From an uncultured Desulfobacteraceae bacterium (GTDB lineage Bacteria > Desulfobacterota > DSM-4660 > Desulfatiglandales > B25-G16), in assembly GCA_964655655.1 (NCBI GenBank), contig CAZZPR010000020.1, forward strand, positions 1 to 37,621: a stretch of DNA of 37,621 nucleotides. The letters are read 5' to 3'. The notes below the pieces were generated by a model. It made no database searches, was not told the origin of the DNA, and saw only the letters and a list, made by a program, of their open reading frames with translations. The translations under genes were made by a program, and so were the position numbers. Below, piece after piece: positions 1-37,621 of this stretch (positions are counted from its first letter, which is position 1; the number at the start of each line of letters is the position of its first letter).

Positions 1-161
1 GAAAACTTTATCATAATGATATGTGGATGTCGGGAGATTTTTGCACTTATTAGTATATATGCGAAATCTTAGCACGACCCCAAAAAGACAACATTATTCC
101 TGTAAGCATCTCCGAATCTACTATGATTACTGGCTTCCGAACTTCTTCTTTAATGGACCTT

Positions 162-286
162 CTTAAAGCCCGGATATGAGGGCACATGCAACCAAACCTG
201 TAGATATTTGCCTTTACTTCTTACCAATCCTTCCCCAGTCTCCCAAAAAGGATACCGCCAGTATCTTTTTTGCGGGGTTTCCGGTG
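162..286 (+). repeat. Copy A of a composite intergenic repeat. Core is 'cttaaagcccgRatatgagggcacatgc..caaacc.gtag.tatttgcctt' (162-214), followed by a 'cttcttaccaa.ccttcccc' module (218-286) that ends in a hairpin plus T-run.
   Basis: Near-identical core at 7579-7630 and, reverse-complemented, at 34281-34350. The second module recurs at 7096-7152. The hairpin 'ggatac-cgcca-gtatct' is followed by TTTTTT at 264-284. Confidence 0.55.
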
Positions 287-547
287 TTAGCAACAAAATA
301 TATTTTACATTTTTGTACTTTTTTTGATTTTTTTTACGTTATTGTATAATCTACTTTTTTTAAATTTCCTTCGTCGGTCTTTAATACCTGCATTTGCCGG
401 CGAAAACGCATTGGCATAGATCATGCTGTATATAAATTTGGTGGCTGGTAATTATTAATGCAGGGCGGAAAACAAACCGTCTTTAATATAATCACATGCT
501 TATCACCATCCGTGTTTTAAAACAAAAACTTATTTCAGGAGGATGCC

Positions 548-916
548 ATGCCGATAAATTGGGGTCCGCATTATATTGTCCCTTCGGAAACAACAAAAAA
601 CCTTTCCGGCAGAGTGCTGCTCAGGGAAACATTTGACGAGGAGCTGCTGAAAAAAGAGCTGAAGGAGTTAGGCATAGAAGCTGCTCCGGTTAAGGCGTCA
701 AATCCCTGGTATTACAGAAAAAAGGGAGAGGAGACCTGGATAAAAATAGGTGAGTCACAGGAAAGGCAGGAAAATTTTGCGGTCTCATGGGACACTGCAA
801 GTACAGAAAACGGGGAATACCAGGTGCTGGGTCTGATGCACGTATGGGTGAGAAAAAACGGTCAGGAAATAGTGGTTGCCAGAGAGAATGTTGTAGATGT
901 GGTGGTTGAAAATTGA
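548..916 (+). CDS. Hypothetical protein, 122 aa.
   Basis: Strong RBS 'aggagg' at 537-542, 5 nt before the ATG. Clean ORF. No recognisable motif. Confidence 0.5.
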   Translation: MPINWGPHYIVPSETTKNLSGRVLLRETFDEELLKKELKELGIEAAPVKASNPWYYRKKGEETWIKIGESQERQENFAVSWDTASTENGEYQVLGLMHVWVRKNGQEIVVARENVVDVVVEN

Positions 917-1021
917 TTCAGTCGGCTGTTTTCCATTTGCGAAAAGGAGAGGTTTTTCCGGGGAGATACGAAAAGCCAGGAGACAGCGAATATGAATATT
1001 ACCTGAGTACAGGGACTCATA

Positions 1022-2119
1022 ATGGTTGCAGGAATAAAGGCCCTTTTGGTTTTGGAAGACGGAAAGGTATTCCCGGGCTACACATTTGCGGGACGAGGAG
1101 AGGTGTACGGCGAGGTGGTGTTTAACACAAGCATGACTGGTTACCAGGAAATCCTTACGGATCCTTCTTACAAGGGCCAGGTACTTGCCATGACCTATCC
1201 CCTGGTCGGCAACTACGGGATAAATCCCGGGGATGTCGAATCTGACAGGATCCAGGTCCAGGCCTTTGTATTGAAGGAATATGAAACTATGACGAGCAAC
1301 TGGCGTTCTCAGGGTACCCTGGCCGGCTACCTGGACAGGCAGGGAATAATAGGTATTGAGGGCATAGATACCAGGTCCCTTGCCAGACACATAAGGATAA
1401 AGGGTGCCATGAAGGGAATTATCTCCACTGATGATCTGGACACCGGCTCGCTGAGCAAAAAGGCAAAGCTCTCTGAAGGCCTTGTGGGCAGGGATCTCGT
1501 CAGGGAGGTGGCCTGCAAAAGGCCATACCGGTGGCATGAGAAGGATGAAGCCCCTCTTAACGTTGTGGCCCTTGATCTGGGCATCAAGTACAGCATAATA
1601 AGGAACCTTGCCAAAAGGGGTTGCAAAGTAACCGTTGTGCCGGCTTCCACATCCGCAAGGGAAATAAGGTCTCTTAATCCTCACGGAATTCTGCTTTCCA
1701 ACGGTCCCGGAGACCCCGAACCAATAAGCTATGCCGTGGAAACCATCAAAATCCTGCTGGAGCAATATCCGATTTTCGGTATTTGCCTTGGTCACCAGCT
1801 TTTGGGCCTTGCCTGGGGCGGAAGGACTTTTAAACTCAAGTTCGGTCACCGGGGAGCCAATCACCCGGTTAAAAATCTCTTAACCGGAGGGGTGGAAATA
1901 ACAACCCAGAATCATGGGTTCTGCCTGGATATTGAATCAATCAGAGATCCGGAGGTTGAGGTAACACACATCAACCTGAATGATCAAACCTTGGAGGGAA
2001 TGAGACACACCAGCCTCCCCGTTTTCTCGGTTCAGTACCACCCGGAGTCCTCACCGGGACCCCATGATTCGGATTATTTATTCGACGATTTCGTAAACCT
2101 TATGAAAAAAAGAATATAA
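1022..2119 (+). CDS. carA: Carbamoyl-phosphate synthase small (glutamine amidotransferase) subunit.
   Basis: N-terminus 'IKALLVLEDGKVFPG' matches the CarA family, and a class-I GATase region (GICLGHQLL) is present. It sits directly upstream of carB. Confidence 0.9.
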   Translation: MVAGIKALLVLEDGKVFPGYTFAGRGEVYGEVVFNTSMTGYQEILTDPSYKGQVLAMTYPLVGNYGINPGDVESDRIQVQAFVLKEYETMTSNWRSQGTLAGYLDRQGIIGIEGIDTRSLARHIRIKGAMKGIISTDDLDTGSLSKKAKLSEGLVGRDLVREVACKRPYRWHEKDEAPLNVVALDLGIKYSIIRNLAKRGCKVTVVPASTSAREIRSLNPHGILLSNGPGDPEPISYAVETIKILLEQYPIFGICLGHQLLGLAWGGRTFKLKFGHRGANHPVKNLLTGGVEITTQNHGFCLDIESIRDPEVEVTHINLNDQTLEGMRHTSLPVFSVQYHPESSPGPHDSDYLFDDFVNLMKKRI

Positions 2120-2219
2120 ACACGCTCTCCCTGGTAAAAGGAGCACAAATGCTAATAGATTACTGCCTGCTTAAAAGCCCCGCCCATTTCCTCAAGGCAA
2201 CATTTATTGAATTTGAATA

Positions 2220-5200
2220 ATGCCCAAGAGAACCGATATATCGAAAATTATGATCATAGGATCCGGGCCGATTATTATCAGTCAGGCCTGCGAATTCGAC
2301 TATTCGGGGACCCAGGCGTGCAAGGCCCTCAAAGAAGAGGGATACGAAATCGTGCTTTTGAACAGCAACCCGGCAACCATCATGACCGATCCATTGACTG
2401 CGGACCGGACTTACATAGAGCCGATAACACCGGAAGTGGTCTCCATGATTATTGAAAAGGAGCAGCCTCATGCTCTTCTGCCAACCCTCGGGGGGCAGAC
2501 CGCCCTGAATATCGCCTTTCAGGCGGCAGAAACCGGTATCCTGGACAGATTCGGGGTGGAGATGATCGGTGCTTCCGCTGAAGCGATTAAAAAGTCCGAA
2601 GACCGCGAACTGTTCAAGGCCGCCATGGAGCGTATCGGCCTTAGAGTGCCGAAAAGCAGCATTGCCCGCGACATGGAAAGTGCAAGGACCATTGCAGGGC
2701 AGATAAACTACCCGATAATCGTCAGGCCGGGCTTTACCCTCGGAGGAACCGGCGGTGGTGCGGCATTCAACAGGGAGGACCTTGAAAAGCTTGCTGCCCG
2801 GGGGCTGGATGCCAGCCTGATAAATGAAATCATGCTGGAGGAATCATTAATAGGGTGGAAGGAATTCGAGCTCGAGGTTATGAGGGATGCAAAGGATAAT
2901 GTTGTGATTATCTGCTCCATAGAAAACCTTGATCCCATGGGAATACATACCGGAGACAGCATTACGGTTGCTCCGGCCCAGACCTTGAGCGACAGGGAAT
3001 ACCAGTACATGAGGGATTCGGCCATAGCAGTGATAAGGGAAATCGGCGTGGACACGGGTGGATCCAACATTCAGTTCGCAGTAAACCCTGAAAACGGGGA
3101 CATGGTGGTTATAGAGATGAATCCCAGGGTATCGCGCAGCTCCGCCCTGGCCTCCAAGGCAACCGGATTTCCCATTGCAAAGATTGCGGCCAAGCTGGCC
3201 GTAGGTTACGCCCTGGACGAACTCCCAAACGATATAACCAAAGAAACTCCCGCATCCTTTGAGCCGGCCATTGATTATTGCGTGGTCAAAGTCCCAAGGT
3301 GGGCATTTGAGAAATTTCCCGAGACGCCCGATTATTTGACCACCAGTATGAAATCAGTGGGAGAAGTGATGTCCATTGGAAGGACATTCAAAGAAGCACT
3401 CCAGAAGGGGCTAAGGTCCCTTGAGACCGGTCGTTTCGGCCTTGGAGCGGACGGCGTTGGCTTCTTTGAGGGGAACGGGATGATTCTCCTTTCCCCGGAT
3501 GAAATAAAGGAGAAACTCGCCCACCCCAATTCGGAACGGATCTTCTGCATCAGACATGCCTTAAAAATCGGCATGGACGTGGAAAAAATCCATTCCCTTA
3601 CCGGCATCGATCCCTGGTTTCTTTACCAGATAGAGCAGATTGTACGGATGGAAGAAGATATCGCATCCGCCGGACAAATACCGGATAATGGGCCCCTGAA
3701 AAAGAGCAAGGCCTTTGGATTTTCCGATGTGCAGATTGCATATCTTACCGGAAGCAATGAAAACCACATCCGGGAGACCCGGAAGAATTACGGAATTATG
3801 CCGGTTTACAAACTGGTAGACACCTGTGCCGCAGAGTTTGAGGCACGGACCCCCTACTATTACTCTGCATACGAACAGGAAAACGAGGCCCGGGTTTCCG
3901 AAAGAAAAAAGGTCATGATCCTGGGCGGAGGGCCGAACAGGATAGGCCAGGGGATTGAGTTTGACTACTGCTGTGTGCACGCCGCCCTCGCCCTCAAGGA
4001 GGAAGGAGTTGAGTCCATAATGGTGAACAGCAACCCCGAGACCGTTAGCACGGACTATGATACCTCTGATAAGCTCTACTTTGAGCCGCTTACCGGGGAA
4101 GACGTTTTGAACATCGTGGATAACGAAAAACCCATGGGGGTTATATTACAGTTCGGGGGCCAGACCCCGCTAAATCTTTCATCTTCACTGGCGAAAGCAG
4201 GAGTGTCCGTTCTGGGCACCCCCCCTGAGAGTATTGCGCTGGCTGAAAATCGAGAATCCTTTAATATTCTGGTCAAAAAGCTGGGCCTTGGACAGCCTGA
4301 AAACGGAATAGCAACCAACGTGAATGAATGTCATGCTGTGGCGGAAAGCATTGGATATCCGGTGATGGTAAGGCCTTCCTATGTTCTCGGGGGAAGGGCC
4401 ATGAAAATCGTACACGACCGTCAGTCCCTGAAGGAATTCACGGAAAAGGCCATACTGGCCTCCCCGGACCACCCGGTATTGATAGACAAATTCCTTGAAG
4501 ATGCCATTGAGGTAGACGTGGACGCGATTTCCGACGGGCAAGATACTATTATCGCCGGAATAATGGAGCATATCGAGGCGGCCGGAGTCCATTCAGGGGA
4601 CAGCGCCTGCGTTCTTCCGCCCCAAACCCTGGCCAATGCCGTTGCTGATCGAATAAGGGAAAATACTGTTGCAATTGCAAGGCAGCTTAAGATAGTGGGT
4701 CTGCTCAATATACAGTTTGCCGTGAAAAACGGGGAGCTCTTTGTGCTCGAGGTAAACCCGAGGGCATCGAGAACTATCCCGTTTGTAAGCAAGGCAACCG
4801 GAAGGCCTTTTGCAAAGCTTGCCACAAAGGTAATGCTCGGGAAAAGCCTGAAAGATCTCGGTCTAACCCATGAACCGGAACTTCCCCACGTCTCGGTCAA
4901 GGAATCGGTCTTCCCTTTTAACCGGTTCCCTGGAGTGGATATCCTTCTGGGGCCTGAAATGAAATCCACGGGTGAGGTAATGGGAATTGATGACGAATTC
5001 GGCAAGGCATTTGCAAAATCCCAACTCTCCGCCGGGCAAATGCTGCCCTTAAATGGATCAGTTTTTGTCAGCGTAAAGGACTCGGACAAGGATAAGATAT
5101 ACCCGGCGGTAAAAAGGCTCTATGAGATGGGCTTTAACATTCTTGCCACCAAGGGTACGTCCGTTCACCTGAAAAGGCTCGGTATTCCAAATCAAAGAGT

Positions 5201-5504
5201 AAACAAAATCGCACATGCCCGTCCCCATGTAATAGATCACATAAAAAACGGGGATATTCAACTGGTAATCAACACTCCTTCGGAAAGGGAAACCGCAGGG
5301 GGATCGCATAACATCAGGCAGGCGGTGCTCCAGTACGGAATTCCTTACGCCACTACACTTTCAGGTTCAGCGGCGATGGTCTCGGGCATAGAAGCCCTGA
5401 AAAAGGGAATCCTGAAGGTGAAGCCCCTTCAGGAATACCACGGAATTTATACCTCCCTCTGCTCCGGGCAGGCCGTATCCGAAGAAGGAGGTATTACAGG
5501 GTGA
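2220..5504 (+). CDS. carB: Carbamoyl-phosphate synthase large subunit.
   Basis: 1094 aa with duplicated ATP-grasp halves ('[21 protein letters not shown]' ... '[21 protein letters not shown]') and an MGS-like C-terminal domain. Confidence 0.95.
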
Positions 5505-6910
5505 TAAGAAAACCCCTTTGCGAGGGGCCCAAAGAGGCATGCGGGGTCTTTGGCGTCTTCGGCCTGGAAGATGCCTCAAAGTTGACCTATTTCGGCCTTT
5601 ACGCCCTTCAACACAGAGGACAGGAAAGTGCCGGTATAGTGAGCTCTGACGGGAGATCAATTCATGAGCACAGGGGCATGGGCCTTGTGCATGACATATT
5701 CAACGAGCAAATACTCTCCGGGCTCCACGGCCATATATCCGTCGGTCACGTGAGGTATTCCACAACCGGTTCTTCCATTTTGAAAAACGCCCAGCCCTTT
5801 ATAGTCTCACACGGTGGCGAGTTTTTTGCCATCGCCCACAACGGCAACCTCGTCAACGCCGGTGAAATAAGGCGCGATCTCGAGAGAAAGGGTTCTATAT
5901 TTCAGACCACCATGGACAGCGAGACCATTGTGCACCTGCTTATTCAAAACATAAAACAGGGAATGAAAGAGGCACTGGTAAGTGCGCTTTCAAGGGTAGA
6001 GGGGGCCTATTCCTGCGTTTTGATGACCAGAAAGGAACTCATCGCTTTTAGAGACCCCAACGGATTCAGGCCCCTTTGTATAGGACTGCTTGACGGGGGT
6101 TATATAGTAGCCTCAGAGACATGCGCCCTTGATCTGGTGGAGGCAGCCTTTCTCAGGGAAGTCAATCCGGGAGAGGTATTGATCATCAACGAACACGGGC
6201 TGCAATCATTCGGACCGGTTAAGAATAGCAGGAAAACCTTTTGCATATTCGAGTACATATACTTCTCCAGGCCTGACAGCAGCATTTTCGGACAGAATGT
6301 ATACAAAGTGAGAAAAAGGCTCGGAAAAAGAATGGCCCTGGAGTGTAAAGTCCGGGCCGATTTCGCAATGCCCCTGCCCGATTCCGGAAACTATGCGGCC
6401 GTGGGTTTCTGCCAGGAGTCCGGTATACCCCTGGAGATGGGGATTATTAGAAATCATTACGTGGGAAGAACATTTATCGAGCCTGCTCAAACCATGCGGG
6501 ATTTCGGGGTAAGGGTTAAACTGAACCCGGTAAAGGAGCTCCTGAACCGAAAAAGGGTAATAGTAATCGAGGATTCAATAATCCGGGGTACCACGAGCAA
6601 AATGAGAATCAAGGCCCTGAGAGATGCAGGGGCCCGGGAGATTCACATGGTGGTGAGCTGCCCGCCTCACAGATATCCATGCTACTACGGCATCGATTTC
6701 TCGGACCGGGGCGAACTTATTGCCTGCAACCACTCCGTTGAGGAAATAATGGATTTCATCGGCCTTGACAGCCTTTGCTATTTAAGCCTTTCTGGTATGC
6801 TCCAGGCCGTCGGACCTAATAAAAATAATTTCTGCCTAGCCTGTTTCAACGGTGATTATCCTATAGAGCCCAAAAAGGGTCTCTCCAAGCTTTACCTGGA
6901 ATCATGCTGA
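5501..6910 (+). CDS. purF: Amidophosphoribosyltransferase.
   Basis: N-terminal nucleophile motif 'CGVFGVFG', a PRTase motif ([14 protein letters not shown]) and C-terminal Fe-S cysteines. Its start overlaps the carB stop (GTGA). Confidence 0.9.
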
Positions 6911-7095
6911 TAATTAGTATTCAGGCTTTAAATCCACACTTTCCCTGAGTTATTTAAACCGAAAAATATTTAAAAGGGGTAATTTGAACTTGCTTGTTTG
7001 CTTCTATGTGGTCATTTTTTAAGAAAGTGACCAGAGGCCAGCGACAAGTATCCAGATTTAATCCCGCAAAACCTGGCAAAGACCTGCCCCTTCCC

Positions 7096-7152
7096 TTCTT
7101 ACCAACCCTTCCCCGTCTTCAAAGAAGGGAGATCACGGGTATCTCTTTTTTT
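7096..7152 (+). terminator. Second copy of the 'cttcttaccaa.ccttcccc' repeat module. It ends in the hairpin 'gagat-cacgg-gtatctc' plus T7 and is a candidate rho-independent terminator about 190 nt downstream of purF.
   Basis: Read directly: a stem of 5-6 bp followed by 'ttttttt'. The homologous module at 218-286 has a different stem sequence (ggatac/gtatct) but the same hairpin+T-run architecture, which argues for compensatory change. Confidence 0.4.
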
Positions 7153-7522
7153 AAACGTATCCGGTTTTGCATGCCCTTTCCAGGTGCTCTGCGGCGGGCT
7201 GGGACAATTCAAATATGCTATCCGTATCACCAGGAGTGCGCATAGAATATTTTTTGACTATCGCCCGCCTTCTATCCGGAGGATAAGCCTGATATAAATA
7301 AGGGTTCTTCTCCGTTTAAAAACAAGAGGCACCCGCACTCTCCCTGGGAGGAGGGAACCTGGGTATTTGTTAAAAAGCTATTTTATGCCGCAAGCGGCAT
7401 CCTATGAAAAACGAACTTTATTAATACTTCGAGTTAAGTTCGTTGGAAGGGATAATATGTTTTTTAACCTTGAACTGTGAACCTGGAACCTGTATATTAA
7501 AGAAATTCCACAGGTGCTGTCC

Positions 7523-7660
7523 GTGCCCGAAATATTCGGGCTTTAATCCTGCGGAGTCTTTAGTCTTTAAAGAAGTTTCTTAAAGCCCGAATATGAGGGC
7601 ACATGCTGCCAAACCAGTAGGTATTGCCTTGAGGAAACGGGCAGGGCTTTGGGGAGGGGG
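7523..7660 (+). repeat. Copy B of the composite repeat. IR-left is 'gtgcccgaaatattcgggctttaa' (7523-7546), followed by a 35-nt spacer, then the core 'ttaaagcccgaatatgagggcacatgctgccaaaccagtaggtattgccttgaggaaacgggcagggctttgggg'.
   Basis: The two internal arms (7523-7546 and 7581-7603) are inverted repeats of each other. The whole unit matches 34275-34410 on the opposite strand. Confidence 0.6.
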
Positions 7661-7826
7661 GTTGCCAGTGAATACTTTAGCTTCTCACAAAAAACTTGAA
7701 GGCAGGACAATACCTTGATACTTGTAATCCCGAGCAATAGCCCGCATTAGTTTCAGGGTGTGTTTTATTAAACCCAATAATACACTCGCATCTTCCCTAT
7801 TTCGATTGGCCGGACATTTACTATGA

Positions 7827-9062
7827 TCAAAACAGGTACACCTGATGGCTGTCGGGGTTTTTCCCGAAACAGGTGACATCGTCAATTTTTTCCACCTTGG
7901 GGCCCCGCAATAATGAGTACAATGTGCGCTCTATTCCTATGCCTCCTCCATACGTATCCGGAAAAGTGGAATTTCCCGATTCGTCTTTCATACTCGCCAT
8001 GAGCAAAAAAGGCCCGTATCCATCGAGCCGGTTAATGTTCTCCACGTATCCTCCCGAAATAATCGGCCTTACGGGAATGACATTGTTATCTATCAGCCTT
8101 TCCACGATAGGTTCGTAAAGCCACTCCCTTATGGCCCCTGAGAAAACTTCCCTGGCCTCTGTCTGCTTATTGGTTGCGCGTATGATGCTCTTTGCGCATA
8201 TATCATAGTTGTATATAGAATCGGAGGTAGTATAAGCCGGATCTATCTTTCCATCAGGAAGGATATAGGGGTATATTAGATCATAGTTCTCCCTGGGTAT
8301 GCCTGTAATCCAGAAAAACTGGGACGGGGTTTCCTCTCCAGTCTTTGCCTCCAACTCGTTCGGGCCGTATTTCCTTTTAGATTCATCATGGCGGAATGCA
8401 GGAAACGGCTGCTTGGGAATTTCTATGGCTACCCCGAGCTCCCTTAATTCATCGCCGTTCTTCTCCACCACCTTTTCCATGCTGTGTATAATAAGTCTTT
8501 CAAAAAAATCCTTTGCCCTGCTCATATCCTCATTCAGGATATGCTTCACCTTTTCCTGCCTGTGGAGATAGACGTCGAAATCGATTTTCCTGTTCCTTCT
8601 TACCTCGATATCCATCTGGCTGAAGTCGATGATGTACTTGCCCCTCTGTGCCCTGTCTGGACTCTCCACCTCCAGCCTTACATTGGGGGAGTCCACGAAT
8701 ATGCCCTTTATTTTAGGATGGTGGCAGGCCAAAAACTTGGAATAGATCATGCTGTGGGTAAGGACATAATTAAAACCCTTGTAGGTAATGGATGGCACGT
8801 GTTCCACGTCGTGGGCCAGAGGGTCTGTTAAGGGACTGAGCTGAACCCTTTCGAGGTTGAAAAGACCCTCATCCGCCAAAAACTGATGCATGGCTGTCAC
8901 AAGCGTAGTCCTGATGGACATTGCTGCAAGGAGGGTGTCGCCTCTCCATTTTTTAAAGTAGTATTTATCTATATAATCCTTCAGGCTTGATCCCTCTTGC
9001 TTGAGCGCCGCCTGAAAACCATAGAGGGCATCTCCGATTGCAATACTTCCTTTGTCATCCAT
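7827..9062 (-). CDS. Class II aminoacyl-tRNA-synthetase-like catalytic-core protein, possibly AsnA-type aspartate-ammonia ligase. The re-called start is 'MDDKGS'.
   Basis: Motif-3-like 'GGGIGIERTLYSLL' near the C-terminus (E. coli AsnA has GGGIGQSRLTMLLL). There is no anticodon-binding domain. RBS 'aaaggagga' lies 5 nt before the ATG at 9062. The tracked ORF extends upstream only by reading through the palindromic repeat. Confidence 0.45.
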   Translation of the reverse strand: MDDKGSIAIGDALYGFQAALKQEGSSLKDYIDKYYFKKWRGDTLLAAMSIRTTLVTAMHQFLADEGLFNLERVQLSPLTDPLAHDVEHVPSITYKGFNYVLTHSMIYSKFLACHHPKIKGIFVDSPNVRLEVESPDRAQRGKYIIDFSQMDIEVRRNRKIDFDVYLHRQEKVKHILNEDMSRAKDFFERLIIHSMEKVVEKNGDELRELGVAIEIPKQPFPAFRHDESKRKYGPNELEAKTGEETPSQFFWITGIPRENYDLIYPYILPDGKIDPAYTTSDSIYNYDICAKSIIRATNKQTEAREVFSGAIREWLYEPIVERLIDNNVIPVRPIISGGYVENINRLDGYGPFLLMASMKDESGNSTFPDTYGGGIGIERTLYSLLRGPKVEKIDDVTCFGKNPDSHQVYLF

Positions 9063-9082
9063 GTCTTTCCTCCTTTTTTGAA

Positions 9083-9119
9083 TCCAGATTGTGCAGTAGC
9101 TGGCTACTGCACAATCTGG
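9083..9119. repeat. Near-perfect 37-bp palindrome 'ccagattgtgcagtagc-tg-gctactgcacaatctggg' in the glnA / aaRS-like intergenic space.
   Basis: Its reverse complement occurs at 15401-15438, and a left-arm-only copy at 32274-32290. All copies are preceded by a T-rich 'cttttt' motif. Confidence 0.7.
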
Positions 9120-9120
9120 G

Positions 9121-10449
9121 TTAGAGTATGGGCAGATATTTTTCGATTTCATATTTGCTTACATGGACACGGTACCTGTCCCACTCGATTTTCTTGTTGG
9201 CCAGAAACTTGTTGAATATGTGGTCGCCAAGGGTTTCGCGCACCAATCTGCTTTTTTCAACCTCTTGCACCGCCTCGAAAAGGTTTCCGGGCAATGAACT
9301 GATTCCCGCCTGTTCCCTGGCAGCCTCGTCCATCTCATAAATATCCCTTTCTATGGGTTCAATGAGGGAATAGCCTTCCTCTACACCCTTCAATCCGGCC
9401 GCCAGCATAACCGAGAATGCCAGATACGGGTTGCAGGCCGGGTCAGGGGACCTGAGCTCCATCCTCGTTGCCTGCTCTTTGCCCGGTTTATACATGGGCA
9501 CCCTGATCATGGTGGACCGGTTCCGCCTGGCCCAGGAAATATAAACAGGCGCCTCGTACCCCGGAACAAGCCTTTTGTATGAGTTTACCCACTGATTTGT
9601 AACGGCGGTTATCTCCCTCGCGTGTGCCATAACTCCTGCTATGTAGGATTTTGCCACCGGTGACAGATTATAAGAATCCCGGGGATCATAAAAACTGTTG
9701 AGGTCGCCCTTGAACAGGGACTGGTGTATGTGCATGCCGCTTCCGTTTTCACCGAACACGGGTTTCGGCATGAAGGTGGCATAATATCCCTTGAGCCTAG
9801 CAATTTCCTTAACCGCTATCCTGTAGGTCATTGTCTTGTCCGCCATGGCCAGCGCCTCGTCATACCTGAGGTCGATTTCATGCTGGCTGGGGGCCACTTC
9901 ATGGTGACTGTATTCCACGCGAATCCCCATTTTTTGAAGTGCAAAGATCATCTCTCTTCTAAGGTCGCTTCCCAGGTCCAGGGGCCTGTTGTCGAAATAT
10001 CCGCCTTTGTCAAGGAACTTCGGCGAGTTTGGGTTTTCCAATAAAAAGAACTCCAGCTCCGGCCCGACATAGGCCCTAAACCCCTTTTCAGCAAGTCTTT
10101 TGGTCATCTTTTTCAATACATATCTGGGGTCTCCTTCATAGTGACTTCCGTCCGGCTGAAGAATATCGCAGAATAGCCTCGCCACCGGTTGATCGGCTGG
10201 CCTCCAGGGGAGGAACTGAAAGGTAGTCGGCTCGGGCATTGCTATCATATCACTCTCCTCGATCCTCGCAAACCCCTCAATGGAAGACCCGTCAAATCCC
10301 ATTCCCTCTTCCAGACCTTCCTCCAGCTCGGAAGGGGTAATGGCAAAGCTCTTCAGGATTCCGAGTACATCCGTAAACCAGAACTGTATGAAGCTGACAT
10401 TTTTCTCCTTGACAAGCTTCAGGACATCTTTTTTTGTTTGGCAAAGCAT
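9121..10449 (-). CDS. glnA: Glutamine synthetase type I.
   Basis: 442 aa. N-terminal beta-grasp 'VSFIQFWFTDVLG' and conserved GS catalytic-region motifs. Confidence 0.9.
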   Translation of the reverse strand: MLCQTKKDVLKLVKEKNVSFIQFWFTDVLGILKSFAITPSELEEGLEEGMGFDGSSIEGFARIEESDMIAMPEPTTFQFLPWRPADQPVARLFCDILQPDGSHYEGDPRYVLKKMTKRLAEKGFRAYVGPELEFFLLENPNSPKFLDKGGYFDNRPLDLGSDLRREMIFALQKMGIRVEYSHHEVAPSQHEIDLRYDEALAMADKTMTYRIAVKEIARLKGYYATFMPKPVFGENGSGMHIHQSLFKGDLNSFYDPRDSYNLSPVAKSYIAGVMAHAREITAVTNQWVNSYKRLVPGYEAPVYISWARRNRSTMIRVPMYKPGKEQATRMELRSPDPACNPYLAFSVMLAAGLKGVEEGYSLIEPIERDIYEMDEAAREQAGISSLPGNLFEAVQEVEKSRLVRETLGDHIFNKFLANKKIEWDRYRVHVSKYEIEKYLPIL

Positions 10450-10475
10450 AGTTCTCCTTTCATACTGTTAGATCA

Positions 10476-11720
10476 TCAATATTCTTTATTACCACCGAGC
10501 ACTTTCGGTATGTCCAGTCCCGTGACATCTTTTATGCCTTCTAATATGGGAGCAACGGATCCTGTTACCCCCTTAACGAATCCGGGCATACCTTTTCCGT
10601 TACCGCTGTCAATAATGGATATTTTATCGATCCGCAGGTTATCGGCTACCATACCGGTAATCTTGTCCAGGAGGTCGGGCAGCTGTTGAATCAAGAAAAG
10701 ATCTCTGGTATCTTTCTCCCACTGTTCTTTCAATGATCTTACGGCCTCAGCGGTCGCCTTGCCCTCCTCGGCTATCCTTGCGGCATCACCAATGGCCCTT
10801 AGTTCTTTGGCCTCCTTTTCCGCCCTGGCAGGAACAATCATTTCTGCTTCGTATTTGCTCCTGTTCATTTCTACCCTCTCTTTTTCGAGGTTCTTTTCCT
10901 CGCTAATCCGTGATATTTCGCCCGCCACTTTTGCCCTGGATTCGGCCGTGTTGGCCACTGCATCCAGCTCGGCCCTCTTTACCCTCAACTTGTTTTCCGA
11001 CTCCGCTATTGCCGTATTCGCCAAGGCCTCCGCCATGCTTGCTTTCTTCTTTGCCTCAGCGATTACTTGGCGTGCTTCTGCCTCTGCATTGGCTTCCGTT
11101 ATCCGGGCATCTCGCATAACTTCCGCACTCTTCTTTCTCCCCCCAGCCTCCAGATAGCCTTGGCCGTCGGAGATGCTCTTAATCTTAAAAGTATCAAGCA
11201 CCAAACCGAGCCTCATGAAATCACTTCTTGTTTCCCGGGCCACCCTTTCGGCGAACTCCAGCCTGTTGCTGTTCGTCTCCTCCGGTGTCAGCGTGGCCAA
11301 GACACCTCGAAGGCTTCCTTCAAGGTTTTCCTTTGCCACCCGGGATATTTCCTCGGTATTTTTACCCAGGAATCTCTCCAGGGCATTCGACAGGCCTTCC
11401 CCTTCACTGCCGGCTATCTTAACCGTGGCCATGGCCTGAATGTCTATGGGTATAACGCCGTTTGTCAATGCCCCGGTTAGTGCCAGATCAATGGGTATGG
11501 CATTAAGAGACAAACTGGTAACCGATTCTAAAACCGGAATTTTAAGCCCTCTTCCTCCCTTTATTATCCTGTATCCCGCCTCTGTGCCGTCCTTGAGCCG
11601 CCTTTTTCTTCCGGAAAAAATCAGTATCTCGTTCGGATGACAGATCTTCAGGTTCGCCTTGACAAAGGCGAGAATAACCAAAATTATTATTACACTTGAT
11701 ACTATCCAGAATCCCGTCAT
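10476..11720 (-). CDS. SPFH/band-7 (flotillin-like) membrane protein.
   Basis: An N-terminal TM helix is followed by an SPFH domain and a long Ala/Glu-rich coiled coil (EAEARQVIAEAKKKA...). Start re-called at 'MTGFW' because RBS 'gggagg' lies 7 nt upstream. The tracked start 11768 would overlap glnK. Confidence 0.7.
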   Translation of the reverse strand: MTGFWIVSSVIIILVILAFVKANLKICHPNEILIFSGRKRRLKDGTEAGYRIIKGGRGLKIPVLESVTSLSLNAIPIDLALTGALTNGVIPIDIQAMATVKIAGSEGEGLSNALERFLGKNTEEISRVAKENLEGSLRGVLATLTPEETNSNRLEFAERVARETRSDFMRLGLVLDTFKIKSISDGQGYLEAGGRKKSAEVMRDARITEANAEAEARQVIAEAKKKASMAEALANTAIAESENKLRVKRAELDAVANTAESRAKVAGEISRISEEKNLEKERVEMNRSKYEAEMIVPARAEKEAKELRAIGDAARIAEEGKATAEAVRSLKEQWEKDTRDLFLIQQLPDLLDKITGMVADNLRIDKISIIDSGNGKGMPGFVKGVTGSVAPILEGIKDVTGLDIPKVLGGNKEY

Positions 11721-11757
11721 GATAAGCCTCCCTAATGATATTTTTCCCGCTCCCGGG

Positions 11758-12102
11758 TCATTTTCCAATGGCCTTTGGGCCCCGGTCCAGGGTCCTTATC
11801 CTTATGCAATGCGGCAAATCCAGCACAAATATCTTGCCGTCACCTATGTTCCCTGTTTTGGCGCCTTTGATCACTGCCTCGATAATCGGTTCTACGAAAT
11901 CATCATTGCATGCAATCTCGACCTTTACCTTCTTAAGGAGGCTGCCTGCTTCCTTTGACCCCCTGTAGACTTCTGTGTACCCCATCTGACTCCCGCGTCC
12001 CAAAACATTGGAAACAGTCATCATGTTCACATCCACCTCCTCCAGTGCCTTTTTTACCTCTTCCAATCTATGGGGCTGAATAACAGCGATCACGTATTTC
12101 AT
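11758..12102 (-). CDS. glnK: Nitrogen regulatory protein P-II.
   Basis: 114 aa, '[20 protein letters not shown]' with a T-loop region '[13 protein letters not shown]'. RBS 'aggagga'. It lies immediately downstream of amt, which is the canonical amt-glnK pair. Confidence 0.85.
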
Positions 12103-12111
12103 TTCATCCTC

Positions 12112-13344
12112 CTATTCCAATACAGTATAAGCGGCTTCATGATGCTGTGTGATATCGAGACCCACCATTTCGTCTTCCCTTGTAACCCTCATTCCGAACA
12201 GGGCGTCCACCAGCAGGAAGAGGGCCCAGGTCATTGCTATTGCATAAACCGCACACACGCCCAGGTATATAGTCTGAATCAAAAACAGTCTGGTATTCCC
12301 GAAAAACAGCCCGTCCGCCCCCGCAGCATTGATGGCCTTTTGGGCGAAAAGTCCTGTTGCAAGTGTTCCCCACATTCCCCCAACTCCATGAACGCCGAAG
12401 ACATCAAGGGAATCATCGTAACCAAGCTTGGGCTTCAACGAGGTGACCGCTAAATACGAAAATATACCACCCGGAACCCCGATGGCTATTGCGGACAAGG
12501 GGCTTACAAAGCCGCAAGCCGGAGTTATGGACACCAACCCGGCAACTACGCCTGTTACTGTTCCCAATATAGTAGGTGCACCGTGCTGCTGCCACTCAAT
12601 CAGGGCCCAGGTAAGTCCCCCTGCAGCGGCTGCTATGTATGTTGTCATGAATGCATTTGCAGCAATCCCGCCTGCCTCTAAAGCACTGCCCGCATTAAAG
12701 CCGAACCAGCCGAACCATAAAAGGGCCGCCCCCAGTACGGTGATCGTTAGATTATGCGGGGTAAATGAATGTTTCTCATAACCCAATCTTTTTCCAGCCA
12801 GTATTGCCAGGACAAGGGCGGAGAACCCGGAGCTCACATGCACAACAATGCCCCCGGCGAAATCTAAAGCTCCAAGCTCTTTTAACCACCCTCCTGTTGA
12901 CCAGACCCAGTGAGCAATCGGTTCGTACACAAAAGTAGCCCACAGAAGCATCAAAAAGACGAATGCGGAAAACTTGATCCTTTCCGCAAAGGCACCCACA
13001 ATCAAGGCCGGTGTAAGTATTGCGAAAGTTGCCTGGAACATAACGAAGGCCATGTGGGGAATAGTGCCGGAGTAGTCCGGGTTGATCGTTATGCCCACCC
13101 CTTTTAACCCAACCCAGTCAAGGTTACCGATGATGCCGTGACCGGTGTCAGGCCCGAAAGATATGGAGTATCCATATATGACCCACTGCAATCCGATCAG
13201 GCACATCAGGACAAAGCATTGCATTAAAATGGAAAGTACATTCTTCCTCCGGGCCATGCCCCCGTAAAAGAAGGCTGCCCCGGGTGTCATGATAAACACC
13301 AGGGCTGCCGAAATCAGCACCCATACAGTATCACCTGAATCCAT
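12112..13344 (-). CDS. amt: Ammonium transporter.
   Basis: 410 aa polytopic membrane protein. Amt signature region 'DFAGGIVVHVSSGFSALV'. RBS 'ggaggtg'. Confidence 0.9.
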   Translation of the reverse strand: MDSGDTVWVLISAALVFIMTPGAAFFYGGMARRKNVLSILMQCFVLMCLIGLQWVIYGYSISFGPDTGHGIIGNLDWVGLKGVGITINPDYSGTIPHMAFVMFQATFAILTPALIVGAFAERIKFSAFVFLMLLWATFVYEPIAHWVWSTGGWLKELGALDFAGGIVVHVSSGFSALVLAILAGKRLGYEKHSFTPHNLTITVLGAALLWFGWFGFNAGSALEAGGIAANAFMTTYIAAAAGGLTWALIEWQQHGAPTILGTVTGVVAGLVSITPACGFVSPLSAIAIGVPGGIFSYLAVTSLKPKLGYDDSLDVFGVHGVGGMWGTLATGLFAQKAINAAGADGLFFGNTRLFLIQTIYLGVCAVYAIAMTWALFLLVDALFGMRVTREDEMVGLDITQHHEAAYTVLE

Positions 13345-13448
13345 ATTACACCTCCAAATGAATTATTTCCGTAGGAATTGACTTCATGAACCCTGAACCA
13401 GAGATGAGCGGTTATTCCCCGAAGCCAAGTATTTCATTTTACGTTTAC

Positions 13449-13466
13449 AGCAAGGAAGGTGCCAAA
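13449..13466 (-). promoter_or_regulatory. Sigma-54 (-24/-12) promoter for amt-glnK(-flotillin-glnA).
   Basis: The minus-strand sequence reads 'tTGGCACcttccTTGCt', i.e. GG-N10-GC with consensus TGGCAC-N5-TTGC. It lies about 105 nt upstream of the amt ATG. Confidence 0.55.
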
Positions 13467-13548
13467 CTGTGTATAGGGGATAACCTATTGATATGAAGTT
13501 AAAAAATGCCGGGAGAGAAATAAAGAGGAGTGATTAAAAGATACAATT

Positions 13549-13621
13549 TTGTAAAAATATATATCCTATATTACAAAATGGTGTTTAAAATATTGCTCAA
13601 ATACAAATTTGTAAAAAATAC
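13549..13621. promoter_or_regulatory. Two copies of the palindromic site 'aTACAAtTTTGTAaaaa' about 53 bp apart. Candidate enhancer (UAS) for the adjacent sigma-54 activator.
   Basis: 13549-13567 and 13602-13621. Each contains TACAA-N1-2-TTGTA dyad symmetry. They lie 90-170 bp upstream of the sigma-54 promoter. Confidence 0.3.
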
Positions 13622-13664
13622 ATCGGGGTTAGGTGAGGGCCGGATCAATTGCTTATGGGCAAGC

Positions 13665-15248
13665 TCAACGGTAGAGCCTATAGTCGACCCCGTATTTATT
13701 TGCCTTATATGTGAATTTGCGCTCACTTATATTCAGCATCTTTGCCGCCTTTGACATGTTTCCCTGGGTATTTTTCAGGGCATCGATAATCATCTCCTTC
13801 TCAAGGCTGGCAACGGCGTCCTCCAAAGAGAGAGCTGGTATAGTATCCGACTGTTTACCTGTCTGCAGGCTCGGCGGCAGGTGATAACTGTGTACCACAC
13901 CCTCCTCGCAGAGCAGCACAGCGCGCTCGATACAGTTCTCGAGTTCCCTCACATTGCCCGGCCAGTGGTATTGAACCAGCATGTCGATAGCAGGGGTTGA
14001 AAACCTTCTGATATCCTTTTGGTTCTCTCTGGCATATTTTTCCAGGAAATAGTCGGCCAGCAGCAGTATATCAGTTTTGCGTTCCCTGAGGGGAGGCAGA
14101 TATATGGGAAAGACATTCAGACGGTAATAGAGATCGCTTCTGAAAGTTTCCCCCTCCAGGGCCTGTTCGAGGTTTTTGCTGGTTGCCGCAACGATCCTGA
14201 TATCCGCCTTGAGGGTTTGATGTCCGCCTACCCGCTCGAACTCTTTTTCTTGAAGCACCCTTAGTAGCTTTACCTGAACCTCCATATCAACGGAGCCTAT
14301 TTCATCCAGGAAAATCGTACCTTTACTGGCGAGCTCGAATTTACCCGGTTTTTGACGAATGGCCCCGGTGAACGCACCCTTTTCATGGCCAAAAAGCTCG
14401 CTCTCGATAAGGTTTGCAGGCAGTGCGGCACAGTTTACCTTGACAAATGGCTTTTGTGCCCTGGGACTGTTATAATGAATGGCGCTCGCCACCAGTTCTT
14501 TTCCGGTACCGCTTTCGCCCCTTATCAAAACCGTGGCATTGCTCTTACAGACCTGGGAGATCATCTGGTAGACCTCCCGCATTTTGTTGCTGTTGCCTAT
14601 GATGTTGGTGATATGGTATTTTCTGGAAAGCTCATCCCTTAATCTTATGTTTTCCTGCCTCAGCTTCTCTTTTTCAAGGTGCAGGCTTTCCAGGTTTATA
14701 ACATGCTGTGCTATCATGGTTGCAATTATTGAAAGGAGCCTCTCCCCGTCTTTAAGGGAATAGGATTCATCATAGGGCCTGTCAACACTCAGGGTGCCTA
14801 CAACCTGTTCCCCTTTTTTTACAGGAACACAGATAAAGGAAAGCTCCTGATCGTGGATAGCCCTTCTTGTGGCGGTGCGATCGAGAAAAGAGGGTTCCTG
14901 GCTGATTTTAGGTACCACCAAGGCCTTTCCGGTCTGGATTACCCTTCCTGTGACGCCTTCTCCTATGGAGTATTTTCCCCTCTCCATGGCGGCCAGGGGC
15001 ATGCCGTGGGCCACCTCAATCCTGATTTCGTTTCTAAGGGGATTAAGGATAGTTACAGTTCCCCGCACCATCCCCATAGAGTTTGAAAGGATCTCCAGCA
15101 CCCTGTAAAGCGATTTCCTAAGGTCCAATGTCTCACTGAGGGCATTGGTTATCTCATAGAGAAGGGCGAGTTCCTCGGTCTTTCTTATAGAAACATTATC
15201 CATCATTGATGATTTTTCCATAGCAATGATTTTTATCAAATAAAGCAA
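13665..15248 (-). CDS. Sigma-54-dependent transcriptional activator with an N-terminal GAF domain (NifA/NtrC-like bEBP).
   Basis: Walker A 'GESGTGKE', a GAFTGA-type loop '[10 protein letters not shown]', an R-finger region and a C-terminal HTH ([15 protein letters not shown]). Confidence 0.85.
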
Positions 15249-15400
15249 TCAAGCACAAATAATTTCGTTTTGTTTGCTGAATCTAAAATAAACCTACTGC
15301 ATATACCCAAAACTTTTGCGTGATTTCGCAAAAATAGTTTCTTTAACGAAAAAGATAAGTCTGGTAAAAATATTGGTAACCCATGGAGGCTTTTATTTAG

Positions 15401-15438
15401 CCCAGATTGTGCAGTAGCCAGCTACTGCACAATCTGGG
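15401..15438. repeat. Second full copy of the 38-bp palindrome 'cccagattgtgcagtagccagctactgcacaatctggg'.
   Basis: It is the exact reverse complement of 9083-9119, so only the central dinucleotide flips. Confidence 0.7.
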
Positions 15439-15524
15439 TTAAAAGACGTGATATGCTAAATGATGCCGCTGACAAATACTGGTACAATCATTAAGCTTAA
15501 AAAAAGAGGCATCTTTACTATTTT

Positions 15525-17069
15525 CTATTCAACATTGTACATTATAATTTGACTTCTTCCGGAACTTTTTTGGATGGATAATACCAATTCCAGACCCTGG
15601 CCGTCTTGGGACTTCTTCAGGCAATAACCCGTTATCGGTCCGGGCATATCTTTGGTCTTCCACTTGGTGGCAATACTCAAACCGTCCCATTGGAGGAAAT
15701 GCATTCTACCGCTTGAAAACATCCTGTTTTTTTCAGTCATTCTATTAATAGAAGACTTGTTCTTGCATACAACCACTTCCTTAATACCGTTATTGTCCAG
15801 GTCGCTTAAAAGCATAGGGGGGGAAAAATGAAACCATTTCTCAGTACCTACATCTCTTCCCTGGGCAACCATGTGAATGTCAAGCCCTCCGAATTCATCC
15901 TCGCTCTTCCATATTCTGTCGCCGTCCTGGGTAACAAGAAACAGAAATTCCGTTTCCGGGCTTAATACCATGGTTTCTACAGAGCCTCCACCTGTCAAGC
16001 TTCCCTTGACAAAGTTGAACACATTTGCCATTGAGGGGAGCGTCAGGGGTTCCGCTTTTGTAAAATGGTTACCGTCCCTGTTCAATACGTATACGTGACC
16101 CGAAAATCCTCCCCCGGTAAGCCTTTTCTGGCCTATCAGGGTTTCACCTTTATCAGGTAGATTTACAACTCGAAAAAACCACCTCTGTCCCTTTGATATA
16201 ACTTTGAAATCCCCGGAACTCCATTCCAGAACAAAGGAGGACAGGGTGGACCCGGCAAGATTTGATACATATATCTCCTCCCTGCCGTTCTTATCCATGT
16301 CTCCTATAGAAACGTATACAAATTCGGGAGACCAGCTTCCCTGGATCTTTCTAAGCTCGGCAAAGGCCTTTTCCTGCCACTTGTATATATAAACAGTATC
16401 GCTATCAATACACACCAGTTCATCCTTGCCGTCTCCATCCACATCACCTGAATCCATGCCTATAATACCGGTCTTGAATGACTGAACGTGACCGATATCC
16501 TTTTTTTGCAGGCCCTCTGCTACTTTAATAAGCCCAGACCTTTTCTCTGTGCCCCCAGGCTTTTGTACGTAAACCGGTTCCCTGGTGGACCGCCCCAAAA
16601 TCTTGGCATTAATATCCTTTGCAAACTGGTTTATGGCGGGAATCACCTCGTCCATGCCCTTGGACTGGTTGAATGCAGTCACCAGTTTCTCTCCCTTGTC
16701 CACGTCCAGTATGCTGGCATCCATGCTGACACTTTCACCGAAAACGGTGAGGCTTCCTATAATCACATAATCCGCACCCAGGGATTTTCCTGCCTTTATA
16801 CCGGCGTCCTTGTCCAACCTGCCTTTAAGACGGGTTAGTTCTTCTTTCACGAGCCTCTCTTCGGCAACAACAACCTTGTCCTTCCATGCTAAACGGGATG
16901 AAAGCATGTCCACTATGCCTTCCTGCAAAAAAGAAAGGTCCCTGTCTGCGTTGATTTTGAAGGGCATTACAGCCACCTTTTTTATATTTTCCGAATATGC
17001 CGTATTTCCCAGGCAAACGATGATAAAACCCAGGGTAAATATTAAAACCCTAATACCCTTTTTTCCCAT
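15525..17069 (-). CDS. Secreted beta-propeller protein with FG-GAP/Ca-binding repeats and an N-terminal TolB-N/CsgG-like domain.
   Basis: Signal peptide 'MGKKGIRVLIFTLGFIIVCLGNTAYS'. Repeated 'DxDxDGxxE' motifs (DVDGDGKDELV, DMDKNGREEIYV, DLDNNGIKEVVV). RBS 'aagggggag'. Confidence 0.55.
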   Translation of the reverse strand: MGKKGIRVLIFTLGFIIVCLGNTAYSENIKKVAVMPFKINADRDLSFLQEGIVDMLSSRLAWKDKVVVAEERLVKEELTRLKGRLDKDAGIKAGKSLGADYVIIGSLTVFGESVSMDASILDVDKGEKLVTAFNQSKGMDEVIPAINQFAKDINAKILGRSTREPVYVQKPGGTEKRSGLIKVAEGLQKKDIGHVQSFKTGIIGMDSGDVDGDGKDELVCIDSDTVYIYKWQEKAFAELRKIQGSWSPEFVYVSIGDMDKNGREEIYVSNLAGSTLSSFVLEWSSGDFKVISKGQRWFFRVVNLPDKGETLIGQKRLTGGGFSGHVYVLNRDGNHFTKAEPLTLPSMANVFNFVKGSLTGGGSVETMVLSPETEFLFLVTQDGDRIWKSEDEFGGLDIHMVAQGRDVGTEKWFHFSPPMLLSDLDNNGIKEVVVCKNKSSINRMTEKNRMFSSGRMHFLQWDGLSIATKWKTKDMPGPITGYCLKKSQDGQGLELVLSIQKSSGRSQIIMYNVE

Positions 17070-17215
17070 CCGAACTCTCCCCCTTAATAATCCTTTTTGT
17101 TAATAAGGTACTAACATTACTAAAGCTCAATGTAAAATCAAATAAAAACTCGCTGTGCATGACTTTTCTCAATTCTTTTTCTCTTTCCAATCCGCCAAAT
17201 ACGGTTCATATTGCT

Positions 17216-17375
17216 TCAACTTTGACGGACTCGTAAAAAGCTCAAATTCAAGGCGCGCAAATCCTGAGGAATGAGGCGTGCTTTATGGTACGCTGCAGTG
17301 ACCTGGCTGCAGCAGGCAGGCGAAGGATGCAGCGCAACGCAGAAGTTGGACTTTTTACGAAGCCATCAACTTTGA
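17216..17375. mobile_element. MITE-like element: about 140-bp GC-rich insert with imperfect 14-bp terminal inverted repeats, flanked by the 10-bp direct repeat TCAACTTTGA.
   Basis: Direct repeat 'tcaactttga' at 17216-17225 and 17366-17375. The inner ends 'ggactcgtaaaaag' (17227-17240) and 'ctttttacgaagcc' (17351-17364) are reverse complements of each other at 12 of 14 positions. The interior has hairpin potential (ctgcag-tgacctgg-ctgcag). Confidence 0.4.
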
Positions 17376-17515
17376 TTTATTCCTGAGAAAAGCAATGCCA
17401 TTATTTTTTGAATTCGGGATTTTGCAGTGATAAGCATTTCTCGACAGGAAAAGCACCGGGTATTTACACCAAATCCGGGCTCCAAATTCTGATACACAAA
17501 ATTTTTGAAATACCA

Positions 17516-17544
17516 TTGACAAAGAAACTGGCTAAATCTATAAG
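17516..17544 (+). promoter_or_regulatory. Sigma-70-like promoter TTGACA-N17-TATAAG, about 90 nt upstream of hdrA.
   Basis: Read directly. The -35 is at 17516-17521 and the -10 at 17539-17544. Confidence 0.35.
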
Positions 17545-17631
17545 TATCCAAACGGGAACAGTGCCCCGGGCTGTGTGCATAAAATATTCATAATTTTAAA
17601 AAAAATAGATATATTTTTAACTGGTGCCTAA

Positions 17632-20600
17632 ATGAAAAACAATATTACCGGATCAGTGATGGTGGTTGGCGGGGGAATTACAGGAATGCAGGCCTCTCTG
17701 GATCTTGCCGATTCGGGTTATTATGTTTACCTTGTTGAAGGCTCTTCCTCCATAGGCGGCGTTATGTCGCAGCTGGACAAGACCTTCCCCACTAATGACT
17801 GCGCAATGTGAATAATCTCCCCTAAACTGGTCGAGGTCGGCCGGCACATTAACATTGAATTGATGACCCTCTCAGAGGTGAAGGGCATAAAAGGGGAGGA
17901 GGGTAAATTTGAAGTAAATGTTATCCAACACCCCAGGTATGTGGATACAAACAAATGCATAGCCTGCGGTTTATGTGCGGAAAAATGTCCCAGAAAGGTG
18001 GATGACGAGTATAATCAGTCACTGAATAAAAGAAAGGCCATATATCTCCAATACCCCCAGGCCGTGCCCCTTAAATATGCCATCGACTCAGAAAACTGCA
18101 TCTTTTTTCAAAAGGGTAAATGCAGGGCCTGTGAAAAGTTCTGTCCAAGCGGGGCCATTGACTTCGAGCAAAAGGAAGAAAAACGTACCGTAAACGTAGG
18201 CTCTGTAATAATGTGCCCCGGGTTTGATATATTTGACCCGGCGGTACATGATACGTACGGTTACACCAAGGCACCCAACATCATAACCAGTATTGAATTC
18301 GAAAGGGTTCTCGCTTCCTCCGGACCTTACGGCGGTCACATGGTAAGGCCGTCGGACGGCAGGGAGCCGGAGAAGATTGCATGGCTTCAATGCGTGGGTT
18401 CAAGGGATGTGCACCAGGGTGCCAACTCTTATTGTTCTGCTGTTTGCTGTACCCATGCCATAAAAGAGGCCCTTGTTGCAAAAGATCACAAAAAGGGGGG
18501 TTTGGATACCGCTATATTCTTCATAGATATCAGGGCATCGGGCAAGGATTATGAAAGGTATTACAACCGGGCCAAGGACCAGCAGGGCGTAAGATTCATT
18601 AAATCCAAGATCACCCATGTAAAACATATCCAGGAAACAGGTAACCTGCTCATAAGGTACACCGATGAGCAGGGAAAAAGGGTAGAGGAAGAATTTGATA
18701 TGGTGGTGCTTTCCGTGGGCTTTTTCGTATCAAAAAGGCTGCGGGAATTCGCAGAAAAAATAGGCATAGAACTGGACCATCACAACTTTCCCGAGACAAA
18801 AAGTTTTGCCCCCGTGCAAACCAATAAACCGGGTATCTATATCTCGGGCTGCTTCCACTCTCCCAAGGACATACCTTCTGCTGTAACGGATGCAAGTGCT
18901 GCAGCGGCCAACGCAGGGGGCACCCTTTCGGTTTCCAGGTTTACATTGACCAAAAAAAAGGAATTGCCCCCGGAAATCCCAGCATTGGAAATAAAAGGTG
19001 AGAGGCCACGTATAGGGGTGTTCGTCTGCCAATGCGGAACCAACATTGCAGGTGTTGTGGATGTGCCGGAGGTAGCGAAGTACGCTGAGTCCCTTCCTTT
19101 TGTGGAATATACGGAGCAAAATCTTTTCAGCTGTTCCCAGGACACCCAGGAAACCATAGCCAAGGCCATAAAGGAAAACAAATTAAACAGGGTAGTGGTC
19201 GCATCCTGTACACCCAAGACACACGAGCCATTGTTCCAGGAAACAGCAAGAGAGGCCGGGATCAACAAATACCTATTTGAGATGGCCAACATAAGAAACC
19301 AGTGTTCCTGGGTGCATTCAGAATACCCTGAAGAGGCAACGCAAAAGGCCAAGGATTTGGTTGCAATGGCGATAAGGAAGTCCGCACTTCTTGAGCCGCT
19401 TCAGGAGGCAGAGCTTAACGTAACCCAGGCCGCCCTGGTTATAGGCGGGGGCATAGCAGGAATGAACGCGGCCAAAAACCTGGCCGAACAGGGATACAAG
19501 ACCTGTCTTGTGGAAAAAACCGGCAAGCTGGGAGGAAACGCCCTCAGGCTTTACCGGACCTGGAAAGGAGAAGATATACAGGAAAACCTAAAAGGCCTTA
19601 TTTCAAGCATAGAATCCCAGAAAAACATAGAGGTACTTCTTGACACAGAGATAAAGGAGGTGGAGGGATTTGTAGGCAATTTCATAACAACCCTTGTTAC
19701 CGGTGAGCAAGAAAAAAAGATAGAGCACGGTGTTGTAATTGTAGCCACCGGTGCAAAGGAATTGCTCCCCGAGGAATATCTGTACGGCACTGACTCCCGG
19801 GTGGTTACCTCCCTGGAGCTTGATGATATGTTTATAAATGGGGATAAAAGCCTGGAGGAAACAGGTACCTGCGTATTTCTTCAGTGCGTAGGTTCCCGAA
19901 TACCGGAAAGGCCCTACTGCTCCAGGGTATGCTGCACACATTCCGTGGTAAGCGCACTCAGGTTGAAGGAAGTAAAGCCGGATATGGACATATTTATCCT
20001 TTACCGGGATATGAGGACCTACGGGCTGAGGGAGGAAATCTACAGGGAGGCAAGGGATAAAGGCATAAAGTTCATTCGCTTTGACAATGAAGAGGATATG
20101 AATGTGGAAACCACGGAACAGGGGCTTTCAGTTGCCTTTATTGATTTTACCCTGAGAAGAAAGATGCGGATAAACCCGGATTTACTGGTCTTGGCTTCTG
20201 CCATTGTAAAAAGCGACGGAGAATCTCTGGCAAGACAATTCAAGATATCTTTAAACCAGGATGGCTTCTTCACTGAGGCCCATGTAAAGCTCAGGCCGGT
20301 GGATTTCGCCACGGACGGGGTGTTTTTGTGCGGCCTTGCCCACTCCCCCAAGCCAATTGACGAATCGGTAATCCAGGCACAGGCGGCGGCATCAAGGGCG
20401 GTTACTTTGCTGTCCCGGAAGACCATACACAGCAGCGGTAATGTGGCGGCAGTTGATCCAAGTTTCTGCAGCAGCTGCGGTGTGTGCATTGCCGTGTGCC
20501 CGTTCAGTGCCCCTGAATTCAACCAGGATACGGGCAAGGCGGAGATAAATCCGGTAATATGCAAGGGATGCGGGCTGTGTGTGGCCTCTTGCAGGTCCGG

Positions 20601-20655
20601 TGCCATCCACCTTAACGGGTTTGACGAGAATCAGATAATGTCCATGATAGCTTGA
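17632..20655 (+). CDS. hdrA: HdrA-like FAD/Fe-S flavoprotein (heterodisulfide reductase subunit A family), predicted selenoprotein with an in-frame TGA (Sec) at 17809-17811.
   Basis: The ORF track starts at 17860, but the same frame is open from ATG 17632. It encodes '[62 protein letters not shown]', which is the canonical HdrA N-terminus (…[13 protein letters not shown](I/L)…) with TGA where the second Cys sits. A SECIS-like hairpin 'ctggtcg-AGGT-cggccgg' lies at 17827-17844. Downstream are multiple Cx2Cx2Cx3CP ferredoxin motifs and a second FAD/NAD fold '[12 protein letters not shown]'. Confidence 0.8.
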
Positions 20656-20709
20656 TATGTTTACCGGAATTAGTTGCAATAAATTATGAAAAAATACAGG
20701 GAGAATAAG

Positions 20710-21141
20710 ATGAACGACTGGAGTCCGAGAATCACTGCCTTTCTTTGCAACTGGTGCAGTTATGCGGCGGCTGATCTGGCCGGAATAAACCGGATGCAAT
20801 ACCCCCCTAATATCAGGGCCATCAGGGTACCGTGCTCCGCAAGGGTGGATCCGAAGTTCATTCTGCATGCCTTGAGGAACGGCTCAGACGGAGTATGGGT
20901 TTCCGGGTGACACCCCGGGGAATGTCATTACCTGGAAGGTAATTATTATGCCAGAAGAAAGTTTGCGCTCTTAAAAAATTTCCTGGAGCATTTAGGGATG
21001 GGGCCTCAAAGGCTTACCTTTTCCTGGATTTCATCCTCGGAGGCCGGAAAATTCGCTGAGGTAGCCACGGAGGTAGTCGAAAAAGTAAAGGAGGTTGGCC
21101 CGATAGAAAGACTTGTAAAGAAAAGGGCCGAGGTAGCCTGA
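20710..21141 (+). CDS. mvhD: MvhD-like [2Fe-2S] electron-transfer protein (methyl-viologen-reducing hydrogenase delta subunit family), predicted selenoprotein with TGA (Sec) at 20908-20910.
   Basis: The tracked ORF ends at the TGA (…DGVWVSG*). Reading through gives '[22 protein letters not shown]…', which matches the MvhD 'VSGCHPGDCHY' motif. The N-terminus has 'FLCNWCSY' and 'VPCSARVD'. A hairpin 'attacc-tggaa-ggtaat' lies 17 nt after the TGA. RBS 'agggaga' precedes the ATG at 20710. The stop overlaps the next start (TGATG). Confidence 0.75.
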
Positions 21142-22091
21142 TGAAGGAATACACGGAAAAGATAAGAGAGGCGGCAAAAAAAATCTTGGAGGAAAACAAG
21201 GTTGATGTGGTCATCGGCTTCAAAAAGGGATCCGCTCCCTTTATGGTGGAGCCGGTTTTAATAAGGGACAGTGAACAGTCCGATCAACTTTACTGGAGCA
21301 GTTTCTGCTTTATCAACCTCGCCAATTATCTGCCAAAAAGAGAAGATAAAGTAGGAATAATGGCAAAGGGCTGCGATTCCAGGAATATTGCCCTTCACAT
21401 AATAGAAAACCAGATAAACAGGGAACAGCTTTATATAATAGGCATACCTTGCAGGGGAATGGTGGACAGAAGAAAGATAGTGTCCTCTCTAAAAGGCAAA
21501 GAGGTTACAGAGGTTGAGGAATCGGAAAAAGAAATTGTGGCCAAAGGGGAAGGCTTTGAGCAAACCTTTAACCGGGAAGATTACTTGCAGGAGAATTGCA
21601 AAACCTGTATGCACCGAAACCCCGTAATATATGACGAGCTTGTGGGGGAGCCGGTCAAGGAAAGGGAAGAACCGGACCCCTATGAGGATGTGAAGGATAT
21701 AGAAGAAAAGGAATCGGAAGGTAAGTGGGAGTTTTTCTCGGATCTTATCAAGGATTGCATCCGTTGCTACGCCTGCCGAAATGCTTGCCCCTTATGCTAT
21801 TGCCCCGTTTGCTTTGTGGAGGAATCCGACCCTCAGTGGGTGGGCAAGAGTATTGACCCGGTTGATACCATGACCTTTCACATCCTCAGGGCCTATCACT
21901 GTGCCGGCAGATGTACGGACTGCGGGGCATGTGAACAATCCTGCCCCATGGAAATCCCGGTCAGGCAATTTACAAGAAAATTAAACAAGGACGCCCTCGA
22001 GCTGTTCAATCACGAGGCCGGGCTGAGCACAGAAGAAAGGCCTCCCCTGGATACCTACAGGCCCGACGACTATGATGAATTTATGAGATAA
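21141..22091 (+). CDS. Di-[4Fe-4S] cluster protein, possibly an FrhB/FdhB-like electron-transfer subunit.
   Basis: Two motifs, 'CIRCYACRNACP' and 'CTDCGACEQSCP'. The N-terminal roughly 200 aa lack recognisable Cys motifs. Confidence 0.55.
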   Translation: MKEYTEKIREAAKKILEENKVDVVIGFKKGSAPFMVEPVLIRDSEQSDQLYWSSFCFINLANYLPKREDKVGIMAKGCDSRNIALHIIENQINREQLYIIGIPCRGMVDRRKIVSSLKGKEVTEVEESEKEIVAKGEGFEQTFNREDYLQENCKTCMHRNPVIYDELVGEPVKEREEPDPYEDVKDIEEKESEGKWEFFSDLIKDCIRCYACRNACPLCYCPVCFVEESDPQWVGKSIDPVDTMTFHILRAYHCAGRCTDCGACEQSCPMEIPVRQFTRKLNKDALELFNHEAGLSTEERPPLDTYRPDDYDEFMR

Positions 22092-22102
22092 TAAGGTGAT
22101 TA

Positions 22103-23140
22103 ATGGAAGATAAGATAATAAAAAAGGCAGAATTATCCAATTTCCTTGATTCCTTGAAAAAGAACTACGAGGTATTTGTTCCGGTAAAGGAAAAGGGCTT
22201 TTACGAGTTCAGGCCTTTTGCAGATCAACATGGCCTGGATCAGGATTTTACCAACACCCGGCTTTCACCGAAATCATTCCTGTTTCCCCAGTCCGAGAGG
22301 ATGCTTGAATTTGATCTGGATGAGCAAAAAGACGACGCCTATATACCCAAGGAGGTCCCAAAGGAATACCCGCCTGCTGTAATAGTTGGCATCAGGCCTT
22401 GCGACGCCAGGGCATTAAGGCTGATAGATGTAAACTTCAATAATCCGGAGTTCAAGGACCCCTGGTGGTTGAGGCATCTCCAGTCAATGGTTTTCGTGGG
22501 TCTGGGCTGCAATCAACCGGAAAGTACCTGTTTTTGCACTTCCGTAGGCGGCGGACCATTTAATGAGGAAGGTCTGGACATACTCCTTTTTGACCTGGAG
22601 GGAGATTATCTGGCCAGGCCCCTTACGGAAAAAGGCGATAACCTTTTAAAAGAAGCCGGGGTAAAGACCAAGGCGGACAAGGGCGCAAAAAGTAAGGCCC
22701 AAGAACTCAAGAAAGAGGCGGAAAACCGGATTAAAAGCCACGTGCCCACTGAAAAACTGAAAGAAAAAAACATGCTTGAGCTTTTCGATGCACCCTTCTG
22801 GGACGACGTTGCTTTTGCCTGCATCAACTGCGGTACCTGCACGTTCCTTTGCCCAACCTGCTGGTGTTTCGATATTCAGGATGAGGTTCAAAAAGATACG
22901 GGTGACAGGATAAGAAACTGGGACAGCTGCATGTTTCCCCTTTTTACCCTTCACGCCTCGGGCCATAATCCGAGATCGGAGAAGGTGCAGAGGGTAAGGC
23001 AAAGATTCATGCACAAATTAAAATATTATGTAGACAGATACCAAAACGGGGTTGCCTGCGTTGGATGCGGCAGATGCATTAAACACTGCCCGGTGAATAT
23101 TGATATTCGAGAAGTGTTCAAACTCATGAACGATCTTTAG
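22103..23140 (+). CDS. AsrA / sulfhydrogenase-beta-like Fe-S subunit.
   Basis: 345 aa with 'CINCGTCTFLCPTCWCF' and 'CVGCGRCIKHCPVN'. Size and Cys spacing are typical of anaerobic sulfite reductase subunit A and Pyrococcus HydB. Confidence 0.6.
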   Translation: MEDKIIKKAELSNFLDSLKKNYEVFVPVKEKGFYEFRPFADQHGLDQDFTNTRLSPKSFLFPQSERMLEFDLDEQKDDAYIPKEVPKEYPPAVIVGIRPCDARALRLIDVNFNNPEFKDPWWLRHLQSMVFVGLGCNQPESTCFCTSVGGGPFNEEGLDILLFDLEGDYLARPLTEKGDNLLKEAGVKTKADKGAKSKAQELKKEAENRIKSHVPTEKLKEKNMLELFDAPFWDDVAFACINCGTCTFLCPTCWCFDIQDEVQKDTGDRIRNWDSCMFPLFTLHASGHNPRSEKVQRVRQRFMHKLKYYVDRYQNGVACVGCGRCIKHCPVNIDIREVFKLMNDL

Positions 23141-23178
23141 GCAATCAACCAATTTACTGCCATTTTCAGGAGGATCAA

Positions 23179-24024
23179 TTGAAAGAAAATCCGTATCTCC
23201 CTTATCCGGTGAGGATTCAAAAGATCTTCACAGAAACAGAGGATAAGAACCTTAAGACATTCAAGTTGACCTTTCTAAATAAAAAAGGCGAGAAAAATTT
23301 TTCTTATATCCCCGGCCAGTTTTGTGAGCTCTCCATAGCGGGAAAAGGCGAAATACCCATAGGAATAGCCTCCTCCCCTACGGAGAAGGGGTTTCTAATG
23401 TTTACCGTTAACAAGACCGGTGTAGTTACCACCTTTCTTCACAATATGAAGGAAGGGAACGTAATGGGTATCAGGGGCCCCCTGGGCAACTGGTATCCCT
23501 GGGAAGAGATGGAGGGCAAAAATGTTGTTATAATAGGGGGAGGGTTCGCATTTACCACTCTGAGATCCAGCATTATATACATGCTCCATCCGGAGAACAG
23601 GAAAAAATTCAAGGATATTACCGTGGTTTACGGTGCAAGGTCCCCCGGGCTCCTGCTTTACAGGGAAGAGCTCACCGAATGGGAAAAGAGGGATGACCTT
23701 GATATGCACATAACGGTGGATGCCACCGATGACCCCGACTGGCCCTATAACGTAGGCTTTGTTCCCGCCATAACTGAGAAAAAGGTTACCACGAGCGAGG
23801 ATACCTACGCCCTGGTATGCGGACCGCCCATCATGATTAAGTTTACACAACCGGTGCTGGAAAAGGCGGGATTTACTCCCGAACAGATAATCATGTCACT
23901 GGAGATGAGGATGAAATGCGGAATAGGTATATGCGGAAGATGCAACATCGGGGATAAATATGTATGCAAGGACGGCCCTGTCTTCTCCCTGGCCCAGCTA
24001 AACAACCTGCCCAAGGAATACTAA
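23179..24024 (+). CDS. AsrB / HydG / PyrK-like FAD- and NAD(P)H-binding oxidoreductase with a C-terminal [2Fe-2S].
   Basis: FNR-like fold (flavin-binding region around 'IRGPLG', NAD site '[10 protein letters not shown]') and C-terminal 'CGIGICGRC'. Confidence 0.7.
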
Positions 24025-24983
24025 ACCCCCAAATCCTTGAGTTCCTCTATCAGAGATCTCTGGGTCCTGGTCAATTTCTTAGGCACCGAGACATTCAACT
24101 TCACATAGGCATCCCCCCTGCCCTTTCCGGCGATCCTCGGCATGCCCTGACCTTTCAACCTTAGCATCGAGCCGCTCTGGAATCCGGGAGGCACTTTCAA
24201 GCTAAGTCTTTTACCGTCAATGGTGGGTACCTCTATGTTTGTGCCCAGGGCCGCCTCTGAAAATTTTACCTGCCTGGCCAGGTAAAGGTCCTCGCCTTTC
24301 CTTTGAAACACAGGGTGTTCCAGCACCTTTATTTTTATATAAAGATCCCCCGGAGGGCCCCCCCTATATCCCGGCCTTCCCTTACCAGCCAGACGCAACT
24401 TTTTCCCGCTTTCTATTCCAGGCGGTATCTTGACCCTGACCTGCTGGGAAATACCATCTGGATTATAAAAGATAGTCTTTTCCGTTACCTTGACTATATC
24501 CTCAAGGTTCACAGGCAGTTCATAAACCAGATCCTGACCCTTGACAACTCCCTCTTCACCTGCACCTTCACCGAAAATAGAATCAAAAGGGTCAATTCTG
24601 GTCCTGTACCTGGGGCCCCTTCCAGCCCCGGAAAAAATCTGGCTGAATATACCGCCCCCGCTTCCCTTCCTGAATCCACCGAGGTTACCGAACCCGAATT
24701 CTTTGAAAATATCGCTGAAGTCAAATCCTTTAAATATGTCTTCCTGGCTGTATTTTTGTTTGAATCCCTCGGAGCCAAACATATCGTACTGTTTCTTTTT
24801 TTCCGGGTCGCTCAGAACGGCATATGCCTCGCTTATATCCTTGAACCTGTTTTCGGCCTGCTTATTCCCCTTATTTCTGTCCGGATGGTATTGCATGGCC
24901 AGTTTCCTGTACGCCTTCTTGATCTCCTCGGGACTGGCAGACCTGTTTACACCCAATACTTTGTAATAATCCTTGCCCGTCAT
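24021..24983 (-). CDS. DnaJ-domain co-chaperone, CbpA-like (no zinc-finger region).
   Basis: J domain 'DYYKVLGV…HPDRN', a Gly/Phe-rich linker and C-terminal substrate-binding domains. No CxxCxGxG repeats. Confidence 0.8.
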
Positions 24984-25069
24984 TTTTCTGGTTTTATTTG
25001 TTTGAAATCCTAAGGATTAATTATCCATAGAATATTATTCTTGAAATATAAGCAGGACAGGCGCCAAAG

Positions 25070-25459
25070 TCAAGAAGCCCTGCTTCCCCTTTCTGCAGTT
25101 GTCCTGGCAAATATGCCCCCCCTGGCGGACCAGCGTATTTCCACCTTCAGCCATTCAGGTTTACAGGCCCTGAAAAGTTTCTCCGCTATCTCCCCGGTTA
25201 TATATTCCTGCCAGTTCCTCTTGTTTCTCCACATCATCAAGTAATCCCTTACGGATTTGCTTTCAAGGATATTTTTGTCGGGAATATACGTTATTACCAC
25301 AACACCCTGGTCGTGTCTTTCTGAAACCGGGCAAAGGGATTGGAATTCCGGATACTCCCATTCAATAACCGGTTTGTGGCCCATTGCAGGGAATATTGTT
25401 ATTTTAACATCTTCAGGCGTCTCTACCTGCACCTCCGACGATCTCGAATAATCAGTCAT
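25070..25459 (-). CDS. queF: NADPH-dependent 7-cyano-7-deazaguanine reductase (unimodular type).
   Basis: 129 aa with the QueF motif 'EYPEFQSLCPVS'. Confidence 0.8.
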   Translation of the reverse strand: MTDYSRSSEVQVETPEDVKITIFPAMGHKPVIEWEYPEFQSLCPVSERHDQGVVVITYIPDKNILESKSVRDYLMMWRNKRNWQEYITGEIAEKLFRACKPEWLKVEIRWSARGGIFARTTAERGSRAS

Positions 25460-25710
25460 TATACCTCTCCCTTATGGTTTTAATACCGTGTCATTTTAAG
25501 CAACACTTTACCTGTTTTTCATTTAGCCCCTGGGCAGAAAATTTTTAACAAGGATTGAAAAATTATTGCTAATCCATATATGACGCCCAAATTCAGGGGT
25601 TTCAATCAGACTAACCTTTTTTGGAGCGGATACTCAAATTATAATTTTAATTGAGGGAGATAAGATGTTATAAAGGGTCCAGATTTCAGGCTTTAGCAGG
25701 AGGGATTAGA

Positions 25711-26253
25711 TTGATAAACTCCAGGAAAACATCGGTTGCTTTAGGAATAACGTTTTTTATATTACTTTTTTTAAGTCTTATAAGCCTCCACGCAGGTGAG
25801 AAGGGGAAAGATCGGCTCCTTATCAAAATGGATAAATCCACCATACAGCCCGATGACGGGGACAGCTTTTTTTACAAAGATCTTGCCATTAGGGTCCTGG
25901 GAATAGATGCCCCGGAAATCGTACATGAGGAGCATGGCATATTCAAAGACCAAGCCTGCGGCAAAAAAGCGGCCGCTTTTACAAGGAAGACACTGACAGG
26001 GGCAAAAGTCCTGGAATACATGCCCTTTAAAAGGGATAAATATGACCGGCTCCTGGCTCACGTATTTGTGGACGGAGAACTGCTCTCCGTCCGACTTATC
26101 AGGGCAGGACTGGCATATGAAACGGTTTCCTACTATGGCGATAACGGATTTCCGGTGCTGGCCGAAAAGATAATCGAGGCTGCACGGGAAACCCCAAGAC
26201 CATCCTTTGAGCAGCCTTATATCTGGCGCCGAAGGCATCAGAGAAAAAAATGA
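25711..26253 (+). CDS. Secreted thermonuclease (SNase/micrococcal nuclease family).
   Basis: 'DGDSF…VRVLGIDAPE' Ca-binding/catalytic motif. Start re-called at TTG 25711 because RBS 'aggagg' lies 7 nt upstream. This gives the signal peptide 'MINSRKTSVALGITFFILLFLSLISLHA'. Confidence 0.7.
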   Translation: MINSRKTSVALGITFFILLFLSLISLHAGEKGKDRLLIKMDKSTIQPDDGDSFFYKDLAIRVLGIDAPEIVHEEHGIFKDQACGKKAAAFTRKTLTGAKVLEYMPFKRDKYDRLLAHVFVDGELLSVRLIRAGLAYETVSYYGDNGFPVLAEKIIEAARETPRPSFEQPYIWRRRHQRKK

Positions 26254-28910
26254 AAACCGAGACAAACACCCTGGAGGTAATAACTACCCATATAAATGCA
26301 GACTTTGATGCGGTGGCCTCCATGCTGGCAGCCAAAAAGCTTTATCCCGATGCCCTGATGGTTTTTCCAGGGGCCCAGGAAAAGAATTTGAGAAATTTCT
26401 TTTTGCAGTCCACCTCATATATATTTGATTTCGTCAGAATCAAAGATGTGGACTTAAAAAAAATCAAAAGGCTCATACTGGTCGATACCCGGCAAAAGAG
26501 GAGAATCGGTAAATTCAAGGAGATTATAGAAAGGGATGACCTGGAGATACATATATATGATCACCATCCGCCCTCAGACGATGATATACGGGGTGACTTC
26601 GAGATGGTAAAGGAACTTGGTGCCGGAACTTCCATACTAACGGATATAATAAGGCACAGGGGTATCCAAATCAATCCGGAGGAAGCAACCCTCATGTCCC
26701 TGGGGATATACGAGGATACGGGCTCCTTTACCTTCGCCTCCACAAAGGCGGAAGACCATGAGGCCGCCGCATGGCTTTTACAACAGGGCGCCTCAATTAA
26801 TACAATCTCAGATATGCTCACGAGGGACCTTACCGCCGAACAAATATGGCTTTTGAACGATCTCATGGATTCCGCCACCAAAAAAAACATAAACGGTGTG
26901 GAGGTGGTAATCGCCAAGGCCAGAGCCAGTAAATACATAGGTGATTTTGCCGTACTGGTGCAAAAATTCATGGAAATGGAGAATTTGAATGTAATATTTG
27001 CCCTTGCCCAGATGGAAAACAGGGTTTATCTGGTAGCAAGAAGCAGGCTCCCGGAGGTGAATGTGGCGGATATAGCCTTTGAATTCGGCGGAGGAGGCCA
27101 CCCCCAGGCCGCCTCCGCAACCATAACCGACAAGACCCTTATCCAGGTGGAGGAATACCTCAATGCACTGCTGCTGAGCAGGGTTAATTTCGAGCGGCTG
27201 GCCAAGGATATCATGACCTCTCCGGTTATACAAATAAAGCCCGGGGCTACCATAAAAGAGGCCAGCGAAACCTTAACCAGATATAACATAAATGCCCTGA
27301 TGGTTATAGACGAGCAGGATGTACTCAAGGGGCACATATCCAGGCAGGTGGCAGACAGGGCTATTTTCCTGGGACTGGAGACCAGGCCGGTAAGAGAATA
27401 TACGAATGTAGAATATTTTTCTGCACGCCCTGATACCAGTTTGAAAGAGATACAGGACCTGATCATAAACAACAAGATAAGGATACTTCCCGTGCTTCAA
27501 AATGGGCGGACAAAAGGGGTTATTACCAGGACAGATTTGCTGAATGTGCTGGTTGAAAGATCCTCTGCCCCAGAATTCCTGTATGATTCAGACGAATCAC
27601 CCAGGTTCGTTCGAAAGAAGAATATAAAAAACCTGCTTATAGAAAGGCTGCCCGAAAGGATAATAACCTTGTTGAACAGCCTGGGGGAAACAGCGGATCA
27701 CCTGAACTGGAATGCATATCTGGTCGGAGGGTTGGTAAGGGACGTTATCCTGAAAAGGGAAAACCTCGATGTAGACATAGTAATAGAAGGCAACGGTATA
27801 GAATTCGCCGGATCATTTGCCGACAAGTACGGAGCAGAAACAAAGACCTATCCCAAATTCGGGACGGCAATGGTTATTATGCACGACGGTTTCAAGGTAG
27901 ACATTGCCACTGCCAGGACTGAGCATTACGAGTCACCGGCTGCACCCCCGGTGGTGGAGCTGAGCTCTTTAAAGCTGGACATGTTCAGAAGGGACTTTAC
28001 AATAAATACGTTGGCGGTTCATCTTAATAAGAAGCACTTTGGAATCCTGATAGATCATTTCGGAGCCTTTAAGGACATCAAGGAAAAGGTCCTCAGGGTA
28101 ATCCACAGCCTGAGCCTGGTGGAAGATCCAACAAGGATCCTGAGGGCCATAAGGTTTGAGCAGAGGTTCGGGTTCAGGATAGGCAAGCTCACCCAAAGAC
28201 TGATCCAAAATGCATTAAACATCAATTGCTTTGAAAACCTTTCCGGCCAAAGGTTCTTTACGGAGCTTAAGCTCATCCTCAAGGAGCAGGAACCACTGGG
28301 TGCAATAGAAAAATTGAATGAATACGGAATATTGAAATTTATTTCCCCGGAGATGAGGCTTACAGAGGATGTCAGGGCTACCCTTAAAAATATAAAGGGG
28401 GTCCTGGCATGGTTTGATCTTCTTTATTTGGGCATTCCTTATGAACCGTGGAAGGTTTATTTTCTCGGTTTAACCTCGTCCTTAAATAAGGAGTCTCTGG
28501 GCGATTTGATGGAAAGGATGCAGGTTCAGGATAAAGAAATCATAAGATTGTCTTGGGAGCGAAACCGGGCGAAAAAGGCCCTGGGTAACCTCTCACGTAT
28601 GAAGGGCAAAAAGAACTATCCACTGCACACAATACTTACAGCTCTATCCACCGAGGTGTTGCTTTACACCGTGGCCAGGACCAAGAGCGAAAAGATAAAA
28701 AGAAACATATCCATATTTTTTACCAAGCTCAGGGGAACAGAGATATTTTTGAGAGGCAAGGATCTCGTAAAATTGGGTTTTAAGCCCGGCCCCCTTTTTA
28801 AGAAAATCCTGGACGCCACCTTAAAGGCCAAGCTGGAAGGCGATGTCAAAACAAAAGAAGAAGAGATAGAATTCATAAAGAAAAAATTCAGCGGTTCCCA
28901 CGGGGATTAG
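26250..28910 (+). CDS. Multidomain protein: DHH/DHHA1 phosphoesterase + tandem CBS + tRNA nucleotidyltransferase/poly(A) polymerase (CCA-adding) domains.
   Basis: The N-terminus 'ITTHINADFDAVAS…DHH' carries the DHH motif. CBS pair around 'IMTSPVIQI…LMVIDE' and 'ILPVLQNGRTKGVITRTDL'. Pol-beta NTase head 'LVGGLVRDVILKRENLDVDIVIEG…RRDFTIN'. Confidence 0.75.
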   Translation: MKTETNTLEVITTHINADFDAVASMLAAKKLYPDALMVFPGAQEKNLRNFFLQSTSYIFDFVRIKDVDLKKIKRLILVDTRQKRRIGKFKEIIERDDLEIHIYDHHPPSDDDIRGDFEMVKELGAGTSILTDIIRHRGIQINPEEATLMSLGIYEDTGSFTFASTKAEDHEAAAWLLQQGASINTISDMLTRDLTAEQIWLLNDLMDSATKKNINGVEVVIAKARASKYIGDFAVLVQKFMEMENLNVIFALAQMENRVYLVARSRLPEVNVADIAFEFGGGGHPQAASATITDKTLIQVEEYLNALLLSRVNFERLAKDIMTSPVIQIKPGATIKEASETLTRYNINALMVIDEQDVLKGHISRQVADRAIFLGLETRPVREYTNVEYFSARPDTSLKEIQDLIINNKIRILPVLQNGRTKGVITRTDLLNVLVERSSAPEFLYDSDESPRFVRKKNIKNLLIERLPERIITLLNSLGETADHLNWNAYLVGGLVRDVILKRENLDVDIVIEGNGIEFAGSFADKYGAETKTYPKFGTAMVIMHDGFKVDIATARTEHYESPAAPPVVELSSLKLDMFRRDFTINTLAVHLNKKHFGILIDHFGAFKDIKEKVLRVIHSLSLVEDPTRILRAIRFEQRFGFRIGKLTQRLIQNALNINCFENLSGQRFFTELKLILKEQEPLGAIEKLNEYGILKFISPEMRLTEDVRATLKNIKGVLAWFDLLYLGIPYEPWKVYFLGLTSSLNKESLGDLMERMQVQDKEIIRLSWERNRAKKALGNLSRMKGKKNYPLHTILTALSTEVLLYTVARTKSEKIKRNISIFFTKLRGTEIFLRGKDLVKLGFKPGPLFKKILDATLKAKLEGDVKTKEEEIEFIKKKFSGSHGD

Positions 28911-28928
28911 GAAAACGGAGGTTTTTAG

Positions 28929-29912
28929 ATGGAAAAAAAGAGGATTGTAAGCGGCATGAGGCCCACAGGCAGGATTCATCTGGGGCACGTACACGGGGCG
29001 CTTGAAAACTGGCGGTCACTCCAGGATGAATACCTTTGTTTTTTCTTTATTGCAGACTGGCACGCCTTGACCAGCGAATACCAGCACCCGGAGATAATCA
29101 AGGAAACCACGAATGATTTGATTATCGACTGGATAGCAGTGGGCCTTGATCCGGAAAAATGTGTTTTTTTCGTTCAGTCATGCATCAAGGAGCATGCAGA
29201 GCTGCAATTGCTGTTCTCCATGATAACCCCTTTGTCCTGGCTGGAGAGAAACCCGACCTACAAAGAGCAGCTCAAGGAAATGTCCCAGAGGGATCTCTAT
29301 ACTTACGGCTTCCTTGGATACCCGGTCCTCCAGGCAGCGGATATTCTGATGTACAAGGCCAACGGCGTGCCGGTGGGAGAAGATCAAAGCCCCCATGTCG
29401 AACTTACCAGGGAAATAGCCCGAAGATTCAACTTTTTCTATTCGGAAATATTTCCGTTGCCGGAGGTACTTCTTGCACCCCAGGCCAAGATACTGGGCAC
29501 GGACAGGAGGAAGATGAGCAAAAGTTATGACAACGCCCTGTTTATTTCGGATTCGGAAGACGCTTTAAACAAAAAGGTTTCCGGCATGATTACCGATCCC
29601 CAGAGGGCGAGAAAAAACGATCCGGGCAGGCCGGAGTTCTGCAACATTTTCACTTTTCACCAATTATACACGGATGAGGAAAAGGTTAAACAGATCGAGG
29701 GGGACTGCCGCAAGGCCTCCATAGGGTGCGTGGAATGCAAGCGGATAATGGCGAAGAACCTTTGCAGGGCCCTGGAGCCCGCAAGGGAGAAAAGGAAAGA
29801 GCTAAAGGCGAACCCGGATGTTGTGGATAATATACTGGATGAGGGGAACAAAAAAGCCGGGAATATCGCAAAAAAAACCATGGAAGAGGTAAGAGAAGCT
29901 CTCGGGATTTAG
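28929..29912 (+). CDS. trpS: Tryptophanyl-tRNA synthetase.
   Basis: HIGH-type 'TGRIHLGHVHG' and 'KMSKS' motifs. 327 aa. Confidence 0.9.
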   Translation: MEKKRIVSGMRPTGRIHLGHVHGALENWRSLQDEYLCFFFIADWHALTSEYQHPEIIKETTNDLIIDWIAVGLDPEKCVFFVQSCIKEHAELQLLFSMITPLSWLERNPTYKEQLKEMSQRDLYTYGFLGYPVLQAADILMYKANGVPVGEDQSPHVELTREIARRFNFFYSEIFPLPEVLLAPQAKILGTDRRKMSKSYDNALFISDSEDALNKKVSGMITDPQRARKNDPGRPEFCNIFTFHQLYTDEEKVKQIEGDCRKASIGCVECKRIMAKNLCRALEPAREKRKELKANPDVVDNILDEGNKKAGNIAKKTMEEVREALGI

Positions 29913-29914
29913 GC

Positions 29915-30616
29915 ATGGGATTTAAGGCAAGACTGGAGGCATTTGAGGGCCCCCTTGATCTGCTTCTGCATCTAATAAAGATAAACCAAGTAGATATCTC
30001 GGATATTCCTGTTTCAATTATTACAAGCCAATACCTGGAATATCTGGACCTGATGAGGGCACTGGACATAAATGTGGAAGGCGATTTTTTGGTTATCGCC
30101 TCCACGCTCTTGCATATAAAATCCAAAATGCTTCTTCCGCAGAAGGATGACTCGGATGAGATAGAAGACCCCAGGGAGGAAATAGCACAACCCCTCAAGG
30201 AGTATCTTCAGCTCAAACAGGCGGCGAATGAACTGGAATCGCGGGACCTGCTATACAGGGACGTGTTCAAAAGGGGTGTGGAATATGAGGATATGGAAGC
30301 GGAAGATGACAGCCCCATGGTTAATGTAAACCTTTATGAATTGATGGATGCCTTTAAAAATGTTATCAAAAGCACTCATCCGGGCGAGGCCCTAAGATTC
30401 AAGGCAGAGAAATGGACGGTAAAAATGAAAATCGATGAAATTAAGAAGGTTTTGAAAAAAAAGGGAGAAATGAACTTCACAGACCTCTTTCCCAGAAGGC
30501 ATACCCTGTCGGAGATGATCGCCACCTTTCTGGCCTTGCTCGAACTAATAAAGGAAGGATTAGTAAACGCCTTTCAGGCCGAAGGAGGAGGTGACATAAG
30601 GCTTACGGCCGTTTAA
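29915..30616 (+). CDS. scpA: Segregation and condensation protein A (kleisin).
   Basis: 'FEGPLDLLLHLIKINQVDISDIPVSIIT' ScpA N-terminus. 233 aa. Confidence 0.85.
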   Translation: MGFKARLEAFEGPLDLLLHLIKINQVDISDIPVSIITSQYLEYLDLMRALDINVEGDFLVIASTLLHIKSKMLLPQKDDSDEIEDPREEIAQPLKEYLQLKQAANELESRDLLYRDVFKRGVEYEDMEAEDDSPMVNVNLYELMDAFKNVIKSTHPGEALRFKAEKWTVKMKIDEIKKVLKKKGEMNFTDLFPRRHTLSEMIATFLALLELIKEGLVNAFQAEGGGDIRLTAV

Positions 30617-30672
30617 TAAATCCCGGCTGAAGGGAAAAAAGAAGGCAAAGACAATTAATATATGAGGTCAAT

Positions 30673-31245
30673 TTGTCAAGAATTTCTGATAATTCCCATA
30701 AGGACTCATCCTTGAAATTGATAGTGGAATCCCTTCTCTTTGCATCCGGTGAACCCTTGTCCCCGGAAAAGATTAGATCTTTTTTACCCGGCAGGGATAT
30801 AAAGGAAATAAGGGCCGCCCTCCAGGAGCTTAAAGGGGAATACGAGGGGATGAAAAGGAGCTTTGTCATCAAGGAGGTGGCAAAGGGTTTTCAATTCCGT
30901 TCGCTGCCGGAATTCAGACCCTATATAGCCAATATGTTCAAGTCCAGCCCATCCAAGTTAAGCAAGGCGGCACTGGAAACTTTGGCCATCGTCGCCTACA
31001 AGCAGCCGATAATCCGCCAGGAAATAGAAAGGTTCAGGGGTGTAGATGTAGGGGGCATACTAAAAAACCTTCTCCAAAGAAACCTCATCCGGATAGTGGG
31101 CCGTAAGTCCCTGCCCGGCAAACCAATCATATATGGCACCACAAAGGAATTTCTCGAAGTCTTTGACCTGGATGATCTTTCGTCGCTCCCTACATTGAAG
31201 GAGATAGAAGAGCTTGGTTCCGAGGGCAATGAGGAACCCTCCTAA
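30673..31245 (+). CDS. scpB: Segregation and condensation protein B.
   Basis: 'IVESLLFASGEPLS' motif and winged-helix repeats. Uses a TTG start, which is uncertain. Confidence 0.8.
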   Translation: MSRISDNSHKDSSLKLIVESLLFASGEPLSPEKIRSFLPGRDIKEIRAALQELKGEYEGMKRSFVIKEVAKGFQFRSLPEFRPYIANMFKSSPSKLSKAALETLAIVAYKQPIIRQEIERFRGVDVGGILKNLLQRNLIRIVGRKSLPGKPIIYGTTKEFLEVFDLDDLSSLPTLKEIEELGSEGNEEPS

Positions 31246-31249
31246 GCGG

Positions 31250-31999
31250 ATGAGACTGAACAAGATCATCGCCCTTTCCGGAATAGCTTCCAGAAGAAAG
31301 GCGGACAACCTCATTTCCTCCGGTGCGGTAATGGTAAACGGACGCGTGGAACGGAAGCTTGGCTCAAAGGCCGTCTGGGGAAAAGACCACATAACCGTCG
31401 AAGGCCGTCCTGTCCCGGATCCCCCAAAAAAGATATACCTTATGCTTAACAAGCCTTTTGGATATGTAAGCACCTTGCATGACCCCGAGGGCCGGCCAAT
31501 AATTTTGGATTTAATCCCGGACGCAAGTGAAAGGGTATACCCTGTGGGCAGGCTCGATTTTGACAGCCAGGGCCTCATGATACTTACCAACGACGGCGAA
31601 TTGGCCTACAGGCTTATGCACCCCAGGTACCGTGTTCCAAGGACCTACAAGGCAAAAGTTGTGGGCACGGTTTCAGATGATTCGGTAAGCACATTGAAAA
31701 AGGGTGTAGATCTCCGCGACGGCAGGACCAATCCCGCCCGCGTCAGGATACTTAAAAGGGAACGGGAAAGGAGTGTGCTGAGGGTTATAATCACTGAGGG
31801 CAGATACAGGGAAATAAGGAGAATGTTTGCTGCAGTAGGCCATGACACCATCAGCCTTGCAAGGACAGGATACGGGCCCCTGGCCCTGGGAAGGTTAAAG
31901 GTAGGAAAATACAGGTTGCTGAGTGGGGCCGAAATTGATGAATTGCGATCAGTGGTGGGGTTGAGCAATTACCCTCGGAGCAATAAAGACCGGGGGTGA
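31250..31999 (+). CDS. rluB: rRNA pseudouridine synthase, RsuA/RluB family.
   Basis: S4 domain 'RLNKIIALSGIASRRKADNLI' and catalytic 'YPVGRLDFDSQGL'. Start re-called at ATG 31250, 4 nt after the scpB stop. Confidence 0.8.
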   Translation: MRLNKIIALSGIASRRKADNLISSGAVMVNGRVERKLGSKAVWGKDHITVEGRPVPDPPKKIYLMLNKPFGYVSTLHDPEGRPIILDLIPDASERVYPVGRLDFDSQGLMILTNDGELAYRLMHPRYRVPRTYKAKVVGTVSDDSVSTLKKGVDLRDGRTNPARVRILKRERERSVLRVIITEGRYREIRRMFAAVGHDTISLARTGYGPLALGRLKVGKYRLLSGAEIDELRSVVGLSNYPRSNKDRG

Positions 32000-32127
32000 T
32001 GGCGCAATCTATGAAATTCTCGGAGGTAAAACCCTAAAATAAAAGGCCCGGGATTACGTACGGATCGCTAAACAAATTTTTTATTTACAAAAACAATAAA
32101 CTGTATTATCAATTACACAAGAAAAAG

Positions 32128-32202
32128 GGGCGGTTAACTCAGCGGGAGAGTGCCATCCTCACACGGTGGAAGCCCCGGGTTCAAACCCCGGACCGCCCAC
32201 CA
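32128..32202 (+). tRNA. tRNA-Val, anticodon CAC, with encoded CCA.
   Basis: Cloverleaf folded by hand. Acceptor stem GGGCGGT/ACCGCCC, D-arm ACTC/GAGT, anticodon stem CCATC/GGTGG with loop CTCACAC, T-arm CCGGG-TTCAAAC-CCCGG, then discriminator A and CCA. Confidence 0.85.
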
Positions 32203-32268
32203 CGAAAACTTCAGTGTTTATGCCTTTATTTTCTCAATTGCACAAAACTTTCCAGGTGTACGGACTTT

Positions 32269-32562
32269 TTAACCCAGATTGTGCAGTGGATATGGGTTTA
32301 AGTAACCGCAATCTCTAAGATAATTAAATATCTCTTTTTTAACGGCTCGGTCTATGGAACTCTCCAGTGAATTCAGGTTTAACCTAGGATAACGCTTCCA
32401 GAGCAGTTTCCTGTTGTAGATCTTCTTGGTAAACAGGCTTTCCGGTACAAAGGCACCTTCTTTTACCTCAAACTCGAATTTCACCCTTACCGGTATCTCC
32501 ACCCTCTCCATAGGCATACCCATTATATGGTGAATGACCTTTTTCTCCGCAATCCAAACCAC
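32269..32562 (-). CDS. Hypothetical 97-aa protein, last gene of the GGDEF/MinD-like transcription unit.
   Basis: ORF only. Its final 9 codons (…NPYPLHNLG*) are supplied by the half-copy of the palindromic repeat, so its true 3' end is uncertain. Confidence 0.35.
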   Translation of the reverse strand: MVWIAEKKVIHHIMGMPMERVEIPVRVKFEFEVKEGAFVPESLFTKKIYNRKLLWKRYPRLNLNSLESSIDRAVKKEIFNYLRDCGYLNPYPLHNLG

Positions 32563-32587
32563 TCTTTTGCCTCCGAAAATTTATCGT

Positions 32588-33352
32588 TTATTCCCCTTTA
32601 AAACCAAATATCTTTTCTGCAAGGGCAAATATAGACCTGGAGATCCCGCTCTGAGGATTCCGCAGCACAAACGGAGTTCGTTTGCGCATCGCCTCGGCTA
32701 CGGCATCGTGTTTAGGGATGTAACCAAGATAATCCATATCCAGGTCCAGAAATTCCTTTGCAACCCGTGTTAATACCTCGCAGGTTTTTCTATCCTCCTG
32801 TTCCCGGGTGACAAAATTTAGTACAACATGGAATCCCTTTCTTTTATTGTAATCCCTGGAGAGTATCTTTATCAATGCATATGCATCAGTCAAGGATGCA
32901 GGATCCGGGCTCAAAACGATTATGCTATACGTGGTAAAACCGTTAAACCATAACACCGAAGGCCCTATACCTGCGGCAGTGTCCACCAGGACATAATCGA
33001 ACTGTCCGGCAATCAAATCCATATATTCCCCTAATTGATTCTGCTCCTCCGGGCCAAGGGTAACCATATCCGGCACTCCGGAGCTGGCCGGGAGTATTCC
33101 GATACCCTTGTCCAGATATATAACCGATTCCATTGGATCGGCCCCCTTATCCAGGACATCCCTGATGGTTTTATTCACCGAGAGACCCAGCAGTACATCT
33201 ACATTTGCCAGACCCAGGTCTCCGTCAACTACAAGCACCCGGAAATCCTTTTCGGCAAGGGCAAAGGCAAGGTTTACCGCTATACTGGTCTTTCCGACCC
33301 CACCCTTTCCGCTCGTAATAGACAATGTTACTGGTTTTTTTTGTATTTTCAT
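32588..33352 (-). CDS. MinD/ParA/FlhG-family P-loop ATPase.
   Basis: Deviant Walker A 'SGKGGVGKT' and Walker B 'VLVDTAAG'. Confidence 0.8.
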   Translation of the reverse strand: MKIQKKPVTLSITSGKGGVGKTSIAVNLAFALAEKDFRVLVVDGDLGLANVDVLLGLSVNKTIRDVLDKGADPMESVIYLDKGIGILPASSGVPDMVTLGPEEQNQLGEYMDLIAGQFDYVLVDTAAGIGPSVLWFNGFTTYSIIVLSPDPASLTDAYALIKILSRDYNKRKGFHVVLNFVTREQEDRKTCEVLTRVAKEFLDLDMDYLGYIPKHDAVAEAMRKRTPFVLRNPQSGISRSIFALAEKIFGFKGE

Positions 33353-33355
33353 GAT

Positions 33356-34057
33356 CTACCGGTTATCACCCTCCCTTTCGGATTCCATGGTAAATAGGGC
33401 CTCCCGCTCCTTTGCTGATACCTCCGCAGGAAGCTTCTCCCCTTCCGGTTCCCTGAACCGCACGCAGTTTCTTCCCTCCTGCTTGGCCTTGAGAAGAAAA
33501 GAATCGGTACGTTTTATGAAATTCTCTATGGAAAGTCTTTCTGTGTAACTGTATATATCAACACCGAAGCTGGCAGACAAATTTACCCTTCTGTCATTCA
33601 ATTTTACCGGTGACCCCTCCAGGGACGCCCTCAGCCTTTCGGCCGCACGAGCCCCCTGGGGTAAGCGGGTTCCAGGAAGTATAATAGCGAATTCCTCTCC
33701 TCCATACCTGCACGGAATATCAATGTTACGTATGTTTTTGCAGAATATATCGCTGGCCCATTTAAGGGCCTTGTTTCCTGCACCGTGACCATGGGTGTCG
33801 TTTATGTACTTAAAATGATCCAGATCGATCATGATGAGCGCGGTAGGAAGCCCGGTTCTTCTGGTACGCTCCATTTCCATATTCAGGGCCTTCAGGAGGT
33901 ATCTATAGTTAAAAATCCCGGTTAAGCTGTCGGTCTGGGACAGCTCTTTTAATCTGCTAATCTCCTTCTTTAACCGGTCCACTTCATATAAAACCGGACA
34001 ATTTTTATAATCGAAAGGGCAACTTGTTTTTTGGTCGGATGATTTCAAGGGATTCAA
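33356..34057 (-). CDS. GGDEF-domain diguanylate cyclase with an N-terminal coiled coil.
   Basis: 'DSLTGIFNYRYL' and active site 'RYGGEEF' with an RxxD I-site (RNID). The stop lies 4 nt from the MinD-like start. Confidence 0.8.
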   Translation of the reverse strand: MNPLKSSDQKTSCPFDYKNCPVLYEVDRLKKEISRLKELSQTDSLTGIFNYRYLLKALNMEMERTRRTGLPTALIMIDLDHFKYINDTHGHGAGNKALKWASDIFCKNIRNIDIPCRYGGEEFAIILPGTRLPQGARAAERLRASLEGSPVKLNDRRVNLSASFGVDIYSYTERLSIENFIKRTDSFLLKAKQEGRNCVRFREPEGEKLPAEVSAKEREALFTMESEREGDNR

Positions 34058-34274
34058 CGAGTCTCAAGTTAAACATATATTATTCAATCTAACAGACAAA
34101 CGCACATTATTCAACCACCACTTTAGGCGTTGGTAAAGGTCCTTAAAAAATAACGCATCAAGTATCCTGTTAATAAAAGAAAAAATGCCTCCATTTTTTA
34201 GTTTATTTGAGTTAGGAAGGTTTTTCCTGCTTTTTGGTTCTTCATAAGAAGCCCGACTATCAGCAGATACCCGG

Positions 34275-34410
34275 CCACCCAAAGCCCTGCCCATTTCCTC
34301 AAGGCAACATCTACTGGCCTCAAAGCATGTGCCCTCATATTCGGGCTTTAAGGTAATTCATCAAAATCATAAATTTACTCCCAGGTGTAAACCCCGAATA
34401 TTTCGGGCAC
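34275..34410 (-). repeat. Copy C of the composite repeat (IR-left + spacer + core), in reverse orientation, about 280 bp upstream of yedE.
   Basis: The reverse complement reads 'gtgcccgaaatattcgggg…ttaaagcccgaatatgagggcacatgctttgaggccagtagatgttgccttgaggaaatgggcagggctttggg'. That matches copy B in both arms and the core, while the spacer differs. Confidence 0.6.
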
Positions 34411-34627
34411 GGGCAGCCCCGGTGGTATTCCTTTTAAGATATTGCCTCTCGGAAACAGGCGAAGATTTGTACTGTTATGCGGGAATCAATCTGGTTTCTG
34501 GATACTGATCTTTATGAGGGGTTAAAATTATGTATTGAGAACAAACTTAATATCATCGAGCCAATCTGTATGGCCTGAACTATTATCAAAATTAATTTGA
34601 TATTATTTCTCTATTTAATAAATCAAT

Positions 34628-34657
34628 TTGACAAATTAAATATTTAAATACTAATTA
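34628..34657 (+). promoter_or_regulatory. Sigma-70-like promoter TTGACA-N18-TAATTA in the AT-rich region upstream of yedE.
   Basis: Read directly. RBS 'aaggagg' follows 4 nt before the ATG at 34687. Confidence 0.3.
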
Positions 34658-34686
34658 ATTTTATTAAACTCAACAAGGAGGATTGA

Positions 34687-35754
34687 ATGGGTAAGGTATC
34701 CTTTTTTGCCCCGGGCAGGCTAATGATTGTGACCGGTTTACTTTTTGGTGCACTCGCTTCACTGCTAACCGAATGGGGCAATCCTGCCAATATGGGTATC
34801 TGTGTAGCCTGTTTCTATAGAGATATTGCCGGCGCAGTCGGGCTTCACCGGGCAGCTGTTGTCCAGTATATCCGACCTGAAATACTTGGATTTATATTTG
34901 GCGCATTCTTTTCTTCCCTTGGCTTCCGGGAATTTAGGGTAAGGGGCGGCTCCTCCCCTCTAGTCCGCTTTCTGTTGGGCACGTTCTTTATGATCGGCGC
35001 CCTGGTCTTTTTAGGATGCCCCATCCGTGCGCTTCTGAGGCTCGCCGGCGGAGACCTCAACGGTGTTACCGCTCTGGCGGGGGTTGTATTCGGGGCAATC
35101 ATCGGTATACAGTTCCTTAAAAACGGCTTTACACTGGGAAGATCATCAAGTATGCAGGCGTCGATAGGAGGACTTATGCCGTTAATATCCACCGGTTTCC
35201 TCCTGATGGTTATATTCAGGCCGGATTTCCTGTTTTTCAGTAAAAAGGGGCCCGGCTCCTTGCATGCCCCTATCTGGATCGCCCTGTTTACCGGTCTGTT
35301 GTTAGGCTTCCTGGCCCAGAGGACAAGGATGTGTTTTGTCGGGGGATGGAGGGACCTGATGCTGGTAAAGGATTCTTATCTCTTCAAGGGTGTTGCCTGT
35401 TTCTTTATAGGGGCAATAATTCTGAATGCAATACTCGGCGGCCATATCCACTGGGGTTTTACCGGGCAGCCAGTCGCCCATGATAATCATATATGGAACT
35501 TCCTGGGAATGACCCTTGCCGGACTGACCGCTACCCTTTTAGGTGGATGCCCCTTGCGTCAAACCATTTTAACGGGAGAAGGTGACTCAGATGCCGCCTT
35601 GACCGTGCTCGGCCTGGTTGCCGGTGCCGGCATTTCCCATAATTTCAACCTGGCCAGCAGCCCCAAGGGTGTGGGCGAATGGGGTCCGCTGGCGGTTATA
35701 ATAGGCCTTGCATTTTCCATTGCTATAGGGGTTTTAATGAGAGAAAAATCATAA
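34687..35754 (+). CDS. yedE: YedE/YeeE-family membrane protein (sulfur/selenium-compound transporter family).
   Basis: 355 aa polytopic protein with the two conserved Cys-containing re-entrant motifs 'GICVACF' and 'GCPIRALLR' in pseudo-repeat halves. Confidence 0.7.
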   Translation: MGKVSFFAPGRLMIVTGLLFGALASLLTEWGNPANMGICVACFYRDIAGAVGLHRAAVVQYIRPEILGFIFGAFFSSLGFREFRVRGGSSPLVRFLLGTFFMIGALVFLGCPIRALLRLAGGDLNGVTALAGVVFGAIIGIQFLKNGFTLGRSSSMQASIGGLMPLISTGFLLMVIFRPDFLFFSKKGPGSLHAPIWIALFTGLLLGFLAQRTRMCFVGGWRDLMLVKDSYLFKGVACFFIGAIILNAILGGHIHWGFTGQPVAHDNHIWNFLGMTLAGLTATLLGGCPLRQTILTGEGDSDAALTVLGLVAGAGISHNFNLASSPKGVGEWGPLAVIIGLAFSIAIGVLMREKS

Positions 35755-35765
35755 GGAGGCTTGAA

Positions 35766-35978
35766 ATGATAGAGGTCGATGCACGGGGTCTTTCCTGTCC
35801 TATCCCGGTGGTCAGGAGCAAGAAGGCTATCGATGAAAACCCCGGGGATAAGATACTGGTGATAGTAAACGAGGCAACCCAGAGGGATAATGTAACCCGA
35901 CTGGCAAAAAGCAGGGGCTACAACATAAAGGTAGAGGAAGTTCAAGATGAATACCGGCTTGAGCTGAAACCTGCATGA
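35766..35978 (+). CDS. yedF: TusA/SirA-fold sulfur (selenium) carrier protein, YedF-like.
   Basis: 70 aa, 'MIEVDARGLSCPIPVV' CPxP motif. RBS 'aaggagg' 6 nt upstream. The tracked ORF start at 35679 is an upstream extension. Confidence 0.7.
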   Translation: MIEVDARGLSCPIPVVRSKKAIDENPGDKILVIVNEATQRDNVTRLAKSRGYNIKVEEVQDEYRLELKPA

Positions 35979-36583
35979 ATTCGCTAATCACGGATAGCCG
36001 GAAAAGGGCTTCCTATATCAAAGGAGATATTAAACCTATGCTTTTTCTTAAAAGAAAAAAATCATACTCCGCCGATGGTCAAGGCCTGATTCTGTTTGAC
36101 CAAGTACCGGATGCGATGAAGGCAGAGAGATGCCTCAAGGAATCCGGTTACAAGGTCAAGCTGGTAGCGCCTCCCCCTGAAATACGTAAAGGTTGTGACC
36201 TTGCCGTACAGATAAATCTGGTGGAACAGCCCGGTATCGATAGGGTGCTAACCCAAAAGGGTGCTGACTTCATTGAAATAGTCCACGCGGGCGCAAATGG
36301 GGCTGAAATACTGGATATCGTAAAAGTAAAGGATTTCGGAAATGCTACCATGGTAAAGGCGGGAAATATGAAGCTGTCGTTTGACAATAAAACCGGAGTT
36401 GTTCTCAACACCTCGGGAGGAGGGTGCCCGGATATACCTTATCTTCATGCGGAAATGTTAAATAAAAAACTGACCGAGGCCCCAAGACCCAGGCAAATCG
36501 GCTTTACCCTCTGCGCCCTTATGCTGGATAGGGCCCTGGAAGAATGCCTGGAAATCTGGAAAGGGGGAAACCGAAAATGTTGA
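35975..36583 (+). CDS. DUF3343-like (putative Se/S carrier) N-terminal domain followed by an uncharacterised C-terminal domain.
   Basis: 'LILFDQVPDAMKAERCLKESGYKVKLVAPPPEIRKGCDLAVQI' fits the small DUF3343 fold, recalled from memory. The C-terminal 100 aa contain 'SGGGCPD'. The start is ambiguous between 35975 and 36038. Confidence 0.45.
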   Translation: MNSLITDSRKRASYIKGDIKPMLFLKRKKSYSADGQGLILFDQVPDAMKAERCLKESGYKVKLVAPPPEIRKGCDLAVQINLVEQPGIDRVLTQKGADFIEIVHAGANGAEILDIVKVKDFGNATMVKAGNMKLSFDNKTGVVLNTSGGGCPDIPYLHAEMLNKKLTEAPRPRQIGFTLCALMLDRALEECLEIWKGGNRKC

Positions 36584-37479
36584 TCCTTGCGGGCACGGTC
36601 CCTATAGACAAGTTTCCTTTGACCTTCGGAAGACTCGAACCCGAGTCTGGGATTATCTCCGTAAATGGGCTTAATATACCCTGCACTCAGGGGATCGGGG
36701 CCATGATTGCATCCGCGCTGGCCACCACTAAATATATGGGGCTGGAGCCACCGAACGCACTTGTCGCCGGTGATATAGGCAAAGGGGACGGCACCAGGGC
36801 AATCTATAATTACCTTATTCGTGAGGCGCCGGGAATCTTTTCCAAGCCCTCTCCTTTCCTTGCCAATACTCTGGTTCTGCATTACTGCCTTCCGGATATG
36901 GCATTAATAAAGGATTTGTGTAAATCCCTTGAAAGATGCCCTCAAAGGCCTATTTCCATTGCAGATGCATCATCTATGTACGGTGCCAAAGCCGCAGGAC
37001 TAGCCCGGATGTTTGACGTGTTTACCCCTGACCTTACGGAAATTGCCTTTTTAGCTGACTCAGAGGCCATACATCCTGCCTACATCAATAAACATCTTTT
37101 TAATTCCAGCTCCTCCGAAGTGCCTGAATTGATTTCAAACGCCTACAGAAATAATAACGCAGCCAGTGTCCTGTTGATAAAAGGAGAGGTGGACTATATA
37201 GCCAAGGAAGGGAAAATTCTGGATACAGTCTCCGAGCCCGACGTACCAGAGCTGGAAGCCATTGGAGGTACCGGTGATACCATTACCGGCATGGTATCCG
37301 CCTTTTGTTATGCCGGGCTGGAACTCAGCGAGGCCGCCATTATTGCAGCCAGGTCAAACCGCACGGCCGCCAAATTCGCCGATCCTTCTCTTGCCACCAG
37401 GATATGGGAGATAATTGATCATTTTCCTTTGGTGTTCAGGGAAAACCTTTGCAACTGGAGCGGCATATGCGTACGGTAA
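36577..37479 (+). CDS. Ribokinase-fold protein related to the YjeF-C / NAD(P)H-hydrate-dehydratase and carbohydrate-kinase family.
   Basis: 'LLIKGEVDYI…' followed by the anion-hole 'IGGTGDTITGMVSAF'. Start re-called at ATG 36577 because RBS 'aaggggg' lies upstream. Confidence 0.4.
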   Translation: MLILAGTVPIDKFPLTFGRLEPESGIISVNGLNIPCTQGIGAMIASALATTKYMGLEPPNALVAGDIGKGDGTRAIYNYLIREAPGIFSKPSPFLANTLVLHYCLPDMALIKDLCKSLERCPQRPISIADASSMYGAKAAGLARMFDVFTPDLTEIAFLADSEAIHPAYINKHLFNSSSSEVPELISNAYRNNNAASVLLIKGEVDYIAKEGKILDTVSEPDVPELEAIGGTGDTITGMVSAFCYAGLELSEAAIIAARSNRTAAKFADPSLATRIWEIIDHFPLVFRENLCNWSGICVR

Positions 37480-37621
37480 TTCCTGTCCCTGAAGGGCTTA
37501 CAAAAAAGAGGCAGAGTATTAAGAAATAACGGATTTAGCTATGTCGGAATCATAAGTTTTTCTTCAAGCTTATCTTCTACAGTAAATCGGCCACCGAAAA
37601 ATGAAAGCCTTTGTATATGCG

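Follow-up and report, generated by a model that had tools for sequence, protein, structure and literature searches.

The closest described counterparts of the locus analyzed here are the FlxABCD-HdrABC systems of Desulfovibrio vulgaris, D. alaskensis, and Bilophila wadsworthia, named Flx-Hdr (or Hdr/Flox) and encoded in the order hdrCBA-flxDCBA (PMC12125255; PMC4215793; PMC5947623). The published function, electron transfer from NADH to ferredoxin and DsrC (PMC4215793; PMC5539420; PMC10553843; PMC6687939), is proposed to be reversible in these organisms (PMC4215793; PMC12125255; PMC5539420). Genetic work has been done in Desulfovibrio, and the system has been reported to be common throughout sulfate reducers; since no Flx-Hdr complex had been purified according to Price et al. 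2014 (PMC4215793), nor in the other literature that we found, bifurcation is still a proposal for the whole family. A noncanonical Desulfobacterota Flx cluster without HdrBC, in that respect like the present locus, is Hdr/Flox of Syntrophobacter fumaroxidans (Sfum_1969-1977), with HdrD, FloxABCD, and two HdrA proteins (PMC5947623). A further point of comparison is the class II benzoyl-CoA reductase of Geobacter metallireducens, whose BamE subunit, an HdrA dimer fused into one chain, carries a bifurcating and a nonbifurcating FAD as well as a conserved lysine and, close to the flavin, a pair of Cys residues, and whose BamF subunit is a Sec-containing MvhD-type adaptor passing electrons from the NADH module (preprint, bioRxiv 10.64898/2026.04.10.717634).

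Positions 17632 to 24024 of the window (the whole stretch of DNA that was analyzed, 37.6 kb) hold five co-oriented plus-strand reading frames, all confirmed by translation, that form a genuine operon: hdrA, mvhD/flxD, and the genes for an FdhB-like Fe-S protein (gene 3), a HydB-like Fe-S protein (gene 4), and a HydG-like FAD/NAD(P)H protein (gene 5). The tight packing described in a preliminary description of this DNA was borne out, with a TGATG overlap between mvhD and gene 3 and gaps of 30 nt between hdrA and mvhD (counted from 20686), 11 nt between genes 3 and 4, and 38 nt between genes 4 and 5; the first gap grows to 54 nt with the probable mvhD start, ATG 20710. On both sides, the operon ends at genes on the opposite strand, a divergent gene for an FG-GAP protein upstream (15525-17069, minus strand) and a convergent DnaJ-like gene downstream (24021-24983, minus strand); its neighbors in the window are housekeeping genes. 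The AT-rich intergenic region between the FG-GAP gene and hdrA (17070..17631, plus strand) is presumed to be the promoter region; it contained only weak sigma-70-like matches, at chance level, and no sigma-54 consensus, and an Rfam search of it returned no match.

Gene content and order equal those published for hdr(CB)A-flxDCBA, from hdrA onward. What the preliminary description had called a candidate uncharacterized system is therefore one that has already been named, and the flxABCD genes that it suggested looking for elsewhere in the genome are represented by genes 2 to 5 themselves, the equivalents of flxDCBA. We consider it likely that the operon is an hdrA-flxDCBA member of the Flx-Hdr family, i.e., a cytoplasmic, NAD(P)H-linked, HdrA-based bifurcating or confurcating system whose output runs via a CCG protein and DsrC encoded elsewhere. 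Membership in this family makes the likely substrates, previously held to be beyond inference, deducible: NAD(P)H, ferredoxin, and, through a CCG protein, DsrC. The operon differs from FlxABCD-HdrABC in having no hdrC or hdrB, in encoding HdrA as a 1,007-aa fused dimer, and in that its HdrA and FlxD are both selenoproteins. That HdrBC and hydrogenase are missing holds across the window, all 37.6 kb of which is devoid of genes for CCG proteins (HdrB/HdrD), hydrogenase, DsrC, and ferredoxin; this copy is a stripped form, without the usual disulfide-reducing partner genes, and the acceptor is for that reason deduced from relatives.

The selenoprotein encoded by hdrA (17632..20655, plus strand) is, as judged from translation and from NCBIfam and PDB matches, a fused tandem ("pseudo-dimer") HdrA. 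Its first half (aa 1 to ~450) consists of a TrxR-like FAD domain containing C57-x2-U60 and K278, with an inserted two-cluster ferredoxin domain, and its second half (aa ~457 to 1007) begins with an HdrA N-terminal domain, continues with another FAD domain, and ends in a two-cluster ferredoxin domain at the C terminus; the halves are 28 to 32% identical to each other. The flavin-adjacent lysine and the CxxC/U pair are confined to half 1, neither being present in the second FAD domain, and only the first half retains the marks of a bifurcating flavin. While the NCBIfam models HdrA2 and HdrA matched at 6.5e-292 and 5.9e-228, respectively, both scores were under the equivalog cut-offs, and PDB chain 5odc_A matched in three permuted stretches. 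The layout is that of BamE, with near-identical residue numbering (C57/U60 versus C59/C62 and K278 versus K280). Desulfobacterium autotrophicum HdrL-MvhD loci likewise encode a Sec-containing HdrA-type protein, with mvhD next and in many cases an fdhB-like gene after it (PMC2702500), but the HdrA of the window has no GltD/NfnB-like insertion; many relatives of the locus carry an HdrL-type HdrA with such an insertion, of 473 aa.

The second gene, mvhD/flxD (20686..21141, plus strand), encodes a [2Fe-2S] adaptor selenoprotein of 151 aa from 20686 or 143 aa from ATG 20710, the latter start being the more probable because AGGGAG precedes it by 7 nt and the alignment with solved MvhD chains begins at residue 9-10. 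It matched Pfam FlpD (7.1e-55), NCBIfam VhuD (1.1e-38), and, as best PDB chains, 7bkb_F (1.9e-46) and 5odc_D. Unlike BamF, it is of normal length (143 to 151 aa), with Sec in a GxHxGxCHY motif rather than near the N terminus. The locus also departs from the Bam module in its input, Flx (HydG/HydB/FdhB-like) rather than the NuoEFG-like BamGHI, and in having no BamBCD.

Both in-frame UGA codons are true Sec codons, as the preliminary description had assumed in counting two selenoproteins. The UGA of hdrA (17809..17811, plus strand), which encodes U60, the second residue of the CxxC-type pair, is TGA in 45 of 56 homologues and a Cys codon in the other 11. It is followed by a SECIS hairpin, CUGGUCG-AGGU-CGGCCGG (17827..17844, plus strand; 7 bp, -9.1 kcal/mol), and this hairpin, CTGGTCGAGGTCGGCCG, was found in all 45 TGA copies and in 0 of 11 Cys copies; synonymous sites are frozen in the TGA copies only. 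For mvhD, the codon for U75 in VSG-U-HPGECHY (20908..20910, plus strand) is TGA in 65/80 homologues and Cys in 15/80, and here, too, the SECIS hairpin (AUUACCUGGAAGGUAAU; 20927..20943, plus strand) co-occurs with TGA, with ATTACCTGGAAGGTAAT present in 63/65 TGA copies and absent from all 15 Cys copies.

Gene 3 (flxC-like; 21141..22091, plus strand; 316 aa) encodes a shortened FdhB/FrhB-like Fe-S protein with two C-terminal [4Fe-4S] motifs and conserved N-terminal Cys residues 78, 104, 153, and 156. Pfam matches to FrhB_FdhB_N/C and Fer4 were weak, with FrhB_FdhB under the cut-off; in the PDB, FdhB chains were the best matches (7bkb_E at 1.9e-27 and also 8rvu_E), and a Foldseek search with a low-confidence AF2 model (pLDDT 61.7) again placed 7bkb_E and 8rvu_E on top, ahead of FrhB chains. 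Listed previously as an extra di-[4Fe-4S] protein, it is indeed a further Fe-S protein with two such motifs; the family, that of an FdhB/FrhB-like adaptor, had been missed. An FdhB-like Fe-S subunit docked on MvhD and leading to HdrA, as proposed for the window, is seen in the formate dehydrogenase-MvhD-HdrABC complex of Methanospirillum hungatei (7BKB) and in Elp-Hdr of Methanothermobacter marburgensis (8RVU). Compared with these, the window has neither FdhA nor HdrBC, the gene 3 product falls about 100 aa short of FdhB in length, and the electrons would come from an NAD(P)H module.

That module would be formed by genes 4 and 5. The flxB-like gene 4 (22103..23140, plus strand; 345 aa) encodes a HydB/ShyB/AsrA-like Fe-S protein matching Pfam Fer4_22 (1.2e-34), PDB chain 9nez_B (1.7e-48), and, all under cut-off, the NCBIfam models HydB (6.9e-52), ShyB, and AsrA. 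The flxA-like gene 5 (23179..24024, plus strand; 281 aa), whose TTG start is backed by AGGAGG at 23168-23173, encodes an FAD/NAD(P)H-binding, HydG/AsrB/PyrK-like protein with a C-terminal [2Fe-2S] cluster; it matched Pfam FAD_binding_6, NAD_binding_1, and DHODB_Fe-S_bind, PDB chain 9nez_C (2.9e-57), and, again all under cut-off, NCBIfam PRK08345 (6.6e-73), HydG, and AsrB. It is the presumed site of NAD(P)H, so written as the sequence does not separate NADH from NADPH. Because of these subthreshold scores, the names AsrA/AsrB and HydB/HydG denote resemblances only; fold and cofactor motifs of an NAD(P)H-oxidizing pair are common to genes 4 and 5, the beta and gamma subunits of Pyrococcus furiosus sulfhydrogenase I (9NEZ), and AsrAB. 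The proteins encoded at 21141-24024 thus do match Fe-S and flavoprotein families in database searches.

Relatives of gene 3 occur in at least 583 sequence stretches of a species-genome collection, and the best 80 loci, each from a different species genome, were compared. All five genes were present in order in 55 of them, 18 were cut by contig ends, and 7 deviated, a conservation far above chance that extends over several phyla, the unit being found also in Chloroflexota (Dehalococcoidia), Aegiribacteria, and Bathyarchaeota. CCG proteins were encoded in cis at 22 of these 80 loci (HdrD at 13, HdrC plus HdrB at 2, and a membrane Fe-S protein with a CCG protein, an HdrF-like pair, at 7), and dsrC lay immediately 3' of gene 5 at 13; locus L089 reads hdrA-flxDCBA-hdrCB with dsrC adjoining. 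The Syntrophobacterales loci L022 and L029 (HdrA-MvhD-HdrA-MvhD-G3-G4-G5-HdrD, with an in-frame TGA in hdrD) fit the S. fumaroxidans Sfum_1969-1977 layout; their HdrA-MvhD-G3-G4-G5 core is 52 to 74% identical to that of the window, which has neither their HdrD nor their second hdrA-mvhD pair. With a CCG protein or dsrC in cis in 14 of the 21 relatives with adequate flanks, and neither in the window and its closest relatives, an operon without HdrBC is the minority state. Since five loci hold flxDCBA without an adjoining hdrA, partners acting in trans are plausible, and missing neighbors are weak evidence for missing subunits.

On the basis of these matches, we propose that the products of the five genes assemble into a single complex in which NAD(P)H would reduce the FAD of the FlxA-like protein, with single electrons passing from its [2Fe-2S] cluster through the clusters of the FlxB-like and FlxC-like proteins to the [2Fe-2S] cluster of MvhD/FlxD and on to the half-1 flavin of HdrA, next to C57-x2-U60 and K278. 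This flavin would divide the electron pair: the low-potential electron would travel by way of the inserted ferredoxin domain and be handed on to ferredoxin, and the high-potential electron would leave via the flavin-adjacent [4Fe-4S] cluster of HdrA for a CCG-type partner (HdrD or HdrBC-like), with DsrC or another protein disulfide of this kind as the next acceptor. The reaction may be reversible. Being absent from the operon, the CCG partner and DsrC would have to be encoded elsewhere in the genome. Among solved structures, gene 3 and MvhD come closest to two neighboring chains (E and F) of one complex, 7BKB, and genes 4 and 5 match chains B and C of 9nez, the NAD(P)H module of the P. furiosus sulfhydrogenase. 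The preliminary description had arrived at the same parts and the same path, from the HydG/AsrB-like protein through the HydB/AsrA-like protein, the Fe-S protein, and MvhD to HdrA, and Pfam, NCBIfam, and PDB matches uphold both; as a whole, that reading is supported in part, having overlooked the Flx-Hdr identity.

Could the unit instead drive a docked low-potential reductase, e.g., an AOR/BamB-type tungsten enzyme of the class II benzoyl-CoA reductase kind, rather than reduce ferredoxin and DsrC? Flx would then replace BamGHI, and HdrA-MvhD would replace BamE-BamF, a reading that draws on the BamE-like layout and numbering of HdrA, on NuoE/NuoF-like (BamG/H-like) genes upstream in some relatives, and on locus L088, AOR(BamB-like)-FeS-HdrD(BamD-like)-HdrA(1023 aa)-MvhD-G3-G4-G5-UbiD, which shows that the five-gene unit can serve another output, an AOR/BamB-like enzyme. 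For the operon described here we regard this as improbable: the 37.6 kb hold no AOR, BamC, or BamD-like gene, the operon is surrounded by housekeeping genes, and the recurring partners among the 80 closest loci are HdrD, HdrBC/HdrF-like proteins, and DsrC, not AOR.

We give no better chance to a complex that works without a CCG subunit, its C57-x2-U60 selenenylsulfide pair itself reducing a protein disulfide or trisulfide (of DsrC, thioredoxin, or similar), which would make it an NAD(P)H-linked (possibly ferredoxin-linked) selenoprotein disulfide reductase. Sec does lie within a CxxC-type pair that corresponds to the flavin-adjacent disulfide of BamE, the gene right behind gene 5 in L001 and L024 encodes a thioredoxin, and the bare form recurs in L009 (among the closest relatives), L016, and L047. 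In solved HdrA-type systems, however, the Cys pair is described as an internal relay and no substrate site (bioRxiv 10.64898/2026.04.10.717634), most relatives with adequate flanks encode a CCG protein or DsrC in cis, and, as flx genes can also lie apart from hdrA, the lack of such neighbors says little about missing subunits.

Dependence on formate, with gene 3 encoding a genuine beta subunit, of the formate dehydrogenase or F420 type, and FdhA encoded elsewhere, would mirror the methanogen Fdh-MvhD-Hdr complex and the hdrA/hdrL-mvhD-fdhB-fdhA loci known from D. autotrophicum (PMC2702500), and it would accord with the FdhB chains matched by gene 3 and with the JGI label "formate dehydrogenase subunit beta" on many of its homologues; it is nevertheless very unlikely, as gene 3, with its shortened length and subthreshold FrhB_FdhB match, is followed in every locus examined by HydB-like and HydG-like genes and never by fdhA, and the operon has its own NAD(P)H-binding subunit. 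Finally, that genes 4 and 5 merely adjoin hdrA-mvhD as an independent NAD(P)H:sulfur/sulfite module of the AsrAB or sulfhydrogenase beta-gamma type is hardly credible despite their resemblance to HydB/HydG and AsrA/AsrB, given scores far below the family cut-offs (176/750, 156/323, and 178/289 bits), the absence of AsrC and of hydrogenase alpha and delta subunits from the window, and a five-gene order kept across phyla.

The window also contains a QueF-like ORF. The close relative L009 shares the downstream dnaJ-like gene of the window and has a 129-aa ORF that matches the QueF-like ORF in size and position.

The five co-oriented plus-strand genes at 17632 to 24024 had been regarded, in the preliminary description, as a candidate uncharacterized oxidoreductase. 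Judged by gene content and order, they are instead one more case of Flx-Hdr (earlier called Hdr/Flox), a system that already has a name and is found widely, and the operon reads as an hdrCBA-flxDCBA cluster without hdrCB. FlxB and FlxC were reportedly described by Ramos et al. in 2015 as two Fe-S proteins and FlxD as an MvhD homologue; correspondingly, gene 2 of the operon encodes an MvhD homologue and genes 3 and 4 encode two Fe-S proteins, while gene 5 encodes, like flxA, an FAD/NAD(P)H-binding flavoprotein. The published cluster has the order hdrCBA-flxDCBA (PMC12125255), with FlxA being a predicted NADH dehydrogenase (PMC4759654); the co-oriented order hdrA-flxD-flxC-flxB-flxA is found in the window, whereas HdrB and HdrC, the CCG proteins (candidate high-potential electron acceptors) of the published operon, are not. 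A noncanonical version from S. fumaroxidans has HdrD in place of HdrBC and two hdrA genes (PMC5947623). Two Syntrophobacterales loci from our survey of relatives (L022 and L029) show the order HdrA-MvhD-HdrA-MvhD-G3-G4-G5-HdrD, where G3 to G5 are the homologues of genes 3 to 5, and thereby connect genes 2 to 5 with the FloxD-A proteins of that study; it is on this synteny with the Syntrophobacterales cluster of PMC5947623 that the link to Desulfovibrio Flx-Hdr rests.

In sulfate reducers and syntrophs, Flx-Hdr is thought to be a main route connecting NAD(P)H with ferredoxin and with DsrC, the carrier protein of sulfite reduction. Its proposed function is NADH oxidation with bifurcation to ferredoxin and DsrC, running in reverse during fermentation (PMC4215793, PMC5539420), and it is widely distributed in deltaproteobacterial sulfate reducers, SEEP-SRB included (PMC5539420, PMC10553843). 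Growth phenotypes were reported for D. alaskensis mutants (PMC4215793), the system is essential for gut colonization by Bilophila (PMC12125255), and a direct interaction with DsrC was reported by Ferreira et al. in 2023, going by the citation in PMC10553843. No biochemical proof of bifurcation by Flx-Hdr was found in the literature consulted. What is unusual about the present locus is that it has no CCG or dsrC gene in cis, a BamE-type fused HdrA and two selenoproteins, all three being features common to many other genomes.

The earlier annotation of the individual parts proved correct in domain and structure matches, and the reading frames are as first described. MvhD (20686 to 21141, 151 codons) is a FlpD protein of normal length (FlpD/MvhD match, 7.1e-55), with 7bkb_F as its best solved relative. 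Gene 3 (21141 to 22091, 316 aa) encodes a shortened FdhB/FrhB-like protein, the best solved relatives of which, 7bkb_E (1.9e-27) and 8rvu_E, are subunits sitting on MvhD in Hdr supercomplexes. Its AlphaFold2 model, made from a 12-sequence alignment, was poor (pLDDT 61.7), so that the top Foldseek matches, identical to those of the sequence search, serve as corroboration of the latter. Gene 4 (22103 to 23140, 345 aa) resembles the beta subunit of P. furiosus sulfhydrogenase I (9nez_B, 1.7e-48), and domain and PDB matches mark both it and gene 3 as Fe-S proteins. Gene 5 (23179 to 24024, 281 aa) resembles the gamma subunit of the same enzyme (9nez_C, 2.9e-57) and carries the Pfam domains FAD_binding_6, NAD_binding_1 and DHODB_Fe-S_bind.

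The product of hdrA (17632 to 20655, 1,007 codons) strongly matches methanogen HdrA, in permuted pieces. Residues 18 to 379 correspond to M. wolfeii HdrA 155 to 510 (FAD domain with inserted ferredoxin domain), residues 457 to 635 to M. wolfeii 2 to 180 (N-terminal domain plus the beginning of a second FAD domain) and residues 869 to 1004 to M. wolfeii 507 to 644 (C-terminal ferredoxin domain). The two halves are 28 to 32% identical to each other, and only half 1 has the C57-x2-U60 pair (U60 being selenocysteine), the inserted ferredoxin domain and K278, the lysine of CCTHAIK; at the position equivalent to K278, half 2 has V773. BamE of class II benzoyl-CoA reductase is likewise a fused HdrA dimer, with a bifurcating FAD in its first TrxR-like domain, beside Lys280 and a Cys59-Cys62 pair, and a nonbifurcating FAD in its second domain; its high-potential exit leads from a flavin-adjacent cluster to a CCG subunit, and its low-potential exit runs via the inserted ferredoxin domain (bioRxiv 10.64898/2026.04.10.717634). 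Compared with BamE as that preprint describes it, the window protein shares the permuted tandem layout and the placement of C57/U60 and K278 in half 1. On sequence grounds, it is therefore assigned as a BamE-type fused dimer with a single predicted bifurcation-competent flavin and, like BamE, is predicted from its cysteine pattern to carry seven [4Fe-4S] clusters. Its score against the NCBIfam equivalog lies below the cutoff (970 versus 1,100 bits), and an HdrL-type identity was rejected, since a GltD-like insertion is lacking.

Two selenoproteins had been proposed, and both selenocysteine codons are real, with conserved hairpins tied to the TGA copies. In hdrA, the in-frame TGA lies at 17809 to 17811; the corresponding codon is TGA in 45 of 56 related loci and Cys in 11. 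In mvhD, the TGA at 20908 to 20910 (U75, in VSG-U-HPGECHY) is matched by TGA in 65 of 80 loci and by Cys in 15. Downstream of the hdrA TGA, CTGGTCGAGGTCGGCCG is kept in 45/45 TGA copies and 0/11 Cys copies; for mvhD, the conserved downstream sequence is ATTACCTGGAAGGTAAT, with 63/65 and 0/15, respectively. Synonymous sites are frozen in the TGA copies only. The conserved elements (17827 to 17844 and 20927 to 20943) are the SECIS hairpins, and both genes show the pattern expected of bacterial selenoproteins, namely, UGA where homologues have Cys, followed by a conserved SECIS hairpin. Minimum-free-energy folding of the 60 nt after each UGA was nonsignificant by itself (z of -0.43 and +0.35), and the case for SECIS elements consequently rests on comparative conservation. 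Rfam gave no real match over 17000 to 25000, with no SECIS family matched, and the window contains neither tRNA-Sec nor selAB. Two successive genes at 34687 to 36583, the first for a YeeE/YedE-like "sulphur transport" protein and the next for a putative Se/S carrier, may serve selenium or sulfur trafficking in a selenoprotein-making genome.

The junctions of the operon are as previously described, with a TGATG overlap between mvhD and gene 3 and gaps of 30, 11 and 38 nt at the others. For mvhD, an ATG at 20710 is a more likely start than 20686, given the AGGGAG 7 nt upstream of it and the alignment of solved MvhD chains from residue 9 or 10, and the TTG start of gene 5 is preceded by AGGAGG. 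Opposite-strand genes flank the operon on both sides; the upstream one encodes an FG-GAP protein and the downstream one is DnaJ-like. Since the stop codon of gene 5 (TAA, 24022 to 24024) overlaps that of the convergent dnaJ-like gene (24021 to 24023, minus strand), no terminator would fit between them, and operon transcripts must end within the antisense gene.

To find relatives, 90%-identity clusters were searched, yielding 7,307 relatives of gene 3 and 7,999 of gene 4; for gene 3, 360 clusters at 50% identity had an E value of 1e-30 or better. When gene 3 was scanned against a single genome for each species, at least 583 matches were confirmed, the best 80 of which all belong to the Desulfobacterota and include Desulfobacterales, Desulfatiglandales, Syntrophobacterales, Desulfacinum, Desulforhabdus, Desulfobacterium N47 and SEEP-SRB2. 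Of these 80 loci, 55 keep the five-gene order, 18 are truncated where the contig ends and seven deviate. Five of the deviating loci have flxDCBA beside housekeeping genes, without an adjacent hdrA; two such four-gene operons (MvhD-G3-G4-G5; L011 5395 to 8961 and L069 9568 to 12976) adjoin prfA/prmC or miaA/rubrerythrin genes.

CCG partners are encoded in cis in 22 of the 80 loci: as an HdrD-like protein whose gene follows gene 5 and itself contains an in-frame TGA (13 loci), as HdrC-like and HdrB-like proteins after gene 5 (two loci) or as a CCG protein that, with a six-helix membrane/Fe-S protein, precedes hdrA, like "HdrF" of D. autotrophicum (seven loci). The TGA of the HdrD-like gene, in the motif LPE-U-GHAYY (L029 13175 to 14392; also L022, L045, L085 and others), suggests a third selenoprotein in Syntrophobacterales-type loci. 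A dsrC gene directly follows gene 5 in 13 of the 80 loci, and NuoE/NuoF-like genes lie upstream in six. In about 24 of the 80, HdrA is of the HdrL type, having between its residues 155 and 163 a GltD/NfnB-like insertion of 473 aa (Fer4_20 and Pyr_redox_2; e.g., L045 5506 to 6924), which points to a second pyridine-nucleotide site besides FlxA, in an NfnAB-like combination. Twenty-one of the best 80 loci have sufficient flanking sequence on either side; 12 of them encode a CCG protein and five have dsrC, three of these having both, while seven have neither, only L009, L016 and L047 being completely bare. The first of these, one of the closest relatives of the window among the matches listed, shares the downstream convergent dnaJ-like gene and has a 129-aa open reading frame where the window has a QueF-like one; the bare form is accordingly stable in this lineage rather than an artifact of assembly.

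Beyond the Desulfobacterota, more distant relatives of gene 3 (32 to 45% identical) lie in the same five-gene unit (core), with an HdrA of roughly 1,010 to 1,030 aa. The core is followed by HdrD in a Dehalococcoidia locus (L086) and by HdrC and HdrB, with dsrC adjacent, in Aegiribacteria (L089). On a Bathyarchaeota chromosome (L087 7001 to 11169), it is followed by a GcvH-like gene of the lipoyl-carrier type, a small CCG protein gene and a gene for a 1,252-aa HdrL-like protein; a lipoyl protein might be the carrier there instead of DsrC. Although the window locus represents no new kind of system, the survey yields three useful points: a single gene order of the HdrA-MvhD-FdhB-like-HydB-like-HydG-like unit is maintained across Desulfobacterota, Chloroflexota and Bathyarchaeota; the core HdrA is a BamE-type fused dimer with a single predicted bifurcation-competent flavin; and the high-potential output module (HdrD, HdrBC, membrane pair, dsrC, AOR or GcvH) is swapped or omitted among loci. 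The bare, two-selenoprotein version would be a compact candidate for purification of the core and for testing which partners are needed.

If the solved Hdr and BamE systems are a guide, electrons would enter the HdrA flavin from the MvhD-type adaptor, which would make NAD(P)H oxidized at gene 5 the donor. The clusters of gene 5, gene 4 and gene 3 would in turn relay electrons to MvhD, which would pass them to the half-1 FAD. From there, the inserted ferredoxin domain would reduce ferredoxin, and the flavin-adjacent cluster would deliver the high-potential electron to a CCG protein and, through it, to DsrC. The donor may be NADH or NADPH, and gene 3 may bind a flavin. The partner genes of the relatives support the putative CCG/DsrC acceptor, and dsrC in cis in 13 of them supports a coupling of NADH oxidation to ferredoxin and DsrC reduction that this complex would perform. 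The claim that the window has no HdrBC or hydrogenase held, also for CCG proteins in general, and tblastn of the window with CCG, HdrD, DsrC, NuoEF and GltD-like queries gave no match. A CCG/DsrC partner would then have to be encoded elsewhere in the genome, which is plausible given that flx and hdrA are separable in relatives. Complex formation, direction of flow, bifurcation and acceptor are all four points that we infer.

Other readings each have some support, but less than Flx-Hdr. The operon could be the driver for an AOR/Bam-type reductase, as suggested by a "Deltaproteobacteria" contig (L088 1 to 11372), the locus of another of the distant gene 3 relatives, with a class II benzoyl-CoA-reductase-like cluster of the order AOR(BamB-like)-FeS-HdrD-like-HdrA-MvhD-G3-G4-G5-UbiD, in which the HdrD/BamD-like gene precedes a 1,023-aa HdrA, a UbiD-family gene comes last and, in contrast to Geobacter Bam, FdhB-like/HydB-like/HydG-like (Flx) genes stand in place of the NuoEFG-like BamGHI. 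The window shares with class II benzoyl-CoA reductase the BamE-type HdrA and the MvhD-type adaptor but lacks BamB (tungsten AOR), BamC, BamD (CCG) and BamGHI. A CCG-free disulfide reductase using the C-x2-U pair of HdrA would fit the recurrence of the bare form and the thioredoxin encoded after gene 5 in L001 and L024, set against the CCG partners of other relatives. Going further, bare HdrA-FlxDCBA could be a portable and self-contained "power pack" for bifurcation that runs on NAD(P)H and, in this lineage, does without any CCG subunit, an idea that we consider improbable. The C57-x2-U60 selenenylsulfide of the TrxR-like domain might itself reduce the di- or trisulfide of a protein. Alternatively, the bare unit might dock in trans, interchangeably, on several output enzymes, as hinted by the range of partners of the core across phyla, which includes HdrD, HdrBC, an HdrF-like membrane pair, a set resembling AOR/BamBCD and a GcvH-like protein. 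A formate-linked complex would have to operate through an FdhA acting in trans, and is likewise less well supported than Flx-Hdr. An independent AsrAB or sulfhydrogenase-like module is the least likely reading, as genes 4 and 5 both fall far below the NCBIfam cutoffs for HydB/G, ShyB/C and AsrA/B (176 versus 750 and 196 versus 650 bits for the beta and gamma subunits of HydABDG/ShyABCD; 156 versus 323 and 178 versus 289 bits for AsrA and AsrB of AsrABC), with neither sulfhydrogenase alpha/delta genes nor the sirohaem subunit AsrC found in the window. With scores below cutoff and catalytic subunits absent, the AsrAB/sulfite reductase and sulfhydrogenase readings were rejected, as was a methanogen-type Mvh hydrogenase (MvhADG-HdrABC), there being no MvhA/MvhG or HdrBC in the window.

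The remaining genes in the window are housekeeping genes (carAB, glnA, amt, a sigma-54 activator, trpS-like, scpAB and others). Scans for sigma-70 promoters and terminators gave no more matches than expected by chance. The otherwise AT-rich 560-nt region upstream of hdrA contains, at 17270 to 17360, a GC-rich stretch with short inverted repeats (gctgcagtgacctggctgcagcaggcagg...) and no Rfam match. Because of the nearby sigma-54 activator gene, a sigma-54 promoter was sought upstream of hdrA, and none was found in 17070 to 17631. The sole perfect match to the sigma-54 consensus (TGGCACCTTCCTTGCT; 13449 to 13464, minus strand) is located approximately 105 nt upstream of the ammonium transporter gene amt (12112 to 13344, minus strand), to which it belongs. 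It adjoins the GAF/sigma-54 activator gene (13665 to 15248) and glnA (9121 to 10449), and together these genes look like a nitrogen-regulated block.

Follow-up and report, generated by a model that had tools for sequence, protein, structure and literature searches.

A probable selenocysteine codon in an hdrA-like gene encoding a fused double HdrA, and a second candidate in the adjoining mvhD gene

The stretch of DNA analysed here as a whole (37.6 kb, hereafter the window) carries on its forward strand an hdrA-like gene followed by mvhD and by three further genes of the same operon. The features that bear on the reading of these genes, together with the evidence on which each was placed, are as follows.

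17632..20655, + strand: hdrA-like gene (translation, Pfam and NCBIfam matches, alignments to 5ODC_A and 8rvu_a)
17809..17811, + strand: in-frame TGA, proposed selenocysteine (Sec) codon, residue 60 in the motif C57-A-M-U60 (alignment, codon column)
17827..17844, + strand: predicted bacterial SECIS hairpin within the coding sequence, codons 66–71, LVEVGR (fold, bSECIS model, conservation)
17860..17865, + strand: false hdrA starts TTG 17860 and ATG 17863, used by ORF finders and the public call, internal to the real gene
20710..21141, + strand: mvhD (FlpD/VhuD-like), proposed second selenoprotein gene of the operon, stop TGA at 21139–21141 (Pfam, NCBIfam and PDB alignments)
20908..20910, + strand: in-frame TGA in mvhD, proposed Sec in VSG-U-HPGECHY, residue 67 from ATG 20710 (alignment, codon column)
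20927..20943, + strand: candidate mvhD SECIS hairpin (81-nt fold, in-register pairing, synonymous entropy)
21141..22091, + strand: third operon gene, 316-aa Fe-S protein with a weak FrhB-N-like match and two 4Fe-4S motifs (Pfam, synteny)
22103..23140, + strand: 345-aa Fer4_22 Fe-S subunit similar to HydB, ShyB and AsrA (Pfam PF17179, 1.2e-34; synteny)
23179..24024, + strand: 281-aa subunit binding FAD and NAD(P)H, with a 2Fe-2S domain and similarity to HydG, ShyC and AsrB (Pfam, NCBIfam, synteny)

At full length, the hdrA-like gene runs from ATG 17632, which lies directly 3′ of a TAA, to a TGA stop at 20653–20655 (+ strand), and comprises 1007 codons with the proposed Sec at codon 60. The initial annotation had described its 5′ end as mis-split by an in-frame TGA, and the frame is indeed open from ATG 17632 with the TGA at 17809–17811 as its sole interruption. 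The mechanically derived ORF covers 17860..20655 (TTG start, 931 aa), and the public protein P0001 begins at ATG 17863 with 930 aa and is missing the FAD-binding N-terminus. That the 59 codons upstream of the TGA encode an FAD-binding start, as had also been claimed, is borne out by a GxGxxG FAD-binding motif, which full-length Cys-type homologues have in one chain; these homologues (1006–1015 aa) start at a Met equivalent to that of ATG 17632. Truncation of the kind seen in the window affects about 80 of the best-matching 120 protein clusters in the database, and among the truncated relatives the called starts are scattered over many M/L/V positions downstream of the TGA. The closest relative (locus L081, 73% identity) shares both the TGA and the hairpin with the window, and its hdrA is likewise called as two pieces, of 59 aa and 926 aa. 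The neighbouring mvhD of that locus is not called at all.

In terms of domain architecture, domain matches and structure alignments identify the hdrA product as a fused double HdrA. Specifically, residues 3–432 form an FAD domain of the thioredoxin-reductase type that carries the CxxU motif and into which a ferredoxin domain is inserted. An HdrA N-terminal-type Fe-S domain occupies residues 457–590. In residues ~598–1007, a second FAD domain, which has neither CxxC nor a ferredoxin insertion, precedes a ferredoxin domain at the C-terminus. Residues 1–590 matched 5ODC_A with E = 6e-162 in phmmer, residues 458–1007 matched 8rvu_a with E = 5e-125, and the Pfam matches were Pyr_redox_2 and Fer4. 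The FAD, ferredoxin and N-terminal-type Fe-S domains that make up the organisation of the HdrA selenoprotein family are all present. The best NCBIfam match, NF040770 (HdrA2, E = 2e-196), scored 654 bits against a cut-off of 1100 bits, and we therefore describe the protein as HdrA-like and not as a methanogen HdrA2 equivalog.

The TGA had been placed at the second Cys of the HdrA motif DCSMC, and our alignments agree with this assignment. In solved HdrA structures, the counterpart of residue 60 is the second position of Cys in the motif DC(S/A)(M/I)C, namely Cys197 in 5ODC_A and the non-standard residue X197 in 9sfi_A, and the 34 full-length Cys-type homologues of the alignment have Cys there. 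Sec197 has been reported in Methanococcus maripaludis HdrA (PMC13518236), and CxxU is the family motif of HdrA selenoproteins (NCBIfam NF040770; PMC13188914). Related loci, mostly from Desulfobacterota, were collected with an N-terminal 138-residue query that aligns across the codon at 47–80% identity. Among the 107 aligned N-termini from 80 such loci and the window, 62 sites have TGA at this codon and 45 have TGC/TGT; no other codon occurs, TAA and TAG included, although the 80 loci are related and the site counts are not independent events. Two close cultured relatives, Desulfopila sp. IMCC35008 (L048) and Desulfogranum marinum DSM 2058 (L053), are among the TGA carriers.

Downstream of the TGA, the hairpin that the initial annotation had read from 16 nt after the UGA was located at 17827–17844, where it follows a 15-nt spacer and consists of a 5′ arm CUGGUCG (17827–17833), a loop AGGU (17834–17837) and a 3′ arm CGGCCGG (17838–17844) that together form 7 bp. 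In a fold of the 52 nt from the UGA on, the minimum free energy (MFE) and centroid structures are both this hairpin, at −10.2 kcal/mol, where the published bacterial SECIS (bSECISearch) model, as summarised in PMC13188914, sets a threshold of ≤ −7.5 kcal/mol. Indeed, the hairpin agrees with that model on all four criteria, with a 4-nt loop on a 7-bp stem, a G at loop position 2 followed by a further G, and 22 nt between the UGA and the apical loop. Its folding energy is no better than chance when compared with 200 shuffles (z = −0.51, 61/200 at least as stable), and neither this hairpin nor that of mvhD is thermodynamically significant above shuffled controls; we have therefore dropped energy as an argument, and take the significance of the hairpin only from comparative data. 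No Rfam SECIS family was found in the whole window at gathering thresholds or in 17600–21200 at E ≤ 10, which means only that no curated model covers the element.

The comparative data set TGA-type and Cys-type genes clearly apart. An identical 18-mer, CTGGTCGAGGTCGGCCGG, is found at 49 of the 50 TGA sites that encode LVEVGR, whereas the eight Cys-type sites encoding the same six residues have eight different 18-mers. Third-position entropy at codons +6 to +11 is 0–0.67 bit for TGA sites and 1.0–2.2 bits for Cys sites; in the flanking codons it is equal for the two classes, so that the collapse is confined to the six hairpin codons and this synonymous constancy to TGA-type genes. All seven pairs form in register at 55/62 TGA sites (window included) as compared to 1/45 Cys sites (Fisher p = 2e-21, uncorrected for phylogeny). 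Counted over individual cells, 97.2% are paired in register for TGA sites and 64.1% for Cys sites, as compared to 3–59% with the partner slid. The divergent second hdrA copies (L023, L046, L059) have a different 7-bp hairpin instead, shifted by 5 nt and with the loop GGUC. Stem changes in the hdrA hairpin are one-sided only (C-G to U-G, G-C to G-U), with no two-sided compensation, and the structural argument therefore rests on conservation and not on covariation.

With respect to alternatives, these data bear directly on the proposal that the TGA is a genuine stop, with hdrA either a pseudogene or the source of two genuine products, a 59-aa peptide and a ~930-aa protein that begins at TTG 17860 or ATG 17863. 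This is exactly the 59-aa/~930-aa split that gene callers deliver, and TGA is a normal stop elsewhere in the window. Nonetheless, we regard a genuine stop as very unlikely. The same TGA recurs at 62 sites in related loci, where the query alignment passes through it at 53–80% identity, and the sole alternative is Cys and never TAA or TAG. Moreover, the 59 codons contain a GxGxxG motif that is part of a single chain in full-length Cys homologues, the false start positions vary between genomes, and the synonymous-site constraint just 3′ of the TGA would be left unexplained.

The neighbouring mvhD gene presents a second case of the same kind. ATG 20710 is its likely start, with ATG 20686 as an alternative, the former being favoured because a stop precedes the equivalent MNDW in L081. 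PF02662 matches only the fragment before the TGA (E = 2.9e-27, profile positions 1–59 of 123), the NCBIfam matches are to VhuD and the HdrA2 C-terminal family, and the read-through translation aligns with PDB MvhD chains at E = 1e-33 to 1e-46. The TGA aligns with the first Cys of GCHxGDCHY in 5ODC_D, 7bkb_F and 9sw2_D, and the homologous codon is TGA at 42 and TGC/TGT at 40 of the 82 aligned sites (window included), with no other. The gene accordingly shows both the PF02662 domain and the UGA at the conserved Cys that are expected in the MvhD/VhuD/FrhD selenoprotein family. The candidate hairpin pairs AUUACCU (20927–20933) with AGGUAAU (20937–20943) around the loop GGA (20934–20936), giving a 7-bp stem at 23 nt from UGA to loop; stem, loop and spacing fit the bSECIS model, while the hairpin alone, at −4.5 kcal/mol, is weaker than the energy threshold. 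It is present in the 81-nt fold, and the MFE structure of the first 42 nt is a different fold. In-register pairing reaches 6–7/7 in 39/42 TGA sites versus mostly 3–4/7 in Cys sites, and only TGA sites show reduced synonymous entropy at codons +6 to +11. At nearly every syntenic locus, hdrA and mvhD agree in being of the Sec or of the Cys type.

Beyond these two genes, the five-gene order from hdrA-mvhD on is conserved in at least 15 loci and also in L081. The product of 22103..23140 has NCBIfam matches to sulfhydrogenase beta and AsrA that are under cut-off, and that of 23179..24024, with the Pfam domains NAD_binding_1, FAD_binding_6 and DHODB_Fe-S_bind, is presumed to be the NAD(P)H entry or exit point. 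Taken together, hdrA-mvhD, the two Fe-S subunits and the NAD(P)H/FAD subunit are probably an NAD(P)H-linked flavin-based electron-bifurcating or confurcating module. By Pfam analysis of the window, no CCG-domain HdrB/HdrC genes lie in or next to the operon, and the operon has no hydrogenase genes; in L081, by contrast, hdrA is preceded by a CCG-domain gene and by a large Fe-S gene. In terms of regulation, a sigma-54 activator gene is located near hdrA. No sigma-54 promoter was found upstream of hdrA in 17070–17631, window-wide matches were at chance level, and scanning the operon for sigma-70 promoters and terminators gave nothing above the chance level. The sequence TTGACA-17 nt-TATAAG at 17516–17544, read by eye, was not reported by the scanner and is not counted as evidence.

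The wider window also informs a second alternative, namely that a standard amino acid (Trp, Gly or Cys) is placed at UGA, by read-through or by reassignment of the codon, and that no selenocysteine machinery takes part. Near-cognate read-through of UGA is known in bacteria, and selA, selB, selD and tRNA-Sec are all absent from the 37.6-kb window, whose only tRNA is tRNA-Val; both points count in favour of such decoding. Reassignment is opposed by the ordinary use of TGA, the commonest stop in the window and the terminator of 13/29 genes including hdrA and mvhD, from which we conclude that the genetic code is not reassigned. A scan of the window for further in-frame TGAs, which required 45 or more open codons to either side, gave no candidate in a gene with homology on both sides. 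As for read-through, both TGAs occur at the invariant Cys of families known to use Sec, and each is followed by a conserved hairpin at the same spacing with G(G/U) in its loop. The window contains, in addition, the selenium-linked yedE/yedF cluster, comprising a yedF-like gene and a yedE that scores 478 bits against a cut-off of 200 for the selenium-transporter equivalog TIGR04112. Decoding as a standard amino acid thus appears highly improbable.

A third alternative, that sequencing or assembly has turned a TGC or TGT, one base away, into TGA in what appears to be a 37.6-kb metagenome-type contig, is almost certainly wrong, given that the same codon is seen in independent assemblies (62 related-locus sites plus L081), that a second TGA stands at a conserved Cys in the neighbouring mvhD, and that the TGA is accompanied by a Sec-specific hairpin sequence that Cys-type genes lack.

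We therefore consider it very likely, judging from sequence comparison, that TGA 17809–17811 is a selenocysteine codon within one 1007-residue HdrA-like flavoprotein. The observations behind this reading are an in-frame TGA flanked by homologous sequence on either side, an alignment column made up strictly of Sec and Cys, synonymous constraint on the hairpin, a second recoded gene and normal TGA stops. The original proposal of selenocysteine is in this way supported by alignment, comparative genomics and the SECIS element, whereas incorporation itself and its dependence on SelB, the chemical role of Sec60 and the physiological reaction are inferred. On arrival of the ribosome at UGA codon 60, the mRNA hairpin 15 nt downstream (17827–17844, loop AGGU) would bind SelB carrying Sec-tRNA(Sec), Sec would be inserted, and translation would run on to the real stop UGA at 20653–20655, with mvhD presumably recoded likewise at 20908–20910.

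In the protein, Sec60 would complete a CxxU motif homologous to Cys197/Sec197 of methanogen HdrA. This residue has been reported as an inter-subunit ligand of the [4Fe-4S] cluster in the N-terminal domain of the partner or, alternatively, as a member of a Cys-Sec relay that connects FAD with this cluster. Both the M. maripaludis Sec-HdrA (Sec197, 9sfi_A; PMC13518236) and the Methanothermococcus thermolithotrophicus Cys-HdrA (5ODC_A), in which residue 197 corresponds to window residue 60, share with the window's protein the CxxU/CxxC motif, an FAD domain of the thioredoxin-reductase type together with its ferredoxin insertion, and an adjoining MvhD/VhuD gene. However, methanogen HdrA is a single unit of ~655 aa that homodimerises, whereas the window HdrA is a 1007-aa fusion of two complementary halves; methanogen genes use an archaeal-type SECIS, in contrast to the bacterial hairpin within the coding sequence found here; and the window operon, unlike the methanogen system, lacks hdrBC and hydrogenase genes. 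In the fused protein, the partner domain would be residues 457–590 of the same chain. This chain has a single CxxU motif, at residue 60, and a single Fe-S domain of the N-terminal type, at 457–590, and is linked to an NAD(P)H module with no HdrBC. If Sec60 is the selenium ligand or selenylsulfide relay partner of this single cluster, a reading that we consider rather doubtful, the locus would offer a simpler, asymmetric bacterial system for the question of the Sec197 role in electron-bifurcating HdrA.

Among bacteria, Sec-HdrA/MvhD are reported in Syntrophobacter fumaroxidans, Syntrophus aciditrophicus and Desulfotalea psychrophila (PMC1794560), and Desulfobacterium autotrophicum HRM2 has Sec forms of hdrA1/A2 and mvhD1/2/3/5 (PMC2702500). 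Likened through published descriptions, the hdrA and mvhD of the window belong to this kind of deltaproteobacterial pair: bacterial, from the phylum of the best-matching loci, with hdrA directly followed by mvhD and both encoding selenoproteins. The published operons often contain hydrogenase (frhG/frhA or mvhAG) or glpC genes, which the window operon does not, and the closest sequences found to the window proteins are at most 73% identical. A fused HdrA is also part of the Moorella thermoacetica HdrABC-MvhD-MetFV complex (PMC9012536), and HdrA and FrhD are listed as Moorella selenoproteins (PMC1794560). By description, the Moorella protein resembles that of the window in having two halves in one chain, with complementary 'Cys197' and N-terminal Fe-S domain, and an MvhD partner, but its complex includes MetFV and HdrBC, neither of which is encoded at the window locus.

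A functional resemblance extends to FlxABCD-HdrABC, the NADH dehydrogenase/heterodisulfide reductase of Desulfovibrio vulgaris, in which MvhD-like, Fe-S and NAD(P)H/FAD/2Fe-2S subunits are encoded beside HdrA, as in the window. Pfam domains identify all three of these kinds of subunit beside the window HdrA. Nonetheless, the gene order differs. The operon also has no CCG-domain HdrB/HdrC gene, and we have therefore not assigned it to the FlxABCD-HdrABC family, the resemblance being functional only.

Both the HdrA position and MvhD were already recognised as sites of Sec in the earliest selenoproteome surveys of archaea and deltaproteobacteria, and Sec is not biologically unexpected here; an in-frame hdrA TGA with a recoding hairpin is a well-known feature of the HdrA family that gene callers routinely miss. 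With respect to the hairpin itself, the 18-mer is near-invariant in Desulfobacterota (49/50) while flanking codons are saturated, which could mean that sequence-specific recognition beyond a generic stem-loop is involved, a suggestion that we likewise consider rather doubtful. In practical terms, the HdrA-specific 18-nt hairpin could serve as a simple marker for the automatic detection of Sec-HdrA in Desulfobacterota, and corrected gene calls would give back a complete electron-bifurcating flavoprotein and mark the organism as a selenium user.

The hdrA region from 17632 to 20655 forms one frame of 1007 codons, the sole interruption being the TGA at 17809–17811, and its start, ATG 17632, lies immediately 3′ of a TAA. 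The initial annotation had described the 5′ region of this gene as mis-split, and translation and the mechanical ORF list bear this out: in the list, 17860..20655 (931 aa, starting at TTG) stands apart from a same-frame ORF of 59 codons at 17632..17811. The deposited annotation is likewise truncated, since the public protein of this gene (P0001, 930 aa, from an NCBI contig of 37,621 bases) begins MTLSEV, corresponding to ATG 17863. As the hdrA stop (20653–20655) is itself a TGA, this codon would serve within hdrA both as the proposed selenocysteine (Sec) codon and as the terminator.

With respect to the residue encoded by the internal TGA, residue 60 of the window HdrA corresponds, in an ungapped alignment, to Cys197 (DCSIC) of 5ODC_A, the crystallised HdrA of Methanothermococcus thermolithotrophicus, and also to the Cys of DCSMC in the HdrA chain 8rvu_a. 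A third solved HdrA chain, 9sfi_A, has a non-standard residue at the aligned position 197, which appears as X in DDCAMXILAPK. The proposed placement of the TGA at the second Cys of DCSMC thus holds. Cryo-EM work from 2026 on the Hdr-Vhu-Fwd assembly of M. maripaludis has described Sec197 in HdrA; its authors left the role of this residue open, suggesting that a Cys-Sec relay may link FAD with cluster A3 (PMC13518236). In the crystal structure as summarised by Chadwick et al., the N-terminal [4Fe-4S] cluster of an HdrA subunit receives Cys197 of its partner as a ligand (PMC9012536). HdrA (NF040770) is also treated as a selenoprotein family with the motif CxxU in a 2026 review (PMC13188914).

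The homologous codon was located by tblastn in 80 genome loci retrieved via alignment of HdrA proteins (Desulfobacterota MAGs for the most part, plus some from Chloroflexota and archaea), counting all N-terminal HdrA domains at E < 1e-38. It is TGA at 62 sites in addition to the window's own and TGC/TGT at 45, with no other codon; neither TAA nor TAG occurs among the counted HdrA sites of these loci. The 138-residue query runs continuously across the codon at 47–80% identity, and the closest relative, L081 (73% identity), has TGA at the same position.

A bacterial SECIS hairpin with a GGU-containing loop had also been proposed downstream of the UGA. Here, CUGGUCG-AGGU-CGGCCGG (17827–17844) is both the MFE and the centroid structure for the 52 nt from the UGA, at −10.2 kcal/mol, and it agrees with the four criteria of a published model (PMC13188914).

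Bacterial SECIS model compared with the hdrA hairpin
Apical loop and upper stem: model, 3–9 nt loop and 4–16 bp stem; hdrA hairpin, 4-nt loop and 7-bp stem
G in loop positions 1–2, usually then G or U: model, required; hdrA hairpin, A-G-G-U
UGA-to-loop distance: model, 16–37 nt; hdrA hairpin, 22 nt
MFE: model, ≤ −7.5 kcal/mol; hdrA hairpin, −10.2 kcal/mol

The hairpin energy is unremarkable relative to shuffles (z = −0.51; 61 of 200 fold as well), and the hairpin matches no Rfam family. The decisive evidence for the predicted hdrA SECIS is comparative. Counting the window, 55 of the 62 TGA-type sites have all seven pairs in register; of the 45 Cys-type sites, those with TGC/TGT at the homologous codon, 1 does. 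Paired stem cells amount to 97.2% in the TGA-type group, compared with 64.1% in the Cys-type group and 3–59% once the 3′ partner is displaced by 1–3 nt; in the 60 nt that follow the codon, all 62 TGA-type sequences are mutually distinct. Synonymous sites provide a clean test, as the codons under the hairpin (+6 to +11) specify the peptide LVEVGR in the TGA-type and Cys-type groups alike. The identical 18-mer CTGGTCGAGGTCGGCCGG is present at 49 of the 50 TGA-type sites encoding LVEVGR; the eight Cys-type sites encoding it carry eight different 18-mers. Codon entropy at these positions, computed among sites sharing the consensus residue, is 0–0.67 bit in the TGA group versus 1.0–2.2 bits in the Cys group. 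On either side of the hairpin, codons −10 to +4 and +12 to +24 are equally variable in both groups, and this internal control attributes the hairpin conservation to selection on the RNA rather than to recent common ancestry.

Stem variants are one-sided only (C-G to U-G, G-C to G-U; variant loops AGUG and AGGC), and no two-sided compensatory changes occur among the TGA-type sites, so proof by covariation is absent. Second, divergent Sec-type hdrA copies in three loci (L023 at ~9758, L046 at ~4975 and L059 at ~10890) encode KMLDVGRH without the common 18-mer and contain a different 7-bp hairpin, GGAUGUC-GGUC-GGCAUCC, shifted by 5 nt and with the loop GGUC. Relative to the common element, position and loop type are retained and the sequence is changed.

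A second recoded gene is predicted immediately downstream:

20686–21141, mvhD, an MvhD/FlpD homologue directly after hdrA, with TGA 20908–20910 and a hairpin at 20927–20943

Pfam FlpD/MvhD is covered only in its first half by the 74-aa ORF 3′ of hdrA. Read-through of the TGA yields a complete MvhD (VSG-U-HPGECHY) that is matched over its full length by the MvhD chains in solved Hdr complexes, the TGA corresponding to the first Cys of GCHxGDCHY. Across 82 aligned sites (window included), this codon is TGA at 42 and TGC/TGT at 40, with no other codon. The candidate hairpin AUUACCU-GGA-AGGUAAU, 16 nt past the UGA, is weak by itself (−4.5 kcal/mol); its synonymous-site conservation is confined to the TGA group, where 6–7 of 7 pairs are found in 39 of 42 sites. 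The mvhD stop is a TGATGA doublet (21139–21144), and in this gene too TGA would stand for both Sec and termination. MvhD/VhuD/FrhD is an established selenoprotein family (PMC1794560, PMC13188914, PMC2702500), and the operon is thus predicted to be one with two selenoprotein genes.

A reassigned genetic code is excluded, as TGA terminates 13 of the 29 window genes, hdrA and mvhD among them; context-specific recoding is consequently needed at both internal TGAs. None of selA, selB, selD or tRNA-Sec lies within the 37.6-kb window, which does contain a selenium-associated cluster (34687–36583) and an ORF following it:

34687–35754, yedE, equivalog of a putative selenium transporter (TIGR04112; 478 bits, cut-off 200)
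within ORF 35679–35978, 3′ of yedE, yedF/TusA-like CPxP sulfurtransferase
35975–36583, DUF3343/PF11823 'Se/S carrier' domain protein
36544–37479, carbohydrate-kinase-like ORF after the 'Se/S carrier' gene

A 2006 survey of Deltaproteobacteria listed HdrA and its partner MvhD/FrhD as Sec-containing, with Syntrophobacter fumaroxidans by itself contributing 7 HdrA and 8 FrhD selenoproteins (PMC1794560). In 2009 both were recorded in Desulfobacterium autotrophicum, alongside a complete selABCD complement (PMC2702500). The window hdrA and mvhD are, as predicted selenoproteins, further members of these families: both TGAs match the known Sec positions, and the window SECIS is of the standard bacterial type. 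Judged from sequence, the initial observation is correct, as is the reading of the hdrA TGA as a Sec codon replacing a conserved Cys.

The worth of this finding lies in annotation correction rather than discovery. Among the best 120 database HdrA clusters, about 80 lack the N-terminus and have varied M/L/V starts just downstream of the motif, and 34 are full length (998–1015 aa) with TFPT(N/E)DC(A/S)(M/L)C. Sec-type hdrA is, by all appearances, systematically mis-annotated in metagenomes, the truncated public starts being arbitrary. The same calling artefact is seen in L081, where a 59-aa 'gene' with FAD-binding hits precedes a 926-aa gene and mvhD is absent from the gene calls altogether.

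In terms of domain architecture, residues 3–432 of the window HdrA align to residues 140–565 of 5ODC_A and comprise the thioredoxin-reductase-like FAD domain with an inserted ferredoxin domain, and residues 457–590 align to residues 2–135, the N-terminal Fe-S domain. Residues 458–1007 align to the whole of HdrA again (8rvu_a residues 12–240 and 323–649); this second copy is cysteine-free where the first has its Cys-bearing motif. The protein therefore joins two complementary HdrA halves in one chain, one with CxxU and the inserted ferredoxin domain and without the N-terminal Fe-S domain, the other, downstream, with the N-terminal Fe-S domain and without CxxC or the inserted ferredoxin domain. 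Chadwick et al. reported such complementarity for HdrAs that are fused or in tandem, among them that of the Moorella HdrABC-MvhD-MetFV enzyme, which the window HdrA resembles in this respect (PMC9012536). The top NCBIfam match is NF040770 (HdrA2, E = 2e-196), with a score under the family cut-off; the protein is therefore an HdrA-like one rather than the methanogen enzyme.

The gene order hdrA, mvhD, 316-aa Fe-S protein, 345-aa Fer4_22 protein and 281-aa NAD(P)H/FAD/2Fe-2S protein is shared by at least 15 loci, as either a Sec/Sec or a Cys/Cys version; the sole discordant syntenic locus, L032, combines a TGA in hdrA with a TGC in the adjacent mvhD (6172 and 9258). Such a set of genes is suggestive of an NAD(P)H-linked module for electron bifurcation or confurcation. 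The window operon encodes no HdrBC, and its likeness to Flx-Hdr systems is therefore functional only. In L081, positions 1027–3722 directly upstream of hdrA encode two proteins, an Fe-S protein of 585 aa and an HdrB-like, CCG-domain protein of 290 aa. The equivalent place in the window (15525–17631) holds a 560-bp non-coding stretch and a divergently oriented FG-GAP repeat protein, so the operon is without any HdrBC-like partner.

Elsewhere in the window, the sigma-54 promoter consensus is matched perfectly by TGGCACCTTCCTTGCT at 13449–13464 (minus strand), just upstream of a minus-strand amtB run:

12112–13344, minus strand, amtB, first of the run 3′ of the sigma-54 site
11758–12102, minus strand, P-II, amtB run
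10476–11768, minus strand, flotillin-like gene, amtB run
9121–10449, minus strand, glnA, amtB run
13665–15248, GAF/sigma-54 activator gene adjoining the sigma-54 site

It is the only exact sigma-54 match in the window, and matches with up to two mismatches occur at chance level window-wide.

Follow-up and report, generated by a model that had tools for sequence, protein, structure and literature searches.

Positions 20710–21141 of the DNA analysed here (a stretch of 37,621 nt from an uncultured Desulfobacteraceae bacterium, called the window throughout) form one gene for a 143-residue electron-transfer protein of the MvhD/FlxD type, in which codon 67, UGA, specifies selenocysteine (Sec); we put the probability of this reading at about 0.93. 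It stands on the identity of the gene, the placement of the UGA at a cysteine position, the conservation of both the UGA and a hairpin downstream of it, and the synteny of the operon, all of which are observed. The gene follows an hdrA-like gene with a Sec codon of its own, and Sec-mvhD beside Sec-hdrA is an already known pair in sulfate-reducing and syntrophic bacteria. The features discussed below are collected in Table 1.

Table 1. Features of the hdrA–mvhD operon, with positions counted from the first nucleotide of the window.
Feature	Position	Strand	Remarks
hdrA-like gene	17632–20655	+	1007 aa with read-through
hdrA UGA, assigned to Sec60	17809–17811	+	motif C-A-M-U
Putative hdrA SECIS hairpin, CUGGUCG-AGGU-CGGCCGG	17827–17844	+	recurs in related loci
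Shine–Dalgarno-like AGGGAG	20698–20703	+	6 nt 5' of ATG 20710
mvhD/flxD-like gene	20710–21141	+	143 aa with UGA 20908–20910 read as Sec67
In-frame mvhD UGA, assigned to Sec	20908–20910	+	first Cys position of G-C/U-H-x-G-D/E-C-H-Y
Putative bacterial SECIS hairpin within the mvhD CDS	20927–20943	+	stem AUUACC/GGUAAU, loop UGGAA
Fe-S protein, 316 aa, FlxC-like by position	21141–22091	+	two [4Fe-4S] motifs
HydB/ShyB/AsrA-like Fe-S subunit, 345 aa	22103–23140	+	Pfam Fer4_22, E = 1.2e-34
HydG/ShyC/AsrB-like FAD, NAD(P), [2Fe-2S] subunit, 281 aa	23179–24024	+	Pfam NAD_binding_1, FAD_binding_6, DHODB_Fe-S_bind

Reading frame and predicted product

Translation from the ATG at 20710 meets its first TGA at codon 67, directly after the residues DGVWVSG, and runs on in the same frame for 76 further codons until it closes at a TGA (21139–21141) that shares its A with the ATG of the following gene. 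The start codon is placed at 20710 rather than at 20686 because of the Shine–Dalgarno-like sequence 6 nt upstream; homologs open with MSDWEPK..., matching the MNDWSPR of the window in the alignment. An initial annotation of this DNA had described the frame, the TGA, the 76-codon continuation, the overlapping stop and the coordinates of the downstream stem, and all were found at the positions it claimed. Its estimates of 15.5 kDa for the read-through product and 8 kDa for the truncated form are corrected to computed masses of ~16.1 and ~7.4 kDa. A second assembly, a Logan contig from run SRR7048220, reproduces positions 20907–22257 of the window exactly, TGA and hairpin included.

The product belongs to the MvhD family

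For family searches, the TGA of mvhD was read as Cys. The read-through product covers the whole of the Pfam FlpD/MvhD profile (PF02662; profile positions 1–123 of 123, 185 bits against a cutoff of 22.3, E = 5.9e-55), and MvhD chains of known structure in the PDB align with it ungapped over residues 2–132 (7bkb_F, E = 1.9e-46; 5odc_D, E = 6e-45). In these chains, the TGA stands opposite the Cys of the G-C-H-x-G-D/E-C-H-Y motif. The MvhD/VhuD identity first proposed is upheld by this alignment, which runs across the TGA, and the frame downstream of the TGA is clearly that of MvhD. The five conserved Cys positions of the family (in CxxC, RxxC[ST], G-C-H and D/E-C-H-Y) correspond to C13, C16, C42, U67 and C72, which align with Cys of 5odc_D and 7bkb_F. 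Thousands of relatives turned up when 5.8 billion proteins were searched; the best 120 listed are ~143 residues long and 64–75% identical to the window protein. The genomic setting is also that of an mvhD gene: it adjoins hdrA, which ends at 20655, and hdrA is present at 106 of 120 Sec-type mvhD loci among the matches listed. From these data, we infer that the product is an MvhD/FlxD-like adaptor, for which [2Fe-2S] binding is predicted.

Conservation of the in-frame UGA

The best 120 of the thousands of homologs have Cys at the TGA position in 117 cases and a nominal 'W' in three. The DNA of these three carries TGA, and their proteins share the window's local stretch; they are Sec genes that were called under a code in which TGA is Trp. 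To cover genomes directly, one genome per bacterial or archaeal species was scanned with the pattern GGN-TGA-CAY-NNN-GGN-GAN-TGY-CAY-T, which returned at least 120 loci. Together with two other contigs, these make up the matches listed, of which 122 of 123 are mvhD with an in-frame TGA; in all 122, the sequence is recognisably MvhD and the frame unbroken both before and after the TGA. The remaining match (L065) arose by chance and is not mvhD.

Among the matches listed, the named hosts of Sec-type mvhD include Desulfosarcina, Desulfosudis, Desulfosediminicola and Desulforudis, and the many metagenome-assembled ones include members of Desulfobacterales, Syntrophobacterales, Smithellaceae, Syntrophomonadaceae, Pelotomaculum, Dehalococcoidales and Thermodesulfatator. 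Because the TGA-bearing gene recurs across such diverse hosts, a sequencing error or a lineage-specific pseudogene is ruled out as the source of the TGA. On this comparative evidence, the in-frame TGA of mvhD almost certainly encodes selenocysteine. The earlier designation of mvhD as a selenoprotein gene is thus sustained by the TGA at a Cys position, by its recurrence in at least 122 intact-frame mvhD genes and by the conservation of the hairpin described next.

A conserved hairpin follows the UGA

The arms of the stem occupy positions 20927–20932 and 20938–20943 and enclose the loop TGGAA (20933–20937), in which a U–A closure is possible that would leave a GGA triloop. The hairpin begins at the 17th nucleotide past the UGA; counted from the U of the UGA, the stem spans nt 20–25 and 31–36, and the loop begins 23 nt past the UGA. 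Zhang and Gladyshev, in their bSECISearch model of 2005, reportedly described the bacterial SECIS as carrying a conserved G in a small apical loop some 20 nt past the UGA, and the geometry of the mvhD hairpin fits this description. In archaea, SECIS elements are located in untranslated regions and work with a different elongation factor.

Among the matches listed, 96 of 121 unique Sec-type sequences read exactly AUUACC-N5-GGUAAU at positions 20–36. An RNAalifold alignment of 44 type A sequences yielded a consensus with the same stem and an optional seventh pair, which covaries (UA 25, AU 8, GC 1). In these 44 sequences, the six core pairs showed no compensatory covariation, as the type A stem never varies; the G at 20934 (position 27, second in the loop) is likewise invariant. 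The stem codons CAU, UAC, GGU and AAU are fixed throughout this alignment, whereas synonymous sites outside the stem are free to vary. Folded as single sequences, the mvhD hairpin had no extra stability over shuffled controls (z = +0.35 for 60 nt and −0.70 for 91 nt), and the z-scores for the region downstream of the hdrA UGA were not significant. Since folding of the lone sequence does no better than that of shuffled ones, the argument for the hairpin rests on comparison. A search for SECIS elements across the window with Rfam at the gathering threshold matched no curated SECIS family.

For this comparison, a control set of Cys-type mvhD genes was drawn from metagenomes with the same pattern, TGY replacing TGA; Cys-type paralogs were also sought as an internal control within the listed genome loci, and none was found there. 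The complete six-pair stem forms in 91 of 116 listed Sec-type sequences versus 3 of 111 Cys-type sequences. The codons within the stem follow the same division: GGT is used for Gly77 in 79% of Sec-type and 14% of Cys-type genes, AAT for Asn78 in 93% and 32%, and CAT for His73 in 78% and 36%, whereas TGC for Cys72, which lies outside the stem, is used in 72% and 73%. Local folding is also stabler in the Sec-type than in the Cys-type genes (Mann–Whitney p = 9e-8). With one set from genomes and the other from metagenomes, the two differ in sampling and phylogeny and do not make a strict test; the contrast is still informative because it is large and because the Cys72 codon serves as an internal control. 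As far as such sequence comparisons can tell, the hairpin is under RNA-level selection in TGA-bearing genes, and its identity in so many listed Sec-type sequences, set against its near absence from Cys-type ones, agrees with the original proposal that it is the SECIS of the mvhD UGA. Three Cys-type genes from metagenomes (L207, L232 and L132) retain a complete CAUUACC-N5-GGUAAU; these may be recent Sec-to-Cys conversions carrying a fossil SECIS, or may have arisen by chance.

A second SECIS design for the same UGA was seen in other loci. It is an 8-bp hairpin, UGCCACUA-UGN-UAGUGGCA, at positions 16–34 past the UGA, which uses the alternative synonymous codons CAC-UAU...GGC for the same His-Tyr-x-x-Gly residues in a shifted register. 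Its hosts (Syntrophomonadaceae, Desulforudis, Pelotomaculum and others; loci L012, L017, L021, L022, L038, L042, L043, L058, L064, L066, L068, L071 and others) belong mainly to Firmicutes-type lineages. Among the matches listed, CAU always occurs together with UAC (91 sequences) and CAC always with UAU (25). The presence of two unrelated hairpin designs for one UGA is a natural example of SECIS turnover within a constrained coding sequence. Further hairpin variants occur in the Smithella-like loci L013, L025 and L097, and in L029, L060, L106 and L122.

The upstream hdrA carries the first Sec codon

The product of the upstream hdrA-like gene contains two FAD/thioredoxin-reductase-like modules and ferredoxin domains. 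Its UGA is followed by a hairpin whose stem begins 16 nt past the UGA, as compared with 17 nt for mvhD, so that the geometry of the two matches. In hdrA genes adjoining a Sec-type mvhD, the last position of the motif K-T-F-P-T-x-D-C-x-x-U is a TGA codon in 67 cases and Cys in 12, and the hdrA hairpin recurs nearly unchanged in 67 related loci, both counts being among the matches listed. The view that mvhD is the second selenoprotein gene of its operon, after hdrA, is therefore strengthened by an hdrA UGA with a conserved hairpin of its own. Among all TGAs in the window that are flanked by long open frames, only those at 17809 and 20908 lie within real genes; a TGA at 34066 on the minus strand, upstream of a GGDEF gene, was rejected, as no domain-like sequence precedes it.

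Alternative explanations of the UGA

Gene callers treat the UGA as a true stop. The ORF list of the window ends mvhD at 20910, and gene calling on the Logan contig made a separate gene of a 47-aa C-terminal piece; TGA is, moreover, common as a stop in the window. On such a reading, the locus would be a split or decaying gene that yields an N-terminal fragment of 66 aa and, perhaps, a second fragment from the C-terminal part. We consider this very unlikely, given that the same TGA sits in an intact, conserved frame in at least 122 genes of diverse lineages, that the half downstream of it is still 65–76% identical to homologs at the amino acid level, and that neither half could contain all five conserved Cys positions. 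Past the TGA, there is no start codon or ribosome-binding site before Met97, and the RNA-level selection on the hairpin is specific to TGA-bearing genes. A conserved truncated product of 66 aa, the form that would favour a true stop, is not needed to explain any of these data. If the TGA were an error of sequencing or assembly, a single base change would turn it into TGC or TGT and restore the Cys that most database homologs have. Such an error is nonetheless so improbable as to be nearly negligible: the SRR7048220 assembly, possibly from the same sample, matches base for base, TGA included; the codons CAT, TAC, GGT and AAT, which go with the hairpin and are rare in genes with TGY, are present in the window; and the neighbouring hdrA has a matching Sec codon.

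The UGA might also be read through without Sec, either because TGA means Trp or Gly in this organism (code 4 or 25) or by near-cognate insertion of Cys or Trp when selenium is scarce. The three database homologs translated with W at this site would fit such a reading, and so would the lack of Sec machinery in the window: Pfam and NCBIfam scans of the remaining genes revealed no selA, selB or selD in the 37.6 kb, and Rfam (gathering threshold) and ARAGORN, applied to the same 37.6 kb, found no tRNA-Sec, returning tRNA-Val only. Set against this, TGA is the stop of 11 of the 27 confident genes of the window, including carB, glutamine synthetase and mvhD itself; there is therefore no code reassignment, and decoding at 20908 must depend on local context. 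The homologs among the best 120 have Cys and never an encoded Trp or Gly, and a SECIS-like hairpin is conserved. Occasional misincorporation of Cys under selenium limitation may occur, and would then be a side reaction of the same Sec system. Read-through without Sec is thus highly improbable, and selenocysteine at codon 67 remains our reading, for an organism that is presumably able to decode Sec. A putative selenium transporter of the YedE family is encoded at 34687–35754 (+), 13.5 kb downstream of the hdrA/mvhD selenoprotein genes (NCBIfam TIGR04112, 478 bits against a cutoff of 200), and is followed by a 202-aa ORF (35975–36583) with no family match.

Operon organization and proposed function

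Downstream of mvhD, the 316-aa Fe-S protein has a weak match to the FrhB/FdhB N-terminal domain, and 56 of 120 loci among the matches listed have its gene in synteny with Sec-type mvhD. The 345-aa subunit matches NCBIfam models of the sulfhydrogenase beta subunit and AsrA with E-values of 1e-45 to 7e-52, all below the equivalog cutoffs, and the 281-aa subunit matches PRK08345 (E = 6.6e-73), also below the cutoff; the latter is likely the entry point for NAD(P)H. At least 19 loci share the order of all five genes. Among the matches listed, the closest MvhD relatives are 76% (L082) and 73% (L044) identical. Neither hdrB (CCG-domain) nor hdrC was found in the operon or the window by the ORF list and the Pfam and NCBIfam scans.

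During translation of mvhD, AUUACC-UGGAA-GGUAAU would likely recruit SelB–GTP–Sec-tRNA(Sec) when the UGA occupies the A site of the ribosome, in a SelB-dependent decoding event, and the UGA at the end of the gene, having no such hairpin, would terminate translation. The finished protein likely serves as the adaptor in a soluble complex whose subunits all come from a single operon. Its partners would be the large Sec-containing HdrA and three subunits that resemble the beta/gamma module by which sulfhydrogenase, AsrAB or Flx oxidises NAD(P)H. Within this complex, MvhD would shuttle electrons one at a time between this module and the bifurcating FAD of HdrA, with partners and a direction of flow that we infer. 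By analogy with methanogen MvhD/VhuD and with BamF, MvhD is most likely the [2Fe-2S] adaptor that links the NAD(P)H module to the HdrA flavin.

Relation to known systems

In the FlxABCD-HdrABC system of Desulfovibrio vulgaris, which Ramos et al. are said to have described in 2015, an MvhD-like FlxD, Fe-S subunits and an FAD/NAD(P)-binding subunit are reportedly encoded with hdrA, the FAD/NAD(P)-binding subunit reportedly being related to the sulfhydrogenase gamma subunit. The window resembles this system in that its downstream genes match the HydB/AsrA and HydG/AsrB families, a likeness at the family level only. It differs in its gene order (hdrA-mvhD-FeS-FeS-flavoprotein), in lacking hdrB and hdrC and in the large, two-module HdrA, and so falls outside FlxABCD-HdrABC itself.

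MvhD/VhuD (PF02662) is listed among the experimentally verified selenoprotein families in a 2026 review of prokaryotic selenoproteomes, in which frhA-frhD-hdrA is a typical selenoprotein operon of archaea and Deltaproteobacteria (PMC13188914). The genome of D. autotrophicum HRM2 (2009) encodes Sec-containing mvhD1, 2, 3 and 5, each of which follows hdrA/hdrL, several of these also with Sec (PMC2702500), and hdrA and mvhD are among the five genes with UGA and SECIS reported for D. multivorans in 2016 (PMC5109826). Desulfobacterium autotrophicum HRM2 and Desulfococcus multivorans (mvhD dmul_C28840/50) thus share with the window the protein family, a SECIS within the CDS and an mvhD placed right after a Sec-containing hdrA/hdrL; by these published descriptions, through which the likeness is drawn, their mvhD differs from that of the window in sequence divergence only. 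Desulfosudis oleivorans (L005) and other species have the same five-gene operon with both UGAs.

Archaeal VhuD (Methanococcus, Methanocaldococcus), whose Sec content has been verified by experiment, is likewise a PF02662 protein, a [2Fe-2S] adaptor to HdrA encoded beside a Sec-containing hdrA (PMC13188914, PMC13518236). It has two Sec residues, one of them in CxxU (PMC13188914), whereas the window protein has CNWC at that site and a single Sec at residue 67. Against the NCBIfam VhuD model (NF045873), the window protein scores 132.5 bits, below the cutoff of 215, which places it outside VhuD. Among the matches listed, 113 of 115 bacterial Sec-type mvhD genes examined have Cys at the N-terminal site, and two have UGA at both sites. 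The loci L026 (a second copy, match at 6154–6178) and L112 contain two in-frame UGAs, in C-T-W-U and G-U-H, as in archaeal VhuD.

BamF, from the class II benzoyl-CoA reductase of Geobacter metallireducens, is a further Sec-containing, MvhD-homologous [2Fe-2S] adaptor, and joins an NADH-oxidising module to the fused double-HdrA subunit BamE (bioRxiv 10.64898/2026.04.10.717634). The 1007-aa HdrA of the window has two flavin modules, as does BamE. BamF is >100 aa longer than the 143-aa window protein and has extra domains, and its Sec (Sec19) occupies the N-terminal site rather than the position of Sec67. Genes for BamB, C, D, G, H and I are absent from the window, where the neighbours are HydB/HydG-like, and the window protein is therefore not a BamF.

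The role of residue 67

Both Sec residues had been taken at first for cluster ligands. For HdrA, this is contradicted by published cryo-EM structures, in which the CxxC/U pair forms a disulfide or selenenylsulfide between the FAD and a [4Fe-4S] cluster and is not a ligand (PMC13518236; bioRxiv 10.64898/2026.04.10.717634). In MvhD, too, one Cys near the cluster forms a disulfide; the position is that of Sec19 in BamF, at the N-terminal site, and is equivalent to residue 16, a non-ligand Cys with a disulfide near the cluster (bioRxiv 10.64898/2026.04.10.717634). We tentatively raise the idea, which we regard as rather doubtful, that residue 67 is not a passive [2Fe-2S] ligand but pairs with Cys16 next to the cluster as a redox-active selenenylsulfide switch (Cys16/Sec67). 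Such a switch would turn the transfer of one electron into that of two on the way to the HdrA flavin, as in ferredoxin:thioredoxin reductase. It is hinted at because residues 16 and 67 are the only MvhD positions ever found as Sec: residue 16 in BamF (Sec19), in the archaeal CxxU and in L026 and L112, and residue 67 here and in more than 120 genomes.

Significance for annotation

Standard gene callers split both mvhD and hdrA at the UGA, so that metagenome catalogues contain the two proteins in shortened form or lack them; this problem of annotation was also pointed out in a survey of HdrA from 2025 (PMC12054007). When both UGAs are read as Sec, the operon is complete, with five genes for HdrA, MvhD and an NAD(P)H oxidoreductase in an uncultured organism of the sulfate-reducer/syntroph group, and the pair of Sec-mvhD and Sec-hdrA would mark the host as selenium-dependent. 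The window brings nothing new on selenoproteins or electron bifurcation as such, and adds one further sequence with which to consider the role of Sec in MvhD.

Other genes of the window

Upstream of the hdrA operon and divergent from it lie genes for a GAF-domain sigma-54 activator and an FG-GAP-repeat protein, at 13665–15248 (−) and 15525–17069 (−). Because of this nearby activator, a sigma-54 promoter was sought in the 560-nt intergenic region 5' of hdrA, where nothing was found within four mismatches of the consensus. The remaining upstream genes form a cluster for nitrogen assimilation, with carAB, a glutamine amidotransferase, an asparagine synthetase A-like gene, glutamine synthetase and an ammonium transporter. 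Downstream of the operon, an 886-aa protein encoded at 26250–28910 (+) matches the model of the A-adding tRNA nucleotidyltransferase nearly end to end (987 bits, cutoff 1440), and its N-terminal half also matches models of the NrnA-type (DHH-family) phosphoesterase and of the CBS type.

Follow-up and report, generated by a model that had tools for sequence, protein, structure and literature searches.

Four open reading frames lie on the forward strand towards the 3' end of the window (the whole 37,621-nt stretch of DNA analysed here), as an earlier sequence-only reading had described. Together with the region preceding them, they are as follows (coordinates, strand, description):

34058–34686, no strand assigned: leader/intergenic region 5' of yedE, 629 nt, AT-rich (GC ~0.40)
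34687–35754, + strand: YedE-family membrane protein, putative selenium importer, 355 aa
35766–35978, + strand: TusA-fold (SirA-like) protein, 70 aa, PF01206
36038–36583, + strand: gene 3, two-domain carrier (DUF3343 + DUF8182), 181 aa; an alternative start at 35975 gives 202 aa
36577–37479, + strand: gene 4, ribokinase-superfamily YjeF_C-like enzyme, 300 aa, homologue-supported start

All four domain assignments exceeded Pfam gathering scores (Sulf_transp 50.3 bits, TusA 64.7 bits, Se_S_carrier/DUF3343 57.4 bits and Carb_kinase 38.2 bits). The stop codon of yedE and the start of the TusA-like gene are separated by 11 nt, and the latter is preceded by GGAGG 6 nt 5' of its ATG (TAAGGAGGCTTGAAATG). 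The start of gene 4 at 36577 overlaps the stop of gene 3 by 7 nt (ATGTTGA), exactly as had been read previously. For gene 3, the longest open reading frame (35975–36583) does begin with an ATG overlapping the TusA stop (ATGA), but the start is more likely to be at 36038, because 69 homologues begin after the first 21 residues of the 202-aa frame and the identical protein was called independently with 181 aa (P0121). The sequence AGGAG was found 11 nt 5' of this start.

A promoter is presumably located in the leader at 34058–34686. Scanning of 34000–37621 for promoters and terminators was uninformative because the matches did not exceed those in shuffled sequence. No Rfam family matched the window at gathering score, and a relaxed search of the yedE leader (E ≤ 1) returned no credible riboswitch or other element, its sole match being a sub-threshold chance hit to CRISPR-DR. 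No sel gene or LysR regulator was seen among the ORFs examined (24 window ORFs by Pfam and the two ORFs upstream of yedE by reading, some smaller ORFs excepted), and none adjoins the cluster up to the end of the contig, 142 nt past gene 4; selD is absent from this contig.

Whether the transporter belongs with selenium-associated YedE proteins or with thiosulfate importers had been put forward as a check, and the model scores favoured the former by a wide margin. YedE matched the seleno_YedE equivalog TIGR04112 with 477.9 bits (cut-off 200, E = 1.7e-143, model positions 2–337 of 337), and its matches to the TsuA/YeeE models were partial and far below cut-off (NF052577, 58.1 versus 400 bits; NF041049, 24.9 versus 645 bits). 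The protein is polytopic, with at least seven strongly hydrophobic 19-residue segments in a crude hydropathy scan, and carries the cysteine motifs GICVAC, LGCPIR, RMCFVGG and GGCPLR, conserved cysteines being present in each of its two Sulf_transp-like halves. The SelD-dependent selenium trait expected of organisms with a TIGR04112 protein is also in evidence, with related loci adjoining selD and with in-frame TGA codons in HdrA (17632–20655; TGA at 17809, context NDCAM*IISPK) and MvhD (20686–21141; TGA at 20908, context SG*HPGECHY), so that the host genome was rightly described earlier as Sec-decoding. On this sequence evidence, YedE is a putative selenium transporter. In Methanococcus maripaludis, deletion of yedE gave no clear selenium-transport phenotype (PMC11097638).

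The 70-aa protein encoded next had been called YedF, an assignment that did not hold. Its PF01206 match is secure (64.7 bits, cut-off 28.6), with GLSCPIP at residues 8–14 and the CPxP cysteine at position 11 (codon 35796–35798). It fell short, however, of both YedF equivalogs, namely TIGR03527 (57 versus 110 bits, covering positions 1–61 of a 194-position model) and the E. coli-type NF008242 (20.8 versus 79 bits), and the second, DsrE-like domain is absent. The TsuB/YeeD model NF041048 was missed as well (14.3 versus 147.5 bits). It is therefore described here as a TusA-family, or ‘SirA-like’, protein.

Gene 3 had been labelled DUF3343-like, which is correct for its N-terminal domain (~36083–36283; PF11823, 57.4 bits, cut-off 25) and incomplete for the protein as a whole, since a second domain, DUF8182, occupies the C-terminal part (~36284–36580). 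The precomputed annotation of P0121 likewise comprises PF11823 and PF26554.1 (DUF8182). Cysteines are found at position 53 in the DUF3343 domain (codon 36194–36196) and, within DUF8182, at position 130 in the motif GGGCPDIP (36425–36427) and position 159 in the motif TLC (36512–36514); the RKGCDLA cysteine of DUF3343 is invariant in our alignment (A2). Searching PDB with the carrier sequence yielded no credible match.

Five paralogues from Dehalococcoidia have an in-frame TGA exactly where Cys130 of DUF8182 stands (GGG-TGA-PDIP), and their reading frame is still conserved past this codon. A hairpin was found 16 nt 3' of the TGA, and the orthologue in locus L061 has cysteine at the same position. 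These sequence features indicate that the UGA is read as selenocysteine and that the GGGCPDIP position is a Sec/Cys site. No convincing in-frame TGA was found in related loci at the cysteines of TusA CPxP, DUF3343, YedE or gene 4.

With gene 4 as the seed, a scan of genomes recovered 80 loci, which represent the closest relatives of the query. The four-gene set recurs across approximately 80 loci in at least ten phyla, with members in Chloroflexota, Thermodesulfobacteriota/Syntrophales, Bacillota, Actinomycetota, Calditrichota, Cyanobacteria, Gammaproteobacteria, Planctomycetota, Acidobacteriota and Elusimicrobiota, and such an arrangement is not due to chance. Gene 3 lay immediately 5' of gene 4 in all of the loci counted (75/75), with the gene 3 stop and gene 4 start overlapping or no more than 4 nt apart in 70 of 79. 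YedE was upstream in 60/65 loci and TusA adjacent in 53/63. Look-ups centred on gene 3 instead found an adjoining Carb_kinase gene every time; genes 3 and 4 are thus an obligate pair.

Rosetta-stone fusions tie all four proteins together. YedE is fused to gene 3 in Nostoc, Calothrix and one gammaproteobacterial MAG, gene 3 to gene 4 in five distinct 50%-identity clusters within YedE-TusA-fusion loci, and gene 4 to TusA in three loci (L029, L049 and L067). The suggestion that gene 4 could be a new component of the system is borne out by its unbroken adjacency to gene 3 and by its fusions to gene 3 and to TusA. A ‘short’ form lacking both DUF8182 and gene 4 occurs beside selA and selB in Pusillibacter, and gene 4 is therefore not universally required. 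Taken as a whole, the four genes in the window probably constitute a single operon encoding the long form of a YedE-type system for selenium acquisition and hand-off.

Comparative genomics has previously tied YedE, SirA-like and DUF3343 proteins to SelD (PMC5322559). Among the loci with enough flanking sequence, selD was found within ~5 kb in 22 of 56 (~40%), adjacency being missing in most. Overall, some 24 loci have selD as a neighbour of the module, and in 24 loci selD had an in-frame TGA at its G-U-x-x-K site. Further neighbours were selB (7–9 loci), selA (5 loci) and a divergently transcribed LysR gene (23 loci). In several phyla the module stands on the same strand and immediately 5' of selD-selA-selB, and one locus (L089) encodes GrdA-...-YedE-gene3-gene4-TusA-SelD-SelA-SelB on a single strand. 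Peptoclostridium acidaminophilum has the same gene order as the window (yedE-TusA-DUF3343-‘NAD(P)H-hydrate dehydratase’), and selD comes next in convergent orientation; its carrier and gene 4 proteins are EAL2_RS12805 and RS12810. A methyltransferase gene was also observed near some related loci.

The link to sel genes expected from the sequence alone was thus recovered as physical linkage of related loci to Sec-type selD, selA, selB and divergent LysR, and this linkage, jointly with the TIGR04112 identity of the transporter, supports selenium supply as the function of the locus. We consider it likely, with reasonable confidence, that this is a selenium module of which genes 3 and 4 are integral parts.

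Two other functions of the module were weighed, and both appear improbable. The locus might instead be a sulfur system, in which YeeE/YeeD (TsuA/TsuB)-type uptake of thiosulfate or zero-valent sulfur is combined with generic persulfide trafficking, the association with selenium being incidental. YedE is indeed homologous to TsuA through Pfam Sulf_transp and matches TsuA models weakly, and the host has genes of a sulfur-type energy metabolism (HdrA/MvhD). TusA and DUF3343 proteins serve sulfur too, DUF3343 proteins being present also in organisms lacking SelD, and a selenium-specific subfamily was not found among them (PMC5322559). However, the TsuA/TsuB cut-offs were missed (58 versus 400, 25 versus 645 and 14 versus 147.5 bits) while that of the selenium YedE was passed (478 versus 200), related loci are contiguous with Sec-type selD, selA and selB, and a Sec variant of the carrier exists.

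Detoxification, storage or export of selenium (for instance, sequestration of selenide or Se(0)), rather than supply to SelD, was judged similarly improbable. Cysteine-rich carriers and a membrane channel could operate in either direction, the methyltransferase near some loci would suit such a role, and a detoxifying role for YedF was considered by Lin et al. (PMC5322559). Against this, the module is found directly upstream of, and co-oriented with, selD-selA-selB in several phyla. The habitats of these module-bearing organisms are moreover selenium-scarce. In M. maripaludis, yedE transcripts increase under selenium starvation (PMC11097638), which also speaks for supply.

Homologues of gene 4 are named NAD(P)H-hydrate dehydratase in RefSeq, which raises a third alternative, that gene 4 is a housekeeping NAD(P)HX dehydratase (Nnr/YjeF_C) neighbouring selenium genes by chance. 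The nearest structures are indeed YjeF_C dehydratases, and the protein passes PF01256 (Carb_kinase; 38.2 bits, cut-off 27). It has the three-layer alpha/beta organisation of the ribokinase-like fold, including the GxGD anion-hole motif towards its C-terminal end (GGTGD, 37264–37278), and retains the nucleotide/anion-hole motifs of this fold (GGTGD, TPDxxE and KGxxD). Nevertheless, the Nnr/YjeF_C model TIGR00196 was missed by far (27.1 bits versus 129.85, residues 159–278 only), and an hhalign comparison with E. coli Nnr aligned just 55 columns with a probability of 11.5%. Judging from these alignments, gene 4 resembles YjeF_C only in the fold and in the motifs of the nucleotide site, the latter making nucleotide-dependent phosphoryl transfer a putative activity of gene 4. 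The family is small and discrete (242 clusters among 1.84 billion representatives), whereas Nnr is ubiquitous, and has motifs of its own (HYxxP and ADxxAxHPxY). With the invariant adjacency to gene 3, translational coupling and fusions to carrier and TusA added, a housekeeping role is very improbable.

The C-terminal tail of gene 4, LCxWSGxC (Cys292 at 37450–37452 and Cys298 at 37468–37470), is clade-specific. It was considered as a catalytic or selenium-binding feature of the family and rejected, being missing from the P. acidaminophilum, cyanobacterial, planctomycete and paralogous members.

Least credible of all is a YTD-type (YedE-TusA-DsrE) sulfur-disproportionation cluster, for even though YedE-like and TusA genes are adjacent here in a probable sulfur-cycling anaerobe and YTD clusters also include two uncharacterised proteins (PMC8780430), a DsrE-family gene is absent, none of the four proteins matches DsrE, the transporter is of the TIGR04112 type, and the neighbours in related loci are sel rather than dsr genes, with no YTD-like neighbour cluster seen there.

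Returning to selenium supply as the preferred reading, the scheme that we infer, including the direction of selenium flow, the use of a nucleotide and the reaction itself, would run as follows. YedE would import selenium in some chemical form. On the cytoplasmic side, the TusA-fold protein, as the presumed first acceptor there, would bind it through its CPxP cysteine, in analogy to YeeD/TsuB with YeeE/TsuA, a system in which the TusA-fold protein is required on that side (PMC11582611). Selenium would then pass to the DUF3343 + DUF8182 carrier, whose reactive site may be the cysteine in the glycine-rich GGGCPDIP loop. The gene 4 protein, forming a fixed unit with the carrier, would spend a nucleotide (ATP or ADP) on the carrier-bound selenium, and reduced selenium would finally be handed to selenophosphate synthetase (SelD).

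The likeliest chemistry for gene 4 may be of YjeF_C type, that is, phosphorylation and elimination of an Se-OH/oxyanion adduct, or some other activation of this adduct; phosphorylation followed by elimination, taken specifically, is nonetheless doubtful. More broadly, and as a tentative proposal to which we give somewhat less than even weight, the carrier and its YjeF_C-like partner might perform a previously unrecognised nucleotide-driven step of selenium assimilation between YedE and SelD, by phosphoryl transfer to, or phosphate-assisted elimination from, selenium at GGG(C/U)PDIP. In its extreme version, this step would use the carrier to make an activated Se-P species, by which cells having no SelD other than a selenoprotein form could be primed. 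If the proposal is true, a corollary would be that DUF8182 represents a new selenoprotein family in Dehalococcoidia.

To use selenium, bacteria must take up traces of it, distinguish it from sulfur present in vast excess and bring it to selenophosphate synthetase, yet neither a dedicated transporter nor a delivery pathway for selenium has been proven (PMC11097638). As the present locus shows, the YedE system that had been proposed also exists in a widespread form with four proteins, in which a Sec/Cys-type carrier and an enzyme with an ATP-site fold are added. No description of gene 4 or of DUF8182 was found in the literature searched, and the two genes look like an undescribed step of selenium acquisition because they are always together and often beside the selenocysteine machinery. 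That they are genetically inseparable and often co-operonic with selD, selA and selB points to a processing step that requires energy and is missing from current models. The module is present in cultured organisms (P. acidaminophilum, Moorella and Dethiobacter), and the idea is therefore directly testable. The analysis also corrects the systematic misnaming of the gene 4 enzyme in databases as NAD(P)H-hydrate dehydratase.

Among known systems, YeeE/YeeD (TsuA/TsuB) resembles the present locus in that its membrane protein is homologous and likewise has conserved cysteines, and a cysteine-bearing TusA-fold protein comes next. Fusions of transporter and carrier occur in YeeE-YeeD, to which the YedE+gene 3 fusions are comparable. 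We know of no DUF3343/DUF8182 carrier or kinase-fold partner in TsuAB, and the present proteins differ in falling below the TsuA/TsuB equivalog models and in having selenium genes as genomic partners. Compared with the ADP/ATP-dependent NAD(P)HX dehydratases of the YjeF_C/Nnr group (TM0922 and B. subtilis YxkO), gene 4 shows only 15–18% identity and belongs to a distinct family that is always paired with a protein carrier.

In Campylobacter jejuni, formate dehydrogenase activity that depends on selenium requires FdhT/FdhU, homologues of YedE/YedF (Shaw et al. 2012 and Pryjma et al. 2012, as cited in PMC5322559 and PMC4178425). As far as these secondary accounts go, the likeness to the window lies in a YedE-type protein acting with a small SirA/TusA-like partner in selenoprotein biogenesis; what they describe is a two-gene system, with no DUF3343/DUF8182 carrier or kinase-fold gene reported in them. 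As represented there, FdhT/FdhU provides the main, suggestive, experimental support for a selenium role of the YedE family. Closest to the present locus is the published YedE/SirA-like (YedF)/DUF3343 cluster (Lin et al. 2015, PMC5322559), with which it has in common the transporter family, the TusA-fold partner, DUF3343 and the association with selD, selA, selB and LysR. The published short form (e.g. in Pusillibacter and Slackia) is without DUF8182 and gene 4, whereas the form described here extends that model by DUF8182 with its Sec/Cys site and by an obligate ribokinase-fold fourth member.

The cluster comprises the following features:

34687-37479, + strand, cluster of four co-directional ORFs
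34687-35754, + strand, gene 1 (YedE), 355 aa, stop TAA
35766-35978, + strand, gene 2 (TusA-fold protein), 70 aa, first residues MIEVDARGLSCPIP
start 35975, + strand, gene 3 (carrier), longest ORF, ATG overlapping the gene 2 stop; the NCBI call for the same sequence is 202 aa
start 36577, + strand, gene 4 (ribokinase-fold protein), 300 aa, start as in the identical database protein P0001

The stop of gene 1 and the ATG of gene 2 are separated by 11 nt containing GGAGG, and the start of gene 4 shares 7 nt with the stop of gene 3, an overlap already reported in the sequence-only reading. The four-gene layout given there was correct except for the probable start of gene 3. The ATG of the longest gene 3 ORF does overlap the gene 2 stop as described, but a start at 36038, with AGGAG 11 nt 5′ of it, is likelier than 35975, since the first 21 residues of the longest ORF are absent from 69 homologues and an independent gene call for the identical sequence (database protein P0121) is 181 aa long.

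Gene 1 scored 477.9 bits, covering the entire model, against the NCBIfam equivalog TIGR04112 ('YedE family putative selenium transporter', cut-off 200 bits), whereas the pair of TsuA models for thiosulfate transporters gave 58 and 25 bits (cut-offs 400 and 645 bits). This settled the proposed comparison of selenium-type YedE with TsuA in favour of the former. Gene 2, earlier read as a TusA-like YedF, has the TusA fold (PF01206, 64.7 bits) but fell below the YedF models, reaching 57 bits against a cut-off of 110 for TIGR03527, where only the first 61 of 194 positions were covered, and 20.8 against 79 bits for E. coli-type YedF. TsuB/YeeD was likewise rejected (14 versus 147.5 bits). Gene 2 corresponds to the 'SirA-like' gene beside YedE in Lin et al. 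(PMC5322559).

With a single genome taken for each species, scanning confirmed 392 gene 4 relatives. The best 80 loci were carried forward, and neighbours were counted by searching their six-frame ORFs with the four window proteins. These 80 loci were mostly from Dehalococcoidia, the other taxa being Thermodesulfobacteriota/Syntrophales, Moorella, Dethiobacter, Syntrophomonas, other Bacillota, Actinomycetota, Calditrichaceae, a gammaproteobacterial MAG, Nostoc, Calothrix, Planctomycetia, Acidobacteria and Elusimicrobia. Among the best 80 of 392, a gene 3 homologue lay directly 5′ of gene 4 in all 75 loci that had sufficient sequence, a strong YedE match lay upstream of gene 4 in 60 of 65, and a TusA gene lay just 3′ of gene 4 in 50 of 63 and 5′ of it in three more. 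Gene 3-centred look-ups of homologues agreed with this picture. On gene order, genes 3 and 4 are an obligate pair within a conserved module, and gene 4, suggested earlier as a possible new component, has no published description in the literature examined. As the gene 3 stop and gene 4 start overlapped or were ≤4 nt apart in 70 of 79 loci (most commonly as ATGA), the arrangement points to translational coupling. The window order, YedE-TusA-gene 3-gene 4, is a minority order, shared with a Calditrichaceae MAG (L006), two further related loci (L085, L086) and cultured Peptoclostridium acidaminophilum.

Natural fusions of three kinds join all four proteins. In Nostoc FACHB-152, Calothrix NIES-2100 and a gammaproteobacterial MAG, YedE and gene 3 share one ORF, with Sulf_transp and Se_S_carrier both recognised by Pfam in one such 543-aa protein; five distinct clusters (P0259, P0263, P0266, P0273 and P0277), located in YedE-TusA-fusion loci, have genes 3 and 4 joined into one polypeptide of 514-588 aa; and gene 4 is fused to TusA in three loci (L029, L049 and L067). 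The cyanobacterial form (Calothrix sp. NIES-2100, L058:8349-14362; Nostoc sp. FACHB-152, L047:8367-11543) runs from the YedE-carrier fusion through gene 4 to a TPR protein of 181 aa that is conserved. TusA is absent from both loci, and in Calothrix a xanthine-dehydrogenase-family molybdenum hydroxylase is next in line. This is a hint of a tie to the trait of selenium-dependent molybdenum hydroxylases instead of Sec. A partial YedE homologue (65% of the query, labelled hypothetical protein) on Nostoc carneum NIES-2107 plasmid3 (L084, 214460-215263) may be a remnant, the other module genes being absent.

Recurring neighbours were identified in the best 80 of 392 loci by de novo clustering followed by Pfam scans. 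A divergent LysR regulator stood upstream of the module in 23 loci, SelB was near it in 7-9 and SelA in 5, with class-V aminotransferase, pyridine-nucleotide disulfide oxidoreductase and molybdopterin oxidoreductases as occasional neighbours. Of the 56 loci whose flanks were long enough, 22 had a phmmer match to SelD, an AIRS/AIRS_C protein, directly 3′ of the module and in its orientation, so that selD adjacency holds in only ~40% of related loci. In 24 loci SelD is itself a selenoprotein, because its reading frame has an in-frame TGA at a G-U-(A/G)-x-K site; automatic ORF calls shorten such genes to ~316 aa (examples at L003:11205, L056:11335 and L068:8552). Locus L089 carries GrdA-Fe-ADH-YedE-gene 3-gene 4-TusA-SelD-SelA-SelB on one strand, with GrdA split at the Sec codon. 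Several loci also have a SAM-dependent methyltransferase (Methyltransf_31/UbiE-like) next to the divergent LysR or 5′ of the module (L032:6526-7188, L091:3078-3623), which may be relevant to selenium methylation.

P. acidaminophilum is a classical selenium organism. In the RefSeq genome of strain DSM 3953 the four genes stand in window order (yedE, TusA family, a 181-aa DUF3343 domain protein and 'NAD(P)H-hydrate dehydratase'), and a convergent selD comes next. No sel gene adjoins the cluster in the window because the contig, all of which the window covers, ends 142 nt past gene 4 (37480-37621). That this genome decodes Sec, as first read, was confirmed by in-frame TGA codons at conserved cysteine positions of an HdrA-like gene (17632-20655, TGA at 17809, NDCAM*IISPK) and an MvhD-like gene (20686-21141, TGA at 20908, SG*HPGECHY). 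Together with the TIGR04112 result, the joining of related loci to selD, selA and selB supports the original selenium reading of the window cluster, as a module whose every step is putative.

Gene 3 combines an N-terminal DUF3343/Se_S_carrier domain (57.4 bits) with a C-terminal DUF8182 (PF26554, protein-database annotation), and 20 homologues share invariant Cys53 (RKGCDLA), Cys130 (SGGGCPDIP) and Cys159 (FTLCALM). Several Dehalococcoidia loci contain a second, paralogous set of YedF-like protein, carrier, gene 4 paralogue and split YedE-like transporter. This divergent whole-module copy adjoins the first at L019:11122-14426, and similarly in L021, L053, L061 and L072; its YedF-like protein is full-length (~197 aa), its gene 4 paralogue has ~290 aa (~210 bits), and its transporter is encoded by two half-size genes. 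In five loci the carrier paralogue has a TGA exactly at the GGGCPDIP cysteine:

L019:11976-12530, carrier paralogue, TGA at L019:12369
L021:13255-13800, carrier paralogue, TGA at L021:13636
L053:11932-12480, carrier paralogue, TGA at L053:12316
L057:3605-4170, carrier paralogue, TGA at L057:4040
L072:1675-2230, carrier paralogue, TGA at L072:2050

Past the TGA the frame stays open across ~50 conserved residues (PKPRELGKTICAYT...) until it meets a genuine stop, and the L061 orthologue has Cys at the same position. A hairpin, GGCUC-GGUCU-GAGCC, lies 16 nt 3′ of the UGA and matches expectation for a bacterial SECIS, the five sequences being closely related, with little covariation. These paralogous DUF3343-DUF8182 carriers are likely a new selenoprotein family; a 2026 review of prokaryotic selenoproteins (PMC13188914) does not mention DUF3343, PF11823 or PF26554. 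Replacement of the equivalent cysteine by TGA marks Cys130 of the window carrier as its predicted reactive centre.

The YjeF-C-like kinase fold first assigned to gene 4 holds, yet the protein does not belong to Nnr: solved proteins matched only marginally (E 2e-4 for ThiM and 0.1 for Nnr), and hhalign against E. coli Nnr aligned only the KG...GGxGD segment (probability 11.5%). Its family is abundant in metagenomes (1499 matches) and compact, with 242 clusters (50% identity) at E≤1e-3 and 53 at E≤1e-30 among 1.84 billion representatives; a ubiquitous family such as Nnr would give quite another picture. The names in RefSeq, JGI and NCBI, 'NAD(P)H-hydrate dehydratase', 'sugar kinase' and 'phosphomethylpyrimidine kinase' (for instance P. 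acidaminophilum L083, NZ_CP007453.1 385093-385968, EAL2_RS12810), are probably systematic over-annotation, since the curated Nnr model is not matched.

Across the main family, paralogues, cyanobacterial members and P. acidaminophilum, the motifs GDxGxGxG, HYxxP, ADA, a lysine, TPDxxE, ADxxAxHPxY, KxxxD, ExIGGTGDxxTG and NR were universal, including the ribokinase-superfamily nucleotide and anion-hole motifs (GGTGD aligning with ThiM TGTGD), and no universal cysteine was found. An LCxWSGxC tail was discarded as a family feature, being confined to the window's clade. With these motifs kept and no universal cysteine, gene 4 has the look of an active enzyme that depends on a nucleotide, and not of a carrier for selenium. 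Most plausibly, its substrate is presented by the DUF8182 loop of the partner to which it is fused or coupled. Its nearest relatives phosphorylate a hydroxyl and then eliminate the phosphate; by analogy, gene 4 could activate a carrier-bound selenium oxy-adduct, or carrier-bound selenium in some other way, and we infer that reduced selenium would then be free to move on to SelD.

Searches of the literature for DUF8182, DUF3343 and hydrate dehydratase with YedE found no description of the four-gene form and no mention of DUF8182, and the DUF3343 literature found never mentions the gene 4 partner; neither gene 3 nor gene 4 has a model of its own in NCBIfam release 20. As far as the literature and curated family libraries examined show, the four-gene variant is undescribed. 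For a selenium role of the family, the experimental evidence is from C. jejuni fdhTU, as cited in PMC5322559 and PMC4178425. Deleting yedE in Methanococcus maripaludis produced no clear phenotype, although selenium starvation raised its transcript 5.3 log2-fold (PMC11097638). Kayrouz et al. list yedF and duf3343 among the genes most often overlapping selD. Lin et al. 2015 (PMC5322559) proposed YedE as transporter, YedF as redox protein and DUF3343 as chaperone, without mentioning the kinase-fold gene; their Slackia cluster resembles a short form in Pusillibacter faecalis, yedE-TusA-DUF3343-selA-selB, in which DUF3343 (79 aa) lacks DUF8182 and gene 4 is missing. Since this short form lacks both, DUF8182 and gene 4 appear to be a joint extension of the three-gene cluster published earlier. 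The YedE-TusA-DUF3343 core has been described before; on sequence evidence, what is new here is DUF8182 with its putative Sec/Cys site and the obligate YjeF_C-like partner.
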